Virus record (IMG/VR): IMGVR_UViG_3300029448_000054
Coordinates: 1 to 55,048 of that record
DNA: 55,048 bases
Reading direction: 5' to 3' (one strand)
From: a virus
Lineage: Duplodnaviria; Caudoviricetes
Numbering within the stretch: the stretch's first letter is position 1; each line of letters starts with the position of its first letter. Both the position numbers and the translations under genes were made by a program. The notes below the pieces were generated by a model. The model was not told where the DNA came from, made no database searches, and saw only the letters and a program-made list of their open reading frames with translations. Below are positions 1-55,048 of this stretch, in pieces.

Positions 1-392
1 TTACGGCATATTACCAGTTTTGGCTTATTGCCGCTATCCCAATCACGCCAAACGTGCTGTGGGCAATCCTTCATAATCAAATACTCGATTGCTTGCTCTT
101 CTGTCATTGCCTCGACAGGCTTTGTGTTATGGAGCAAGTAACCCCTAGTATGCTTCGTAAAGCCCTCTTCGGCTTCATCTTTAGCTAGTTCCCAGTATAC
201 CTGTACTGGTGGTAGGATGCCGCCCTGTAGCGCACAAGCCATCCAGTTAGGGTCAGGCACAAGTATCTTTGCACATTCGTCAATGCTGTCCTCATAGACT
301 ACACGATAGTCTGACTGCACACCGTCTAGGTTTTCCTTTGCCCAGCATAGGCGGTCAAATAGGTGTGTGCCTTGAAACTGTGGTGTTTCCAT
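1..392 (-). CDS. Tail-associated conserved phage protein, 3'-truncated by window edge
   Basis: Not in ORF track. ATG at 392 overlaps the upstream stop (TAATG); reads METPQFQGTHLFDRLCWAKENL...LVICR with no stop before base 1. Confidence 0.75.
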   Translation of the reverse strand, partial: METPQFQGTHLFDRLCWAKENLDGVQSDYRVVYEDSIDECAKILVPDPNWMACALQGGILPPVQVYWELAKDEAEEGFTKHTRGYLLHNTKPVEAMTEEQAIEYLIMKDCPQHVWRDWDSGNKPKLVICR

Positions 393-781
393 TATGCTAG
401 GTCTCCGTGTAATACTCTACAAGCTAGAGAAGGGTCTTCGGTTGAGGTGTTTGCGTAAGCATTAACATAAAGTGCAGCAGAAGTGGTTGGTGCTGTTCCT
501 GTATATGCTTGACTTAAACATTCTTGACTGTTGCTACCTTCTCCAGCCATTCCACTATGGCAATAATTAATATTCCCCATTAGTGAAGTTATTGTAAAAG
601 TCATAAGTCCAGTTCCTTCATCTGTAAAACTAGAGTGGTTAAATGAATCACGCACAACATTACTAGATTTTTGTTGAAAATTAATCCACGCCTTCGCACT
701 ACCCTGCACAACGTACTGCGTATCAAGTGACCCAGCGGTGCTGTGTTCTAGGGTATCTGCTTTGATTTTTCCTAGTGCCAT
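392..781 (-). CDS. Small tail-fibre-related protein, '...GDLA' paralog 3
   Basis: Shares IKADTL..TAGS, AKAW, DSFN.SS.TD and C-terminal GDLA with neighbours. Confidence 0.7.
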   Translation of the reverse strand: MALGKIKADTLEHSTAGSLDTQYVVQGSAKAWINFQQKSSNVVRDSFNHSSFTDEGTGLMTFTITSLMGNINYCHSGMAGEGSNSQECLSQAYTGTAPTTSAALYVNAYANTSTEDPSLACRVLHGDLA

Positions 782-1176
782 TATGCTAAATCCCCTGTCA
801 CCTGACTGCCAAGATACTCAGCATCAGCTAACGAACTCGCTTCAATTTCAGTGACTATTCTGTGTGCTGATGTTGTAATAAATGAACTGTCTTGCGGATA
901 ACATATGGGAACTTGGCTTTGAATAGCACAATTCATAGTTAATCCATAATGCTCACTTGCCATATTGTTAGAATAATTCATTGTTGCCTTTCCAGTCGCA
1001 GTGTCAGTTAAACTAGAAATATTAAATGAATCATCTACTGTTGTAACATCTACAGAACACCAAGCCTTCGCCAACCCCTGCTGCAAGTTAGTAGTCGTGC
1101 TATTACCTTCGCCTGTCACAACGATAGACCCAGCGGTGCTTGTGCCAGTGAGTTTGTCTGTTTTTATCTCACTCAT
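781..1176 (-). CDS. Small tail-fibre-related protein, '...GDLA' paralog 2
   Basis: IKTDKL..TAGS, AKAW, DSFNISSLTD, GDLA end; translationally coupled. Confidence 0.7.
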   Translation of the reverse strand: MSEIKTDKLTGTSTAGSIVVTGEGNSTTTNLQQGLAKAWCSVDVTTVDDSFNISSLTDTATGKATMNYSNNMASEHYGLTMNCAIQSQVPICYPQDSSFITTSAHRIVTEIEASSLADAEYLGSQVTGDLA

Positions 1177-1601
1177 GCTAGGTCTCCATGTGATGACATA
1201 TAATGGGCTGACAAATCTGTTCTAGCACCATTAGCACTAGCGTCAGAACCATAACCATAACTAGCGGATACAACTGATGCGCTTCTAGCCACACTACCAT
1301 CTTCGCCTGTCGTAGCTGCACCGCCTCTGTTTGCCGACACTCCATTTAAACTACCATCTGTAAATTCATCAAAAGCATCAGTTAAATTTATTTTGTTATC
1401 TACTGAACCAAACGCATTTGTTAGATTTGACCTAAATTGTCCTGCCGCACTATCTGTTGTGCTAGATGAATTTAACGTAAACCCTAGTACAGTTGCATTA
1501 ACTGCATCATAAGCAAATAAATGTTTTGGTGCATTTTGCTTCGTCAGCGTAGCCGCACCACCGCCTGTGCTTTGTATGGTATCTGCTTTTAATGTACTCA
1601 T
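1173..1601 (-). CDS. Small tail-fibre-related protein, '...GDLA' paralog 1
   Basis: LKADTI, N.SS.TD and GDLA end; ATGA overlaps on both sides. Confidence 0.7.
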   Translation of the reverse strand: MSTLKADTIQSTGGGAATLTKQNAPKHLFAYDAVNATVLGFTLNSSSTTDSAAGQFRSNLTNAFGSVDNKINLTDAFDEFTDGSLNGVSANRGGAATTGEDGSVARSASVVSASYGYGSDASANGARTDLSAHYMSSHGDLA

Positions 1602-2047
1602 AGCGTCACCAATGTTCCACCGCTTTCAACGGTTAATGTAACACCAGAAGCCACAGTAAACGGACCAGTTACGTTGGCGTTCTCTGTAGCTAGGATGGTT
1701 GTGTCTGCTGTAAGTGATTGTGCGTTAGTACGGAACAAGCCACCAGCCTTGAAGTTACCCTTGTTTTCAGCGGCTGGAGTGACCGTGCCTACTTGAGGAG
1801 ATAAGTAATTTACAAAGATATTGCCTGTACCAGAAGAAGGCGCGGCAGTAAATGTCAAAGTAGTGCCATCAGGAATAGTATAAGCATTGCTATCTTGAAC
1901 CACTCCATCTACAGAAACAAGTACATCTTGAACTGAAGAAACTGTCGTAGTTAAAGTAAAAGTTGTATCACTGCCATCACCATTAAAGCGTTGTACAACA
2001 GGGGTGCTTTCAAAAATCGTAGCAGGATTATTCCCATAATACGGCAT
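1598..2047 (-). CDS. Tail/virion structural protein
   Basis: FNGDGSDTTFTL...VSVDGVVQ...TLTFTAAP repeat unit typical of phage tail proteins. Confidence 0.7.
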   Translation of the reverse strand: MPYYGNNPATIFESTPVVQRFNGDGSDTTFTLTTTVSSVQDVLVSVDGVVQDSNAYTIPDGTTLTFTAAPSSGTGNIFVNYLSPQVGTVTPAAENKGNFKAGGLFRTNAQSLTADTTILATENANVTGPFTVASGVTLTVESGGTLVTL

Positions 2048-2376
2048 CAGGTGATCTCCATTATACTCGCTACTGTATCCAGACTATTCGCAGTATCCGA
2101 TTGCAGAATCAAGCTGTGGCCTGTTTCCATAACGATTTTGTTGCCACCCATATACTCAAAACTAGACGCGGCAGGGATAGGTATATCTTTAGCAAGATGT
2201 ACAACCTGTCCAGCATTGAGTTTTATATCCACAGTAATTTGGCTAGAAGACGTATTCGACAAAGTCAAACCAATAACAACCGTAGTAGTGCTACTTGGGA
2301 CAGTATATACCGTCATATCACTATTAGCTGTAGTGTTAGATCCGTTAAATACTTTGTTTTTAAAGGTGTTAGCCAT
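2047..2376 (-). CDS. Virion structural protein (hypothetical)
   Basis: Beta-rich Thr/Ser/Val composition, RBS, position in the tail operon. Confidence 0.6.
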   Translation of the reverse strand: MANTFKNKVFNGSNTTANSDMTVYTVPSSTTTVVIGLTLSNTSSSQITVDIKLNAGQVVHLAKDIPIPAASSFEYMGGNKIVMETGHSLILQSDTANSLDTVASIMEIT

Positions 2377-2388
2377 TGCTACCCCCTA

Positions 2389-2835
2389 TCAAACATCGTC
2401 TAAGAGAGCGGCTACAATACAAGTAACAGTTCCTGTAGAAGATATTGCATGAACATCAGCTACCGTGGCATTAGGCAATCTAGCAAAAAATGTTTCAGAA
2501 GGACCTACTGTAACCCCATCACCAGCAGAGCTAGAAGCAGTACCCGCATCAAACACCATATAAACGCTTGCTGTAGTGCTTTGGTTTTGAACAAATAAGA
2601 ACTTTACCTTATCGCCTGTTGCTACCGCAGTAGGAGCTGTATCATCATCTACCGCTGTGTAATCAAGAAAATAGCCAGCTATCAAATCAGTACTAGAATT
2701 AGAAACACTCGTCAATTTGTAATACCATTTATCATTAACATCTGCCGGAGCTACTGTTAGACTCCCTGATAAAGTGGTTGCTATCTCATCAGGCAACATT
2801 GTTGCCGAAATAGATACATTTGCTGAATCTGCCAT
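2389..2835 (-). CDS. Virion structural protein (hypothetical)
   Basis: AGGAG RBS; Ala/Ser/Thr-rich; in the tail operon. Confidence 0.55.
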   Translation of the reverse strand: MADSANVSISATMLPDEIATTLSGSLTVAPADVNDKWYYKLTSVSNSSTDLIAGYFLDYTAVDDDTAPTAVATGDKVKFLFVQNQSTTASVYMVFDAGTASSSAGDGVTVGPSETFFARLPNATVADVHAISSTGTVTCIVAALLDDV

Positions 2836-2844
2836 TATTAACTC

Positions 2845-3357
2845 CTATCCTAAAGCTATGGCTAAAGCGGTTGCCGTGCCAGCTACTCCAGCACTACTCC
2901 CTAAATTAAAAGTAGAGGCAACACTTGTAACTGCTCCTCCTGACCCAGCACCGTCACAAAAAACAATGTCTGATGTCCCATTTGGTATTGATACTGTTGC
3001 ACCCGAACCTTGTTGGATAGTAGCACTTCTACCACCTGTTAAAGAGTTTTGGATGATAAAAAACTTACTAGATGTATTCGGCGCAATCGTTACGACATTT
3101 GTGCCACCTAAATCAGAACCGCTATCTTTGAGGTTTATAACAGAAAACATTCCTGTCTGGACATTACTTTGCCCAGAAGTAGGGCTTGCAGCTCGTATCG
3201 TTAAATCTGTAGTTAAATCCGAAGCAGTTAAATCAGAAAAACCTGTTATTCGATCAAAAATATCAAAATTAAAATTGGTTACATCACCCCAAGTACCGGA
3301 GAGTTCACCTGAAGCCGGTTTTTCTATACCTATATTTGTACTGAATGAACTAGCCAT
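2845..3357 (-). CDS. Tail fibre N-terminal-like protein
   Basis: MASSFS..IEKP..GE.SGTWG..TN.N N-terminus typical of podovirus tail fibres; ends ATALAIALG. Confidence 0.6.
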   Translation of the reverse strand: MASSFSTNIGIEKPASGELSGTWGDVTNFNFDIFDRITGFSDLTASDLTTDLTIRAASPTSGQSNVQTGMFSVINLKDSGSDLGGTNVVTIAPNTSSKFFIIQNSLTGGRSATIQQGSGATVSIPNGTSDIVFCDGAGSGGAVTSVASTFNLGSSAGVAGTATALAIALG

Positions 3358-3366
3358 TTACTGCTC

Positions 3367-3996
3367 CTATGCCGCTATCTCTATCCAATTTGGAGTTTGA
3401 GAAGGAGTTTCCTCCGACCAAGCAGTTGTCGTTACCGTAACCGTTGTCCAATTTGGGTTCTGGCTAGGAACGATAGCTGAGTATATTTGAACTATACCAA
3501 CATTTCCTGTTACTGCAACCCCTGTAACATCAACTTCTATAGAAGGTACAGCATTTACTGAGCCAAGTGCGCTTGTAGCCGCTACGCCTGTGACAGCAAA
3601 AGAAGATGTACCAGTAACCGTTAAAGAGCCAAGTGCGCTTGTAGCCCCTACTCCTGTAGCAAGCACCAAAGCTGAAGCTGTGACTGCTTCTTCACCAAGA
3701 CTTATTGTAGCTACCGCGCCAACACCAACAACATTTGCAGAACAATTTGTTGTTTCTTCACCGAGTGCGCTAGTGCCAGCTACTCCTGTCGGCACGAGTA
3801 AAGATGTGCCTGTAACAGCTACTGAGCCAACCGCGCTTGTTGCCGCTACCCCTGTAACATTTACTTCTATAGAAGGGATAGCAAGGGCTGTACCGAGTGC
3901 GCTAGTGCCAGCTACTCCTGTGACAACGACGGGTATTGCTTGGTTCCAAGCCCCTTGATTCCAAGTTCCTCTGCCCCAACCCGTGATATTAGCCAC
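3367..3996 (-). CDS. Repetitive virion protein (V.TGV.ATSALG repeats)
   Basis: About seven imperfect ~21-aa repeats; Trp-rich N-terminus GWGRGTWNQGAW. Confidence 0.65.
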   Translation of the reverse strand: MANITGWGRGTWNQGAWNQAIPVVVTGVAGTSALGTALAIPSIEVNVTGVAATSAVGSVAVTGTSLLVPTGVAGTSALGEETTNCSANVVGVGAVATISLGEEAVTASALVLATGVGATSALGSLTVTGTSSFAVTGVAATSALGSVNAVPSIEVDVTGVAVTGNVGIVQIYSAIVPSQNPNWTTVTVTTTAWSEETPSQTPNWIEIAA

Positions 3997-4008
3997 AGTA
4001 TTACTCCA

Positions 4009-4461
4009 TTATGCTATACGGATAATGGCATTACTCGCATCTGCTGTTGGGAACTGAATAGTAAACGTCCCAGAAGTAGAGGTTTTGTTAGAGGTGAAAT
4101 CTAACACTGCTACTGCTTTATTACTATTTGTATCATTATAAATCAAAGCACCCATTGCTGTAATAGTAGCTGACGTAAAACTTAGGTCAACAAAATCAGT
4201 AAGTGCAGTTGTGCCTGATGTAGTTGGTGCAACTTTAGTAAGTGTGCCTCCACCAGTAGCATACGTTCCGCTAGAAGCTACCTCACCAGTAGTGGTAAAT
4301 GCGGTTGTTGTCGCGCCTAGTGTAGCTGTAGTGTTTGATTTGCCCCCACTACCCTCTGCATACAATGCCAATTTAAAAGCATTACCATTTGTTGCGAAAT
4401 TGTGTGTGCCTAGCATTAACTCTTGTTTAAATGCGGTACACAGTGCTTGTGCGATTGCCAT
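4009..4461 (-). CDS. Virion structural protein
   Basis: FKQEL..G.HNF...FKLALY...GTFTIQFP..DASNAIIRIA pattern, common in marine podovirus structural modules. Confidence 0.7.
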   Translation of the reverse strand: MAIAQALCTAFKQELMLGTHNFATNGNAFKLALYAEGSGGKSNTTATLGATTTAFTTTGEVASSGTYATGGGTLTKVAPTTSGTTALTDFVDLSFTSATITAMGALIYNDTNSNKAVAVLDFTSNKTSTSGTFTIQFPTADASNAIIRIA

Positions 4462-4748
4462 TACAGTCTCCCAATAGCTTCTGCTAATTCAATTTGTCCA
4501 GCTTCACGAACCTTCGCGCAAATACTAGCACGTTCTTCTTTCCTAGCCAACTCTATATAGTATTGCGCTAGATTTCTTACTCTATCCCTAAACGCCTCAG
4601 CTTGTAAACGTATTGGCTCGGGAGCATCATCAGATATGTAGATAAGTTTATTAGATAGCATTTCAGCTATTTGATCGTTTGATAAACCACCATTTTCGGA
4701 GGTCATTACATTAACAGAGCCCACTGTTCCCACGCTTAAATCAAACAT
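4461..4748 (-). CDS. Hypothetical protein
   Basis: ORF 4461..4778; likelier start MFDLSVG at 4748, downstream of GGAG. Confidence 0.6.
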   Translation of the reverse strand: MFDLSVGTVGSVNVMTSENGGLSNDQIAEMLSNKLIYISDDAPEPIRLQAEAFRDRVRNLAQYYIELARKEERASICAKVREAGQIELAEAIGRL

Positions 4749-5418
4749 GATCATGTCTCCCAAAAATGACTGGGTCACTCTCCACTGGCTCTGGTGGTTT
4801 AAACTCAGATTGTTTCATTATCATCAGACCGCCATCTTGAACTGTTTGTACAAAAGGATCCTCTAACCTATGATATCCATATAGTTTTTCATTCTCTGGC
4901 ACATTAGTATCTAAAAGCCCGGATCTATGTGCAACTTCTAATTTTATGCCTCTACTAGCAGCTATAGCGCACCAAAACTCTACACAAGCCCTGCCTGATT
5001 CAGCCGTATTTACATCTTTGTAAGTGAAATCTAAACCATACAAACAAAGGCAAGTTACTTTTTTCCATATTGCGTATGCTATTGCGTAAGCGACAGTATT
5101 ATTGAAATAACAATAGCCTAGCTCTGTGGCGACCTCTTTAAGAGGATAAAGTTTTAGTTGTTTAACTCTTTTATCTAGCTGACAAGTATAAATAGGGTTT
5201 TTATTTTTCTCTAAAAACTCTCTAGCTATACCTGTTTGAGCACTAGCGTTTTCCGTATCTAAAAACCTAGACACAGGATCCATCATAAACGTCTTATCAA
5301 CGTGGATTACAGCACCTATAGAATTAATGCCCCAAGTTTCGTCAAATTTTTCTGATGCGACTCTAGCAGAAATATAATCTGCATAGCTGCCACCTAAACC
5401 GACAATGGCAACTTTCAT
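4741..5418 (-). CDS. Rossmann-like putative transferase in the structural module
   Basis: N-terminal VAIVGLGGS, WGIN, NTVAYAIAYA, LYGLDF motifs, reminiscent of GT29/MAF-type nucleotide-sugar-binding folds (inference). Confidence 0.45.
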   Translation of the reverse strand: MKVAIVGLGGSYADYISARVASEKFDETWGINSIGAVIHVDKTFMMDPVSRFLDTENASAQTGIAREFLEKNKNPIYTCQLDKRVKQLKLYPLKEVATELGYCYFNNTVAYAIAYAIWKKVTCLCLYGLDFTYKDVNTAESGRACVEFWCAIAASRGIKLEVAHRSGLLDTNVPENEKLYGYHRLEDPFVQTVQDGGLMIMKQSEFKPPEPVESDPVIFGRHDHV

Positions 5419-6269
5419 GTTCTAGCCCTGCTAGGCAATCCTTGTCTGTATGCATCAGCATTTTCACGGGCTTCTGCTAAATCTTTAACCCTGCCTAATG
5501 ATTCTATAAAACGACCATTATACAAATCCATCATATCTTTTTCACCTTTCATAAAGGTGTACGCTTCTACTAAACAACCATACAGCATAGTGTTGGGCGC
5601 ATTTTCACTTAAATAAGTAAGAGTAGTATCAGCACTGGTAGAAACCACTGTCCCTGTCGCGCCACTTGTACTGCCTGTTATTGTTTCACCCACCGTGAAA
5701 TCAGTGCTTGGTATAATAATATCTAAAACAGTCGCACTAGTTATAGAAGATATAGTGGTTGTTGCCCCGCTCGTGCCACCTGTGATTGTTTCATTAGCTT
5801 GAAAAGTACCACTCACACTGCTTACTGTCAACTCAAATTTACTTTCGGTAAGACTAGCTGGTCTGTAGTAATAATGAAGTTCTGAACTAAACGCGGCATT
5901 CGGGGTGGGAGCTAAAATAAAATTTTGATAATCATACACCGCGTAATATTTAGGAACACCCGTGACAGAAGAATCAGGGTATGATTCCTGCAAATAATTT
6001 ACATCTTTTTGTAACAAAAATTCTTTAGAGGAGTTATTTGTAATGCTGACACTAAAAGCCGCTAAAAAATCTGTCGGCATACCTAAAAATTGGTTGCCAG
6101 AAGATAATGCACCTGTAGCGTTTTTGCGGAATACTTCTAAATCTACTGTCGTAAAAATACGTTGTTCTGTGGCTTTTACAAAATCAGATAAATGAGACAC
6201 AAAAGAAACTTCTGTGTTTTCCGTGTAATCTTTGATAGCGGTTTTTAACTGTGTATATGTAAAACTCAT
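5415..6269 (-). CDS. Tail tubular protein A/adaptor-like, with internal beta-repeat insertion
   Basis: TY.QLK.AI.DY.EN, P.DFL, G.PKYYA, APTP, LLYG-like motifs. Confidence 0.65.
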   Translation of the reverse strand: MSFTYTQLKTAIKDYTENTEVSFVSHLSDFVKATEQRIFTTVDLEVFRKNATGALSSGNQFLGMPTDFLAAFSVSITNNSSKEFLLQKDVNYLQESYPDSSVTGVPKYYAVYDYQNFILAPTPNAAFSSELHYYYRPASLTESKFELTVSSVSGTFQANETITGGTSGATTTISSITSATVLDIIIPSTDFTVGETITGSTSGATGTVVSTSADTTLTYLSENAPNTMLYGCLVEAYTFMKGEKDMMDLYNGRFIESLGRVKDLAEARENADAYRQGLPSRART

Positions 6270-6580
6270 GATATAACCACCGTAACTGTGCCGACACTTC
6301 CTGTTGCTTCGAAAGTAGTTAACTCTGCCCCTATGATGCCCAAACCAACATTAGTGTAAACTATAAATCTGTTATTGTCTTCTTTTACATCTGTTCTAGG
6401 TTGAAACAGTGCCTCTGCATCTGATCCCGTTTGCGTAGGCTCAAGCTGAGGTGCTTTAGGTTCAAAACACTCTGAGCAAACTTTAAAATTGTTCCATTCC
6501 TCTTTTAAAGAAAGATATGAATATCTAAACCCACACCTATCACAAATTGCTTGAGAATATTTTCCTAAAGCATACGACAT
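6266..6580 (-). CDS. Zn-finger (CxxC...CxxC) virion morphogenesis protein
   Basis: ICDRCGF...VCSECFEPK.PQL. Confidence 0.6.
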   Translation of the reverse strand: MSYALGKYSQAICDRCGFRYSYLSLKEEWNNFKVCSECFEPKAPQLEPTQTGSDAEALFQPRTDVKEDNNRFIVYTNVGLGIIGAELTTFEATGSVGTVTVVIS

Positions 6581-7257
6581 CAACTAAATCCATAATAATC
6601 TCGACGAGGAACCAAAGAAAGATTAGCTCTATCTACATCTTCATACGCAGCACGACTAAACTCTTCTTCATAAACTGCTTTAAGAATTTGTATACGATCA
6701 GGAGCTTTTTTCATAGCTAAGTAATATGCTAACCCCGCTGCTAAACAAGGGTAAAATCTAAACGGGACATCTAAAGTATTAATAGAAGAATCAGCATCTT
6801 CAATACGAGTTAATCTATCGTAGACTAGAGTATAAGAGGTATTCGGGGTAGGCCAAACTTTAATAGTGGGGGCTATTTGTCTATCAACATACCATTGACT
6901 AGGCTGAGCTTCAGTATTTTTGCTAGGGATGTTTATAAAAGCATCTCTACTTATCCTAGTTATTTGGGTATCTGATTGTGAGGAACCTGTACCTGTTCTT
7001 ATAACAGCACTCAAAATATCAATAGTATCGGTAGGTAATGAGTAAGTAGCTGTACCCGAAGTTAACGATAGAGTACTTTGTTCTATCGTCCACCTATTCA
7101 ACCCCCTGTTTGCCCAATCAGCAAACATAAGATTCAAAGAGCGGGTGGCTGTTCTCACATCATACCCTGTACGAACTTCTAAGCCACACCGCTCAAAAGC
7201 TTCTTCAATGTAGTCGTTTACATCAAGCTCAAAATCAGTTGACCCAGAGGTAGCCAT
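6580..7257 (-). CDS. Head-tail connector/adaptor protein
   Basis: IEEAFERCG..RSLNLMFADWANRGLN.WT, VWPTP, D.PFRF.PCL.AGLAYYL pattern; located between capsid and tail genes. Confidence 0.65.
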   Translation of the reverse strand: MATSGSTDFELDVNDYIEEAFERCGLEVRTGYDVRTATRSLNLMFADWANRGLNRWTIEQSTLSLTSGTATYSLPTDTIDILSAVIRTGTGSSQSDTQITRISRDAFINIPSKNTEAQPSQWYVDRQIAPTIKVWPTPNTSYTLVYDRLTRIEDADSSINTLDVPFRFYPCLAAGLAYYLAMKKAPDRIQILKAVYEEEFSRAAYEDVDRANLSLVPRRDYYGFS

Positions 7258-7427
7258 TAGCTATACGGACCTTTAATAATCTTAGGGTCGCCCATCTTTT
7301 TTACTTTATTGACAGCACCACCTTTAGACATTTTCATGACTTTATTGACAGCACCGCCTTTAGCCATTTTTTTCATTTTATTAACTGCCCCGCCTTTAGC
7401 GTACATCTTCTTTTTCATCTTCGCCAT
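7257..7427 (-). CDS. Small Lys/Met-rich basic protein with three KM.KGGAVNK repeats
   Basis: ORF 7257..7475; start uncertain (MAKMKKK). Repeats are also visible in the DNA at 7309-7400. Confidence 0.6.
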   Translation of the reverse strand: MAKMKKKMYAKGGAVNKMKKMAKGGAVNKVMKMSKGGAVNKVKKMGDPKIIKGPYS

Positions 7428-8109
7428 CTTCATTTTCCTCTTCTGCGTAGAGATTATCAAAGATCTGATTGACATCCATTGTATAGTCTAAATCAGACTT
7501 TGAATAGTGAATGTGTTGTGAGGGTTTAAATTGAGGAGCTCCCTCCCCTGTAACATACCATGCTGGGTGTGTTACTCTCACACGATTATTAGGCAAAGCC
7601 ACAATATTACCTGTCCATTCACCAGCATCTAATAACTCTAACACATGGCTTTGTTTGTGTTGAGCTGGATCATCTGCTACTTCACTATCTGTATAGTCAA
7701 CAGTAAAATAGTATTTTGCAGGGTAAAACTCACCATCGATTTTTGCAATCCAAGGGCAGGGTTTTGCTCTGTTCAGACTATACACGGCATGAGTATGCGA
7801 CATACAATCCCAAGGTTGTGCTTGGTATACATCCATAGGTCGAGGCCAACCCTCAAGTTGAGTATCACCGACCAAAGCTGTTATAGGCATTCTTGCCCAC
7901 ATAGCACCACCATGAACATTTTCTTCGTCGGTTTCATCACTCTCACAACCTGTGAATATAACTTGAAAACTCAAACATCTGTTTGGCATAGTTGTGACAG
8001 CTATTACCATTGCATGAAGAAACTCTCCATGGAAATTTTCGTGGTTGCAAGTATACTCCCGCCTTACCCAACATTTAAAGTAGGGGACGTTACTTGTTAA
8101 ATAGTTCAT
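7396..8109 (-). CDS. Conserved phage protein of unknown function
   Basis: 237-aa ORF, ATGA-coupled; motifs GAMWARMPI, QPWDC, HKQSHV, LPNNRVR. Confidence 0.75.
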   Translation of the reverse strand: MNYLTSNVPYFKCWVRREYTCNHENFHGEFLHAMVIAVTTMPNRCLSFQVIFTGCESDETDEENVHGGAMWARMPITALVGDTQLEGWPRPMDVYQAQPWDCMSHTHAVYSLNRAKPCPWIAKIDGEFYPAKYYFTVDYTDSEVADDPAQHKQSHVLELLDAGEWTGNIVALPNNRVRVTHPAWYVTGEGAPQFKPSQHIHYSKSDLDYTMDVNQIFDNLYAEEENEDGEDEKEDVR

Positions 8110-8381
8110 TTTTTCTTTTTATCCTCTTTCTTTTTTGGTTTTTTACCTTTTCCAAAAATATGAGCATCTACTTTAGCTGCTTTGCCGCCTGTTAGAACAC
8201 TGTTCACTCTAGCCATAGCCCATTGACTAGGGGTTGTCCCAGGACGATGCCCTGTCCGATAAGCAGCTAACCCTTTATTATAGACTCTTTGAAGCTGACC
8301 TGTCGTAACTTTTTTACCTTTTTTACGAGCAGCTTCAGCTTTTTTTGCTAGTGACGTTTTTGTTCCTGCGCTTAGTGCCAT
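8106..8381 (-). CDS. Basic hypothetical protein
   Basis: VY.KG.AAY.TGHRPG.T..QWAMARVNS motif; Lys-rich. Confidence 0.65.
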   Translation of the reverse strand: MALSAGTKTSLAKKAEAARKKGKKVTTGQLQRVYNKGLAAYRTGHRPGTTPSQWAMARVNSVLTGGKAAKVDAHIFGKGKKPKKKEDKKKK

Positions 8382-8495
8382 TAGCTTTTCCTTTCGTTTT
8401 AGCCGCAGTAATTATATCTGCACGAGTTATCTTGCCACGAGGAGGTGCAAAAGCCGCTAACTTTTTTTGCTTTGCAGATAATTTTTTTACCATGA

Positions 8496-8780
8496 CTATG
8501 TCTTTTTACCCCCAAACATTTTACGGAACTTTTTCGTATGCACGGATTCTTTCGTTTTCCTTCTAGCTCCTGACTTATTAGTATCACTTGGGAAAACATA
8601 AGCGGAAGGATCCTTTGCTGATTTTTTTGAATTACGTTGTATTTCTTTACGACGTTTTTTCTTATCTTCAGGACTTAACCCTGCAAGATATTTAGCAGGG
8701 ATTTTGCGTTTTGATTTTTTCTTGCGACTAGAGGGGGCAGTCTTAATCTGCTTTGCCATATTGCCTCTTGTCATAGCCAT
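8496..8780 (-). CDS. Basic hypothetical protein
   Basis: Lys/Arg-rich, IP.KYLAGLS..K; likely start MAMTRG at 8780. Confidence 0.6.
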   Translation of the reverse strand: MAMTRGNMAKQIKTAPSSRKKKSKRKIPAKYLAGLSPEDKKKRRKEIQRNSKKSAKDPSAYVFPSDTNKSGARRKTKESVHTKKFRKMFGGKKT

Positions 8781-8938
8781 TACATTATCCTCGGCACAGC
8801 CGCCGCTGCTATAATCAACACTGCTATGCCCCACAATCTCATATCTAATTTATCAAGTTGTTTTTGTATTTGGGCATAACGCTCACTGCAATCTGCCTCA
8901 TGCTTTTCTAACAACTTTAAAACATCATCTGCTTTCAT
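8780..8938 (-). CDS. Small coiled-coil protein with C-terminal membrane anchor
   Basis: MKADDV...HEADC.ERY..I..LD followed by a hydrophobic tail. Confidence 0.55.
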   Translation of the reverse strand: MKADDVLKLLEKHEADCSERYAQIQKQLDKLDMRLWGIAVLIIAAAAVPRIM

Positions 8939-8939
8939 G

Positions 8940-9224
8940 TCACCACGCCTTACATGACCAATACCGCGCACTAAATTTATCTTTAGCACTAGCACAATTA
9001 TGACGAGCCCTGAAAGATTTACGCCTTGCAGGGATGTCTTTTTTAATACTCATATTGGGGTCACCAAACCTCACAAGTTTTATTTGGTCACCTTTTTTAG
9101 CTAATACTGCTGATTTTTTCTTAGCTCCAGGAGTGCGTTTCGGTTTGTTGAATCCAGGAAAAGTCTCCCCTCGGTATGATATTTTACCGGAAGGAGTTCT
9201 TTTTACATCCTTTGCACTAGGCAT
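8940..9224 (-). CDS. Basic conserved phage protein
   Basis: LVRFGDPNM.IKK..PARRKSFRARHNC...ARYWSCKAW. Confidence 0.7.
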   Translation of the reverse strand: MPSAKDVKRTPSGKISYRGETFPGFNKPKRTPGAKKKSAVLAKKGDQIKLVRFGDPNMSIKKDIPARRKSFRARHNCASAKDKFSARYWSCKAW

Positions 9225-9502
9225 TATGACAAAAATACCGTGATAGAATCAATAGCCGTTAGGGTAGTCAAGGTAGGACTAGATGAACATTTAATACCTT
9301 CATCGGGAACGTATATTGAATCTGTTTGGTCTGTTGTAGAAACAATATCTAAAACAGTTGCACCCGAAGCTCCATCTTTAATAATAAAAGCGGGGGAGCC
9401 TGAACCATTAGTTTTTATATACACACCTCTGATCCTAGAAGGACCAGCAAAGAAAGCACCTGTTGCAGTTCGTGTAATAGCTTTTACATCTGAGCCAGCC
9501 AT
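9224..9502 (-). CDS. Small virion protein
   Basis: AGGAG RBS; GP.RIRG, IKDG, VP.EGI motifs. Confidence 0.6.
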   Translation of the reverse strand: MAGSDVKAITRTATGAFFAGPSRIRGVYIKTNGSGSPAFIIKDGASGATVLDIVSTTDQTDSIYVPDEGIKCSSSPTLTTLTAIDSITVFLS

Positions 9503-9516
9503 ATTATTCTCCTTTT

Positions 9517-9542
9517 AAAAAGAGAGGGGCTAACCCCTCTCT
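9517..9542 (-). terminator. Rho-independent terminator
   Basis: AGAGAGGGG-TTAG-CCCCTCTCT followed by TTTT on the minus strand. Confidence 0.75.
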
Positions 9543-9550
9543 ATTGCACA

Positions 9551-10099
9551 CTAAGCAATTTGAACATACTCAATGATAAAGGTGAACGATCCTGCTGTTG
9601 TTGCGTCCACAGTGTTTGTGATGTTGCAGTAAATAGTTCTTTCAGTATCTGTGTACTGCACAGAAGCTGGAGCGGTAGCCGCGTTCTGCGTTTGAACAAC
9701 CAAAGTAGTCGTAGTTACGTTGTGAACAACAACGGTTGTGCCGCCATCAAGGATTTCATCAGTGATTGCCGCAACAATTTGTGCGCCAGAAGAAGAAGTA
9801 CCAACTTCGTAACCGATATCGCCTGTTCCAATAACGGGAGAAACGTCACAAAAGATTTTAATGTCGGTGATGATTGTGTTTGCTGGTTGTGTGAACTCAC
9901 CGATAGTTGGGCTATCACCCGCTGTTGTATTCACTGTCACACCAGTGGCGTAACCAACATGCTTGATGTATTTATTAGTGAAAATACCAGTAGAAGCAAC
10001 AGATGAGGTTTCAGTGATTGCCCCTGTTGTCGCATTTTTATTAATAACTTTAAAACCGTTTTCAGAGCGTACCGCTCCGTTAAAAGTAGTTACAGCCAT
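9551..10099 (-). CDS. Capsid decoration/minor capsid protein
   Basis: Directly downstream of the MCP; N-terminal TTF.G.VRS..GF motif. Confidence 0.6.
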   Translation of the reverse strand: MAVTTFNGAVRSENGFKVINKNATTGAITETSSVASTGIFTNKYIKHVGYATGVTVNTTAGDSPTIGEFTQPANTIITDIKIFCDVSPVIGTGDIGYEVGTSSSGAQIVAAITDEILDGGTTVVVHNVTTTTLVVQTQNAATAPASVQYTDTERTIYCNITNTVDATTAGSFTFIIEYVQIA

Positions 10100-10167
10100 T
10101 TCATTCTCCTGTCTTGGCTAATGTCAACCACCCAATGTGGTTGTCAGGACTTGCAGAAACTATAAAC

Positions 10168-10197
10168 AAAAAAAGGGCGGCTCGCAAGCCGCCCTTT
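10168..10197 (-). terminator. Rho-independent terminator after the major capsid gene
   Basis: AAAGGGCGGCT-TGCG-AGCCGCCCTTTTTTT on the minus strand. Confidence 0.9.
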
Positions 10198-10211
10198 CGT
10201 AATACAGTGTA

Positions 10212-11120
10212 TTAGGCTCCAGGAGAACCAAACACACAACGCGGGTCAGACACCCCGAAGCTATAACGCTCACGGGCTTTGTAACGCACGTTACCTGTAT
10301 CAAAATCGCCTTCCATAGCAGTTTGCATCGGTGTACGAACAAAATGCTTGAAGCCGTTTGGTGCATCCGTTTTAATGAAAAACGCATCTGTATCGGTTAG
10401 GAAGTGATTAACAACATAACCATCAGGAAGCATCCCCATATTACGGACTGCGTTGACATCATTGTCTGCAGTAGCAGGACGCAGATTAGAAGCCATCAAA
10501 CGCTCAGCTACAAACTGAAGTGCTGGTGGGATAACCATCTTCATACCACGAAGAGCAATTTTAAGACCACGCTCATCAATGAAAGCTGAAATATCAATCA
10601 AGGATTGCTCGAGTGATGTTTCATTCAAATCAGCAGATGTAGTCAATTCATTTTTAAAATTGCCACCTGAAGTAGTGGGATGATCCGTTGCACACAATTC
10701 CTTACCATCACCAAGCAAGAAATTAGAGTCAAAAGCATTGTTTAGAACAGATGCTGCTTTGACTTGCTTAGTATTAGCCATGGAACGTGCCAGCGCACGA
10801 GTATAACGAGAACTGAGCTTGTCGTAAAGATTATCTTCAACAGCTTCCTCAGTAATCGAAAATGCAAGTGCAATGGTTTCATGTGTGTAACGAGCTGTAA
10901 ATGATTCGTTTGCAATATCAAATGATACTGCTGAGCCCTCTTGTTTAGTGGGGGCAGCTCCGAATCCAGCCAACATTACTTCTTCTTCAAACGCACGATC
11001 TGAATTTTCTTGATCATAGATCTCGGCATGTTCATTATCGTAGCGGTCATACTCCAAACCGAACAGGGCGTTTAGTCCCGGCTCTAGTTCTTTAAGGAGT
11101 TGGGATCTTGCAATAGCCAT
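10212..11120 (-). CDS. Major capsid protein
   Basis: MAI.RSQL.KELEPGLNALFG.EY...RYKARERYSFG.SDPR..FGSPGA; strong RBS; terminator downstream; follows scaffold. Confidence 0.92.
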   Translation of the reverse strand: MAIARSQLLKELEPGLNALFGLEYDRYDNEHAEIYDQENSDRAFEEEVMLAGFGAAPTKQEGSAVSFDIANESFTARYTHETIALAFSITEEAVEDNLYDKLSSRYTRALARSMANTKQVKAASVLNNAFDSNFLLGDGKELCATDHPTTSGGNFKNELTTSADLNETSLEQSLIDISAFIDERGLKIALRGMKMVIPPALQFVAERLMASNLRPATADNDVNAVRNMGMLPDGYVVNHFLTDTDAFFIKTDAPNGFKHFVRTPMQTAMEGDFDTGNVRYKARERYSFGVSDPRCVFGSPGA

Positions 11121-11133
11121 ATCTAATTACTCC

Positions 11134-11757
11134 TTATAGACCAGTGGTTGCAGTATGGAAAGGAAGATTCAGTTTAACCAAGAACACTACGCCAGCAGCA
11201 GTAACGTCAATTTCGTCAAATGAATCCTTAATGCCCACAACACGGAAGTTATCCGTAGCAGTAGTAGCACCAGCAGAAGCTACAGAAAGCTCACCGATAG
11301 AATTACCAGTAGAACCGTTCTCTGAGCCAAATCCTGTTCCTTCAGCGTTTCCATGAATCAAAGCAGTTGCCGTTGCAATATTAGTCAACGTAGCATCTCC
11401 TTGGATTTCATACACTTGATGTGGGTTATCGTAAACGAAAACCCGCGCTTCAGTGTTTGCTTTTAAAGAAGCAGTTCCAGGATAGTGGTTAGAAAAAGTT
11501 GGAGTACCATCAAGAGCGACGTACTCACATCCACCCATAACACCTAGGATAGCAACGCTACCACCGTCAGCCGCGCTTACATCCACAAGTCCGTTAGTCA
11601 GGGGGATAACCATGTCACCTTGGTAGATGGCAGAGCTAGATCCTGCTGTAGCAGATACTTGTACGAGGTAAGAAGTCAAACCGTTGGAGTTCGCCGCGCT
11701 ACCTAGAAGGTTGTGTGGACGTAATCCAAATGGTCCATCAATATTTGATCCGGCCAT
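11134..11757 (-). CDS. Capsid-associated (cement/minor head) protein
   Basis: N.D.PFGLRP, IYQGD.V, YDNP...YEIQ motifs; directly upstream of the MCP. Confidence 0.65.
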   Translation of the reverse strand: MAGSNIDGPFGLRPHNLLGSAANSNGLTSYLVQVSATAGSSSAIYQGDMVIPLTNGLVDVSAADGGSVAILGVMGGCEYVALDGTPTFSNHYPGTASLKANTEARVFVYDNPHQVYEIQGDATLTNIATATALIHGNAEGTGFGSENGSTGNSIGELSVASAGATTATDNFRVVGIKDSFDEIDVTAAGVVFLVKLNLPFHTATTGL

Positions 11758-11775
11758 AATAAAGTCCTTCCTTCA

Positions 11776-12228
11776 TTACTCAGAGCCTCCTTTGGCTCCA
11801 AAAGTTACACGAGATTGCCGTTCATTATGAATCGGCATTGAACTATGCTGTTCTCTCATTAAATCATTATCGACCGCAATCATCTGATCAGCTGTCTTTT
11901 GCTTGTAGTGATCATCACGTTCTTGCTTCGACTCAATAGGAAAACGAGCTAAAATAAGACCACCAACACCAATAACTCCTGCATGTTTACCATCTTGTAT
12001 AGTAGGAGCTTGGAAATCAGGGTACTCATCGGCGCGAACTAATTCAAAGCCTTCGCGAAGGCGAGCTGAAAGGTTTTTACTATCATCGTACCCCATAACA
12101 GAGTCACGGATCCAACGATGAGTATATCCCTCAGGGGGAGGTGGGGCGTCCAACGTAGACGGGGGTTGCCAAGGTTTACGGCGCGTGTCTTTTTCACGAG
12201 TGGCAGTTGTGCGTGGGGTACGATCCAT
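11776..12228 (-). CDS. Conserved head-module protein
   Basis: W.PPS.LDAP.PPEGY.HRWIR...LREG.ELVR...GGLILAR. Confidence 0.7.
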   Translation of the reverse strand: MDRTPRTTATREKDTRRKPWQPPSTLDAPPPPEGYTHRWIRDSVMGYDDSKNLSARLREGFELVRADEYPDFQAPTIQDGKHAGVIGVGGLILARFPIESKQERDDHYKQKTADQMIAVDNDLMREQHSSMPIHNERQSRVTFGAKGGSE

Positions 12229-12239
12229 GATCTAGTCCT

Positions 12240-13118
12240 TCACGATTGTAAGCGAGCAAGTTGCTTCGCGTATTGTTCATAAGATACACCTAATTTATCT
12301 GCGATTGCAACCTGAGAAGGTGATAATTTGATTTTTTTGTTAGAAGGCTTTCCAGAAGAACGTGTTGCACCCGCAACAGGTGCTCTAGCAGCAGACCTAT
12401 TATCTTGTTGAAATTTATGAGGAAATTCCTCTCGGATACGTTTATCTAGCTCTTGGTAATACTCATCTGAGCTAGGGTCAAAATATTCGTTTTCTACAAG
12501 GCTTTTATGAATAGAAAAAGCTGTGAGAGTCATAGGCTCGTTTTCGCCAAACCACGAATTACGCTCTGCCCATGACCTTGCTTTAGGGTCTGGCTGATTA
12601 GTAGGCTGTGGTTGTGCTTGTTGTGGGGGTTGTGGTGGAGCAGCTTTTCGTTGTTCTAATTGATGTTTAGCTACATTTAACCGCTCTGATTCTATAGCTA
12701 GTTTTGCTATTGACTTTTGAGCTTCTATTTGTGCATCAACATCACCTAAATTAATAGCATCAGATAATTTCTTTTTAAGAACATCTTCTTGGGATGTTAC
12801 TCTTTGGTCATACTCACTTATGTACGATTCATCAATTTGAGAACTGCGTTTCGCAAGCTCTTCATTTTGTTTTTGAACAGATTGAGCATATTCAGTAGCT
12901 GCTTTTTCACGACGCTCAGCTTCCCGCATTTTGTAGGTGAGCTTTTCAATGCGCTTTTTGACTTTGTCGCTGTAACCTTCGAGGTCTTCGTCTGAGGTTT
13001 CTTCACTGGCGATTTCTTCGCTAGTGGTTTCTTCACTGGCGATTTCTTCTGTGTTTTCTGTTTCATTTTCCAATTCCACTTCTACAACATCTTCTTCTAC
13101 TTTTTTTGCTTCCGGCAT
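12240..13118 (-). CDS. Capsid scaffolding protein
   Basis: Acidic N-terminus, long coiled coil, W...N.WFG, C-terminal L..SQVAIA.KLGV..E.YAK. Confidence 0.75.
   Translation of the reverse strand: MPEAKKVEEDVVEVELENETENTEEIASEETTSEEIASEETSDEDLEGYSDKVKKRIEKLTYKMREAERREKAATEYAQSVQKQNEELAKRSSQIDESYISEYDQRVTSQEDVLKKKLSDAINLGDVDAQIEAQKSIAKLAIESERLNVAKHQLEQRKAAPPQPPQQAQPQPTNQPDPKARSWAERNSWFGENEPMTLTAFSIHKSLVENEYFDPSSDEYYQELDKRIREEFPHKFQQDNRSAARAPVAGATRSSGKPSNKKIKLSPSQVAIADKLGVSYEQYAKQLARLQS
12996..13049. repeat. Tandem 24-nt direct repeat, period 30 (EEIASEET x2)
   Basis: GGTTTCTTCACTGGCGATTTCTTC at 12996 and 13026. Confidence 0.9.
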
Positions 13119-13129
13119 AAGATACACTC

Positions 13130-13576
13130 CTATGTGTGAATAATGTCTTCAGGATCGTTGATTGTAGCTAGGATTTCATCATCATTTAACAAACGAACTT
13201 CACCACCATCTATTTTAAAGCGGCTACCAGCATACCGACCAAAAATAACCCAATCGCCTTCTTTACACCAAGGCTTCCAATTTTCTGTTGGGTCATTGGC
13301 ATTTCCAAACTTAACAGGGTCTTTATATGCAAGCGGACCGACTTTTACTACATAGCCACAAACAGTAGCTAATGCTTCGCGGTCTACAGTAGAATCTGGT
13401 ATATAGATACCCCCTGCTGTTTTACCTTTGCCACGGTAGGGCAGAATAAGAATACGCCAACCAGAAGGTTCTGGCAGTTTTTCTTTAGCAGTAATATTAT
13501 CAGGGGAGGTTTGTTTTTTAGCGGCATGTTGAGCAGCTTTTGCATACCGCTCTGGAACTAATAGAGTTTTACTCAT
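13130..13576 (-). CDS. groES: Phage co-chaperonin GroES
   Basis: P.GWRIL...KTAGGIYIP...GD.VIFGRYAG......E.RLLNDDEILA. Confidence 0.92.
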   Translation of the reverse strand: MSKTLLVPERYAKAAQHAAKKQTSPDNITAKEKLPEPSGWRILILPYRGKGKTAGGIYIPDSTVDREALATVCGYVVKVGPLAYKDPVKFGNANDPTENWKPWCKEGDWVIFGRYAGSRFKIDGGEVRLLNDDEILATINDPEDIIHT

Positions 13577-13760
13577 GTTCTATCCTTTTTAGCAGGAGAT
13601 CTAACTCCTGTTTTACGTTAGCAAGTTCTGCAAGCCTCGCTCGCAGTTCCTGGAATGCGGCAAAATCTTTCACCTGACCTTCTATTAATTGGTCAGTAAG
13701 TGTCTTTTCCCGTTCAGATAGTATTTTAAGGAGTTTTTCGTGTATGTAAAGGGTAGACAT
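13569..13760 (-). CDS. Small coiled-coil hypothetical protein
   Basis: 63-aa ORF between the basic peptide and groES. Confidence 0.6.
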   Translation of the reverse strand: MSTLYIHEKLLKILSEREKTLTDQLIEGQVKDFAAFQELRARLAELANVKQELDLLLKRIEHE

Positions 13761-13904
13761 CTATGCTTTACGAACTTTCTTGCGTTTTTTAGCTGTTTTA
13801 GCTGCATTTTTAAAATCTGCTGCTGAGGGTGCTCCTGCTTGTCCAGGTTTACGCATAGGTTTACCGCTCGCCCTTCTCTTTGCTATGTTTGCATATAAAC
13901 TCAT
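13761..13904 (-). CDS. 47-aa basic peptide (not in ORF track)
   Basis: MSLYANIAKRRASGKPMRKPGQAGAPSAADFKNAAKTAKKRKKVRKA; ATGA-coupled to the upstream gene and abutting the next start. Confidence 0.7.
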   Translation of the reverse strand: MSLYANIAKRRASGKPMRKPGQAGAPSAADFKNAAKTAKKRKKVRKA

Positions 13905-14278
13905 TTTTTAAAGCCTTTCAGTCCACGGATTCCAAAACTTGCACCGATACTCGCATACATCGCCCATTGAAACCACTCAGGTGTATTAGACAATGCTGCA
14001 AACCCTTCTTGAACATAAGGCTGGGTAAACGGAATAAAACACATCGCTATAATGATAATGAACAAAATTGTCCATGCTTCATCTTTCCAGCTATTATCAC
14101 TAGCTTGAGCCATAATTTTTTCCCAGCCAGCTTCATGTGTCGCGGCTGTAACCATAACCTGTGCTTCTGCTTCAGCGCGAGCTTTCGCTACTGCGCCTTT
14201 AGCTTTAGTTTGCTCAACTTTAGATTCCATCCAGCTACCAGCTAGGTTTGCTATTGGACCTATGAGTGCCTGAAACAT
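13901..14278 (-). CDS. Putative holin (multi-TM)
   Basis: SWKDE.W followed by two hydrophobic helices and ASFG.RG..KFKK. Confidence 0.6.
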   Translation of the reverse strand: MFQALIGPIANLAGSWMESKVEQTKAKGAVAKARAEAEAQVMVTAATHEAGWEKIMAQASDNSWKDEAWTILFIIIIAMCFIPFTQPYVQEGFAALSNTPEWFQWAMYASIGASFGIRGLKGFKK

Positions 14279-14490
14279 TAATATAACTCCTTACTTGCAG
14301 CTACCTTAACAGGTTTACAATAAGCGGTTGCTCTGTGTTTAGCAGGGACACCACTTAAACTTCCATAATTACCATATCTCTTAGTTATTTGAGAAGCAAA
14401 ATAATTACAATCAACTACTGATCTAAAATACATATCTTGACTCTGTACTTTACCACCTAATACAACTACTAATAAAAACGCATGAATCAC
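14278..14490 (-). CDS. Small secreted/membrane hypothetical protein
   Basis: Hydrophobic N-terminus; C...C pair. Confidence 0.55.
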   Translation of the reverse strand: MIHAFLLVVVLGGKVQSQDMYFRSVVDCNYFASQITKRYGNYGSLSGVPAKHRATAYCKPVKVAASKELY

Positions 14491-14777
14491 TTTCTATTCA
14501 TCCAAGCTGTTGTGCCCATATAGGCTCCAACAATACCCGCTCCAGATAAATAAAACAGATTAGATATATCAGATAAAGCCTTTACCCTATCCAAAGGGAT
14601 AAAAAACATAGCTACAGTAAATAAACCCATGCTTATTAATGTATATCGAGCCATCCTAAGTTGAGCTAAATGCTTACGAAGATTGTCTTCTGTTGTTTTA
14701 ATTTCTTTGACATGAGACAGTTCTTCATCACTAACAATGCCATCACCATCTTCATCGTATTCAGCAAACTTAGATTG
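14487..14777 (-). CDS. Membrane protein with EF-hand-like loop
   Basis: DEDGDGIVSDEE plus two TM helices. Track start 14801; exact start uncertain. Confidence 0.5.
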   Translation of the reverse strand, partial: QSKFAEYDEDGDGIVSDEELSHVKEIKTTEDNLRKHLAQLRMARYTLISMGLFTVAMFFIPLDRVKALSDISNLFYLSGAGIVGAYMGTTAWMNRK

Positions 14778-14800
14778 TTTTTGCAGTTTTTTCTGAGCCA

Positions 14801-15034
14801 CTAACGCACCCCTGTAAACTTTGTCCCTGCAATAGCTGCACCCGCACCACGCGAACCACCGCGTTTTGCAACTTCGCCAGTTCTTGGAGAACCTTTGCTA
14901 CGATTAGCGATACCCCTGCGTTTAAATTCTTCAAACGACATAGTTTCATCATAATCGCCATCATAAAACATTTCGCGTAGTGCTTGCTCTGGATCAATGG
15001 GTATTTCTTTTACATCTTTATTTTTTGAAGTCAT
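14801..15034 (-). CDS. Small hypothetical head-module protein
   Basis: Ends RG.GAA..GTKF.GVR. Confidence 0.6.
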   Translation of the reverse strand: MTSKNKDVKEIPIDPEQALREMFYDGDYDETMSFEEFKRRGIANRSKGSPRTGEVAKRGGSRGAGAAIAGTKFTGVR

Positions 15035-15035
15035 T

Positions 15036-16232
15036 TTATTTCCCTATGTTTTGTATAAATGATTCGAAGGTAAAAGGTGATGCTCCGCTGGGAGCTCTTG
15101 TTCCAGTAAAGGTTTGTACATCTCGATCTTTATCGTATGTACCACTGTACGTTTTACCTGTTTCAGTATCCATATACCCTCCAGGAATTGAAACAATTCC
15201 TTCGCCTAACGCTTTTGCTTTCTCAAAAAACGAGCCTAACCCAGCTACTTGGTTAGCCGTAGAAGGACCACCTAAAGCACGGAAAGATGTATCTATACTT
15301 TCTGGTGTGACAGGATTACGATCTGGAAACCCTACATTCACATCACCAAAAGGAGTAGGCACGTCTACGCTACGAGGTAAGCCAAAAGCGTCTAACACAT
15401 CATTTACTGCTGGTCCGCGAGAGGGAGCTAATTGCAAATTAGGTATATCCACAGTAGGCATTTGGAAATTCCTTATATCATCTAAAGTTATTCCTGCATC
15501 TGCAAATTGCTGTGTACCCGAAGATGTGCCAGAAGTGGTTCTAGAACCATAATTCTGCCCTCCTGGATAAGATGCCGAAAAATCATCAAAACCAACAGGA
15601 GCAGGAGCATCATCAGGACGACCTGTATATTCACCAATAATACTATCTTTTCCCACTATTGTATTGCCTGAAGCTATACCTGTGTTTTTTGATGCAGGAT
15701 TTGTTGTAGAACCAATACCGAATCGTCCCGCGATAGTATTCGCTAATCCAACTATACCTTTTACTGTATCAGTTCCAGGAACGACCGCGGATAATGCCCC
15801 TAATGGTGTATTTCGTCCTGGAATAGCCATATTCGCTACATTTTCAACAAAACCTTTTTTGGTATCATAACCAAACATTCCTGGAATATCAACTGACGGT
15901 CTAGCCCCTAATTGACCAGCTACATAATTTTGGGTAGAAGTAGCATAAGGATCCATACCTCTAGATATTGCATCTAAAGCAGCATTATATGCTTCAGCTC
16001 CTGGACCAGACATTCTACCAGAAGCTGTATAACCTTGTTCTTCTTGTGAGCCTCCTGGACCATCTTGCCGACCACCGCCAGAAGCTATACCCCCCGAAGG
16101 CGTACCTCCGTAATTTCCAGCACCGAAATCCTGTTCATTACCGCCCATGCCATCATTGCCACCGCTATTACCGGAAGAAGAGCCACTACTTGAGCTACCT
16201 GCTCCACCCCCACCCATTCCTGGTTCTGGCAT
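15036..16232 (-). CDS. Gly-rich low-complexity virion protein
   Basis: 398-aa ORF coupled to the portal stop (TAATG) with a GAGG RBS. Confidence 0.65.
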   Translation of the reverse strand: MPEPGMGGGGAGSSSSGSSSGNSGGNDGMGGNEQDFGAGNYGGTPSGGIASGGGRQDGPGGSQEEQGYTASGRMSGPGAEAYNAALDAISRGMDPYATSTQNYVAGQLGARPSVDIPGMFGYDTKKGFVENVANMAIPGRNTPLGALSAVVPGTDTVKGIVGLANTIAGRFGIGSTTNPASKNTGIASGNTIVGKDSIIGEYTGRPDDAPAPVGFDDFSASYPGGQNYGSRTTSGTSSGTQQFADAGITLDDIRNFQMPTVDIPNLQLAPSRGPAVNDVLDAFGLPRSVDVPTPFGDVNVGFPDRNPVTPESIDTSFRALGGPSTANQVAGLGSFFEKAKALGEGIVSIPGGYMDTETGKTYSGTYDKDRDVQTFTGTRAPSGASPFTFESFIQNIGK

Positions 16233-18634
16233 TATCCTCTCCCCTTATTGGCTGAACGTTGCATAGCAATTTGTGCTCGCATCTGAGCTATATCTTCTGT
16301 ACTGCCAATACGCTCACGTTGGATAGCCGCTTGCTCTTGAGCTTTCTGTTTATTAAACTCAAGCTCCATTTGCTCTTGTTGGGCATCTTGCATCTGATCT
16401 TGTTGCTTTAACTGTAACTCTTGTTGTTTTAATTCTACTAAGGGGTCTTGTCTTTGAGCACCAAGAACCTGTGCTTCTTCTTGCAAGTAAGCAGTCATCA
16501 GCTCAGCTTCTATTTCATCACTTCTATTTTGCATCATTTCAGGAGGTATTTCTTGCCCCTGTTGCTGCATAGCTTGCATTTCTTGTTGTGCAACCATCTG
16601 CCCTTTTAAACTTAGATGCTCGAATATATGTGTTTGCAAAATCTGCATAGATGCAGGATTGCCTTTTACTGTCATACTCTGCATAAAAGCTAAATGCGTT
16701 TGTATATGTGCATCATGGTTTTGTTCTGGGAAGGCTTTTAATTGTTGCCTACCAGCCATAGCTAATTGCAATTGACCATTTTCAGTAATCGCATTTGTAG
16801 GCTGTGGTTGTTGTGGAGGTGTTAATATCTGCTCAATATTATCTACACCCAAAGCACTATACATCCTGCGATATGCTTCATAAGTATTATGCATTTGTGG
16901 ATTAGCTTGTGCGAGTTTTAATTGCTCTGCTGCTAAACTTACACGCTGGGACATACTGAAAATATTAGGGTTAGCTACAGGTACAATATCCACACGACCA
17001 TCAAAATCCTGTGCTTTCATGCCTTGCTGATTACCTGTAACATTGTACAAATAATCACTGCCATCTGCAGCTATGATCTCAGCAAGCAATTTAAATTCTT
17101 GCTTCATAGCATTGTACAAACGCTTATGCACAGCAGACATAATACGACTGCCACGTTCCATAAGCGCAACTGTTGTACCTACAGGCATCTCAGTATTCTG
17201 AATATTGCCTGTACCTATATCTGTTGTGCCTACAAATTTCTGTGCCGCTTGTACTACAAAACCAAGCAGCTGAAACAGAGTCGCGCTCGGCTCTTTGTAG
17301 GGCAGAGGTAAGAGTGAGCCGCGAAGCTCCGTTCCAACAACATCGACATCACGCCATTCTCCAGGCTGAAGTGGCTGATCATCATCTCGTATGCGTAAAC
17401 CTCTTGCTTTAAATCCAGCTGGCATATTTGATAAAGTACCAGCATCAATTAACTGCCGTAGGTTAGCTGTAGCTGTGCGGGATAGATTACCAAGTAAATG
17501 AATTAGGCCATTACCATAGAATCCAAGTCCAGGAGTAAACATATAATGAATAAAATATTGTTTTTTCCGCTTAAACGCATCATCTTCAGCATAATTACGG
17601 TACACAGACAAAACATCGCCCGAATCAGAAGATACCGTCACAATGTACGGCAGTTTTATACCTGTTGGCTCACCTTCGTCATCTTTATCCGCAAAATCTT
17701 CTAAATCTAAATAACAATGGCACTCATAAAGGGTTAGTTCTTCATATGAACCTGACTTTTCCAAACCCGAAAGCTCTTCTTTAGCCTCTTTTAGCTCATC
17801 ATACTCACCTTCTCCAGGAGTTACCTCTAAATCACGGTAAAAACCATTCACTTGTAGCTTCCGTAACTCATTTTCGGACATACGAATGATATGTGTAACA
17901 CGTTCACATGAGGCTAAATCAGTAGCATTGTATGGAACTAGCAAATCTTCCGCCTGTACAAACTTACTTACCTGTCTGCCAAGCTGTGGATCAGGGTAAA
18001 CTTTCTTAAATGCACTACCACATAGTCCTAAGTAGTATAACATCTGGTCAAATTCAGAATCATACTCTTCCATAACATGCAAAAGCTGATAATTCATCTC
18101 AGTTTTTATACGTTCTGACTGTTTTTCTAATTCTGGTGATGTATCACCCAAGACTTGTGTACGGACAGGACCACTCGGGGGCAATAATTCTTTATAGGCT
18201 TGGCTTTGGAATTGGCTAACTGCTTCATTCAGCATTGGGTGTATAACACCAGTAGCTCCTTGGAATGGTTCTGTACGGTTCTCATACTTAACACCAAGTA
18301 AATCTAAACCTTTTGTATAAACATTTAACCATTCATTACGCGAACTCTTATCTTCATCTACTTTTTCAAGTATCATACTAGATATACCTGTAAGTTCATC
18401 CTCATCGATAAACTCAGCAAGGTTATCCATAAATTGTGCTTCACCCTTATCTTCCGCATCAGGCTCAGCAAACTCTACTGAACCATCTTCCATTGTTGAC
18501 ATTTCCATACCATCAAAAGAAGGTTCAGGGGCAGTCGTCGGTAATTCTATTTCTAATGGGTCTGACTCTAATTGCTGACCAACCAATGTAAATTCACGCT
18601 CAACATTATTATAAGGGCTAGGTTGTTTTGCCAT
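16232..18634 (-). CDS. Portal protein
   Basis: 800 aa directly after TerL; F.GA.GV.HP.L.EA..QFQ, G.AFKKVY, GLGFYG.GLIH, LRQLIDAGTL.N.PAGFK; Gln-rich C-terminus. Confidence 0.9.
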   Translation of the reverse strand: MAKQPSPYNNVEREFTLVGQQLESDPLEIELPTTAPEPSFDGMEMSTMEDGSVEFAEPDAEDKGEAQFMDNLAEFIDEDELTGISSMILEKVDEDKSSRNEWLNVYTKGLDLLGVKYENRTEPFQGATGVIHPMLNEAVSQFQSQAYKELLPPSGPVRTQVLGDTSPELEKQSERIKTEMNYQLLHVMEEYDSEFDQMLYYLGLCGSAFKKVYPDPQLGRQVSKFVQAEDLLVPYNATDLASCERVTHIIRMSENELRKLQVNGFYRDLEVTPGEGEYDELKEAKEELSGLEKSGSYEELTLYECHCYLDLEDFADKDDEGEPTGIKLPYIVTVSSDSGDVLSVYRNYAEDDAFKRKKQYFIHYMFTPGLGFYGNGLIHLLGNLSRTATANLRQLIDAGTLSNMPAGFKARGLRIRDDDQPLQPGEWRDVDVVGTELRGSLLPLPYKEPSATLFQLLGFVVQAAQKFVGTTDIGTGNIQNTEMPVGTTVALMERGSRIMSAVHKRLYNAMKQEFKLLAEIIAADGSDYLYNVTGNQQGMKAQDFDGRVDIVPVANPNIFSMSQRVSLAAEQLKLAQANPQMHNTYEAYRRMYSALGVDNIEQILTPPQQPQPTNAITENGQLQLAMAGRQQLKAFPEQNHDAHIQTHLAFMQSMTVKGNPASMQILQTHIFEHLSLKGQMVAQQEMQAMQQQGQEIPPEMMQNRSDEIEAELMTAYLQEEAQVLGAQRQDPLVELKQQELQLKQQDQMQDAQQEQMELEFNKQKAQEQAAIQRERIGSTEDIAQMRAQIAMQRSANKGRG

Positions 18635-18764
18635 CAGTTTTACCTCCCTGTATAACTCGGAGCATTGGGGCTGGCTTATCTTCTAAACTATTTAGAACAA
18701 TCTCAAGGAGTTTTTTCAACTCCTCAATTCTATCCGTAGTAGGAGTTCGTTCTTGGCGGTACAT
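18618..18764 (-). CDS. Small hypothetical protein between TerL and portal
   Basis: Ends with LRVIQGGK motif; start uncertain. Confidence 0.4.
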   Translation of the reverse strand: MYRQERTPTTDRIEELKKLLEIVLNSLEDKPAPMLRVIQGGKTDGKTT

Positions 18765-20220
18765 CGACATGGTCGTTATAATCCTCTGGGTGCTGTATAA
18801 ACCCACCTTCGCGGAAACGTCGGAGAGCCTGTGTTACTGTATCAACAAAATCATCATTTTCACCAACCGGAAATGAAGCACACTCTTCTATCACTTCCTC
18901 TGCCCATCTAGTATCTGGAGCCCATACTAACCCACTTTCTAGGATTGGCGCAATGGAGTTTACTCGAGTATATTTATCATTACCTCTACTCGGGGAATAA
19001 TTCTGCACAGGAATACCCATACTACGCAATTCTTGCGTTAATGGCATACCAGTCGCTTTTGCCTCAATAATCACACATTCAGGCTCCCAATAATCATATT
19101 CTTCTTTTGCAATACGCTTTAAATCAGGGAAATCCCATCTACCTCTTCGCGCATCTACTAGAATAATGTTGGGGGGTTCTCCCTCCACGGGATAAAATAC
19201 ACCCCATGTGGTTATCGCACTATAATCAGCATTCTCCTTTTTACTAAATGCTGTATCATAACTCTGCATAACATAACTTAATTTAGGGATATCTTCTTTT
19301 TCCCACTGATTCCACCACTCACGCTTCAAAATAGCAGTCGTCTCACTCGTAGGATTCTGCTGCCATTGGGCTTCCCATTTACCTACTGATAATGAAGCCT
19401 TCACCTTTAATAATTCTTCTTTTTTCCAAAACTCAGGCCATAACACTTTATAACCATCTTCAGATTTTTCATCTTCTAATAATGCCGGAAACTCTACTAC
19501 TTCCCATTGGTCAGCCAGTACATCTCGCGCTTGCTGTTTTAATAATTTGCCAGTTAAATCAATCTCTGACCAACGCGTCATCACAATTACAATCGCTCCT
19601 CCAGGCTGCAATCTCTGCCGTGGACCAGATGTATACCACTCATAGGCATTCTCTAATGCTGCGGGTGACATTGCATCTTGTTCGGAGTGCGGGTCATCAA
19701 TAATCATTAAATCCGCACCACGGCCTGTAATCGCGCCACCTACACCCGCCGCAAAATATTCACCGCCAGCATGGGTCTCCCATCTGCCAGCCGCACTACT
19801 ATCCTGCCGTAATTTTACATCTGGAAAGACCAGAGAGTAATCGGTACTATTCATAAGGTTACGCACCTTTCGGCCAAACCTCACCGCTAACTCACCTGTA
19901 TGCGTTGCTTGAATAATCTTTAACTTTGGATTCAAACCCATTAAATAACTCGGCAATAAATAACTGGCATACTCCGACTTCGTATGTCGCGGCGGCATAT
20001 TCACAATTAACCGCTTAATACTACCATCAGCTAAACCATTAAACTTCTTTGCCATTATCTTATGGTGCTTCCCCTCAATAAACTCAGGCCATACTGTTTT
20101 ACAATAGGCCATAAAATCCTTCTTCGCGTGATCACTCGAGATGTGCTGTTTCTGCTTCTCAAGCAAACGTGCATACTGCTTCAATACTTCTTCAGGGACA
20201 GTCATTGGGGCATTTGTCAT
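18730..20220 (-). CDS. terL: Terminase large subunit
   Basis: Walker A variant NMPPRHTKS, Walker B IIDDP, VMTRW, RNase-H-like nuclease SYDTA / DDFVD. Confidence 0.95.
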   Translation of the reverse strand: MTNAPMTVPEEVLKQYARLLEKQKQHISSDHAKKDFMAYCKTVWPEFIEGKHHKIMAKKFNGLADGSIKRLIVNMPPRHTKSEYASYLLPSYLMGLNPKLKIIQATHTGELAVRFGRKVRNLMNSTDYSLVFPDVKLRQDSSAAGRWETHAGGEYFAAGVGGAITGRGADLMIIDDPHSEQDAMSPAALENAYEWYTSGPRQRLQPGGAIVIVMTRWSEIDLTGKLLKQQARDVLADQWEVVEFPALLEDEKSEDGYKVLWPEFWKKEELLKVKASLSVGKWEAQWQQNPTSETTAILKREWWNQWEKEDIPKLSYVMQSYDTAFSKKENADYSAITTWGVFYPVEGEPPNIILVDARRGRWDFPDLKRIAKEEYDYWEPECVIIEAKATGMPLTQELRSMGIPVQNYSPSRGNDKYTRVNSIAPILESGLVWAPDTRWAEEVIEECASFPVGENDDFVDTVTQALRRFREGGFIQHPEDYNDHVDVPPRTNSYYG

Positions 20221-20387
20221 AATTATTTAATAATATAAAAATTTTCTTGGCGCAAGACTCTCCGATCATTGTTTCAAAAAGGGGGGTGGAGGTACGCTGA
20301 ATAATTTTCAGAGTGGTAATGATTTGGACAGAACCGTGTACTGCGCTGCGCTGGTACAGGTTCATCGCTCTCTAGGGGGGTTGCCCC

Positions 20388-20445
20388 TGTTGCAAAAGTG
20401 CAACACTGTAACAAATGTGCAGCGGGGTACCTTTTGGCACCCCGC
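20388..20445 (-). terminator. Two hairpins downstream of the GA/TC-free gene (possible terminator or end structure)
   Basis: GCGGGGTGCC-AAAA-GGTACCCCGC (20422-20445) and TGTTGCA-CTTT-TGCAACA (20388-20405); no clean U-tract. Confidence 0.5.
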
Positions 20446-20454
20446 CGCTAGGGG

Positions 20455-21000
20455 TTAGCTTGCCAGTACTAGCTTGCCAAACGCTGTGCCGTATGTGGCA
20501 ACTGTTTGGCTGCTTAAAGCAAACGCACCGTTTAGTATTGCGGCAACCGCGTTTTGGTTAGTGTGTGCGCTGTTAGCGTTACACAGTACACCGCTGCCGC
20601 CTTTAAGCACACCGTTAGCATGTGTGCCAGCAATGTGCATTGCTGCATGGCACTGTACTAATGGGGTGGCTGTTAGCTTGCTAGGCACTTTTGTATTAAT
20701 GCCAGCAACATTAAAGCATTTAACACCCTTAACAGTATGCTGTGGCACACCATTTACACACGCCCATAACATTAAGCCGCGTGCGCTAATAACGCCCTGC
20801 TTGTTTGGCTGCATAACCGCCCATAGCTTGCCGCCACCAAACAGTACACCGTTTGCCAATGCATTAGGCGTAAACTGTAAAGCTACATTGCCCATGCCGT
20901 TAGCGTTAATAAAGGCGTGCATAGCTGCAACATTAATATTGCCAGCCGCACCATTTGCACCGTTAAAAGCCTGTGCCGCTTGTGTTGTTGTGTTAACCAT
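20455..21000 (-). CDS. Asp/Glu-free 181-aa protein encoded by GA/TC-free DNA; paralog of 21739..22191
   Basis: Has its own promoter-like region, RBS hairpin and TAA stop; shares motifs with the 21739 protein. Confidence 0.8.
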   Translation of the reverse strand: MVNTTTQAAQAFNGANGAAGNINVAAMHAFINANGMGNVALQFTPNALANGVLFGGGKLWAVMQPNKQGVISARGLMLWACVNGVPQHTVKGVKCFNVAGINTKVPSKLTATPLVQCHAAMHIAGTHANGVLKGGSGVLCNANSAHTNQNAVAAILNGAFALSSQTVATYGTAFGKLVLAS

Positions 21001-21050
21001 TGTTAACCCCTTTTTAGTTAACGCCGCCGCCCTATGCGGTGGCTATACAT

Positions 21051-21082
21051 ATTTTATGCCACAGGTGGGATATGGGTGTAAA
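21051..21082 (-). promoter_or_regulatory. Putative sigma70-type promoter for the GA/TC-free gene
   Basis: TTTACA at 21077-21082, then CATAAA at 18 nt or TAAAAT at 20 nt; AT-rich upstream; followed by a 5' hairpin at 21023-21043. Confidence 0.55.
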
Positions 21083-21135
21083 CCCCTAAAAGCACATTAA
21101 TGCAAAAATAATTGCAATAACCCCAATTAACGCCA

Positions 21136-21312
21136 TTAGCATTTGTGCCGCCATGCACCGATATAGCCGACCATAAAGCTGGATAAGCCAATGGCAAATA
21201 TCATTGCGGTCATGTAATGGTGCAACGGTGGGATATTAAACAGGTCCGCACTGGTAAACATTAAGAACACACCAGCCAACATAAGATAGGTATATGTAAA
21301 GATCATCAACAT
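21136..21312 (-). CDS. Small 2-TM membrane protein
   Basis: GGAG RBS before MLMIFTY; two hydrophobic segments. Confidence 0.5.
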   Translation of the reverse strand: MLMIFTYTYLMLAGVFLMFTSADLFNIPPLHHYMTAMIFAIGLSSFMVGYIGAWRHKC

Positions 21313-21314
21313 AA

Positions 21315-21503
21315 CTAGCTCCCCATAACAGTGCCATGCTGACACCATGCAGTAATTTCATCAAACAGTGCTTTCGGCACAATTTTGGTTTCATCGTTTG
21401 GTCCCCAGCCAATATTTACGCATTGACTAATAGGCACACAGCCAAACTCACGGTGATACAAAAAGTCCTCATCCGTTTGCTCTCGTAAAGTATCGTAGTC
21501 CAT
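21315..21503 (-). CDS. Hypothetical protein
   Basis: AAAGGAG RBS; 62 aa. Confidence 0.6.
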   Translation of the reverse strand: MDYDTLREQTDEDFLYHREFGCVPISQCVNIGWGPNDETKIVPKALFDEITAWCQHGTVMGS

Positions 21504-21674
21504 AACCAGCTCCTTTGCGTTAAGTTATGTATTTACAGTGCCAGCCGCCGAGCTGTCTTGCCAGCACAAAATTGTCACAGCGACCAGGATTGACTTCTGG
21601 AGAAGTCTGGCGAAATTTAATGATGTAGTGTGAGTATATATGACGGTGCATATATAATGAGATCTTTTTCTATC

Positions 21675-21696
21675 TCCATCCATCCATCCATCCATC
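21675..21696. repeat. (TCCA)5TC microsatellite
   Basis: Read directly; abuts the terminator U-tract. Confidence 0.9.
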
Positions 21697-21726
21697 AAAA
21701 AAGAAAGGGCGACCAATCGGCCGCCC
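21697..21726 (-). terminator. Rho-independent terminator
   Basis: GGGCGGCC-GATT-GGTCGCCC-TTTCTTTTTT on the minus strand. Confidence 0.85.
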
Positions 21727-21738
21727 ATCCTAAGATAA

Positions 21739-22191
21739 TTAAGCTGGGATAACGAACAGCTCAACGAAGTTCTTGCCCCATGTAGCCTTGGCTGATGGTG
21801 ACTGCCCACCATTAAGCGCGTCCAATAAAGCATGGAACTTTCTTGCCTTGATTGACTTATGGGCTAAGTCTACATCGGTTAAGGTAACTACATGACCCTC
21901 ATGGTCGGAGTTGATCAACTGCCATACTACCTTACCACGAAGGGTGAGGTTGGGATTGCCTACCTCATCAAATAATGTTTTTGCCTTTTCAAAAGGAAAA
22001 GGATTAGGCGTACCAACTACATCAACAGTAGGCCGGACACCGACATTATTTGGATTGCCGCCAGCTTGCTCTTGGACAAACTTAAAAATGTCCTGAGCGG
22101 TGACTCCCATATTACGCTGGTCCTCGGGGAGAGAATTAATGCCCTGAAAAGTGATTTCCTGAGCTACGACTTTTTTAGCTGATTTAGCCAT
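21739..22191 (-). CDS. 150-aa early protein, normal-composition paralog of 20455..21000
   Basis: Start MAKSAKK follows an AGAAAGGA RBS; monocistronic with promoter and terminator. Confidence 0.8.
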   Translation of the reverse strand: MAKSAKKVVAQEITFQGINSLPEDQRNMGVTAQDIFKFVQEQAGGNPNNVGVRPTVDVVGTPNPFPFEKAKTLFDEVGNPNLTLRGKVVWQLINSDHEGHVVTLTDVDLAHKSIKARKFHALLDALNGGQSPSAKATWGKNFVELFVIPA

Positions 22192-22242
22192 GATAAGTTC
22201 CTTTCTACGAACTTGAGTTAGTAGCAACCCTGCTACACATAT

Positions 22243-22271
22243 AGAGTAGCAAATAGACCTTCCGCTGTAAA
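22243..22271 (-). promoter_or_regulatory. Putative sigma70 promoter
   Basis: TTTACA-N17-TACTCT followed by hairpin GTAGCA-GGGT-TGCTAC. Confidence 0.65.
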
Positions 22272-22344
22272 CACCTAAGTTATCATAATGAGTAAAAAAG
22301 ATACGAGCAGCTCGACACCTGATGTCATGTGAATTCTACCGATA

Positions 22345-22782
22345 TCACCGGACCTCTCGACCTGGATCGTCGCTCATCATCAGTCGTCGGAGGACTCTTG
22401 CCCATCCATCTCCATCCATCGGCCATTCCATCCGGTCATCGTACAATGGCTCTCCATCCATCAATCTCTTACTCAGGTTTCGGCCATCCATAAATAATAG
22501 CTGCCCTGACGAAGGATGATGAACCAAGTTCCAAACGCATCCACCAACAGATGTTCTTGAGGTCTGCCATGCTATTTGATGAGGACGCCACTTGGGGAAC
22601 TTCTTGTCAGACTTTGTCGCAAGTATCTTTAACTCTACCCAGAAATCCTTGCCATTCAAGCAACCATTGACATCAGGCACTCCTGGACTTGCCCATGACT
22701 CCATTCTAGTCCAGTGTACCCCAAGGGGTCTGGTTCCATCGCGTAAGGCTTTCCAAAGTTTAGACTCAGGGTTCTTTGCCAT
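22345..22782 (-). CDS. PD-(D/E)xK nuclease (Holliday junction resolvase/VRR-NUC-like)
   Basis: E..LW...R.E....GVPD....FWVELK...PHQIAW. Confidence 0.8.
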   Translation of the reverse strand: MAKNPESKLWKALRDGTRPLGVHWTRMESWASPGVPDVNGCLNGKDFWVELKILATKSDKKFPKWRPHQIAWQTSRTSVGGCVWNLVHHPSSGQLLFMDGRNLSKRLMDGEPLYDDRMEWPMDGDGWARVLRRLMMSDDPGREVR

Positions 22783-23326
22783 CAGGTAAAACCTCCAGTT
22801 TGTCCATCTCTATGACAGGGCTGGTCGCTTCTACCAATGCTGGGTAGTCTTGCTGTATCCGCTTAATTTCAGTAAGCACTTCTTCTTTACTCATTTGGTC
22901 TATCTTACCATGCAGTATTTCTTTACGGTCAATGTAAAGACCCGCAGCTTGGCCTCTTGATTTTTCAGCCGAGACTGCTGCTGCATAGTTTCCATTCTGC
23001 ATAGCTACATCACGGAGTTGTGCTAACTTCTGTACATGGCTTTCAAAGGTGACCTCGTACTTCTGTTGTAGCTCTTTCTTTATTTCATATACCCTGTTCA
23101 AAACCTGAGGGTAGTTACGTCCGTTCAACATATGGCTTGCGATAGAGTGTGCATTGGATTCAGCGTACCCTGCCCTGAGTGCTGCTTCCGTCTGTGTAAC
23201 TTCTTCTGTTGCATAGATCATTGCAAACTTTTCCTGCATGGGTGTCAGCCCTTTTTCCACCCGAGGATTAGCCACAATGTCCAAACTGTTTTTATGAGTA
23301 ACCTTTGCCTTTGCCATAAGACTCAT
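22766..23326 (-). CDS. terS: Terminase small subunit
   Basis: LT..QEKFA..Y...TQTEAA.RAGY......AS..L HTH, then AAV.AE..RG.AAGLY.DRKE. Confidence 0.85.
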   Translation of the reverse strand: MSLMAKAKVTHKNSLDIVANPRVEKGLTPMQEKFAMIYATEEVTQTEAALRAGYAESNAHSIASHMLNGRNYPQVLNRVYEIKKELQQKYEVTFESHVQKLAQLRDVAMQNGNYAAAVSAEKSRGQAAGLYIDRKEILHGKIDQMSKEEVLTEIKRIQQDYPALVEATSPVIEMDKLEVLPDGKEP

Positions 23327-23650
23327 ACTACTTTTCTATAATAGGAAGGTAAATAGAAATCGAGTCATTTCAAAAAACCAACGGCTGAAACTCGCGTAGC
23401 TGTCTAAAGTTTAGACTACAATATATGATTTAGAGGTATAACCCTTTGATATGTTTGTATAGCCAGATAACGTATATTTGAATATCGGATAGAGTACCAT
23501 ACCCCATATTTCATTTTCGGTACTATATGTAAAAGTGCCAGAATATCAGAGAGCCACGGTTATTAGACCGTGACCCGTGACCTTTGTATTATTGTTAGAT
23601 AAAGATGATTACCAGTAAAACAGGTATCATATCCCAGAGTAATTCCATGA

Positions 23651-24052
23651 TTACCACCAGCAAGAGTAAACGACTTGTTTACCCTCCTTGATGGCAGCTT
23701 TTGCGGCTTCTATAAAAGCTAGGTCATCTTCCCTGTAATGTTTTACAGATTCATCTTGGAATTGGTGACCGTAGAAAAAACCGCCATCACAAACATTTTC
23801 AACATATCCATTATGAATGGCTCCCTCCAGCTTATTTATATCACCTTCAGTAAGCACCATATCATTGCAGTTAAGCTCAACGGCTGGTCTGCCAGTTTTT
23901 TCAACCCACAGTTGCTCCATAAAATCTTGGAGCCGAGCATGTTTACGCCAGTAAAAATCTTCATCAGCAATTTTTACTGTATACTCTTTGCCAGCATCAT
24001 CTACACGTTTTTCGGTTGTGCAGCCAATCATACCATATTGATCTAATCCCAT
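23651..24052 (-). CDS. Conserved phage protein (MGLDQY...YWRKH...Y.CWW)
   Basis: Motif pattern; GGAGG RBS. Confidence 0.7.
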   Translation of the reverse strand: MGLDQYGMIGCTTEKRVDDAGKEYTVKIADEDFYWRKHARLQDFMEQLWVEKTGRPAVELNCNDMVLTEGDINKLEGAIHNGYVENVCDGGFFYGHQFQDESVKHYREDDLAFIEAAKAAIKEGKQVVYSCWW

Positions 24053-24061
24053 TATACCCTC

Positions 24062-24301
24062 CTATATATCTAACTCTTTGCAACTAGCACGATAAGCCAA
24101 CTCTTCTTCGCACTTAGGACAAGGTGTTTTGTCTTTATCATCTATATGCTTTGCATAATTGTTACCGAGCATTGGCATCCCACAAAGAGTGCCAGAGTAA
24201 GATCCAGGAACAGACCAGTGTTGCTGACCTAGCTTTTTAGTCCACTCATACAACCCAAGATCTTTAGCAACCCTTGGAACATAATTAAGTATTTCAGTCA
24301 T
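24062..24301 (-). CDS. Small Zn-binding hypothetical protein
   Basis: H...TLCG...CPKC; GGAGG RBS. Confidence 0.6.
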   Translation of the reverse strand: MTEILNYVPRVAKDLGLYEWTKKLGQQHWSVPGSYSGTLCGMPMLGNNYAKHIDDKDKTPCPKCEEELAYRASCKELDI

Positions 24302-24403
24302 TATACCCTCCAGTTAAGATTGAGCAGCCGCGCTGCCTATAATTATATAATAAAGCGTGATGCCACATGAAGTAGTATTAAGTACTCCATGTGACTATTT
24401 TGT

Positions 24404-24466
24404 TTAGCTGAGTATCCACAGAACTATGAGCACAGATATTGCACCTAAAAGGCCAAAGAGTATCAT
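24404..24466 (-). CDS. Possible 20-aa single-TM peptide (not in ORF track)
   Basis: MILFGLLGAISVLIVLWILS; ATGA-coupled to the upstream stop. Confidence 0.35.
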   Translation of the reverse strand: MILFGLLGAISVLIVLWILS

Positions 24467-24813
24467 GCTACGTTTGTATCCCGTGGTATATCAATGATAT
24501 GCCATACTGCCTCAAGTAATGCTTCTTCACCCACATCACTAGAAAGTAATAGGGCAGAACATTTAGGCTCATCAGCAACTGGAACAACTGTTGGTGGACC
24601 ATCAATATGTGGATAGTAATAGCACACCAGCATATAATCATCTGCCCAACCTGTTTCCGTTACTTGTGGTAAACGAGTAACAACCAAACGCTCAACTTCT
24701 GTGATCCATAAATCACAAGATGTTTCACTAAGGGTTGGATCACACATTGTTTGTGATTTACGAGAGTAGTCTTCCATAACAGACTGTACCTGTTGCAAGA
24801 ATTGAGTAGCCAT
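24463..24813 (-). CDS. Hypothetical early protein
   Basis: AAAAGGAGG RBS and an upstream AT-rich promoter-like region. Confidence 0.65.
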   Translation of the reverse strand: MATQFLQQVQSVMEDYSRKSQTMCDPTLSETSCDLWITEVERLVVTRLPQVTETGWADDYMLVCYYYPHIDGPPTVVPVADEPKCSALLLSSDVGEEALLEAVWHIIDIPRDTNVA

Positions 24814-24905
24814 TGCTACCTCCTTTTGTTGATGTAGCCCTTATTGGCTACCCTTATATAATAAGGTGTGATAGGTATAAGTGTGTCTTTTATGTTCATC
24901 GCGAT

Positions 24906-24932
24906 AAAAAAGACGGCCACCGAAGTGACCGC
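24906..24932 (-). terminator. Rho-independent terminator with cUUCGg loop
   Basis: GCGGTCAC-TTCG-GTGGCCGT-CTTTTTT on the minus strand. Confidence 0.85.
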
Positions 24933-24989
24933 CAAGTTAAGGGAGGATATACACAAGAGTTTTTTCTTGCACACTTATCATTATACATC

Positions 24990-25211
24990 TTATTGATTGA
25001 TGCAAGGGTTAATCCGTTCCATCAATTTATTCATAACAATATCGGCACGTTCAGCAGTTGCTCCATCTATCCATTCTTCTATTTCATCAGGATCCATCCC
25101 TGCTTTAGAAAGTTCCATGGCGCATTGTCGGGCATCCGTATCACCTTCTAAAAAGTGATACTGTGCTTCTTCTTGCATTTCCATCATCATTGCTTTGACT
25201 TTACCCATCAT
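24990..25211 (-). CDS. Hypothetical acidic protein
   Basis: MGKVKAMMMEMQE N-terminus; coupled. Confidence 0.6.
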   Translation of the reverse strand: MMGKVKAMMMEMQEEAQYHFLEGDTDARQCAMELSKAGMDPDEIEEWIDGATAERADIVMNKLMERINPCINQ

Positions 25212-25378
25212 CTGTCTCCCATTTTATATTCGGCATCCAAATCCATCCAAGCATTCTCGTAAGCATAATCCCAATTAGAATGATAGCCTGTAGCTATGTC
25301 ATCATCGGCAATACACTTAGCCCAATGGTCAAGACTAGGCTCATGGTCAAGTGGCAAATCAAGTTGACTATTCATCAT
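25208..25378 (-). CDS. Hypothetical acidic protein
   Basis: ORF 25208..25399; start uncertain. Confidence 0.5.
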   Translation of the reverse strand: MMNSQLDLPLDHEPSLDHWAKCIADDDIATGYHSNWDYAYENAWMDLDAEYKMGDR

Positions 25379-25565
25379 CTTCATACTCCACCCATCCATC
25401 TGGTCCCCATATACTTAAATGAGACCCTGCTTTACCATCCTTGATTAAAGCATTTGCGAAAATTTTTGCATACTCTTCACGGTGAAACTCTCCAAAGATA
25501 AAACCATCTTCTTGCACGTGAAAGGGTATACCGCTTGAACGCCAATCCTCAGAATCTATTCTCAT
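25368..25565 (-). CDS. Hypothetical protein
   Basis: AGGAG RBS, ATGA overlap. Confidence 0.55.
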   Translation of the reverse strand: MRIDSEDWRSSGIPFHVQEDGFIFGEFHREEYAKIFANALIKDGKAGSHLSIWGPDGWVEYEDDE

Positions 25566-25735
25566 TTTTTATACTCCTTCATCCATGTATTAAGAATATC
25601 GGTTGCGAGATGTTTGGTTATATCAAACTCTTGCATAAGGTAGATAGTAGCCCCGAACATATTGGTTTCACCACTATCCCGTAACTCATCAAGGAATTGT
25701 TTGTATGAATCACTCAACCCACCAGAGCTACCCAT
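25562..25735 (-). CDS. 57-aa conserved phage protein (not in ORF track)
   Basis: MGSSGGLSDSYKQFLDELRDSGETNMFGATIYLMQEF...; TAATG and ATGA coupling on the two sides. Confidence 0.7.
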   Translation of the reverse strand: MGSSGGLSDSYKQFLDELRDSGETNMFGATIYLMQEFDITKHLATDILNTWMKEYKK

Positions 25736-26130
25736 TAGTATTCACTCGGTAGCATAAGTAAGCCATCCGAAAGGTAGAACTTGTAATAGGGCAGAAAACC
25801 AGAGTTAGGTGGCAGGTCTGTATACTCAATAGTACGAGTATGCAGAGTTATTGGACCATCACCTTTATCACCATCTGTGCCTATAATCACTGCACTATTA
25901 TCATCATTAACAGTTACTTCAATGAAGATAATATAATCCTCCTCACTAAGCAGTGGTAGAAACTCAGTAGCTATAATATCCATAAACCAGTAAGCACCCA
26001 TCCTTTCAGCAAAGGCTTTAGTACCATCCGTAAGCCGTAGCTCAGGGGTCATAGGCAGTTTATGGGAATACTGATTTAGGCTACCAGTAAAGGCATCAAA
26101 ATCAAAGATTAAGTCTTTTGCGTTATTCAT
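25735..26130 (-). CDS. Conserved phage protein
   Basis: FTGS..Y.H...LTDG....AE..GAYW.MDII...DGD...IEYTD.P...LMLPSEY. Confidence 0.7.
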   Translation of the reverse strand: MNNAKDLIFDFDAFTGSLNQYSHKLPMTPELRLTDGTKAFAERMGAYWFMDIIATEFLPLLSEEDYIIFIEVTVNDDNSAVIIGTDGDKGDGPITLHTRTIEYTDLPPNSGFLPYYKFYLSDGLLMLPSEY

Positions 26131-26378
26131 TATACCCTCCGTAATTTATCGTTAATAAGTTGATAATGACCATGAAGTTTAAACCGTTTATCTTTTTTGG
26201 TTTTCACTACATAAACATCATCAGGGTTATACTTATCAGGCCATGCTTTTGCCTGACGTTGTATTTTGTTTTGGATAGCACCAATGGTTTTATCCATAGC
26301 ATAAATAGTCACGATATCCCCTGCAAAGGGGCGAATGATAGACTCATTACCGCAAGATAAATTGTACCAATAATACAT
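26130..26378 (-). CDS. Hypothetical early protein
   Basis: AGAAAGGAG RBS. Confidence 0.6.
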   Translation of the reverse strand: MYYWYNLSCGNESIIRPFAGDIVTIYAMDKTIGAIQNKIQRQAKAWPDKYNPDDVYVVKTKKDKRFKLHGHYQLINDKLRRV

Positions 26379-26475
26379 CGCTAACTCCTTTCTGCGAGTT
26401 AAGGTTATAGTTTAATAATAAAGCCTGAGGCATTGAAAACAACTAATAAATACTCAAAATAATCGGTTAGGTGTT

Positions 26476-26666
26476 CCATGGATTTGCAGCCAATGATTTA
26501 AGGTAGACACTGCTTTTGACACACTCCATTATGCTAAACATCAAGGGTCATAATGGGTAGGCATCCATGGCCTTGTATTACACGATAATATATCGCTAGG
26601 ACGTCGACAAACCTAATACACGTCGCCCTTGAAAGGTGGAGAAGAAACTCCTATGCGTCTACCCCC
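26476..26666 (-). ncRNA. Candidate structured non-coding RNA
   Basis: Intergenic, with at least six complementary segment pairs, including crossing ones (see findings). Confidence 0.5.
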
Positions 26667-26933
26667 TTATCTCGGAACAGGATTATTATTATCCTGCCCA
26701 TATCTATATGATAATGTCCAGAACTTAGTTTGGTCTTCAGTATAACTAAGAGATCTGAACTCATTACCTTCTATAATCCAAACTACATTATCAGGCCGGA
26801 AACAAATCCTACTATGTAGATGGCATTCATCAATACCAAATGCTGCACACTCTGCTCCTGTTGGGCTTGCCCAATCCAGTGATACTACTTGCTCAAGAAG
26901 TGAGCCACTATTTTCCAAATCTTGTTTATCCAT
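26667..26933 (-). CDS. Hypothetical protein
   Basis: GAGG RBS; 88 aa. Confidence 0.55.
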   Translation of the reverse strand: MDKQDLENSGSLLEQVVSLDWASPTGAECAAFGIDECHLHSRICFRPDNVVWIIEGNEFRSLSYTEDQTKFWTLSYRYGQDNNNPVPR

Positions 26934-26981
26934 GATGTCCTCTTTGGTGTTGCAGATAAAATATGTAACCCGATCAATGAG

Positions 26982-27179
26982 TTACCCCCAGTCTTTACGT
27001 TCTTCTTCCTGTCTGTACGCATTATGGTACTCCTCAATCTGAGCTTCGGTCATTTGTGGTGGGATAATGCGCTCACCAACATATGTACCCTCGGGATAGT
27101 AATGAGGTTTGTAAGGCCGACCATAATAACGGTCAGCCCCACCACGATCCGCTGGTGAACCATGCTTACCCCGCGTCAC
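26982..27179 (-). CDS. Conserved phage protein (HGSP.DRG.AD.YYGR)
   Basis: C-terminal part of track ORF 26982..27296; start uncertain (GTG 27179). Confidence 0.55.
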   Translation of the reverse strand: MTRGKHGSPADRGGADRYYGRPYKPHYYPEGTYVGERIIPPQMTEAQIEEYHNAYRQEEERKDWG

Positions 27180-27399
27180 GAGCTGCCACCCTATCCTCAT
27201 GGGCTTGGGCAATACGCTCAGCACATAACATAGCTTCTTTATGTACAGCAGGATACCGCGCCTCAACAAAACCAGCATATGCGAGTAACTCACCATACAT
27301 CTGACTCAAGTCACCAATAGACATAGCAGCATCAAGTATACTGTGATGCACCTTGGTAAACTCTTCAAGGTTTTCAATCAAGTCTGTATTTCCAGTCAT
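27166..27399 (-). CDS. Hypothetical protein
   Basis: AGAAAGGAG RBS. Confidence 0.6.
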   Translation of the reverse strand: MTGNTDLIENLEEFTKVHHSILDAAMSIGDLSQMYGELLAYAGFVEARYPAVHKEAMLCAERIAQAHEDRVAARDAG

Positions 27400-27438
27400 G
27401 GCTTGCTCCTTTCTATTAACAAATTGCCATATATTATA

Positions 27439-27765
27439 TTAAGTATTTACAGCCTCATGCACAAGCCGTAATTTATCACGCCGATAAATATTGTATATCA
27501 TCTGTCGGCTTACATCATAATCATTAGCGATACTTTGGTATGATTCACCAGCCTCCCTTCTATTGCGAATATCAATACGGCGAGCCATAATCCAATCAGC
27601 ATCTTGGCGAGTATGCCTTCCATCCGGTAAATCCAGATTGTATTGCATCTTCCATCGGAGAACGGTTGGTGGTGCAATATCAAAATGATCACGGAACTCT
27701 TTATGGCTGCCGACGGTTGCTGCTACCTCGCGCAGAGTTTCTACATCAATCGGAACTCTAGCCAT
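27439..27765 (-). CDS. Helix-turn-helix DNA-binding protein
   Basis: GESYQSIANDYDVSRQMIYNI HTH; likely start MARVPID at 27765. Confidence 0.7.
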   Translation of the reverse strand: MARVPIDVETLREVAATVGSHKEFRDHFDIAPPTVLRWKMQYNLDLPDGRHTRQDADWIMARRIDIRNRREAGESYQSIANDYDVSRQMIYNIYRRDKLRLVHEAVNT

Positions 27766-28015
27766 CCTGTTTCTCCCAGAAACTATCTGGTCTATCATAT
27801 GGATGTTTAGGTGTACTAGCATCACCAGAGCGCAATTTGTAATGACGAGTGGTATGCTCTTTAGGTGTTTCATGGAATGATTCCATATACCGATGCAGTT
27901 CTTTTAATGATGGAAACATTAATGGTCCTTTTACCATCGGTCCATCCAGTAACCATATCTTCTGACCAGTATCACTAACATCTTCAGCTTGGTAAATTTC
28001 CCAAATGGGTTTCAT
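27758..28015 (-). CDS. Hypothetical protein
   Basis: GGAGG RBS, ATGA overlap. Confidence 0.55.
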   Translation of the reverse strand: MKPIWEIYQAEDVSDTGQKIWLLDGPMVKGPLMFPSLKELHRYMESFHETPKEHTTRHYKLRSGDASTPKHPYDRPDSFWEKQDG

Positions 28016-28455
28016 GCTGCCCTCCTTGCCATAACTGAATTATGCGAACGAATACCGCGAGTTGTTATATGATAATAGTAAGGGCGACCAGAAGTACCGA
28101 TACGTTCTAAATCACCACGGTGGCAAAGTGTTGATAGTATTTTAGAAGGGTCACACTCATCAGCCAGATGGTCAAAATCATCTTTACACATTGTCGCTCT
28201 TGTTTGTGCAAACTGCTCAAGTATTTTAGAAGTATAGCTATCTTTTGTACTCATTGCTCGCATAGCAGTAGCTTTTTTCTTACGACGTATCGGCAAGGCT
28301 GGTGACATTGGTTTAAGGTCAGCGAGCATTGGCATTTGTTTAATTAACCAACGGATCTGACCACCAACAGTACGGCACTCATGGTCAGCTACTCGCTTGA
28401 GTATTTCATATGTCTCTATATCAATAGCGACTGATTTATGGTTATTGGTGTCCAT
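28012..28455 (-). CDS. Ribbon-helix-helix plus winged-helix regulator
   Basis: KSVAID.ETY..L...A..E.RT..GQI.WLI N-terminus; C-terminal LS.L..RG.L.R....PY.Y.IT. Confidence 0.6.
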   Translation of the reverse strand: MDTNNHKSVAIDIETYEILKRVADHECRTVGGQIRWLIKQMPMLADLKPMSPALPIRRKKKATAMRAMSTKDSYTSKILEQFAQTRATMCKDDFDHLADECDPSKILSTLCHRGDLERIGTSGRPYYYHITTRGIRSHNSVMARRAA

Positions 28456-28464
28456 TTCTTTCTC

Positions 28465-28938
28465 CTATGCACACAGGTCTAACATAAAGTCGGGGATAGG
28501 TCTATCCGTCCATTTACAGAACTTTGACTTTTCCCCACGGTAGTAATCACGGTACGCAACCATAACATCATGGTGTTTGTACTGCTCCGGCATTGCTTGC
28601 GGAAGAGTAGTAACGCCTCGCGCTTTTAATGCTGGAGGAGCACAACGTACAGCATACAATACTGATTCGGACTTATGAATATTGCCGTATCTGTATGTGT
28701 ATTCTTTGAATAAGTGATAGCCTATACGCCATGCCAGACGGTAATTATCTACAGTCTGGCCTACCCATATCGTACATGGGTGTTTAGGGTGAACAGGCAT
28801 ATAAGGTGCTTCATTGCCATGCTGCCAATGAGTAGTACAAAGCATTTGCACCATCTCAAGTGGCATCTTGACAACATGCTTATCACAATGCATTTGAGCA
28901 CATTGCTTGGGATCCATGGAAAGCCAGAATATATTCAT
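28465..28938 (-). CDS. Pyrimidine-dimer DNA glycosylase-like (DenV-related) protein
   Basis: MNIF.L..DP..CA..HCDKHVVKM..E..QML, H..HPC..W, EY..RY...H, PQAMP, AYR.YY. Confidence 0.7.
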   Translation of the reverse strand: MNIFWLSMDPKQCAQMHCDKHVVKMPLEMVQMLCTTHWQHGNEAPYMPVHPKHPCTIWVGQTVDNYRLAWRIGYHLFKEYTYRYGNIHKSESVLYAVRCAPPALKARGVTTLPQAMPEQYKHHDVMVAYRDYYRGEKSKFCKWTDRPIPDFMLDLCA

Positions 28939-29177
28939 GGCATACGATCCTCGGGCAATGGCAAACTGACTGTGAGTAAGCGGTTAGGAGGCTGGCATAC
29001 AGCATACATGAGTACCCTGCGGCGCGGCTCTGTAGATTTTACCTTGCGTATTGCCATAGTAGCATCCTGCAAATCATCATAACGCCATGTACTGTATTTG
29101 GCACAGCCATGGAACTCTGTAATTGTGTAATAAACTACATGGTCAAACATATAGTCTTCGTATTGTTGCCAATCCAT
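28935..29177 (-). CDS. Hypothetical protein
   Basis: ATG at 29177 after the AGAAAGG hairpin RBS. Confidence 0.6.
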   Translation of the reverse strand: MDWQQYEDYMFDHVVYYTITEFHGCAKYSTWRYDDLQDATMAIRKVKSTEPRRRVLMYAVCQPPNRLLTVSLPLPEDRMP

Positions 29178-29265
29178 AAGCAAACCTTTCTGTGTTTACT
29201 TAATTATAGTAGCATAACTATTTACGGATTTGTACTTCGGGGTAGTAAAAAAGTTATCTTTTTTA

Positions 29266-29793
29266 TCAAACGCTTAAATTATAATGAGTTAGCACTTTAT
29301 TGACTGGCTCAAAATCAGGTAGATCAGAAAACCTTTTGTATAAGAAGTTGATACCTGTATGCATAATCACTTTCATTTGTTCACTTTGACTTGAGTGGCG
29401 ATTAGAATAGAGTACCAGTTCAAGCATATCTGCCATTTTCAATCTATTCTTTTCATCTGCGGTAAGAACAAATATCAATCCAAGGTCTTCAAATACTTTT
29501 TTCTCAGCATCTTCAAATGCTTTTTGTACTTCAGGATAAGACCATTTAGCGGTAGCTGGTATATCACCAAGTATCAATTCAGGCACATCATGATACAATG
29601 AAGCCATGATGAGTTGTTTTGTACTATCAGGCCAGAGTTGGTCTATCAATATACTTACTGCGTATGAATGTGCTCCCACTGTCTGTCTTTCTGCTTGCAT
29701 GGCAACTGTATGGAAGCGCAATAAAAATTGAGCATCCCATGCTGTTGTCAAAGTTTTAATGTTTGGTATTGTCTGGCATTGGTGTCCCGCCAT
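29266..29793 (-). CDS. HD-domain 5'-deoxynucleotidase (YfbR-like)
   Basis: RFH...QTV..HS..V...LYHD.PE..LGDIP...K...K.ADMLE; start may lie further downstream. Confidence 0.85.
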   Translation of the reverse strand: MAGHQCQTIPNIKTLTTAWDAQFLLRFHTVAMQAERQTVGAHSYAVSILIDQLWPDSTKQLIMASLYHDVPELILGDIPATAKWSYPEVQKAFEDAEKKVFEDLGLIFVLTADEKNRLKMADMLELVLYSNRHSSQSEQMKVIMHTGINFLYKRFSDLPDFEPVNKVLTHYNLSV

Positions 29794-31675
29794 CTTTTAC
29801 CCCTCTTGACCAAGGCTTATCACTAAATGTCTTTTTTGCTTCGCCCCAACTCGGACCAAACTCTGCATCTACCACACTTGGTATCTGCATATCTACACAA
29901 GTCTCCATGATCTCTTGTATCACAGAGGCTGTTTCTGGTTCAGCTACTGATATATCTAATTCATCATGCACTTGTATCAATGGTGTTATACCTTCTTTAT
30001 GTAAAGCTACCATCGCAGCTTTTGTTTGGTCGGCAGCACTACCCTGTATCAATCGGTTAAGGGCTTTATATGTGAAAGCGCGTTTGATAGCTGGACCATG
30101 CTCAGCATATGCATCTTCATATGTCTGTGGTTTATACAATCCATAAGCATTTGGTTCCCATTTATCAAACCTACATTTGCGACCAAGCAGGGTACGGATA
30201 ACACCTTTATTAGAAGCACGGTTGACTACATAATCAGCAAGCTGTTGAACAAAAGGGACTTTACCATGATACTCTTTAAATAAATCTTTAGCATCCTCAT
30301 ACTCAAGTCCTAATTGTTCTGCCAGTTTATTCTTACCCATCCCATAGAACAAACCAAGGTTAATATCTTTTGCTTGTTTACGAGGTACTCCAACTATATC
30401 GGCAGCCATCTGGTGGAAATCTGTAGTAGCATCTACATTGTACTGGTCAGCAAACTCTTGTGCGCCAGTCAATTTAAGTAGGCTAGAATAATGGACGACG
30501 AGCCGTGGTTCTTGGCTACTATAATCAAAAGCACCCCACAGTTCACCTTCTTCGGGTAAGAACAATCCGCGTATCATAGGACCAATCTCAGCATTCCTTG
30601 CTGGTACTTGCTGTAGATTAGGATTGCTATAACTGAACCGACCTGTAACTGTCCCACCATCATCACTACGGAGGCTATGTGCCTCAGCATGAATACGACC
30701 GTTATGTTGGTGCTTTATAATAGTGTCGATAAAGGTGGTTCTAGCTTTATTCAGCTCACGAGCTCGAACCACGGCCTGAGGAAGTGCATGGGCATGGTTG
30801 GCTAGAAAATTCTTAGTGAAGCTAGGCTGGCCTGATTTGGGCGTTTTAGGGTAAGTCAACCCCTTTGCATCAAATGCTTTAGCGATACTTGCCGCTGCCC
30901 ATATATCAATATCTGTACCACCTGATTCTTGTAATACTTTTTCCTCTTCCCTTTGCAGATACACCTTTAACTCTTCAGCTTTTTCTAGGTCTACCCGCAC
31001 ACCTTTCTTACGCATATCAAATACAACTTTGAGGACTTGTAATTCAAGGTCAAATATATCTGCTATATCTTCTTTTACTATTATACCTTTAAAGAACTGC
31101 CACAATTTCAGGGTAAGTGCAGCATCCTGTTCAGCATATGCACCCACAAAATGAGCAGGGAGTTTCCACATTTCACTCTTAGCATTTACACCAAAAGAGT
31201 TAGCTGCTTCATATAAATCTTTTTCACTCTTACGCTCATTCAGGTAATCACGGCCTAAAGCATTGAGGGCATAACTAAACCTATTTTCATCAATAAGTGC
31301 AGCTACAATCATTGTATCTACAATACGGCCTTTTACTTCTATACCTTCTGCCCATAACCATCCAAGGTCATACATAGCATTATGCATAATATAATCACGC
31401 TCAATTGAGCATACATCAGCTAACCAGCGGAGTGTTTGTTTAGCATCAAGGTTACTACCATTATCATGCCGGATAGGGAAATACCAAGCAGCACCATCCA
31501 CAGCTACCGCGATGCCAATTACATAACCATCTTTACGAGGCCATCCACTACCACGAGATGTAAGGTTAGGGTCACAGGTTTCTAAATCAATAGATACCTC
31601 CCTAGCTTCCGATAGATCGGGATAGCCATCTGGCATTACCCATTCAGTCGGTGGTGTGAATAGTGGGAATTGCAT
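29756..31675 (-). CDS. polA: DNA polymerase family A with 3'-5' exonuclease
   Basis: Exo DLET/HNAMYD/YAEQDA; TGRFS..NPNLQQ; motif A DYSSQEPR; motif B RKQAKDINLGLFYG; motif C QVHDE. Confidence 0.96.
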   Translation of the reverse strand: MQFPLFTPPTEWVMPDGYPDLSEAREVSIDLETCDPNLTSRGSGWPRKDGYVIGIAVAVDGAAWYFPIRHDNGSNLDAKQTLRWLADVCSIERDYIMHNAMYDLGWLWAEGIEVKGRIVDTMIVAALIDENRFSYALNALGRDYLNERKSEKDLYEAANSFGVNAKSEMWKLPAHFVGAYAEQDAALTLKLWQFFKGIIVKEDIADIFDLELQVLKVVFDMRKKGVRVDLEKAEELKVYLQREEEKVLQESGGTDIDIWAAASIAKAFDAKGLTYPKTPKSGQPSFTKNFLANHAHALPQAVVRARELNKARTTFIDTIIKHQHNGRIHAEAHSLRSDDGGTVTGRFSYSNPNLQQVPARNAEIGPMIRGLFLPEEGELWGAFDYSSQEPRLVVHYSSLLKLTGAQEFADQYNVDATTDFHQMAADIVGVPRKQAKDINLGLFYGMGKNKLAEQLGLEYEDAKDLFKEYHGKVPFVQQLADYVVNRASNKGVIRTLLGRKCRFDKWEPNAYGLYKPQTYEDAYAEHGPAIKRAFTYKALNRLIQGSAADQTKAAMVALHKEGITPLIQVHDELDISVAEPETASVIQEIMETCVDMQIPSVVDAEFGPSWGEAKKTFSDKPWSRGVKDGGTPMPDNTKH

Positions 31676-31817
31676 CTTTTACCTTTACCATCATAGGTTG
31701 GTTACATTTAGAACAGTGAGGCCATTTGTTTTTGAGTTTACGGAAGGTAATAACTTTCTTTTCCCTTCCGCATTCACATTCAGCCAATACTTCTCTATCT
31801 AGCTTTTCGTTATCCAT
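31644..31817 (-). CDS. 57-aa Zn-ribbon protein (not in ORF track)
   Basis: MDNEKLDREVLAECECGREKK...WPHCSKCNQPM; GAGG RBS; fills the gap before polA. Confidence 0.55.
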   Translation of the reverse strand: MDNEKLDREVLAECECGREKKVITFRKLKNKWPHCSKCNQPMMVKVKDAIPTIHTTD

Positions 31818-32208
31818 TCCCTCGCATTCGCACTTCTGCCTCTACAAGAAACAAATACCTACGCAAATCACGGATATCATCAAGTATACCTTCCTCACGC
31901 ATATCATCTTTAGCAGCTAAGAATACATCATAATTGTATTCATTCACTTGCTTTTCAAGCCTATCCCATTTGCGAGCCAGCATCATAAATGCACCAACAC
32001 CGCCACGCTGTTTCCAACTATCACCATAAGATTGCTCAGAACCATGCAGCCCTTCTACATCTTGATTAGCTAACCCGAGGATATTATTAACAATAGGGCT
32101 ATAATCATCAGGGGTAATATCATCCTTTTTTGCCATAACCGTATACTCCTCCCAATTTAATTCCTTCATACGCCTTTTCATGTATTGTTCGTGGCTTTCT
32201 CTTCCCAT
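31810..32208 (-). CDS. Nucleotide-modification-associated all-alpha (MazG-like/DUF1599-type) protein
   Basis: YGDSW...G..G.....RKWDRL...E...D...DL..Y; start may be ATG 32181 or 32136. Confidence 0.65.
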   Translation of the reverse strand: MGRESHEQYMKRRMKELNWEEYTVMAKKDDITPDDYSPIVNNILGLANQDVEGLHGSEQSYGDSWKQRGGVGAFMMLARKWDRLEKQVNEYNYDVFLAAKDDMREEGILDDIRDLRRYLFLVEAEVRMRGNG

Positions 32209-33206
32209 TTATCTCTCCTACGTTCTAACCATTCCCAAGTGGCTAAATGCCAATCATCGGGTTTTATATCTGCACAATGGTCAAAAGCTAAAGCTAATTC
32301 TTTAGCTTTCCATGCTTGCCATACTCGGTGCATAGGTTGTGCCAAATCAGAGAAACAGGAGTTTTTATATGCTCTTGGCCTTTCAGCATCCTCCATAAAC
32401 CAACTAAGCTCTTTATCAAATGATTCTATATTATTTACCAAAGCATCTGGCCTAATCATACGCACATTATATGATTCATAATCAGGCTGCATACCCTCTA
32501 GCTTTTTTAATACTTCAGTATAAGCATGGAGGTTATTACTAAACTGTGTATAGATGCCAACACTCGCGCCGATGCGTGAGGCTATATACTCTTGGAGAAT
32601 GGACATATGGACAGCATTAGCTCCCAATGCACCCCAGATCATATCATTACTACGGTTGCATACTGTCATATCAAGTATATTATCACGCACACTAAAATAG
32701 ATATGGGTATTACAAGGGTGGTCTTTACAGCTATTAGCCATCCGTAAATCACCTTCAGCATCCCACATTGCAAGCACTGCTCGTCTATCATTTGTATGTG
32801 TCATTAATCTATGGGTGATCACATCAATCTGGTCACGATGGAAATAATTACGCCAACGATAACCATATGCTCCCTGTAATAATTTACCATCATCACTATA
32901 CTCACCCATCCGTGCATTATAGCGTTGTATCCACTCTAAATCATTACGCCCTGCTAACATCCACAGGCTTTCCATAAAATGAAATATGGGGTTTGCATCA
33001 CGCTCGGGATAGAACAGTACACGTTCGCGTGGGCTATTGTAGACAATAGCGCATGGTTCACGGAACTCAATTGCTTTACCATTACGAGTTTCTACTTCTA
33101 CACCATCAGCTTCTAATGCTTGCTTCACAACAAACAATGCTTCACTTACATTTCCTACGGTGAAAGTATGCACCCCTCGCATGGGTGCTTTGCCATATAA
33201 TGCCAT
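32178..33206 (-). CDS. Thymidylate-synthase-family enzyme, probable dUMP hydroxymethylase
   Basis: TRNG, GAYG.RW, RRAV, catalytic D.PCN and RSNDMIWGALGAN, keeping the dUMP-specifying Asn; resembles the M6/YuA-type phage enzymes as I recall them. Confidence 0.8.
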   Translation of the reverse strand: MALYGKAPMRGVHTFTVGNVSEALFVVKQALEADGVEVETRNGKAIEFREPCAIVYNSPRERVLFYPERDANPIFHFMESLWMLAGRNDLEWIQRYNARMGEYSDDGKLLQGAYGYRWRNYFHRDQIDVITHRLMTHTNDRRAVLAMWDAEGDLRMANSCKDHPCNTHIYFSVRDNILDMTVCNRSNDMIWGALGANAVHMSILQEYIASRIGASVGIYTQFSNNLHAYTEVLKKLEGMQPDYESYNVRMIRPDALVNNIESFDKELSWFMEDAERPRAYKNSCFSDLAQPMHRVWQAWKAKELALAFDHCADIKPDDWHLATWEWLERRRDKWEEKATNNT

Positions 33207-33289
33207 ATTTAACCGCCTTTCTATGGGGTTTTAAAGCCGCTACAGCGGCCTGAGTTAATGTGCCTTACCCTACTACTAAAAGCAACCCT

Positions 33290-34309
33290 CTAGCTGTCTG
33301 AGTAACCTGTAATAAAGTCAAAATGTTTCTTGACCCTTTTAGTATAAGTACCTCCTTTTAACGCCTCCTTGATTGCAAGCGTTGTTTCCTCAGTAGGCTC
33401 GGGTAATGCCTTGCGTCCCATGCGGTCAGGTAACAATCCATTACGCAAAGTGGTATTGTCACAACCGTTACAAGGACCGAAATCACGTTGCCCATGATAC
33501 AATTTTGTTCGCGCTGCATGAAATGCCTCCCCCTGCCATACTTCTTCCATTGGTGTATCAATTACATTGCCACACTTATACCATCCTACCCAATCATTAC
33601 AGCAAACAGCAACATTACCATCCCAACGTATAGACATCTCACGGAAAGGTTTGGCACACCGTTTACCATCTTGTTCATGGTTTAGATGGAAAGCGTTACC
33701 AGCGTGGTTACTGACTTGGGCATGGGTTCCACTTGTAGCGAGCGTAAGATCCATTCCAACCACGATAATATGTTCAGTAGCTTTTCGTCGTTGGTGAGGG
33801 TTTGCGTTACGTTCTGCGGGGTATTCGTATACAGGGTATGGACCATTATATCTCTCCTTTATTTTATCCACTATTTTTATACGATCATAATTATCAAGAA
33901 ACAGTACATTCAACCCTGCTTCCATCAGTTGGTTGACACTTTTTTCAGTGTCGCGTAAAAGACCACCACCATTACTGGTCATCATTAAAGATGTTTTTGG
34001 TAACTCCTGACGGAACAATCTAATCATATCAATAAAGAAAGGATGCATAGTTGGCTCACCATGCATGGCAAACTCTAGCCGAGGGTTCCACCCTGCTTCT
34101 TTTATACGAGCACATATAGCCCTAGCTGCTTTGATACTTAGATATTTGTAAGGGGCAGATGCTTTACCATGCGTATTATCCGGACCATCTGCACCATTCT
34201 CTCGTATAGATTGTATACCGCAAAAAGAACAAGCAAGGTTACAACCCTCTGCTAATTCTATCTGAATAGAGTTTGGTGGGTCTTGGTGATTGTTAGATTG
34301 CGCCGCCAT
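33290..34309 (-). CDS. Radical SAM enzyme with C-terminal SPASM/twitch domain
   Basis: CNLACSFC (CxxxCxxC), HGEP, SNG; C..PF...I.WDG.V..CC.D...GN...PC.GC. Likely start MAAQS. Confidence 0.9.
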   Translation of the reverse strand: MAAQSNNHQDPPNSIQIELAEGCNLACSFCGIQSIRENGADGPDNTHGKASAPYKYLSIKAARAICARIKEAGWNPRLEFAMHGEPTMHPFFIDMIRLFRQELPKTSLMMTSNGGGLLRDTEKSVNQLMEAGLNVLFLDNYDRIKIVDKIKERYNGPYPVYEYPAERNANPHQRRKATEHIIVVGMDLTLATSGTHAQVSNHAGNAFHLNHEQDGKRCAKPFREMSIRWDGNVAVCCNDWVGWYKCGNVIDTPMEEVWQGEAFHAARTKLYHGQRDFGPCNGCDNTTLRNGLLPDRMGRKALPEPTEETTLAIKEALKGGTYTKRVKKHFDFITGYSDS

Positions 34310-35078
34310 CTTTAGCCGCCTTTCTCCATTGTACACGAACATCCCAGCGTGTTTTCATACCTTCCCACCCTGTTTTAGTTTCTTTCTGTACTGCTTTCAC
34401 ATACATAGGAAACTCTTCTGCTAATGCTAGGCTTGCTTTTTCTTGTAACTCTGCATTGCGGTATGAACTGCAACCTCCAGCCGCACCGGAAGCACCACGT
34501 TGATCCCATGTCCAATCAACAATAACAGCATTACGATGTCCTGACTGAAACAGTTTCAGGGTAACGTAATAATCCTCCATCAGATCCATGGCATCATAAC
34601 GTATACCTAAATTATGTATTATTTCAGGGCGTATTGCATGGACAGCATTTTGTCGCATACCATATTTAACTGTATCGGGGAAGTGCTTATCATTCATTTG
34701 CCGTGGGCTGAGGCCAACATGGGTATGGTTCATTAATAACCATTCCATACGCTCCCATAACTCATGCATTTCTTCTTGGTTTGTTTTTCTTAGGTTGGCA
34801 GCCATCCCATGTATGCGGCGACCAAATATAAGATCATCATCCAAAACAATAATTTTATCATGTCCTGCCTCCATAGCATGTTCTAATATAAACTGCCTTA
34901 CATTATTGATTCCTTTAATTTCACCGCGATTTATACAATCACGTCCCTGTTTTGTATGCCAGTTTATTTCTTCTTGTGGGCAAACAAGAGCAGCATACTC
35001 TCGGGCTTCCGGACCAATACTATCCCAAGTAATTTGGTTATTCATCCTACCCCTTGTTGGTATATATATCGGTATCAT
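34293..35078 (-). CDS. GT-A fold glycosyltransferase of the TET/JBP-associated (TAGT/GREB1/base-J GT) type
   Basis: IYIPTRGR, RQFIL, VLDDD, EDY..TL.L...G..N, GGC...R. Confidence 0.8.
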   Translation of the reverse strand: MIPIYIPTRGRMNNQITWDSIGPEAREYAALVCPQEEINWHTKQGRDCINRGEIKGINNVRQFILEHAMEAGHDKIIVLDDDLIFGRRIHGMAANLRKTNQEEMHELWERMEWLLMNHTHVGLSPRQMNDKHFPDTVKYGMRQNAVHAIRPEIIHNLGIRYDAMDLMEDYYVTLKLFQSGHRNAVIVDWTWDQRGASGAAGGCSSYRNAELQEKASLALAEEFPMYVKAVQKETKTGWEGMKTRWDVRVQWRKAAKDGGAI

Positions 35079-35368
35079 ATCTCATCCTCATCAAATATTA
35101 CTTGGCCTTCTAATACTGCGGCCTCTAACTCTTCATCGGTTAAATGTTCTAACTCAAACATCGTTGGTTTTGGCTTTGGTTTCAACCTTTTCTTTTTTGG
35201 TTTTACCAATTTCAGTTTGGGCGGCTCTTTGCTCTTGGGCGGCTCTAATACTTCCAATGTCCGATAATTGTATTTGCATTTCGGACAATACCTCTTCCTC
35301 CAAGTGGTTTTGTTTCGAGTTCGACTGTCCACGACGGAAGATCTGCCATTGCATTTTGGGCACAACAT
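35075..35368 (-). CDS. NrdR-like N-terminal Zn-ribbon protein
   Basis: M.CP.C....VVDSR......RKR.C..C...Y.T.E; no ATP-cone. Confidence 0.7.
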   Translation of the reverse strand: MLCPKCNGRSSVVDSRTRNKTTWRKRYCPKCKYNYRTLEVLEPPKSKEPPKLKLVKPKKKRLKPKPKPTMFELEHLTDEELEAAVLEGQVIFDEDEI

Positions 35369-35370
35369 AT

Positions 35371-36267
35371 CTACGCCACCTCCCCATGTACAGCCTCCAG
35401 CATAGAACCTTGTAACCCATTATACTTACTGCGAGGTGTACCTTGACCAAGGCGTACACGCTCATATTTATCCCACTCGCATAAGCTATGTTCAATGCAA
35501 CGCATATCCACTGCCAAATTCGGGATGTGATCACCAAGATAACGGTGCGAATCTTCGTGTAGATCTTGCATCTCCCTATTACTTTGATAGGCACTTAACG
35601 CTTTAGTGAGGGGTCTGCCATGGATCCTGTTGAGGCCACGTTTTGCTCCCGGACCAGCGTTTGCCCATTTGTATTTATCTTTTGCTTGATCAAGGACAGG
35701 TGTGTAGTTGAGGTCTGTGACGACCTCATAAGACATAAAACCTCCCCCGCCCCATCCTTTATATGCACCCAACGCTTTGTGTACTTCTTCCAGCGATTGC
35801 GTATCAGCGGCGGTCTGCGCCAACGCTTCTCTATTCTCCCATATCGGCGAAAGGAAATGGTCAACAACGACCTCCGACTTTGGTGCTTTAAGACCTTGGT
35901 TAGTGATTATATACGCACCAGTGAATGTCCGTAAACCATTGTCAATTCTAGTTTGTATAAGTTCTTTTGTGCGAGCAGGATTAAATTCTTCTACCCAACC
36001 ATGTTCTTCAGCAAACTCACTTGTGCCAACCATACGAAACATACAACAGTTAAATATCATTTCACCATGTGGGCGGTTATCATTTGGCTTAGTCCAGTTT
36101 TGGCGCATCCAAACAGTCACCCTATCATTCTCACGGAAAGGGTTAGTAAACTTATAATCCCGCAGTATAGGGTCATCAGTCCAAGGGGCTGGTTGCCCCT
36201 TGGCTCGTTTTTGGTAAATAGCGTGACGCTCGTTTATCCAGTAGCAGAACCTTTCTATGTTCTCCAT
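35371..36267 (-). CDS. aGPT-Pplase1 / 5hmdU-kinase helical-domain family DNA-modification protein
   Basis: F.YWINERH.IY.KR..G.P.PWTDDPIL..YKFTN.FRE.DR, FTGAYII, G.GF..YEV..DL, GPGA.RGL, EH.LCE.DKY. Confidence 0.85.
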   Translation of the reverse strand: MENIERFCYWINERHAIYQKRAKGQPAPWTDDPILRDYKFTNPFRENDRVTVWMRQNWTKPNDNRPHGEMIFNCCMFRMVGTSEFAEEHGWVEEFNPARTKELIQTRIDNGLRTFTGAYIITNQGLKAPKSEVVVDHFLSPIWENREALAQTAADTQSLEEVHKALGAYKGWGGGGFMSYEVVTDLNYTPVLDQAKDKYKWANAGPGAKRGLNRIHGRPLTKALSAYQSNREMQDLHEDSHRYLGDHIPNLAVDMRCIEHSLCEWDKYERVRLGQGTPRSKYNGLQGSMLEAVHGEVA

Positions 36268-36270
36268 AAT

Positions 36271-44929: not shown

Positions 44930-45414
44930 GATCTTGATATGATAAAAATCATACCAAGGAAAAATGTTGCGGCTGCAAGCACAGCACCACTTATCATCAA
45001 CAGTTGTTTCATATTTTCAGCAGCTTCTTTTTCTTGTTTACGTTTTAAACGACGAGCTTCAGCCGCAGCTTCTTTAGCTTCGCGTATACGTTTAGCTCTT
45101 TCATCTACGATACTTCTCCATGTTCCATGACCAAACCGCATATCAACCATACTGGCTATTTCGCGCATTTGTTCTTGGGCTAACTTTGCATCTATTATTT
45201 CTCTAGCAACATTAGTAACACCAAACTGATCACCAACACTAACGCCGGACTGTTGGCTACGACGTTGTTGGACTTGTTTTTCTCCCTCAAAGAGTTTGTC
45301 TATAAAACCCGCAATCTCACCGACATCATTAGCAGTACCAATAGCACCTTTAATACCATCAACAGCACTTTTGAATAAGGCTATCCCTGCGAGAGCAGTA
45401 GATATAGGTTCCAT
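44926..45414 (-). CDS. Coiled-coil membrane-anchored protein
   Basis: MEP.S.ALAG N-terminus, RFG..TW, C-terminal TM helix; follows the lysozyme. Confidence 0.6.
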   Translation of the reverse strand: MEPISTALAGIALFKSAVDGIKGAIGTANDVGEIAGFIDKLFEGEKQVQQRRSQQSGVSVGDQFGVTNVAREIIDAKLAQEQMREIASMVDMRFGHGTWRSIVDERAKRIREAKEAAAEARRLKRKQEKEAAENMKQLLMISGAVLAAATFFLGMIFIISRS

Positions 45415-45415
45415 A

Positions 45416-45856
45416 TCATACCTCCCGCATACGGGAGACTAACCGTTTAGCACGATTTGTTACTTGGTGATACCATTTTGAGTCAACCATCTCATCGGCT
45501 GCTTGCTGCCAATCACGTGCATCGACACCAGCTTTCATACCTTTGAATTTGCTTAACCGAGGGTATCCCATATTGAACATCATATTTGCTATTATTAGTT
45601 GCACTTCTTCTGGTAAGGAATCAAAGTCGGGGTACAATCGTTCACAGTCTTCGAGGACTGTTCCAACATCTTTATTAAAGCACTCTGCGACTCTATCTGT
45701 TGTGATAAATGTTCCGACTGGACGGTTATACTCTTCGTCAGATTCAGTGACCAAGTGACCAATCCCAAAAGTAGGCAGACCCAAATGATCCAAGTATATT
45801 TCATACTTACACCCCTCATCTGCTTCTATTTGTTTCCGTAATAATTCAAGATCCAT
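45416..45856 (-). CDS. Lysozyme/endolysin (GH24, T4-like)
   Basis: E-x8-D-x5-T catalytic pattern in DEGCKYEIYLDHLGLPTFGIGH; NM.FNMG, S.W..Q...RA.RL. Confidence 0.9.
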   Translation of the reverse strand: MDLELLRKQIEADEGCKYEIYLDHLGLPTFGIGHLVTESDEEYNRPVGTFITTDRVAECFNKDVGTVLEDCERLYPDFDSLPEEVQLIIANMMFNMGYPRLSKFKGMKAGVDARDWQQAADEMVDSKWYHQVTNRAKRLVSRMREV

Positions 45857-48800
45857 TATGCTAATCCCATGATACCTTGGTTACGACGATTTGCTATTGC
45901 ACCACCTAACTCATCGCGAGGAAACAGAGAGGAAAAGTTCGTAATCCCTGCACCCTGACTAGCTCTAGGTGGTGGTTGTATCTGTGGTGCGCTCGCTAAT
46001 TGTGTAGGCGCAGGAGTAGTAGGGGCAATAGGTGGTGCGCTCACTACTTGTGTAGGTGCAGGAGGAGCAGCAACAGCGGCGAACTCATCACCCATCTCAG
46101 GTGGTTGCCCTGTGCGCTCTACTTCCTCTTTTGGTGTTTCTACATCTTTACTAAAACCATCACCTAATTGACCAAGTATATTGGCAAATACATTACCTCT
46201 TCGTTTATTCCAAAATCTTCCTAATCCAGGCTTACCACCATAGAGTTTTTTCAGTTGGGAAACAGAGGGAGGTGTAGCAAAAACACTTGCCATAATATTA
46301 TTGGTAAGGATAGTTCTAAAAGCCTGAAGTTCTAACCTAGCAACTCCTGAAACAGCTGATGCAGCTTGAATTTGACCACCAGCATCTATTTGAAAACCAG
46401 CTAAAAACGATGAATATATCTGATTATCTTGTAAATCTTTTATGTAAGAAGATGCTTTTTTATCATAAGTAGGAACATCACCTTTTATTGTAGCTGATTG
46501 AAATAAGGGTTTAAATTTAGCATAATCTTGTGAAAAATTAGTCAAATCAGTAAAGGCTTGAGCTAAAGGAGCTGGCTGAATAATATTTAAACCCTGTTTA
46601 TCAAAAGTAGAATTAGAGTCTAATATTTGTTTGAATATTGCTGCTCGCATATCGGTAGCTGTTTTACCATTTAATCCACCATTTCTATTTACAAAGTTGA
46701 TTATTTCGGCTTCTGTCATCTCATTAATAGATGTTAAAGCTCTTTCACCAACTGTCATCCTGCGGGACATCGCGGCATTGATGCCATCAGATTGTAACCA
46801 TGATGATTGCCTAGCTATATTTTCTAGAGCTTTACGGTCACCAGCATCAGGAACCATTTTTGCAAATAGATCATTATCCGCTTCCGTTATTTGACGAATA
46901 CGTTGTTGTGTCAATGCTGGATTTTGGTACAGCCAAGTGATAAAACCATCTTGTACATCTGCCACTAATTGACTAGCTGCAAGTTTACCATCAGGTCTAT
47001 TACCCGCCGCAGCTTTTGACATTTTGGTAAAATAATCCCAATCACGTGAGGTAAACTGACCTGTCCAAAACTTTTCTGCTAACTCATTTGGCATTACTTC
47101 TGACTTACGCGAAAACATACTGGCTATATTAGAAGCATTGAGTGTATCAGACTTTAACCTAGCTAGTGTTTTAGCTTCATCATAAAACTTTAAAAAGTCT
47201 GTGCCGCCGCCTGTGGGGTTTTCAAGTATATCATCTATAGCATCAATAATTTGTTTAGCTGATTTAGAATCAGCTTGATCATTCATTAATTTACTTGCTC
47301 TATCCCGTAATGCTTTTAACTGACTAAGCGAATCAAAACTAATTTTTTTACCTTGGTCTTTAACTACAAGTTTTTCAACATTTGGATTAATTACATTTAA
47401 TAAAGCATCTGTAATTTCTTTTAGTTCACCACTTAACTCACCTTGAGCACGAGTGGTAGGTGTTGGAATTAATTTACCTTTTGCATCAATAGCTCTACCA
47501 GATTTATCGGTGCGCCTTGGAACTGTTCTTATTTGTGTTCCTAATTGTATTGATCTAGCAATATCTTTTAGTGGGCTAAGATCAAATACTACACTATCCG
47601 CACCAGCCGTATTAAAGGCTTTTTTGTATGCCTGATCAATAAGCTCATTGTGTGAAACTTGCAGTTTTCCAGCAGATGTGCGTATGTTTTGCTCAATAGC
47701 TTCCAGTGTCATACCTTCGGGTAGTTTGCCACCAAATCTATTAGCAACTACTTGATAAACTTGTTCAGCTAAATCATCTTGTTGTAATTTGGTATAGGTG
47801 CTTAATTCATTTGCGGTAAATGAATCAAAATTACTTGCTGCTTTTGTTTTCAATGCTTCATACAATTTACGCTGTTGATTATTTAATAATCTTCCAGGAA
47901 TACTGGATGTTCCAGCCGTTTGTGTAAATGCTGCTTGAAGTAATTTGTTTTCTGTCGCTAATTGTGCTGCTCCAAACAATGGCAAATTAAGCCGTTCTGC
48001 CGCTTCCTGTGCAGCTAATGCTTGTTCTCCCGCTGCTTTTTTTGCAAGGATAGAACCGCCCTCTTCGCCAGTAAAGGCTTGCCTGAATTTACCTCCAGCA
48101 ACAGGGAGAAACTTAGTTATTAGTCCATCAATCAAACCGATTGTTGCAGCATCTTTTACACTAAGTTTTTCAATCAATTCTTCTTGAGTCATAGAAGTTT
48201 CATCAAGAATAGCTTGATCAATTAAATTACCTACAGTAGCTCCCGCAGCCGTGCCAACTAGAGGACTTAAAAATGTTCCTGCAACACTACCCGCTGTCGT
48301 AAAATTCAAAACATTACCAGTAAAACTAGCTATCTCATTACTTATATCACTTAAACCAGTGGGGTCTACAGCAAATACATCACCACCATCTGTGATACTA
48401 TACACTTCAGCAAACTTATTACCGCCTGTAGGGATCCTTGAGTATTTACCATCAGGATGATGTTTTTTAAAATATGCTTGGCGGTCAGCAAAAGTACCTG
48501 TTGTTCGCCTACGAGCTAATCCATCAGATACATTAAAACTCATTGGTCCAACAGTTTTACTACCCTGCCAATTATCACCAACTGTTTCACCAACAACTTG
48601 ATCAATACGCATAATTTCTGTTTCTAGAAACTCATTGTATTGTTCCATAGTTCTTGCATCACGAGCTTTAGTAATATCTATATCAATAGGTTGGAACTCA
48701 TTAGGGTCAGGCTCACCTAACCCTATAATGCGTAAATCATTTTGTATTTGTGCTTCAAGAGCTGCCGCATCAAGATCTTTATCTGCACCAGTAGCAATAA

Positions 48801-48957
48801 AATCTGCACCAGTAAAAGGTGTAAACCTAGCTCCTCCAGGAGTATAATCAATAGTTGGTGTTGTTTCTGCGGGTGTGGCAGTCACACCAAAATTACTAAT
48901 TGCTTGAGTGGCTGCAGGAGTTACACCGCTAGTTGTTGTGACGCCAAAGTTTTTCAT
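45856..48957 (-). CDS. Large internal virion (ejection) protein
   Basis: 1033 aa, helical, Pro-rich linker, C-terminal LFP.D..G..I; last of the internal protein series. Confidence 0.65.
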   Translation of the reverse strand: MKNFGVTTTSGVTPAATQAISNFGVTATPAETTPTIDYTPGGARFTPFTGADFIATGADKDLDAAALEAQIQNDLRIIGLGEPDPNEFQPIDIDITKARDARTMEQYNEFLETEIMRIDQVVGETVGDNWQGSKTVGPMSFNVSDGLARRRTTGTFADRQAYFKKHHPDGKYSRIPTGGNKFAEVYSITDGGDVFAVDPTGLSDISNEIASFTGNVLNFTTAGSVAGTFLSPLVGTAAGATVGNLIDQAILDETSMTQEELIEKLSVKDAATIGLIDGLITKFLPVAGGKFRQAFTGEEGGSILAKKAAGEQALAAQEAAERLNLPLFGAAQLATENKLLQAAFTQTAGTSSIPGRLLNNQQRKLYEALKTKAASNFDSFTANELSTYTKLQQDDLAEQVYQVVANRFGGKLPEGMTLEAIEQNIRTSAGKLQVSHNELIDQAYKKAFNTAGADSVVFDLSPLKDIARSIQLGTQIRTVPRRTDKSGRAIDAKGKLIPTPTTRAQGELSGELKEITDALLNVINPNVEKLVVKDQGKKISFDSLSQLKALRDRASKLMNDQADSKSAKQIIDAIDDILENPTGGGTDFLKFYDEAKTLARLKSDTLNASNIASMFSRKSEVMPNELAEKFWTGQFTSRDWDYFTKMSKAAAGNRPDGKLAASQLVADVQDGFITWLYQNPALTQQRIRQITEADNDLFAKMVPDAGDRKALENIARQSSWLQSDGINAAMSRRMTVGERALTSINEMTEAEIINFVNRNGGLNGKTATDMRAAIFKQILDSNSTFDKQGLNIIQPAPLAQAFTDLTNFSQDYAKFKPLFQSATIKGDVPTYDKKASSYIKDLQDNQIYSSFLAGFQIDAGGQIQAASAVSGVARLELQAFRTILTNNIMASVFATPPSVSQLKKLYGGKPGLGRFWNKRRGNVFANILGQLGDGFSKDVETPKEEVERTGQPPEMGDEFAAVAAPPAPTQVVSAPPIAPTTPAPTQLASAPQIQPPPRASQGAGITNFSSLFPRDELGGAIANRRNQGIMGLA

Positions 48958-51368
48958 TAGTTTGACCCAGACAAATTAATCATGCTGTCGTAAAATGTAC
49001 CAGCATCAAGGTTTGCTAATCCAGGATTAGTAGCTTGTAAACTTGGGAAGTTGGCAATGAAAGTATTCCTATCCGGAGCAGCTTTAACAGCATTGTATCC
49101 TGCTACTTGATCAACTGGCACGAACCCACGATCTCCATTAGCATTTACAACAGCTAACGCACCATCAGGTATATTAGTTGCCTCGGTAACTGCGCCAGTT
49201 ATTTCATTACGGAGTTCATCTGTAATAACAGGATTATCTACTCTAATATTTCTCAAACCCTCATTAAATTTAGCATGAAGTTCTCTTGCACCTAGATTTT
49301 TATTAGCATCATCTAAATTAAACTGGGTAGCATATTCTGATTCAGCTTGAGCACGATTGTTAGCTGTAGCAAATACTTTATTAAGAACATTAAGACCTTT
49401 TTGTGAGACTAAAAGACTCGGACCAGCAGCTTTAATCAAATCAACTTCTGATTGATTCAAGTTTCCAGGAAAACTTTCTGCCATCATAACAGCAAACTGT
49501 GCGCTAACAGAACGTAATAGCTCACCAGAAGGCACATCATTACCTGTAGCACCGAAGAAATTATTAAAGCGGTCTTCACCGAGCATTGATTTCATCATAT
49601 CTCGGCCGCCCACTGCATCTACCATTTTAGTTATATTCAATCGTGTTTCTGCAAATGCTCCTGTTGTAAAGTTTTGTGAAGCTACTTGTGCCATATCTGC
49701 CATGTTTGAAAGTTTAGCAGCATTATCTGCGCCTTTATTTATATCGGTAATTTGTTTACCAAGCAAACCAGCAAACTCTTTATCCAATGCCTCATTAGGA
49801 TTAAACTGTGAAGTAACAGTAGTTTTACCTTTAATAAAAGCATCGATAGATTTAGTTACAAACAAATCTCTAGCTGCTGCTTTTTCAGCATCTGTACCCG
49901 ATGTTTTATCAAAAATCATTTGAGCTTGAGTATTCATAAGGTTAGTAAACTCAGGGTCTTTAGTTGTAAGTTTATCAGATAAGAACATCATTTCATTCTT
50001 AGCTTTTGCTACATCTGCATCAGTAGAAGCATCATTATTAGCAATAGCAGAAGCGGTATTAAATCTATCCATAAGTGCTATAAACTCAGGTGGTTGTACT
50101 CCTGTACCTTCAGCCCCTTCGATTTTAGTAGCTGAGTTTGTACTAGGGTCAAAAGCAAAATATCCTGTAGTAGCATTACCAAATATTTGATTTGCCTTAC
50201 CTGATCCTGCTTTTGCAGTCTGCACAGCATCTTTATCATCTAAATAAAAATATCCAAACTCAGAATCACCAAATATTTTAGGAGACTCACCCTGTCCAGT
50301 TACAACTGAAACATATTGATTATTATCATCTAAGTAACCATACCCTGAAGTTTTATTACCAAATATATCTTTTTTACGACCCAACCCCTCCCTCAAGGTA
50401 ATAGGTGTACTGGGATTAGCTGGATCAACAGCATAATAACCAATCGTTGCATCACCAAAAGTTTTGAGATCAGGAATCTTAAGTAAATCAGGTGCTACCT
50501 TTAATAGTAAATCAGACTCAGCTTTAGCTTTAGCTGTCTTACTTGCTGCGGTAGCTTCTGCTGCTTTTAATTTCACAGCTTGTTCAGTTTTGCTTTTAGC
50601 TTGAGCCATTTGCAAAATAGGATCACTTACAGCTTTAATTGTTTCAGGTGCTAAAACTGAAGTCAACAGCCCACCTTCTGGAGCATTAGCTACAGCAGCG
50701 GCTAAATTTAATCCGGCTATATAAGGGTTTAACTCATACCCTGTTTTATCACTACCCAATACATCTTTATAGTATTTAAGATTTTGGTCATATGTAGTAG
50801 CTTGGGGGACCAGACCCTGTAATGTTTTTAGAGTAGCTAAATTCATACCCGATGGAAATTTTGTTTCCCCTGTAGGTGGTGACCCATCTGCTCGCATTAC
50901 AGGTTGCTGACCACCCTGCATTGCATTAGCAGCACCTTGCATTGCACCCTGACTACCTAACTCACCAAGCATAGACATAATACCATCATCAGCAATAGCC
51001 CCACCCTCTTCCTGAGAGCCTTGTTCAGCGGAGTCTAGTAAAGTAAGGGAGGGCTGTATAAGAGTAAGTGCAGATTCGGGTGTTTTACCAGCATCTTCTT
51101 TACCAATATAACCAGCTAACTCATTACGTCGTTGGTCAATACTTTGATCATCACCACGGATAGCATTCATAATACCTACATAATCTTCAGCATTATCAAT
51201 ATCATCATTCATACTTTGGAGACCACCAGCTATCTCAGCTAGAGTACCCTCCATTTCAGCTTCTTGCTCAGGTGTAGTTTCTAACCCAGAAGTAATACCT
51301 GTCCCAGCAGCTTGTGGGACTTGGGTGGCTTGTCCACTAAACATTGCTCTCTGTAATACTGGATCCAT
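48957..51368 (-). CDS. Internal virion protein with internal FG..GY repeats
   Basis: 803 aa; N-terminal L.R.MF...GTGITSGL. Confidence 0.65.
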   Translation of the reverse strand: MDPVLQRAMFSGQATQVPQAAGTGITSGLETTPEQEAEMEGTLAEIAGGLQSMNDDIDNAEDYVGIMNAIRGDDQSIDQRRNELAGYIGKEDAGKTPESALTLIQPSLTLLDSAEQGSQEEGGAIADDGIMSMLGELGSQGAMQGAANAMQGGQQPVMRADGSPPTGETKFPSGMNLATLKTLQGLVPQATTYDQNLKYYKDVLGSDKTGYELNPYIAGLNLAAAVANAPEGGLLTSVLAPETIKAVSDPILQMAQAKSKTEQAVKLKAAEATAASKTAKAKAESDLLLKVAPDLLKIPDLKTFGDATIGYYAVDPANPSTPITLREGLGRKKDIFGNKTSGYGYLDDNNQYVSVVTGQGESPKIFGDSEFGYFYLDDKDAVQTAKAGSGKANQIFGNATTGYFAFDPSTNSATKIEGAEGTGVQPPEFIALMDRFNTASAIANNDASTDADVAKAKNEMMFLSDKLTTKDPEFTNLMNTQAQMIFDKTSGTDAEKAAARDLFVTKSIDAFIKGKTTVTSQFNPNEALDKEFAGLLGKQITDINKGADNAAKLSNMADMAQVASQNFTTGAFAETRLNITKMVDAVGGRDMMKSMLGEDRFNNFFGATGNDVPSGELLRSVSAQFAVMMAESFPGNLNQSEVDLIKAAGPSLLVSQKGLNVLNKVFATANNRAQAESEYATQFNLDDANKNLGARELHAKFNEGLRNIRVDNPVITDELRNEITGAVTEATNIPDGALAVVNANGDRGFVPVDQVAGYNAVKAAPDRNTFIANFPSLQATNPGLANLDAGTFYDSMINLSGSN

Positions 51369-52228
51369 TAACTAAACGCTTTCCCTGCTGCACCATACAA
51401 GCTCAACCCACCAATCCCCGCACCAATCAATTGATTTAGTATACTTGGGTTTGGTGCTGCTGATTGTGTAATTGTAGATTGAGTACTAGGCGCACCCCGC
51501 AATACATCACCATAGAAACCGAGCCGTTGATAAGGCTCAAAAATCTTAGCCATTTGGGTTTGACGAGTGGCTTCATCCCCCGCTTGTAGTATACCTCTTT
51601 GTTGTTCACCAAGTGAAAATAAGTTTGATTGATCAGCTATACCTAATTTAGTAGCTAATTCACCTATTCCTGCTTGTTGTAAACCGAGTTGGCCTAATGC
51701 TTGGCCTCCCGCTAAATTCCTACCCAGTTCATTTTGGGCGGCAGCTTGTGCTTGTAAAAAATTATCAGCTTGAGATTTTGCTAATGCCGCAGCTTCATTA
51801 CGACCTATCTCAGCTTGTTGAACAGCCGCACGACTACCGCCAAATGCTCCTGCTTGTGCTGCTTGCTGACCCATTTGTGACCGTTGCATATCAAAAGCAC
51901 GAGTAATTTCGCTTTGTATCGCTTGCTGGTATGGGTTCATATAAGAAGCCATTTGGTTTGCTGTAGGCGCACCCATTGAACCTTGTAAAGCAGCAAGACC
52001 TAGATCTTGTGTAGCTCCGGCATCAGTTAAATAAGATTGATAACCACCTAAACCAGTAGAAGCAGCATTTAATGCATCTGTTTGTGCTTGCGTCATACCT
52101 TGTGAGGTAATAGCTGGTTGCCCTCCAGTCGGAGGCGCACTCGTCAGAGCTTTAGCTTGCTCCATAAGGCCAAGTTTGTAAGCCTCAATTTCGGGGGCTT
52201 CTCTGGTAATTACCGTTTCGGTAGCCAT
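51368..52228 (-). CDS. Internal virion/DNA-transfer protein
   Basis: Gln/Ala/Gly-rich; YMNPYQ, AGAFGGSR, C-terminal Gly-hydrophobic helix. Confidence 0.7.
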   Translation of the reverse strand: MATETVITREAPEIEAYKLGLMEQAKALTSAPPTGGQPAITSQGMTQAQTDALNAASTGLGGYQSYLTDAGATQDLGLAALQGSMGAPTANQMASYMNPYQQAIQSEITRAFDMQRSQMGQQAAQAGAFGGSRAAVQQAEIGRNEAAALAKSQADNFLQAQAAAQNELGRNLAGGQALGQLGLQQAGIGELATKLGIADQSNLFSLGEQQRGILQAGDEATRQTQMAKIFEPYQRLGFYGDVLRGAPSTQSTITQSAAPNPSILNQLIGAGIGGLSLYGAAGKAFS

Positions 52229-52230
52229 TC

Positions 52231-53754
52231 TTAACCTCTTCTTTCCAAGGAACGCATCATATCATACATTCTTTGTGCGCCAGCCCTACGGTCACCACCA
52301 CCCGCCCCACGGACAGCTTTTGCATTCATAACAAATTCACCATCACTTAGCATAGCTGGTATAGAATCACTGGTTGGTGTTCCAGGACCATTGATTGCGC
52401 CACCCCCTGCGGCATACATTGCTGGAGGAGTATAAAACGTGGGCTCTTGGTAGTAAGGGTTATCACCATAGAAGCGATCATCAAAGAACCTATCAGGGTA
52501 CTGAGCTTTATACTCATCTAAAGTTAACCCTGTAGAATCATCTACACCATCATCATCATCATCTGTATAAGTGAGAGCAAGAGCCGCTGTTCCTGCTGCT
52601 CCTGCCGCATATAAACTAGGCGCAGCTTTTGTTAAGAAACTAGGAGCTCCTGCTGTAGCTGCTTCTGCTATTTTAGCACTAGCTTGGTCTGTAATTGCTT
52701 TTTTAGCTGCTAAATCAAGTGTTGAATCACCTAATGTACTAAGAGCTTGTGCAGCCTCACCTCTTGCTATTTGTTGTTGTATTGCCGGATCTATACTTGC
52801 ACGATTTGGGCTAAATATTGATTCTAACGTACCTTCACCACTTACTGCTCCTGTTTTCGGATCGACAGTAGCTTTAGCAGGATCATATAAATATTTTTCC
52901 ATAAATGATTTTTCAGAAGGAACAATAGGTTTATCAATTCCAGCACCAGCACCAGCACCAGCAGTAGCATCTACTTTAACTGCTTTAACAGGGTTTGAAC
53001 CTTCTGTCATAAACGCATTTTTATCAGCAGCATCAGCTGCACTAACTTGAGCTACTTGACCTGCACCACTACCACTCATACCAAAACCGTAAGGATTATC
53101 ATAACTCAAACCACCTATACCACCTGTAGAGCCAAACAATCTATCTGTTTGTAGTGCTCCAGCTTGTAATGGGTTCCCTGCGGCAAACTTTACATTTTTC
53201 ATAAATGAACCAGAACCACTAGCTGGACCACTAAATCCAGCCGTTACACCACCTATCGCACCTGATATAAGGGCTGATTTAGCAGCATCTTTTAAACTAC
53301 CACCTTGTAATAATGTTGTGATACCAGATCCAAGCGCACTACCATATATCGGACCAAGAGCAAAAGATAAAGCTATTGGTAATACTACTGGAGCTATTTT
53401 CTTTACGATTTTTTTGACACCCCGACTTATTTTCCTAAATATCTTTTTAAGGAAAAACTCAGGTTGACCAGTAACTGGATTAATACTATTTAATTCACTA
53501 CCTACAATATAACGCTCAGGCTCAATACCCATATCTTCCATTTGGGTAAACAACATTTGTTTTAACCGAGGGTTTTCATCCAATACTTCCATTGGAACCA
53601 TTGTTTCACCTTCAGCGGCATGAACAATGTATGTATCACCATTACGACCAAAATCTGCTAACATTTCTGCCGCAGACCTCATTGTTTCTAAACCACCTGT
53701 CGGAATGAAAGGTTGTTCTTGTACCTCGTATGGGAGTGTCGCTATACCTTGCAT
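52231..53754 (-). CDS. Internal virion protein
   Basis: GR.GDT..VH...GE, INP.TG.PEF, Gly-rich TM-like segment, GPGT.TSDSIPAMLSDGEFV; start likely 53754. Confidence 0.7.
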   Translation of the reverse strand: MQGIATLPYEVQEQPFIPTGGLETMRSAAEMLADFGRNGDTYIVHAAEGETMVPMEVLDENPRLKQMLFTQMEDMGIEPERYIVGSELNSINPVTGQPEFFLKKIFRKISRGVKKIVKKIAPVVLPIALSFALGPIYGSALGSGITTLLQGGSLKDAAKSALISGAIGGVTAGFSGPASGSGSFMKNVKFAAGNPLQAGALQTDRLFGSTGGIGGLSYDNPYGFGMSGSGAGQVAQVSAADAADKNAFMTEGSNPVKAVKVDATAGAGAGAGIDKPIVPSEKSFMEKYLYDPAKATVDPKTGAVSGEGTLESIFSPNRASIDPAIQQQIARGEAAQALSTLGDSTLDLAAKKAITDQASAKIAEAATAGAPSFLTKAAPSLYAAGAAGTAALALTYTDDDDDGVDDSTGLTLDEYKAQYPDRFFDDRFYGDNPYYQEPTFYTPPAMYAAGGGAINGPGTPTSDSIPAMLSDGEFVMNAKAVRGAGGGDRRAGAQRMYDMMRSLERRG

Positions 53755-53832
53755 CTTACTTTCCTTATAAAATGAGATGCAGGGTAGCAATGCCTGATAT
53801 TTGCTAATTGCATCATAACCATATTTTCTTCC

Positions 53833-54120
53833 CTATGCAACCGAGATAGTAACTGTTCCTATAGCGGTTGTTCCCTGCACACTACCAGAGTAAATTTCTT
53901 CTGATTCTATTATTTTTATAAACCCACCATCAGCTATATAAAAATCACCCTTTTCTAAAACATTAGCAGAACCACTACTAGGAATTCCTTGGAAGTTTAT
54001 ATCAGCAGACCTAACTTCATCTATTAATTGTTCTAATGTTCGTGCAAGTTGATGGATATAAACTTGATCATATTCACTAGGCGCAATAGGCAGTATCGGC
54101 CTGATTACTTTTTTACTCAT
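53833..54120 (-). CDS. Small tail-module protein
   Basis: LP.AP.EY...Y..QL.R.LE; ATGA-coupled. Confidence 0.6.
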   Translation of the reverse strand: MSKKVIRPILPIAPSEYDQVYIHQLARTLEQLIDEVRSADINFQGIPSSGSANVLEKGDFYIADGGFIKIIESEEIYSGSVQGTTAIGTVTISVA

Positions 54121-55048
54121 CTTCTGCCATCCGCACGGCTATCTAACCTTGGTGCGCCTAACCTCCATTTTACGCCAACTGCATCTTTTTCTACCCGAAT
54201 AGCCATTTGTCTACCCCGAGCGCGTAAATCAATTTTATCTGTATATTGTTCTACAGGAGAAGTAGCTGTGCGTACTGCAGAACCAGAAGCTGATTCTGTA
54301 AAACTGTCCCCTGAAAAATCTCTACTTTTTATAGTAAATTTAGCGGCAGGATTACTTGTACTAGAACCATCAAAAGTTAGATCTGGTATAATACGGTTTA
54401 CCAACATAAATTGTTGACCATCACCTATATCAAAATCAGATGATTCTACAAAAGCATTTATCGCAACTGCACTACCTGTACTGAAATCATCTTCACCATC
54501 TTCATGGTTATACAAATATGTATCTACACCTGTAGCTTGTGGGAAACTACGCAACCCAGAAGCACGGTCATTCCAAGCAGTGCGTACTAATGTCCCATAA
54601 TACCAGACTTGTTGCCCATAATTGTAGATTACATAACGGTCAATTTCTGATGAACTAGAAGAACAATAGAACCACCATACTTCAGTTTGACTAGCAATAG
54701 AACCGACATGAAATTTAAATGATTGCTGGTTATTCATATCACTAAATACATAATCGCGCACTGTACATGGGATAGCTTGAATACGGCCATCATATATATA
54801 GAAGTTTTCTTGACCCATCCAAAATACAATATCATTTACAGCAATAGCCGTATTTGGACCAGCTATACGAGTATTATCACCAATAAGTGAAACACCAAAA
54901 GTAAAAGGCGCACCAATAAACTGCATTGAGTAAAGTGATTGGTCTGTCCAAACAAGTATCTGACGGCTTGTCTGTATAGCTGTGATAATTTCACTACCTT
55001 TAGAAAGCCGTAAATCACCTGCTGTATTTGTAGCAGTAGGTGTCCAAT
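54117..55048 (-). CDS. Tail tubular protein B/head-stabilization-like protein, 5'-truncated by window edge
   Basis: Frame is open to the window end (WTPTATNTAGDLR...); FWMG..F..YDG, EVWWFY, RTAW.D, RARGRQ, WRLG..R.D...DGRR. Confidence 0.8.
   Translation of the reverse strand, partial: WTPTATNTAGDLRLSKGSEIITAIQTSRQILVWTDQSLYSMQFIGAPFTFGVSLIGDNTRIAGPNTAIAVNDIVFWMGQENFYIYDGRIQAIPCTVRDYVFSDMNNQQSFKFHVGSIASQTEVWWFYCSSSSSEIDRYVIYNYGQQVWYYGTLVRTAWNDRASGLRSFPQATGVDTYLYNHEDGEDDFSTGSAVAINAFVESSDFDIGDGQQFMLVNRIIPDLTFDGSSTSNPAAKFTIKSRDFSGDSFTESASGSAVRTATSPVEQYTDKIDLRARGRQMAIRVEKDAVGVKWRLGAPRLDSRADGRR

What the first reader, a model, noticed from the sequence alone, without database searches (positions are those of the whole stretch)
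20373..21068. A 696-nt island with no GA and no TC dinucleotide, spanning a whole gene and its RBS
Seen in sequence: reading base by base, the last TC is at 20371-72 and the next GA is at 21069-70, inside the promoter spacer; after that there is none until 21160. About 85 would be expected at 1/16 each. Neither strand therefore carries 5'-TC-3'. The 181-aa gene has no Asp or Glu (GAN codons), one Arg, AGY-only Ser and a TAA stop. Its RBS is AAAAAGGGG instead of this phage's usual AGAAAGG, and the downstream hairpins are also GA/TC-free, so the constraint acts on DNA and not only on protein. Established: thymidine hypermodification in phages M6, ViI and phiW-14 was inferred to target TG/TC contexts. 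Inference: this phage hypermodifies T in TC, and keeps one gene unmodifiable so host RNA polymerase can read it first (a 'bootstrap' gene). An alternative is escape from a TC-targeting defence such as DarT (TNTC/TCTC) or GA/TC-containing restriction sites on first-entering DNA. The island lies between terS and terL, where genome ends may be.
Basis: partly seen in the sequence, partly recalled or inferred. Interest (0 to 1): 0.96.

Follow-up and report, generated by a model that had tools for sequence, protein, structure and literature searches.

The report
Phage gene unit purged of GA/TC
A marine phage that carries thymine-modification genes keeps one small gene, from its promoter to its terminator, free of the DNA step GA/TC, at the cost of all aspartate and glutamate in the protein, so something in the infected cell must read exactly that two-letter step.

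Summary
Positions 20373-21068 hold no GA and no TC, where about 71-87 are expected. The next longest gap in the window is 91 bp.

The island is a complete transcription unit on the minus strand: a sigma-70-like promoter, a leader hairpin, a GGGG ribosome-binding site, a 181-aa ORF without Asp or Glu, and terminator hairpins.

The ban acts on nucleotides. It is conserved just upstream of terL in 53 of 71 informative relatives. The protein is a recoded paralog of the ordinary gene about 0.7 kb upstream (21739-22191).

Some lineages have regained TC on the message strand, but message-strand GA (template-strand TC) stays banned. The constraint therefore follows the direction of transcription. It also covers untranscribed promoter DNA.

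Best reading (about 0.45): the unit keeps its template strand free of a TC-context thymine hypermodification made by the phage itself. Neither the modification nor its context is shown. One relative keeps the modification genes and the twin gene without any purge.

Main rival (0.2): immunity of the mRNA to a GA-specific RNA modifier such as CmdT.

This scan has noted such islands before on other DNA (81 notes, at least 69 genomes). Two literature searches found no paper describing them.

The parts
20373..21068 (.). Run with no GA and no TC on either strand (696 nt)
20373..21200 (-). Message-strand GA-free (= template-strand TC-free) run. It reaches about 120 nt upstream of the -35 hexamer.
   Evidence: plus-strand TC-free run of 830 from 20371
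20455..21000 (-). 181-aa ORF with no Asp or Glu; a recoded member of the b-like protein family
21007..21015 (-). Ribosome-binding site AAAAAGGGG (GA-free)
   Evidence: conserved GGGG/GGTG sites in relatives
21023..21043 (-). 5' leader hairpin (GCCACCGC-ATAGG-GCGGCGGC)
   Evidence: read; the same position holds a hairpin in relatives
21051..21087 (-). Sigma-70-like promoter: AGGGGTTTACA (-35 hexamer at 21077-21082), an 18-nt spacer with the lone message-strand TC, and the -10-like CATAAAAT (21051-21058)
   Evidence: Consensus match only; no start site has been mapped.
20419..20448 (-). GC-rich hairpin just after the stop codon (terminator-like)
20375..20404 (-). Second hairpin (20389-20404), and the G/C run with a small stem (20375-20387) that marks the downstream edge of the purge
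   Evidence: read; the edge lies 76-112 nt after the stop in relatives
21739..22191 (-). Gene b: the ordinary paralog (150 aa, 8 Asp + 7 Glu, 18 GA + 30 TC), with its own promoter of the same type (AGGTGTTTACA at 22266-22276) and its own terminator (21707-21726)
29266..36267 (-). Thymidine-modification-type gene cluster: HD phosphohydrolase, PolA, thymidylate-synthase homolog (32178-33206), radical SAM/SPASM (33290-34342), TAGT glycosyltransferase (34293-35078) and a PF18723 protein (35371-36267)

Best explanation
The island is one complete transcription unit: promoter, leader, ORF and terminator. Every GA/TC step has been removed from it. It encodes a diverged copy of the neighbouring gene b, recoded so that no codon or codon junction creates the step. 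That is why the protein has no Asp or Glu.

What is never tolerated is 5'-TC-3' on the template strand, which is GA in the message. In most lineages the other strand is purged as well.

The most likely reason: the phage puts a bulky mark on thymines that are followed by C. This unit is kept free of that mark, at least on the strand that RNA polymerase reads and across its promoter. The host sigma-70 polymerase can then express this one gene whatever the modification state of the DNA. Virion DNA entering a cell, or late fully modified DNA, are the situations where this would matter.

Shown: the purge, its nucleotide-level nature, its extent, its conservation, its strand asymmetry, the paralogy, and the presence of the modification genes.

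Inferred: that the modification exists, that it is TC-specific, that it hinders transcription, and when the gene is needed.
For: 1. The constraint is at nucleotide level. Re-encoding the same protein gives at least 15 GA/TC in 2000 of 2000 trials. Shuffling the gene's own synonymous codons gave zero in 0 of 5000 trials.

2. It is conserved.
- 40 of 61 loci that encode a relative (29-100% aa identity) have 0 GA and 0 TC in the ORF. Their free runs are 449-973 bp where the contig does not cut them, against 121 bp or less elsewhere in the same loci. Many of these loci are near-duplicates.
- Among 80 terL relatives (71-99% aa identity), 71 have at least 600 nt upstream of terL. Of those, 53 have an island of 500 bp or more directly upstream of terL, 4 are cut by a contig end, 9 keep only the message-strand GA ban, and 5 have none or a decayed one.

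3. It covers untranscribed promoter DNA.
- The -35 hexamer lies 68-84 nt before the ATG in 29 of 32 usable lineages (-105 to -68 overall).
- Across all 38 listed rows, the nearest upstream GA is at least 32 nt beyond the -35 hexamer (median 73) and the nearest upstream TC at least 21 nt (median 87). In 6 of those rows the script matched the RBS instead of the promoter, which inflates their distances.
- Matched control: promoter plus leader of gene b holds a mean of 5.7 GA + 6.0 TC (n=20). The island unit holds 0.58 + 0.37 (n=19).

4. It follows the direction of transcription.
- GA in the ORF is 0-2 in 61 of 61 loci.
- 15 loci carry 8-30 TC.
- In six relaxed lineages read in detail, TC falls in all three codon phases, while every GA is a new Asp or Glu codon.

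5. The gene is a recoded paralog.
- Gene b lies upstream of the island gene on the same strand in 47 of the 48 loci where tblastn finds it.
- A profile-profile comparison aligns the two families end to end (E 3e-5 to 1e-4, probability 47-55%).
- In sister clades the island proteins are 34-55% identical to ordinary b-like proteins (BLASTP 5e-20 to 6e-46).
- An HMM built only from Asp/Glu-containing members hits 20 of 41 purged proteins. The best of 410 shuffled controls scored E 0.0054.

6. Modification genes are present.
- The window has a TS homolog, a PF18723 protein, a TAGT glycosyltransferase and a radical SAM/SPASM protein.
- PF18723 is found in 13 of 15 related records. The 2 misses are fragments, 56% and 73% complete.

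7. Literature, passages read.
- Thymine hypermodification is context-specific: TS in PMC6449724, mainly TG in PMC13458397.
- A phage T-dioxygenase prefers NTC (PMC13229309).
- Bulky major-groove groups block bacterial RNAP at promoters. With T7 RNAP, template-strand modifications matter more than non-template ones (PMC11550810).

8. It is the only such zone in the genome. Intergenic DNA elsewhere has a GA/TC density of 0.100, against 0.103 in coding DNA.
Against: - No chemistry or sequence context is known for this phage.
- TG is enriched in the island (69 observed, 45 expected from base composition). The mark would therefore have to be TC-only, unlike the TS or TG contexts in print.
- Of the lineages with ordinary TC density on the message strand, the two records checked (G002, G003) keep the same TS, rSAM, TAGT and PF18723 genes. 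'Unmodified DNA' cannot be the whole requirement.
- Record G007 (72% complete) has TS, PF18723 and both b-like genes. Its longest GA/TC-free run is 69 bp and its terL-proximal twin has 9 GA + 19 TC. G006 holds a decaying island.
- I found no gene-content difference between island-bearing and island-less members of that clade. All of them carry the same ~430-aa gene between TS and PF18723.
- All other genes and promoters, including b's promoter of the same type, have normal GA/TC density. The mark therefore cannot block transcription in general.
- In the 8 of the 58 loci with a called ORF whose nearest upstream GA lies 9-10 nt before the ATG, it sits in GGAG- or AGAGG-type ribosome-binding sites.
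- Two cultured phages with a PF18723 protein (Sonora, YuA) have no dinucleotide-free island in their first 50 kb.
- None of the four cluster proteins I inspected has a Walker A motif, so the pathway may not follow the kinase route that has been characterised.
Confidence: 0.45

Rival explanations
1. The purge gives the mRNA immunity. A host (or phage) enzyme marks or cuts single-stranded RNA at GA, as the abortive-infection ADP-ribosyltransferase CmdT does. This one message stays translatable because it has no GA anywhere, including in its ribosome-binding site. Its product would then act when all other translation is blocked.
For: - The message-strand GA ban is the universal feature: 0-2 GA in 61 of 61 loci. 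TC is free to return in 15 of them.
- The RBS is GGGG or GGTG instead of GGAG in most lineages.
- CmdT modifies N6 of adenine in GA dinucleotides of ssRNA and blocks translation. Its authors point to GA in Shine-Dalgarno sequences (PMC11618068, abstract and passages read).
- The cassette is mosaic. Relatives with 98% identical terL carry an island protein only 33-34% identical, as is common at loci involved in conflict with the host.
- The loss of the purge in G007 without loss of the modification genes is easier to explain by a host factor.
Against: - The GA-free zone begins at least 32 nt (median 73) upstream of the -35 hexamer, in DNA that this promoter does not transcribe.
- The promoter and leader are purged about twelve-fold relative to the twin's.
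- A GA-specific RNA enzyme does not explain the TC ban held by 40 of 61 loci.
- In the 8 of the 58 loci with a called ORF whose nearest upstream GA lies 9-10 nt before the ATG, that GA sits in the RBS, where such an enzyme should hurt most.
- The host and its defence systems are unknown.
- All relatives examined carry thymine-modification genes. This reading has no use for them.
Confidence: 0.2
2. The purge gives immunity to a host enzyme that attacks DNA at T followed by C. Examples are a DarT-type ADP-ribosyltransferase, which modifies the second T of TNTC in single-stranded DNA, or a TC-specific deaminase. The template of one counter-defence gene would then stay readable.
For: - Template-strand TC is the step that is never tolerated.
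- DarT of Thermus modifies the second T of TNTC in ssDNA (PMC5179494, passages read).
- The cassette is mosaic.
Against: - A local purge does not protect the rest of the genome from a DNA-damaging enzyme.
- A TNTC enzyme would need only that tetranucleotide removed, not every TC.
- Deaminase damage would lower G+C and raise TT/AA. Instead the island has higher G+C than the window (49.7% against 41%), and its TT and AA counts (66 and 47) lie between the two expectations computed (TT 51.9 from base composition, 69.9 from genome frequencies; AA 36.8 and 55.1).
- The host is unknown.
Confidence: 0.1
3. The island is a DNA site rather than a gene-expression device. It could be a packaging-recognition region, or the genome end that enters the cell first, kept free of the mark (or of GA/TC-containing restriction sites) for terminase or for early events. 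This could hold together with the best explanation.
For: - The island lies between terS and terL, directly upstream of terL, in all relatives that have one.
- Contigs end inside the island or within 200 nt of it in 17 of 80 distinct loci, against 4.6 expected. Five contigs (L014, L018, L033, L039, L046) stop inside or just beside the conserved inverted repeat between the island and terL.
Against: - The asymmetry follows the direction of transcription. A double-strand binding site should not show that.
- The edges coincide with a promoter and a terminator.
- The contig break points are scattered, not at one position. That fits assembly breaks at a hypervariable cassette as well.
- Only 2 of the 16 four-base palindromes contain GA/TC, so this is not general restriction avoidance.
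Confidence: 0.1
4. There is no nucleotide constraint: either the protein simply needs to lack acidic residues, or the stretch is a chance or hypermutation product.
For: The protein family lacks Asp and Glu almost throughout: 25 of the 33 database homologs have neither.
Against: - The same protein would carry at least 15 GA/TC under the phage's codon usage.
- Junction GA/TC is absent in 0 of 5000 synonymous shuffles.
- Non-coding flanks and the promoter are purged too.
- Relaxed lineages accept 1-2 Asp/Glu, and P0023 has 5 Asp + 1 Glu. Acidic residues are therefore tolerated.
- Chance probability is about 2e-28.
Confidence: 0.02

Closest known systems
Context-specific thymidine hypermodification derived from 5-hmdU (phages M6, ViI, PhiW-14, SH-Ab 15599) and the NTC-preferring phage T-dioxygenase 5mYOX97
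   Same: The window encodes a thymidylate-synthase homolog, a PF18723 protein and a glycosyltransferase next to PolA. Published marks sit in dinucleotide contexts: TS, TG or NTC.
   Different: None of the passages I read describes a modification-free island or a recoded gene. The context needed here is TC alone. No P-loop kinase and no Tet/JBP domain were found. The radical SAM/SPASM + TAGT combination is not one of the characterised pathways.
CmdTAC abortive infection: CmdT ADP-ribosylates adenine N6 in GA dinucleotides of mRNA (PMC11618068)
   Same: It is an enzyme known to read exactly GA on the message. A GA-free message, including a GA-free RBS, would be immune.
   Different: It acts on RNA only. 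Here the purge also covers the promoter and, in most lineages, TC as well. No GA-free escape gene is described in the passages I read.
   Same: Sequence is purged of the word that a sequence-specific enzyme reads.
   Different: Here the word is a dinucleotide step and the purge is total. It is confined to one transcription unit, and it costs the protein two amino acids.
DarT (DarTG): ADP-ribosylation of the second T of TNTC in ssDNA (PMC5179494)
   Same: It targets a thymine followed by C on single-stranded DNA.
   Different: It needs a four-base word. It is a host toxin, and local avoidance would not save the genome.
Pre-early genes on first-entering DNA (T5 first-step transfer, T7 leading end with gene 0.3), recalled
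   Same: A small unit driven by a host-type promoter, possibly near a genome end, that may have to work before anything else.
   Different: Neither the timing of expression nor the genome ends are known here. Those systems are not purged of a dinucleotide.

Membership tests
5-hmdU-derived thymidine hypermodification pathway | dUMP hydroxymethylase-type thymidylate synthase homolog | tested here: inconclusive
   PF00303 hit at 9.6e-20 and PHROG 5131 at 3.7e-104. Hydroxymethylase and methylase cannot be told apart by these hits.
5-hmdU-derived thymidine hypermodification pathway | Protein with the HMUDK helical / aGPT-Pplase1-type domain | tested here: met
   PF18723 hit at 4.9e-53. The closest cultured homolog (phage Sonora, 39.7% identity) is annotated aGPT pyrophosphorylase.
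5-hmdU-derived thymidine hypermodification pathway | P-loop 5-hmdU DNA kinase | tested here: not met
   No Walker A motif in the PF18723 protein or in the three neighbouring small proteins inspected. Only those four proteins were checked.
5-hmdU-derived thymidine hypermodification pathway | Modified thymine present in virion DNA, in a defined context | not testable with these tools
   Needs LC-MS or native-DNA sequencing.
Target of a CmdT-like GA-specific mRNA modifier (immune transcript) | No GA anywhere in the transcript, including the RBS | tested here: met
   Window. Relatives: 49 of 61 ORFs have 0 GA and 12 have 1-2. In 8 of the 58 loci with a called ORF, the nearest upstream GA lies 9-10 nt before the ATG, in the RBS.
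Target of a CmdT-like GA-specific mRNA modifier (immune transcript) | Constraint confined to transcribed sequence and to GA | tested here: not met
   The GA-free zone starts at least 32 nt upstream of the -35 hexamer. TC is also banned in 40 of 61 loci. The transcription start is inferred from a consensus promoter and has not been mapped.
Classical restriction-site avoidance | Depletion of 4-8 bp, mostly palindromic, words across the genome | tested here: not met
   The purge concerns one dinucleotide step in one 0.7-kb unit. The rest of the genome has a GA/TC density of 0.10.
b-like protein family (C-terminal ALLNGG...WG...LV motif; no Pfam or PHROG family) | Significant sequence similarity to ordinary members | tested here: met
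   Window protein: hhalign E 3e-5 to 1e-4 over the full length, which is borderline. A 74%-identical relative scores E 3e-5 against an HMM of ordinary members. Sister-clade island proteins score 1e-17 to 1e-39.
Winged-helix / RRE-type DNA- or peptide-binding fold (for b) | Structural match to solved winged-helix domains | tested here: inconclusive
   Model of b: pLDDT 77.8. Foldseek found no match at E <= 0.001. The best VIA-align Z is 4.3, with several winged-helix or RRE rows at Z 2.6-4.1. These values are below what the tool itself treats as meaningful.

The most novel reading that the evidence does not exclude
These phages keep a second copy of a gene, rewritten down to its amino-acid alphabet, so that its promoter and template strand can never carry the phage's own TC-specific thymine mark. 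This would be a natural 'epigenetically invisible' gene whose expression does not depend on the modification state of the genome. The purged dinucleotide would then report the sequence specificity of an uncharacterised DNA-modification pathway directly from sequence.
Probability: 0.4. Interest if true: 0.92.

Novelty: new variant of a known kind. Interest (0 to 1): 0.85.

Why it matters
If the purge marks where a phage's own DNA modification must not fall, three things follow.

1. The specificity of unknown modification enzymes could be read from genome sequence alone.
2. It would show that bulky base modifications carry a cost for gene expression, and that phages pay to avoid that cost by giving up two amino acids in a protein.
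3. It would identify a protein family (b and its purged twin) that the phage needs under two different DNA or RNA states.

If the RNA-level rival holds instead, this would be the first natural escape from a GA-directed mRNA toxin by recoding.

Either way, something in the infected cell reads one dinucleotide step. The pair b / purged twin is a ready-made matched control for experiments.

Tried and rejected
**Family and fold searches**
- Pfam and PHROGs found nothing for the island protein, for its antisense ORF (20474-21100, +) or for b.
- Island protein model: pLDDT 66.1. Foldseek against PDB gave a best E of 5.4.
- Model of b: pLDDT 77.8. Foldseek best E 1.6, VIA-align best Z 4.3.
- The ESM Atlas gave no usable hit for b.
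- Function therefore stays open.

**Phage collection**
- blastn and tblastn of the island against 50,697 phage records gave no match.

**RNA evidence**
- Of 19 runs listed, I laid 4 runs from RNA libraries. All four are Logan contigs.
- Short contigs of X2, X3 and X4 (one study) lie on parts of the island. X1 covers terL and 21109-23497 but not 20180-21108.
- Contigs show neither level, strand nor ends, and RNA libraries can hold DNA. Nothing is concluded about expression.

**Gene-content correlates of island loss**
- I first saw that island-less G006 and G007 lack TAGT and rSAM.
- G008-G010 have islands and also lack TAGT, so that correlation was dropped.

**Tree of 61 b-like proteins** (one duplicate row was dropped beforehand)
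- The 'purged' label needs 4 changes on the tree, but well-supported branches force only 1.
- Composition bias and long branches make the tree unfit to count recoding events.

**Profile search with ordinary b proteins against 1.84 billion representatives**
- 42 hits at E <= 0.001.
- Of the 34 hits of at least 120 aa, 2 have no Asp or Glu and 5 more have 1-3.
- The family is wider than this phage group. A profile of ordinary members under-samples the purged ones.

**Other negatives**
- The Tet/JBP domain was not found in the window, but the control rang nowhere, so this is uninformative.
- Deaminase hypermutation is rejected on composition.
- Two full-text searches for a published description of such islands found none. 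Subscription journals and supplements were not searchable.
Full report
**Observation**

The window is one 55,048-bp virus record. CheckV rates it 94% complete. Between TC at 20371-72 and GA at 21069-70 there is neither GA nor TC.

- The next largest gaps are 91 bp (adjacent) and 71 bp.
- The window's own frequencies predict 71 occurrences in the 696 nt. The island's base composition predicts 87.
- All 48 other trinucleotides are present.
- Of the ten double-strand steps, only GA/TC has an outlying free run.
- The island has higher G+C than the window (49.7% against 41%). GC (82 observed, 43 expected) and TG (69 observed, 45 expected) are enriched.

**Anatomy**

Almost all genes lie on the minus strand. 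Read on that strand, the island is a self-contained unit:

- AGGGGTTTACA, with its -35 hexamer at 21077-21082
- an 18-nt spacer that holds the single message-strand TC
- CATAAAAT (21051-21058)
- a leader hairpin (21023-21043)
- the ribosome-binding site AAAAAGGGG
- ATG at 21000 and a 181-codon ORF ending in TAA at 20455
- a 13-pair hairpin (20419-20448), a second hairpin, and a C-run

The promoter is a consensus match only. No transcription start has been mapped.

The antisense ORF of 208 aa is expected, because a GA/TC-free stretch cannot contain TGA on either strand. I treat it as non-coding. Only the minus-strand product has a conserved family.

**The ban is on nucleotides**

The protein has no Asp or Glu, one Arg (CGC) and seven Ser (all AGC).

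- Keeping the protein and drawing codons from this phage's usage gives a mean of 9.3 GA + 17.9 TC. The sum never fell below 15 in 2000 trials.
- Permuting the gene's own synonymous codons never gave zero in 5000 trials.
- Codon junctions are therefore policed too.

**Conservation**

Thirty-three database proteins, 39-99% identical, form a family. Twenty-five of them have no Asp and no Glu.

*IMG/VR loci encoding a relative.* There are 61 such loci; many are near-duplicates.
- In 40 the ORF has 0 GA and 0 TC. Free runs are 449-973 bp where the contig does not cut them, against 121 bp or less elsewhere in the same loci.
- Six more have 1-3 TC.
- Fifteen have 8-30 TC but only 0-2 GA.
- In six such lineages read base by base, TC falls in all three codon phases. 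Every GA is the start of a new Asp or Glu codon.

*Search by terL.* This returned 80 loci at 71-99% aa identity. Of these, 71 have at least 600 nt upstream of terL:
- 53 have a GA/TC-free run of 500-1182 bp directly upstream of terL
- 4 are cut by a contig end
- 9 keep only the message-strand GA ban
- 5 have none or a decayed one (L098, L100, L101, L102, L108)

**Extent**

- The free zone ends 76-112 nt after the stop for GA in all but three loci, just past the hairpins.
- The stop codon is always TAA or TAG.
- The -35 hexamer lies 68-84 nt before the ATG in 29 of 32 usable lineages (-105 to -68 overall).
- Across all 38 listed rows, the nearest GA is at least 32 nt further upstream (median 73) and the nearest TC at least 21 nt (median 87). 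In six of those rows the script caught the RBS look-alike instead of the promoter, which inflates their distances.
- So promoter DNA that this promoter does not transcribe is purged as well.
- Elsewhere in the window, intergenic DNA is not depleted: 0.100 against 0.103 in coding DNA.

**The twin**

A first-stage note on this window (e1-6292959) says the same. I tested the idea here.

*Gene b (21739-22191).* It has 8 Asp + 7 Glu, 18 GA + 30 TC, a promoter of the same type (AGGTGTTTACA at 22266-22276), a leader hairpin, an AGAAAGG ribosome-binding site and its own terminator.

*Synteny.* b lies upstream of the island gene on the same strand in 47 of the 48 loci where tblastn finds it.

*Homology.*
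- BLASTP of the two window proteins shows nothing (E 4.6).
- Profile against profile, they align end to end (E 3e-5 to 1e-4, probability 47-55%).
- In sister clades the case is plain. All 28 further islands I inspected encode Asp/Glu-free proteins of 141-225 aa. Thirteen of these are 34-55% identical to ordinary b-like proteins.
- An HMM built only from Asp/Glu-containing members hits 20 of 41 purged proteins. The best of 410 shuffled controls scored E 0.0054.

*Matched control.* From 50 nt upstream of the -35 hexamer to the ATG, b units hold a mean of 5.7 GA + 6.0 TC (n=20). Island units hold 0.58 + 0.37 (n=19).

*Function.* The function of either twin is unknown: no Pfam or PHROG family and no convincing fold match. 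There is only a weak scatter of winged-helix-type rows for b.

**What could read GA/TC: the phage's own DNA mark**

The window encodes a cluster next to PolA and an HD protein:
- a thymidylate-synthase homolog
- a PF18723 protein (HMUDK helical / aGPT-Pplase1 type)
- a TAGT glycosyltransferase
- a radical SAM/SPASM protein

I found no Walker A motif in the four cluster proteins checked, and no Tet/JBP match, although that control was uninformative.

PF18723 is present in 13 of 15 related records. The two misses are fragments.

Print supports dinucleotide-context thymine marks:
- TG/TC was inferred from restriction resistance in M6, ViI and PhiW-14 (PMC6449724, abstract and passages).
- The context is mainly TG in SH-Ab 15599 (PMC13458397).
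- A phage T-dioxygenase prefers NTC in vitro (PMC13229309).
- Lee et al. 2018 state that the exact motifs were not yet known (PMC5889632).

PMC11550810 (passages) reports two relevant points. Bulkier major-groove groups block bacterial RNA polymerase at promoters. With T7 polymerase, template-strand modifications matter more than non-template ones. That matches the asymmetry seen here.

**What speaks against that reading**

- TG is not avoided, so the mark would have to be TC-only.
- Of the lineages that regained message-strand TC, the two records checked (G002, G003) keep the same TS, rSAM, TAGT and PF18723 genes.
- Record G007 has TS, PF18723 and both b-like genes, but its longest GA/TC-free run is 69 bp. 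G006 holds a decaying island.
- Within that clade I found no gene that goes with the island. All members carry the same ~430-aa gene between TS and PF18723. TAGT and rSAM are missing from island-bearing G008-G010 as well.
- All other genes, and b's own promoter, carry the step at normal density.
- Sonora and YuA, cultured phages with a PF18723 protein, have no dinucleotide-free island in their first 50 kb. HTVC027P (terL 62% identical) has none in the 41 kb examined, and no such cluster is annotated there.

**Rivals**

1. *A GA-directed RNA enzyme.* CmdT ADP-ribosylates adenine N6 in GA of single-stranded RNA (PMC11618068). This fits the universal message-strand GA ban, the GGGG ribosome-binding sites and the mosaic cassette. 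It does not explain the purged promoter, the TC ban or the 8 loci whose nearest upstream GA lies in the ribosome-binding site, 9-10 nt before the ATG.
2. *A TC-directed DNA enzyme of the host.* DarT modifies the second T of TNTC (PMC5179494). This gives the same template-strand prediction. However, it would need only a longer word removed, and a local purge would not spare the rest of the genome.
3. *A packaging site or first-entering end.* The position next to terL suggests it. So do contig breaks in or near the island: 17 of 80 distinct loci against 4.6 expected. But the asymmetry follows transcription and the break points are scattered. This reading could co-exist with the main one.
4. *Protein-level or chance explanations.* These are excluded.

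**Verdict**

It is best described as a transcription unit rewritten to lack one dinucleotide step, carrying a recoded paralog of an ordinary neighbour. The constraint is tied to transcription, and its core is the template strand.

I put 0.45 on avoidance of the phage's own TC-context thymine mark, 0.2 on mRNA immunity to a GA-reading enzyme, and 0.1 each on a host TC-directed DNA enzyme and on a site or end function. The rest is unknown.

The scan has noted the same kind of island on other DNA (81 notes in at least 69 genomes). I found no paper that describes it.

Noticed in passing
window 20221-20380 (minus strand), and the same place in L005, L012, L014, L032, L033, L039, L046, L049: A C-run followed by a conserved imperfect inverted repeat (CCTGTAC...GTACACGG in the window) lies between the island's last hairpin and terL. 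Five contigs (L014, L018, L033, L039, L046) stop inside or just beside it. Contigs end in or within 200 nt of the island in 17 of 80 distinct loci, against 4.6 expected. This could be a pac or terminus element, or it could reflect assembly breaks at a variable cassette.
   Followed up: partly
window 21086-21142 (minus strand): A tiny ORF of 18 hydrophobic codons. Its ATG overlaps the stop of the 70-aa membrane-protein gene. It lies inside the purged zone upstream of the island promoter, and similar mini-ORFs sit at this place in L001, L018 and L030. It may not be a gene.
   Followed up: no
window 21001-21011, 21077-21087, 22266-22276 (minus strand): The word AGGGGTTTACA at the island's -35 recurs with one mismatch over its own ribosome-binding site (AGGGGTTAACA) and at the promoter of gene b (AGGTGTTTACA). 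It could be a shared operator. The number of matches with up to 2 mismatches in the whole window is not above chance (20 against 15.7).
   Followed up: partly
L075, L076, L077, L078 (terL 95-98% identical to the window): Very close relatives carry a different island: 991-1025 bp, with a protein only 32-34% identical to the window's. In L075, the one of these whose ORFs were inspected in full, the purge also covers the homolog of the small membrane-protein gene (window 21136-21348). The cassette is mosaic and is exchanged between near-identical phages.
   Followed up: partly
window 33290-35078; L141-L144, G006, G007: The genes between the TS homolog and the PF18723 protein differ by clade. The window's clade has radical SAM/SPASM + TAGT + a Zn-ribbon protein. 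The clade at about 73% terL identity has a single ~430-aa protein. G014 has an unrelated 353-aa protein. The chemistry of the mark probably differs while the purged step stays GA/TC.
   Followed up: partly
L101 / G006 and L100, terL-proximal b-like gene: An intermediate state. In L101 this gene has 5 GA (all in Asp/Glu codons) and 0 TC in 429 nt. In L100 it has 11 GA and 5 TC. This looks like a purge in decay, or one in the making.
   Followed up: partly
proteins P0099-P0129: The b-like family, with its C-terminal ALLNGG(Y/F)S.SS..WGT.(F/Y)(V/I)KLV motif, is spread over at least 42 clusters at 50% identity in public metagenomes. It has no Pfam or PHROG family. Acidic content ranges from 0 to 12%.
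   Followed up: partly
window, whole: About 70 of 73 chosen ORFs lie on the minus strand, and base composition is strongly skewed (T 17,053 against A 15,297; C 12,659 against G 10,039 on the plus strand).
   Followed up: no

What the first reader, a model, noticed from the sequence alone, without database searches (positions are those of the whole stretch)
20455..22191. The Asp/Glu-free protein is a recoded paralog of a nearby ordinary protein
Seen in sequence: collinear matching blocks between 20455..21000 and 21739..22191 are INVAAMHAFINAN-GMGNVALQFT vs VTAQDIFKFVQEQAGGNPNNVGVRPT, ISARGLMLWACVNG vs LTLRGKVVWQLINS, and VAAILNGAFALSSQTVATYGTAFGKL vs LLDALNGGQSPSAKATWGKNFVEL. Acidic positions are replaced by A/N/G/K. 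Both genes look monocistronic with the same architecture: TTTACA -35, ATATGT(A/G)TAGC near the start, a 5' hairpin, an RBS hairpin and a downstream hairpin. Inference: a two-stage system in which an 18-amino-acid, modification-proof copy acts first and the unconstrained copy follows. A plausible function is binding modified DNA or host RNA polymerase, or anti-defence.
Basis: partly seen in the sequence, partly recalled or inferred. Interest (0 to 1): 0.85.

Follow-up and report, generated by a model that had tools for sequence, protein, structure and literature searches.

The report
Acid-free phage gene beside ordinary twin
A marine phage keeps two distant copies of one unknown gene, one written normally and one written, control regions included, without the DNA step GA/TC, so its protein has no acidic residues, probably so that this copy escapes the phage's own thymine modification.

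Summary
ORF A (20455-21000, minus strand, 181 aa, no Asp/Glu) and ORF B (21739-22191, minus strand, 150 aa) are remote paralogs. BLASTP sees nothing (E 4.6). A third set of relatives links both (E 4e-10 and 4e-25). Exact promoter and leader motifs occur only upstream of these two genes.

The missing acidic residues are a by-product. DNA 20371-21069 (698 bp) has no GA or TC on either strand, where about 71 are expected. A is a real gene (dN/dS 0.05-0.27), and the ban has survived saturated synonymous change.

In 8 of 10 near-complete related genomes, one ordinary copy sits upstream of one GA/TC-depleted copy. All 10 carry the thymidine-hypermodification gene matching PF18723. Four relatives without that gene have neither the family nor an island.

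Most likely reading (about 0.5): TpC is the hypermodification context and A's transcription unit is exempt from the mark. The two-stage model and the protein's function are untested.

Earlier notes of this scan report similar GA/TC-free islands on other phage DNA.

The parts
20371..21069 (.). GA/TC-free island: 698 bp between two flanking GA/TC steps with no GA or TC on either strand. The next 91 bp (to 21160) are also free.
   Evidence: 5612 GA/TC steps in 55048 bp (0.102 per nt). The longest gap is 698, the next are 91 (adjacent) and 71. No other dinucleotide class has a comparable gap. GA/TC observed/expected is 0.00 in the island against 0.84 genome-wide, while CA/TG is 1.47.
20455..21000 (-). 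Gene A: 181 aa, no Asp or Glu, pI 9.98. The GA/TC-depleted member of the family.
   Evidence: It is coding: variable sites by codon position are 73/63/152, and dN/dS is 0.047-0.269 in 9 pairs. 33 relatives at 39-99 % identity. Ser is 7/7 AGC. There is no TTC, ATC, GTC, CTC or GGA.
21001..21087 (-). Promoter and leader of A: -35-like AGGGGTTTACA (21077-21087), ATATGTATAGC (21042-21052), leader hairpin (about 21023-21043), and a ribosome-binding-site hairpin (about 21002-21022) whose loop is a GA-free version of the loop used by B.
20371..20454 (-). 3' hairpins of A. A 13-pair stem lies at 20419-20448 with two smaller stems after it. The island ends here.
   Evidence: -43.1 kcal/mol, z -4.9. The island ends 79-102 nt after the stop in the depleted copies of other genomes.
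21739..22191 (-). Gene B: 150 aa, an ordinary paralog (8 Asp, 7 Glu, pI 8.02). One search counted 54 GA/TC steps over the longer frame it read from the upstream TTG (162 aa, 16 Asp+Glu).
22192..22276 (-). Promoter and leader of B: AGGTGTTTACA (22266-22276), ATATGTGTAGC (22232-22242), leader hairpin (about 22221-22236), and ribosome-binding-site hairpin (22195-22214).
21707..21726 (-). Intrinsic-terminator-like hairpin with a T run after B.
35371..36267 (-). Context gene: PF18723 (HMUDK_hel) protein, a homolog of proteins annotated alpha-glutamyl/putrescinyl thymine pyrophosphorylase. It is the one modification gene shared by all near-complete genomes that hold the A/B family.
   Evidence: (E 4.9e-53).
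32178..35078 (-). Context genes: thymidylate-synthase homolog (32178-33206), radical SAM/SPASM (33290-34342) and TAGT glycosyltransferase (34293-35078).
   Evidence: TAGT and the radical SAM gene are present in only 3 of 13 related near-complete genomes.

Best explanation
A and B are two old paralogs of a phage-only protein family that has no Pfam, PHROG, PDB or fold match. In what I examined, the family occurs only in marine HTVC023P-like podoviruses that carry the thymidine-hypermodification gene PF18723 (aGPT-Pplase type).

Shown:
- A's lack of Asp and Glu is a side effect of selection on the nucleic acid, not on the protein. The whole transcription unit of A, from the -10 region to the end of its 3' hairpins, contains no GA/TC step on either strand.
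- This ban has been held through saturated synonymous divergence.
- It arose or was lost at least three times in the family tree.
- The usual genome has one ordinary copy upstream and one depleted copy downstream.

Inferred, and my preferred mechanism: these phages replace T by 5-hmdU and then hypermodify it only where it is followed by C (TpC, which reads GpA on the other strand). The island is then the one stretch of the genome that stays free of the bulky base. Copy A can be transcribed and regulated whatever the modification state of the DNA, for example from the incoming, fully modified genome or late in infection. Copy B, behind the same promoter type but full of TpC, is subject to the mark.

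The proteins are most likely nucleic-acid-binding rather than catalytic. The evidence is indirect: both are basic; the conserved residues are Gly/Asn/Ser loops, one Arg and one Trp; no acidic residue can be essential; and many distant members have Lys/Ala/Thr-rich N-terminal tails.
For: Paralogy:
- hhalign A against B gives E 2.4e-5 over 134 collinear columns; the 200 shuffles reach at most 22.9 against 38.4.
- A against A4 gives 4.1e-10 and B against A4 gives 3.6e-25.
- The B profile finds P0121 at E 4.6e-5 in 1.84 billion proteins, and P0121 sits inside the A clade (98* support).
- The predicted secondary-structure elements come in the same order.
- The unique promoter and leader motifs are shared.

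The constraint acts on the nucleic acid:
- No GA/TC in 698 bp where about 71 are expected.
- No TCN Ser, TTC, ATC, GTC, CTC or GGA codons, against frequent use in 7 reference genes. None of the codon junctions of A can carry GA/TC, since its CDS holds none, against 8.9 % of 4777 junctions in the reference genes.
- The non-coding flanks are free too.

Selection is ongoing:
- 31.5 % of synonymous single changes would create GA/TC. Homologs that differ by 37-81 synonymous changes are still free, which has neutral probability 8e-7 to 5e-14.

Recurrence:
- 16 of 22 A loci have no Asp or Glu and a free stretch of 513-973 bp.
- 14 of 24 B loci have a free stretch of 621 bp or more downstream of B.
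- In 80 loci of distant relatives, only the GA/TC class gives long free stretches: 5 of 600 bp or more and 19 of 280 bp or more.
- 8 of 10 near-complete genomes have one ordinary plus one depleted copy, with the ordinary copy upstream.

Link to thymine modification:
- PF18723 is present in 10 of 10 records that are at least 90 % complete and hold the family, and in 16 of 18 overall. It is also in 5 of 10 further records, including 2 of 2 complete ones.
- Four complete relatives (TerL 54-62 % identical) have neither PF18723 nor the family.
- The window encodes no TGT/DpdA and no QueC.
- In print: resistant restriction sites of phages M6, ViI and PhiW-14 point to hypermodified T in TG or TC dinucleotides (PMC6449724, abstract and passages read). 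Lee et al. 2018 state that the exact motifs are not yet known (PMC5889632, passage read). 5-hmdU is converted 'in sequence-specific contexts' (PMC8989533, passage read).
- TpC would be 17.3 % of all T.
Against: - No chemical or sequencing evidence on the DNA of this phage group was available. TpC as the context is an inference from the island itself.
- In M6, ViI and PhiW-14 the inferred context is TG or TC, and TG/CA is not avoided here (observed/expected 1.47).
- Hypermodification alone does not require an island. Four cultured phages with homologs of the PF18723 gene (Sonora, LKO4, Ab18, CN1) have neither the family nor any dinucleotide-free island.
- The constraint is not universal inside the group. 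The lineage L007-L011/L014 has one Asp and many GA/TC although its record G009 keeps PF18723. G012 has two ordinary copies and G020 has one.
- The co-occurrence of the family with PF18723 may be shared descent rather than function.
- A and B share the same promoter motif, which does not suggest different timing.
- Host RNA polymerases are known to transcribe several kinds of modified phage DNA (my own knowledge), so a transcription block is not a given.
- A's model is weak (pLDDT 63), and the two models could not be superposed.
Confidence: 0.5

Rival explanations
1. Escape from a DNA-targeting enzyme that is not the phage's own modification. This could be a host or phage nuclease, nickase, deaminase or ADP-ribosyltransferase that acts at TC/GA, so that only this gene survives intact.
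For: The avoided word is strand-symmetric and covers non-coding DNA, as expected for a target in double-stranded or in either single-stranded DNA. Enzymes with TC preference exist: T4 endonuclease IV at dT-dC, DddA-type and APOBEC-type deaminases, and DarT at TNTC (my own knowledge, not checked here). Some genomes with PF18723 have no island, as expected if the pressure comes from particular hosts.
Against: Protecting one 0.7-kb gene does not protect the other 54 kb. The island is tied to one gene family across deep divergence rather than to essential genes in general. The island is more G+C-rich than the genome (0.50 against 0.41), the opposite of a C-to-T deamination footprint. No candidate enzyme was identified.
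Confidence: 0.2
2. RNA-level selection. The mRNA of A must lack GA and UC to resist a dinucleotide-specific endoribonuclease, such as an abortive-infection or toxin RNase, CRISPR collateral cleavage, or a phage RNase that clears other messages.
For: In the window the island matches the transcription unit, from the -10 region to the end of the 3' hairpins. Its 3' limit is constant at stop +79 to +102 across the depleted copies tabulated. The ribosome-binding-site hairpin loop is rewritten without GA. Motif-free messages that escape MazF-type toxins are a known idea (my own knowledge).
Against: It needs two independent bans (GA and UC) on one strand, where a DNA-level cause needs one. In other genomes the free stretch runs 200-410 bp upstream of the start, past the conserved promoter. 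No such RNase is known or was found here.
Confidence: 0.12
3. Protein-level selection against acidic residues, for example to avoid a modification of Asp or Glu or to make an extremely basic protein. The DNA pattern would then be secondary.
For: A and most relatives lack Asp and Glu entirely. One relaxed relative (the G016 copy) has 6 GA/TC in its coding sequence but still no Asp or Glu.
Against: It cannot explain the missing TCN, TTC, ATC, GTC, CTC and GGA codons, the absence of GA/TC at codon junctions, or the clean non-coding flanks.
Confidence: 0.03
4. A and B are not homologous. The similarity would be convergence or a composition effect between two small Gly/Asn/Ala-rich proteins.
For: BLASTP E is 4.6. 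The direct hhalign probability is only 75.7 %. A's structure model is of low confidence. No fold comparison was possible.
Against: The score is far above all 200 composition-preserving shuffles. There are transitive links at E 4e-10 and 4e-25. Intermediate sequences exist (the second A type). The gene order is the same in 8 genomes. The exact promoter and leader motifs are shared.
Confidence: 0.08

Closest known systems
Dinucleotide-context thymidine hypermodification from 5-hmdU (phages M6, ViI, PhiW-14, SP10, PaMx11)
   Same: The window has a thymidylate-synthase homolog and a PF18723 / aGPT-Pplase-type gene next to PolA. That gene is 35-40 % identical to those of the Stenotrophomonas, Pseudomonas and Bordetella phages listed (Sonora, PaSz-6, Ab18, Chuck, LKO4, CN1). 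Published restriction data point to T followed by G or C as the modified context (PMC6449724). HTVC023P-type clades V, VIII and IX are reported to carry TS plus aG/PT-PPlase1 (PMC9599517, passages read).
   Different: No modification-free island or acid-free gene is described in the passages I read. Four cultured members have none. Here only TC, not TG, is avoided. The base chemistry here is unknown; TAGT and radical SAM/SPASM genes occur only in the closest relatives.
Restriction-site and short-motif avoidance in phage genomes; motif-free messages that escape MazF-type toxins (own knowledge)
   Same: A sequence word is removed by selection so that a sequence-specific activity finds no target.
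   Different: Here the word is a dinucleotide. It is removed completely but only from one transcription unit, at the cost of two amino acids and about a third of codon choices, and an unconstrained paralog is kept beside it.
7-deazaguanine modification at GA and GGC in phage CAjan (PMC7544227, abstract read)
   Same: A phage-encoded hypermodification with a GA dinucleotide context.
   Different: No DpdA/TGT and no QueC in the window. GGC is frequent in A (13 Gly codons).
Leading-end early genes made before the rest of the genome is exposed (T7 gene 0.3/Ocr, T5 pre-early region; own knowledge)
   Same: One small, separately transcribed gene is given a privileged status relative to the rest of the genome.
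   Different: The genome ends and the entry order are unknown here. A is basic and acid-free, whereas Ocr is an acidic DNA mimic. A lies between terS and terL.
SPO1 TF1, an abundant phage protein that prefers 5-hmU DNA (own knowledge)
   Same: A small basic phage protein in a phage with replaced thymine. This is a model for what A and B might do.
   Different: TF1 is an HU-family protein. A and B match no Pfam family and no solved structure.

Membership tests
A/B protein superfamily (unnamed; no Pfam or PHROG model) | Collinear conserved blocks: AGGN..NV; R-G-x-h-h-W-x-h-h-N-G; LNGG-x-S-x-S...W/Y-G..F..L-V at the C-terminus | tested here: met
   Present in A, B and distant members. hhalign E values are 2.4e-5, 4.1e-10 and 3.6e-25.
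A/B protein superfamily (unnamed; no Pfam or PHROG model) | Same three-dimensional fold in A and B | tested here: inconclusive
   The AlphaFold models have the same order of helices and strands, with an extra hairpin and loop in A. A has pLDDT 63. No tool could superpose the two models, and the VIA libraries were absent.
5-hmdU-derived thymidine hypermodification system | aGPT-Pplase / amino-acid:DNA transferase type gene | tested here: met
   PF18723 at E 4.9e-53. 39.7 % identity to a protein annotated alpha-glutamyl/putrescinyl thymine pyrophosphorylase in phage Sonora.
5-hmdU-derived thymidine hypermodification system | dUMP hydroxymethylase (thymidylate-synthase homolog) | tested here: inconclusive
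   PF00303 at E 9.6e-20. The model does not separate a hydroxymethylase from an ordinary thymidylate synthase.
5-hmdU-derived thymidine hypermodification system | P-loop 5-hmdU DNA kinase | not tested
I scanned 28 window proteins against Pfam and saw no separate kinase. I ran no dedicated search.
5-hmdU-derived thymidine hypermodification system | Hypermodified thymidine present in virion DNA, in a defined sequence context | not testable with these tools
   Only assembled contigs were available. TpC is inferred from the island.
7-deazaguanine (DpdA) DNA modification | DpdA/TGT-family transglycosylase and preQ0 synthesis genes | tested here: not met
   PF01702 and PF06508 give 0 matches in the window. 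The controls ring in 14 of 14 and 13 of 14 genomes.
Classical restriction-site avoidance | Genome-wide depletion of a 4-8 bp recognition word | tested here: not met
   The avoided word is a dinucleotide, and the depletion is local. Genome-wide GA/TC observed/expected is 0.84 against 0.00 in the island.
Ocr-type DNA-mimic anti-restriction proteins | Highly acidic protein surface | tested here: not met
   A has no Asp or Glu and pI 9.98. B has pI 8.02.
HU/TF1 type II DNA-binding proteins | Match to the HU-family model | tested here: not met
   No Pfam or PHROG family for A or B at E up to 0.1.

The most novel reading that the evidence does not exclude
The pair is a built-in bootstrap for a chemically marked genome. 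TpC is the hypermodification context. The island is the only ordinary DNA in the virion. Copy A, folded from 18 amino acids, is the first or only protein that can be made from fully modified DNA. A is needed to read, coat or protect that DNA until the unconstrained copy B takes over. If true, the island reads out the long-sought sequence rule of thymidine hypermodification directly from sequence, and it gives natural examples of acid-free versions of an ordinary fold that arose several times.
Probability: 0.2. Interest if true: 0.95.

Novelty: categorically new. Interest (0 to 1): 0.85.

Why it matters
1. Lee et al. 2018 wrote that the sequence motifs of thymidine hypermodification were not yet known, and Flodman et al. 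2019 could only infer TG/TC from restriction patterns. The island gives a sharp prediction that sequence data alone can make (TpC, not TpG, in this group). Native-DNA sequencing or an in vitro reaction can test it.

2. The island shows selection on a dinucleotide strong enough to delete two amino acids from a folded, conserved protein. It has done so repeatedly, while an unconstrained paralog is kept alongside. This is a natural experiment in reduced amino-acid alphabets.

3. A modification-exempt transcription unit would be a new element of phage genome design. It could be used to find DNA-modification contexts in uncultured viruses.

4. These phages belong to an abundant group related to pelagiphages, so the system may be common in the sea.

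My searches found no paper describing it, though most subscription journals are outside the library. Notes of this scan report similar islands on other phage DNA.

Tried and rejected
- BLASTP of A against B: no significant match.
- megablast of the region and tblastn of A and of B against 50,697 phage records: no match.
- Pfam and PHROGs for A, B and the plus-strand ORF: nothing.
- Foldseek of the B model against PDB and BFVD: best E 2.1 and 1.8, so no fold assignment.
- PDB sequence profile search with A4: 0 hits at E up to 1.
- ESM Atlas with B: no usable hit.
- Complex prediction of B with A: verdict 'no answer' (score 0.00), which is not evidence either way.
- Contigs of four RNA-library runs laid on 16000-26000. 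Pieces lie on B and TerL, and none of note lie on A. Contigs cannot show expression level or absence, so I draw nothing from this.
- HTVC027P and 023Pt_psg01 loci: no dinucleotide-free stretch near terL.
- Cultured phages with PF18723 homologs (Sonora, LKO4, Ab18, CN1): no A/B family and no island. I therefore dropped the idea that every thymine-hypermodifying phage needs an island.
- TAGT and radical SAM as the cause: dropped, because they occur in only 3 of 13 genomes while islands occur more widely.
- A hypermutation (deaminase) footprint: judged unlikely, because the island is G+C-richer than the genome, the limits are sharp, and both strands are equally clean.
- The plus-strand ORF 20474-21100 is a by-product of the missing TGA/TCA.
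- Supplementary files of papers were closed. The gene tables of PMC9599517 and the restriction tables of PMC6449724 might bear on the family and on the TC context.
Full report
**What the window is.** It is one IMG/VR virus record of 55,048 bp, classed linear and about 94 % complete. Nearly all genes lie on the minus strand. Its large terminase (18730-20220) is 54-62 % identical to those of Pelagibacter phages HTVC027P and HTVC023P, phage 023Pt_psg01 and phage DSL-LC04. It is therefore a marine HTVC023P-like phage.

In transcription order, the finding lies between terS (22766-23326) and terL:
- a nuclease-like ORF
- B (21739-22191)
- two small ORFs
- A (20455-21000)
- terL

**The observation.** A has 181 residues and no Asp or Glu. 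B has 150 residues, with 8 Asp and 7 Glu. BLASTP finds nothing (E 4.6), and neither protein matches Pfam or PHROGs.

Both have many relatives in metagenomes:
- A: 22 IMG/VR loci and 33 protein clusters at 39-99 % identity.
- B: 27 loci and 60 clusters.

Aligning each family and comparing the profiles gives E 2.4e-5, score 38.4 and 134 collinear columns covering almost the whole of both proteins. Reversed alignments score 14.8 and 11.4. In 100 column shuffles of each family the best scores are 18.8 and 22.9.

A search of 1.84 billion representatives with the B profile found 44 proteins. An alignment of 24 of the distant ones (A4) matches A at E 4.1e-10 and B at E 3.6e-25. One of them, P0121, sits inside the A clade of the family tree. 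A second type of depleted copy, found next to B homologs, has a C-terminus close to the B motif. The AlphaFold models (A pLDDT 63, B pLDDT 80) have the same order of helices and strands, with an extra hairpin and loop in A. I conclude that A and B are homologous. Because they sit in one genome, they are paralogs, and old ones: they lie in different clades with 98-99 % support.

**The shared architecture.** ATATGTRTAGC occurs exactly twice in the window, 41-42 nt upstream of the two start codons. AGGKGTTTACA, a -35-like word, also occurs exactly twice, at the same two genes. The upstream regions align, and both words are conserved upstream of homologs of A and of B. Each leader folds into two hairpins, the second enclosing the ribosome-binding site. 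Each gene is followed by a strong hairpin, and B's has a T run. In A, the loop of the ribosome-binding-site hairpin is a GA-free version of the loop in B.

**Why A has no acidic residues.** The DNA from 20371 to 21069 (698 bp) contains no GA and no TC, that is, no GA on either strand. The genome averages 0.102 such steps per base, so about 71 are expected. The next gaps are 91 bp (directly adjacent) and 71 bp. No other dinucleotide class has a comparable gap.

Evidence that the ban acts on the nucleic acid and not on the protein:
- All 7 Ser codons are AGC.
- There is no TTC, ATC, GTC, CTC or GGA.
- A's coding sequence holds no GA/TC at all, so no codon junction forms one. In seven reference genes, 8.9 % of 4777 junctions do.
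- The 69 bp upstream and 84 bp downstream of the ORF are clean too.

TG/CA is not avoided (observed/expected 1.47). The open frame on the opposite strand (20474-21100) is a by-product, since TGA and TCA cannot occur.

**A is a real gene under two layers of selection.** In 14 homologs, the variable sites by codon position are 73, 63 and 152. dN/dS is 0.047-0.269 in 9 pairs, with dS up to 1.6. Length differences are in frame. Of all synonymous single changes in A, 31.5 % would create GA or TC. Homologs that differ from A by 37-81 synonymous changes are still free, which has neutral probability of 8e-7 to 5e-14.

Of 22 A loci, 16 have no Asp or Glu and a free stretch of 513-973 bp. Six (L007-L011, L014) have one Asp and a relaxed pattern.

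**The pair is the rule.**

Downstream of B homologs:
- 14 of 24 loci hold a free stretch of 621-1026 bp. Thirteen of these show an acid-free ORF; the fourteenth, L026, is cut by the locus end.
- Four more have stretches that are cut by the locus end or split.
- Three are of the relaxed type.
- Three end too early.

In 80 loci of distant relatives, only the GA/TC class gives long free stretches: 5 of at least 600 bp and 19 of at least 280 bp.

With the A4 profile, 9 of 10 near-complete genomes have two copies and one genome has a single copy. In 8 of the 10:
- One copy is ordinary (0.065-0.134 GA/TC per base, 8-16 acidic residues).
- The other is depleted (0-6 GA/TC in the coding sequence, 0-4 acidic residues).
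- The ordinary copy lies upstream on the same strand.

G012 has two ordinary copies and G020 has one.

On a tree of 78 members, the acid-free state (at most one Asp or Glu; 31 rows) needs 8 changes by parsimony, and at least 3 are forced by well-supported branches. Acid-free sequences might attract each other in a tree. Since they still do not form one group, several origins or losses is the conservative reading.

**Link to DNA modification.** The window encodes a thymidylate-synthase homolog, a radical SAM/SPASM protein, a TAGT glycosyltransferase and a PF18723 protein next to PolA. The PF18723 protein is 35-40 % identical to proteins of the Stenotrophomonas, Pseudomonas and Bordetella phages listed, one of which is annotated alpha-glutamyl/putrescinyl thymine pyrophosphorylase.

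Occurrence of PF18723:
- All 10 records that hold the family and are at least 90 % complete have it, and 16 of 18 overall.
- So do 5 of 10 further records, including both complete ones.
- TAGT and the radical SAM gene occur in only 3 of 13 genomes, so the island tracks the shared first steps and not the final chemistry.
- Four complete relatives have neither PF18723 nor the family. The same searches ring in other genomes.
- There is no DpdA/TGT and no QueC, so the GA-context deazaguanine system of CAjan (PMC7544227, abstract) is not the cause.

In print:
- 5-hmdU is converted to thymine or to a hypermodified base in sequence-specific contexts (PMC8989533, passage).
- The motifs were 'not yet known' in 2018 (PMC5889632, passage).
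- Restriction patterns of M6, ViI and PhiW-14 point to T followed by G or C (PMC6449724, abstract and passages).
- HTVC023P-type clades V, VIII and IX carry TS plus aG/PT-PPlase1 (PMC9599517, passages).

My preferred reading is that in this group the context is TpC (17.3 % of all T), and that A's transcription unit is kept free of it.

**What speaks against it.**
- Nothing chemical is known for these phages.
- TG is not avoided.
- Four cultured phages with PF18723 homologs have no island and no A/B family.
- The relaxed lineage and G012/G020 keep PF18723 without a depleted copy.
- The family-PF18723 link may be shared descent.
- A and B share a promoter type, which does not suggest different timing.
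- Expression could not be assessed.

**Function.** No family, solved structure or predicted viral structure matches. The complex job gave no verdict.

The indirect clues are:
- The proteins are basic (pI 9.98 and 8.02).
- No acidic residue can be essential.
- The conserved positions are Gly/Asn/Ser loops, one Arg and one Trp.
- Many distant members have Lys/Ala/Thr-rich N-terminal tails.

I infer a nucleic-acid-binding role. This is an inference only. Either a bootstrap role (made from fully modified DNA) or escape from self-binding (a protein that coats modified sites while its own gene has none) would fit.

**Verdict.** The paralogy and the 'recoding' are supported, and they turn out to be one case of a recurrent design. 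The two-stage mechanism and the proposed functions remain untested. I found no description of this design in four literature searches. Earlier notes of this scan describe similar GA/TC-free, acid-free gene units in other uncultured phages with thymine-modification genes. I did not check those notes, and they are not independent evidence.

Noticed in passing
window 20474-21100 (+): A 208-aa open frame opposite gene A, also without Asp or Glu. It is a by-product of the missing TGA/TCA in the island, not a gene.
   Followed up: partly
window about 21670-21700 and 22400-22480: A short (CCAT)n run lies between the B terminator and the next gene. A CCATCC-rich stretch lies inside ORF 22345-22782, giving MDGW-like peptide repeats on the minus strand.
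   Followed up: no
L045:6455-6695; also L013, L015, L027, L033: In some relatives the GA/TC-free stretch runs 370-410 bp upstream of the depleted gene. In L045 it covers the last 240 bp of the small membrane-protein gene that precedes it.
   Followed up: partly
L007-L011, L014 (record G009): A lineage of gene A has relaxed the ban (one Asp; longest free stretch 142-152 bp) although its record still holds PF18723.
   Followed up: partly
G012 (34299-34733 and 35717-36148); G020 (5849-6310): Two complete genomes carry PF18723 and the family but have no depleted copy. G012 has two ordinary copies and G020 has one.
   Followed up: partly
G006:C1:32345-33379: The radical SAM/SPASM homolog of a close relative has one in-frame TAA.
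   Followed up: no
window 32178-36888: The thymidine-hypermodification cluster combines a TAGT glycosyltransferase and a radical SAM/SPASM enzyme with the PF18723 protein. This combination occurs only in the 3 closest of 13 related genomes.
   Followed up: partly
window 22345-22782 (-): A 145-aa ORF between terS and B matches PHROG 2165 (E 8e-24) and, weakly, endonuclease and resolvase families. It overlaps terS by 17 bp.
   Followed up: no
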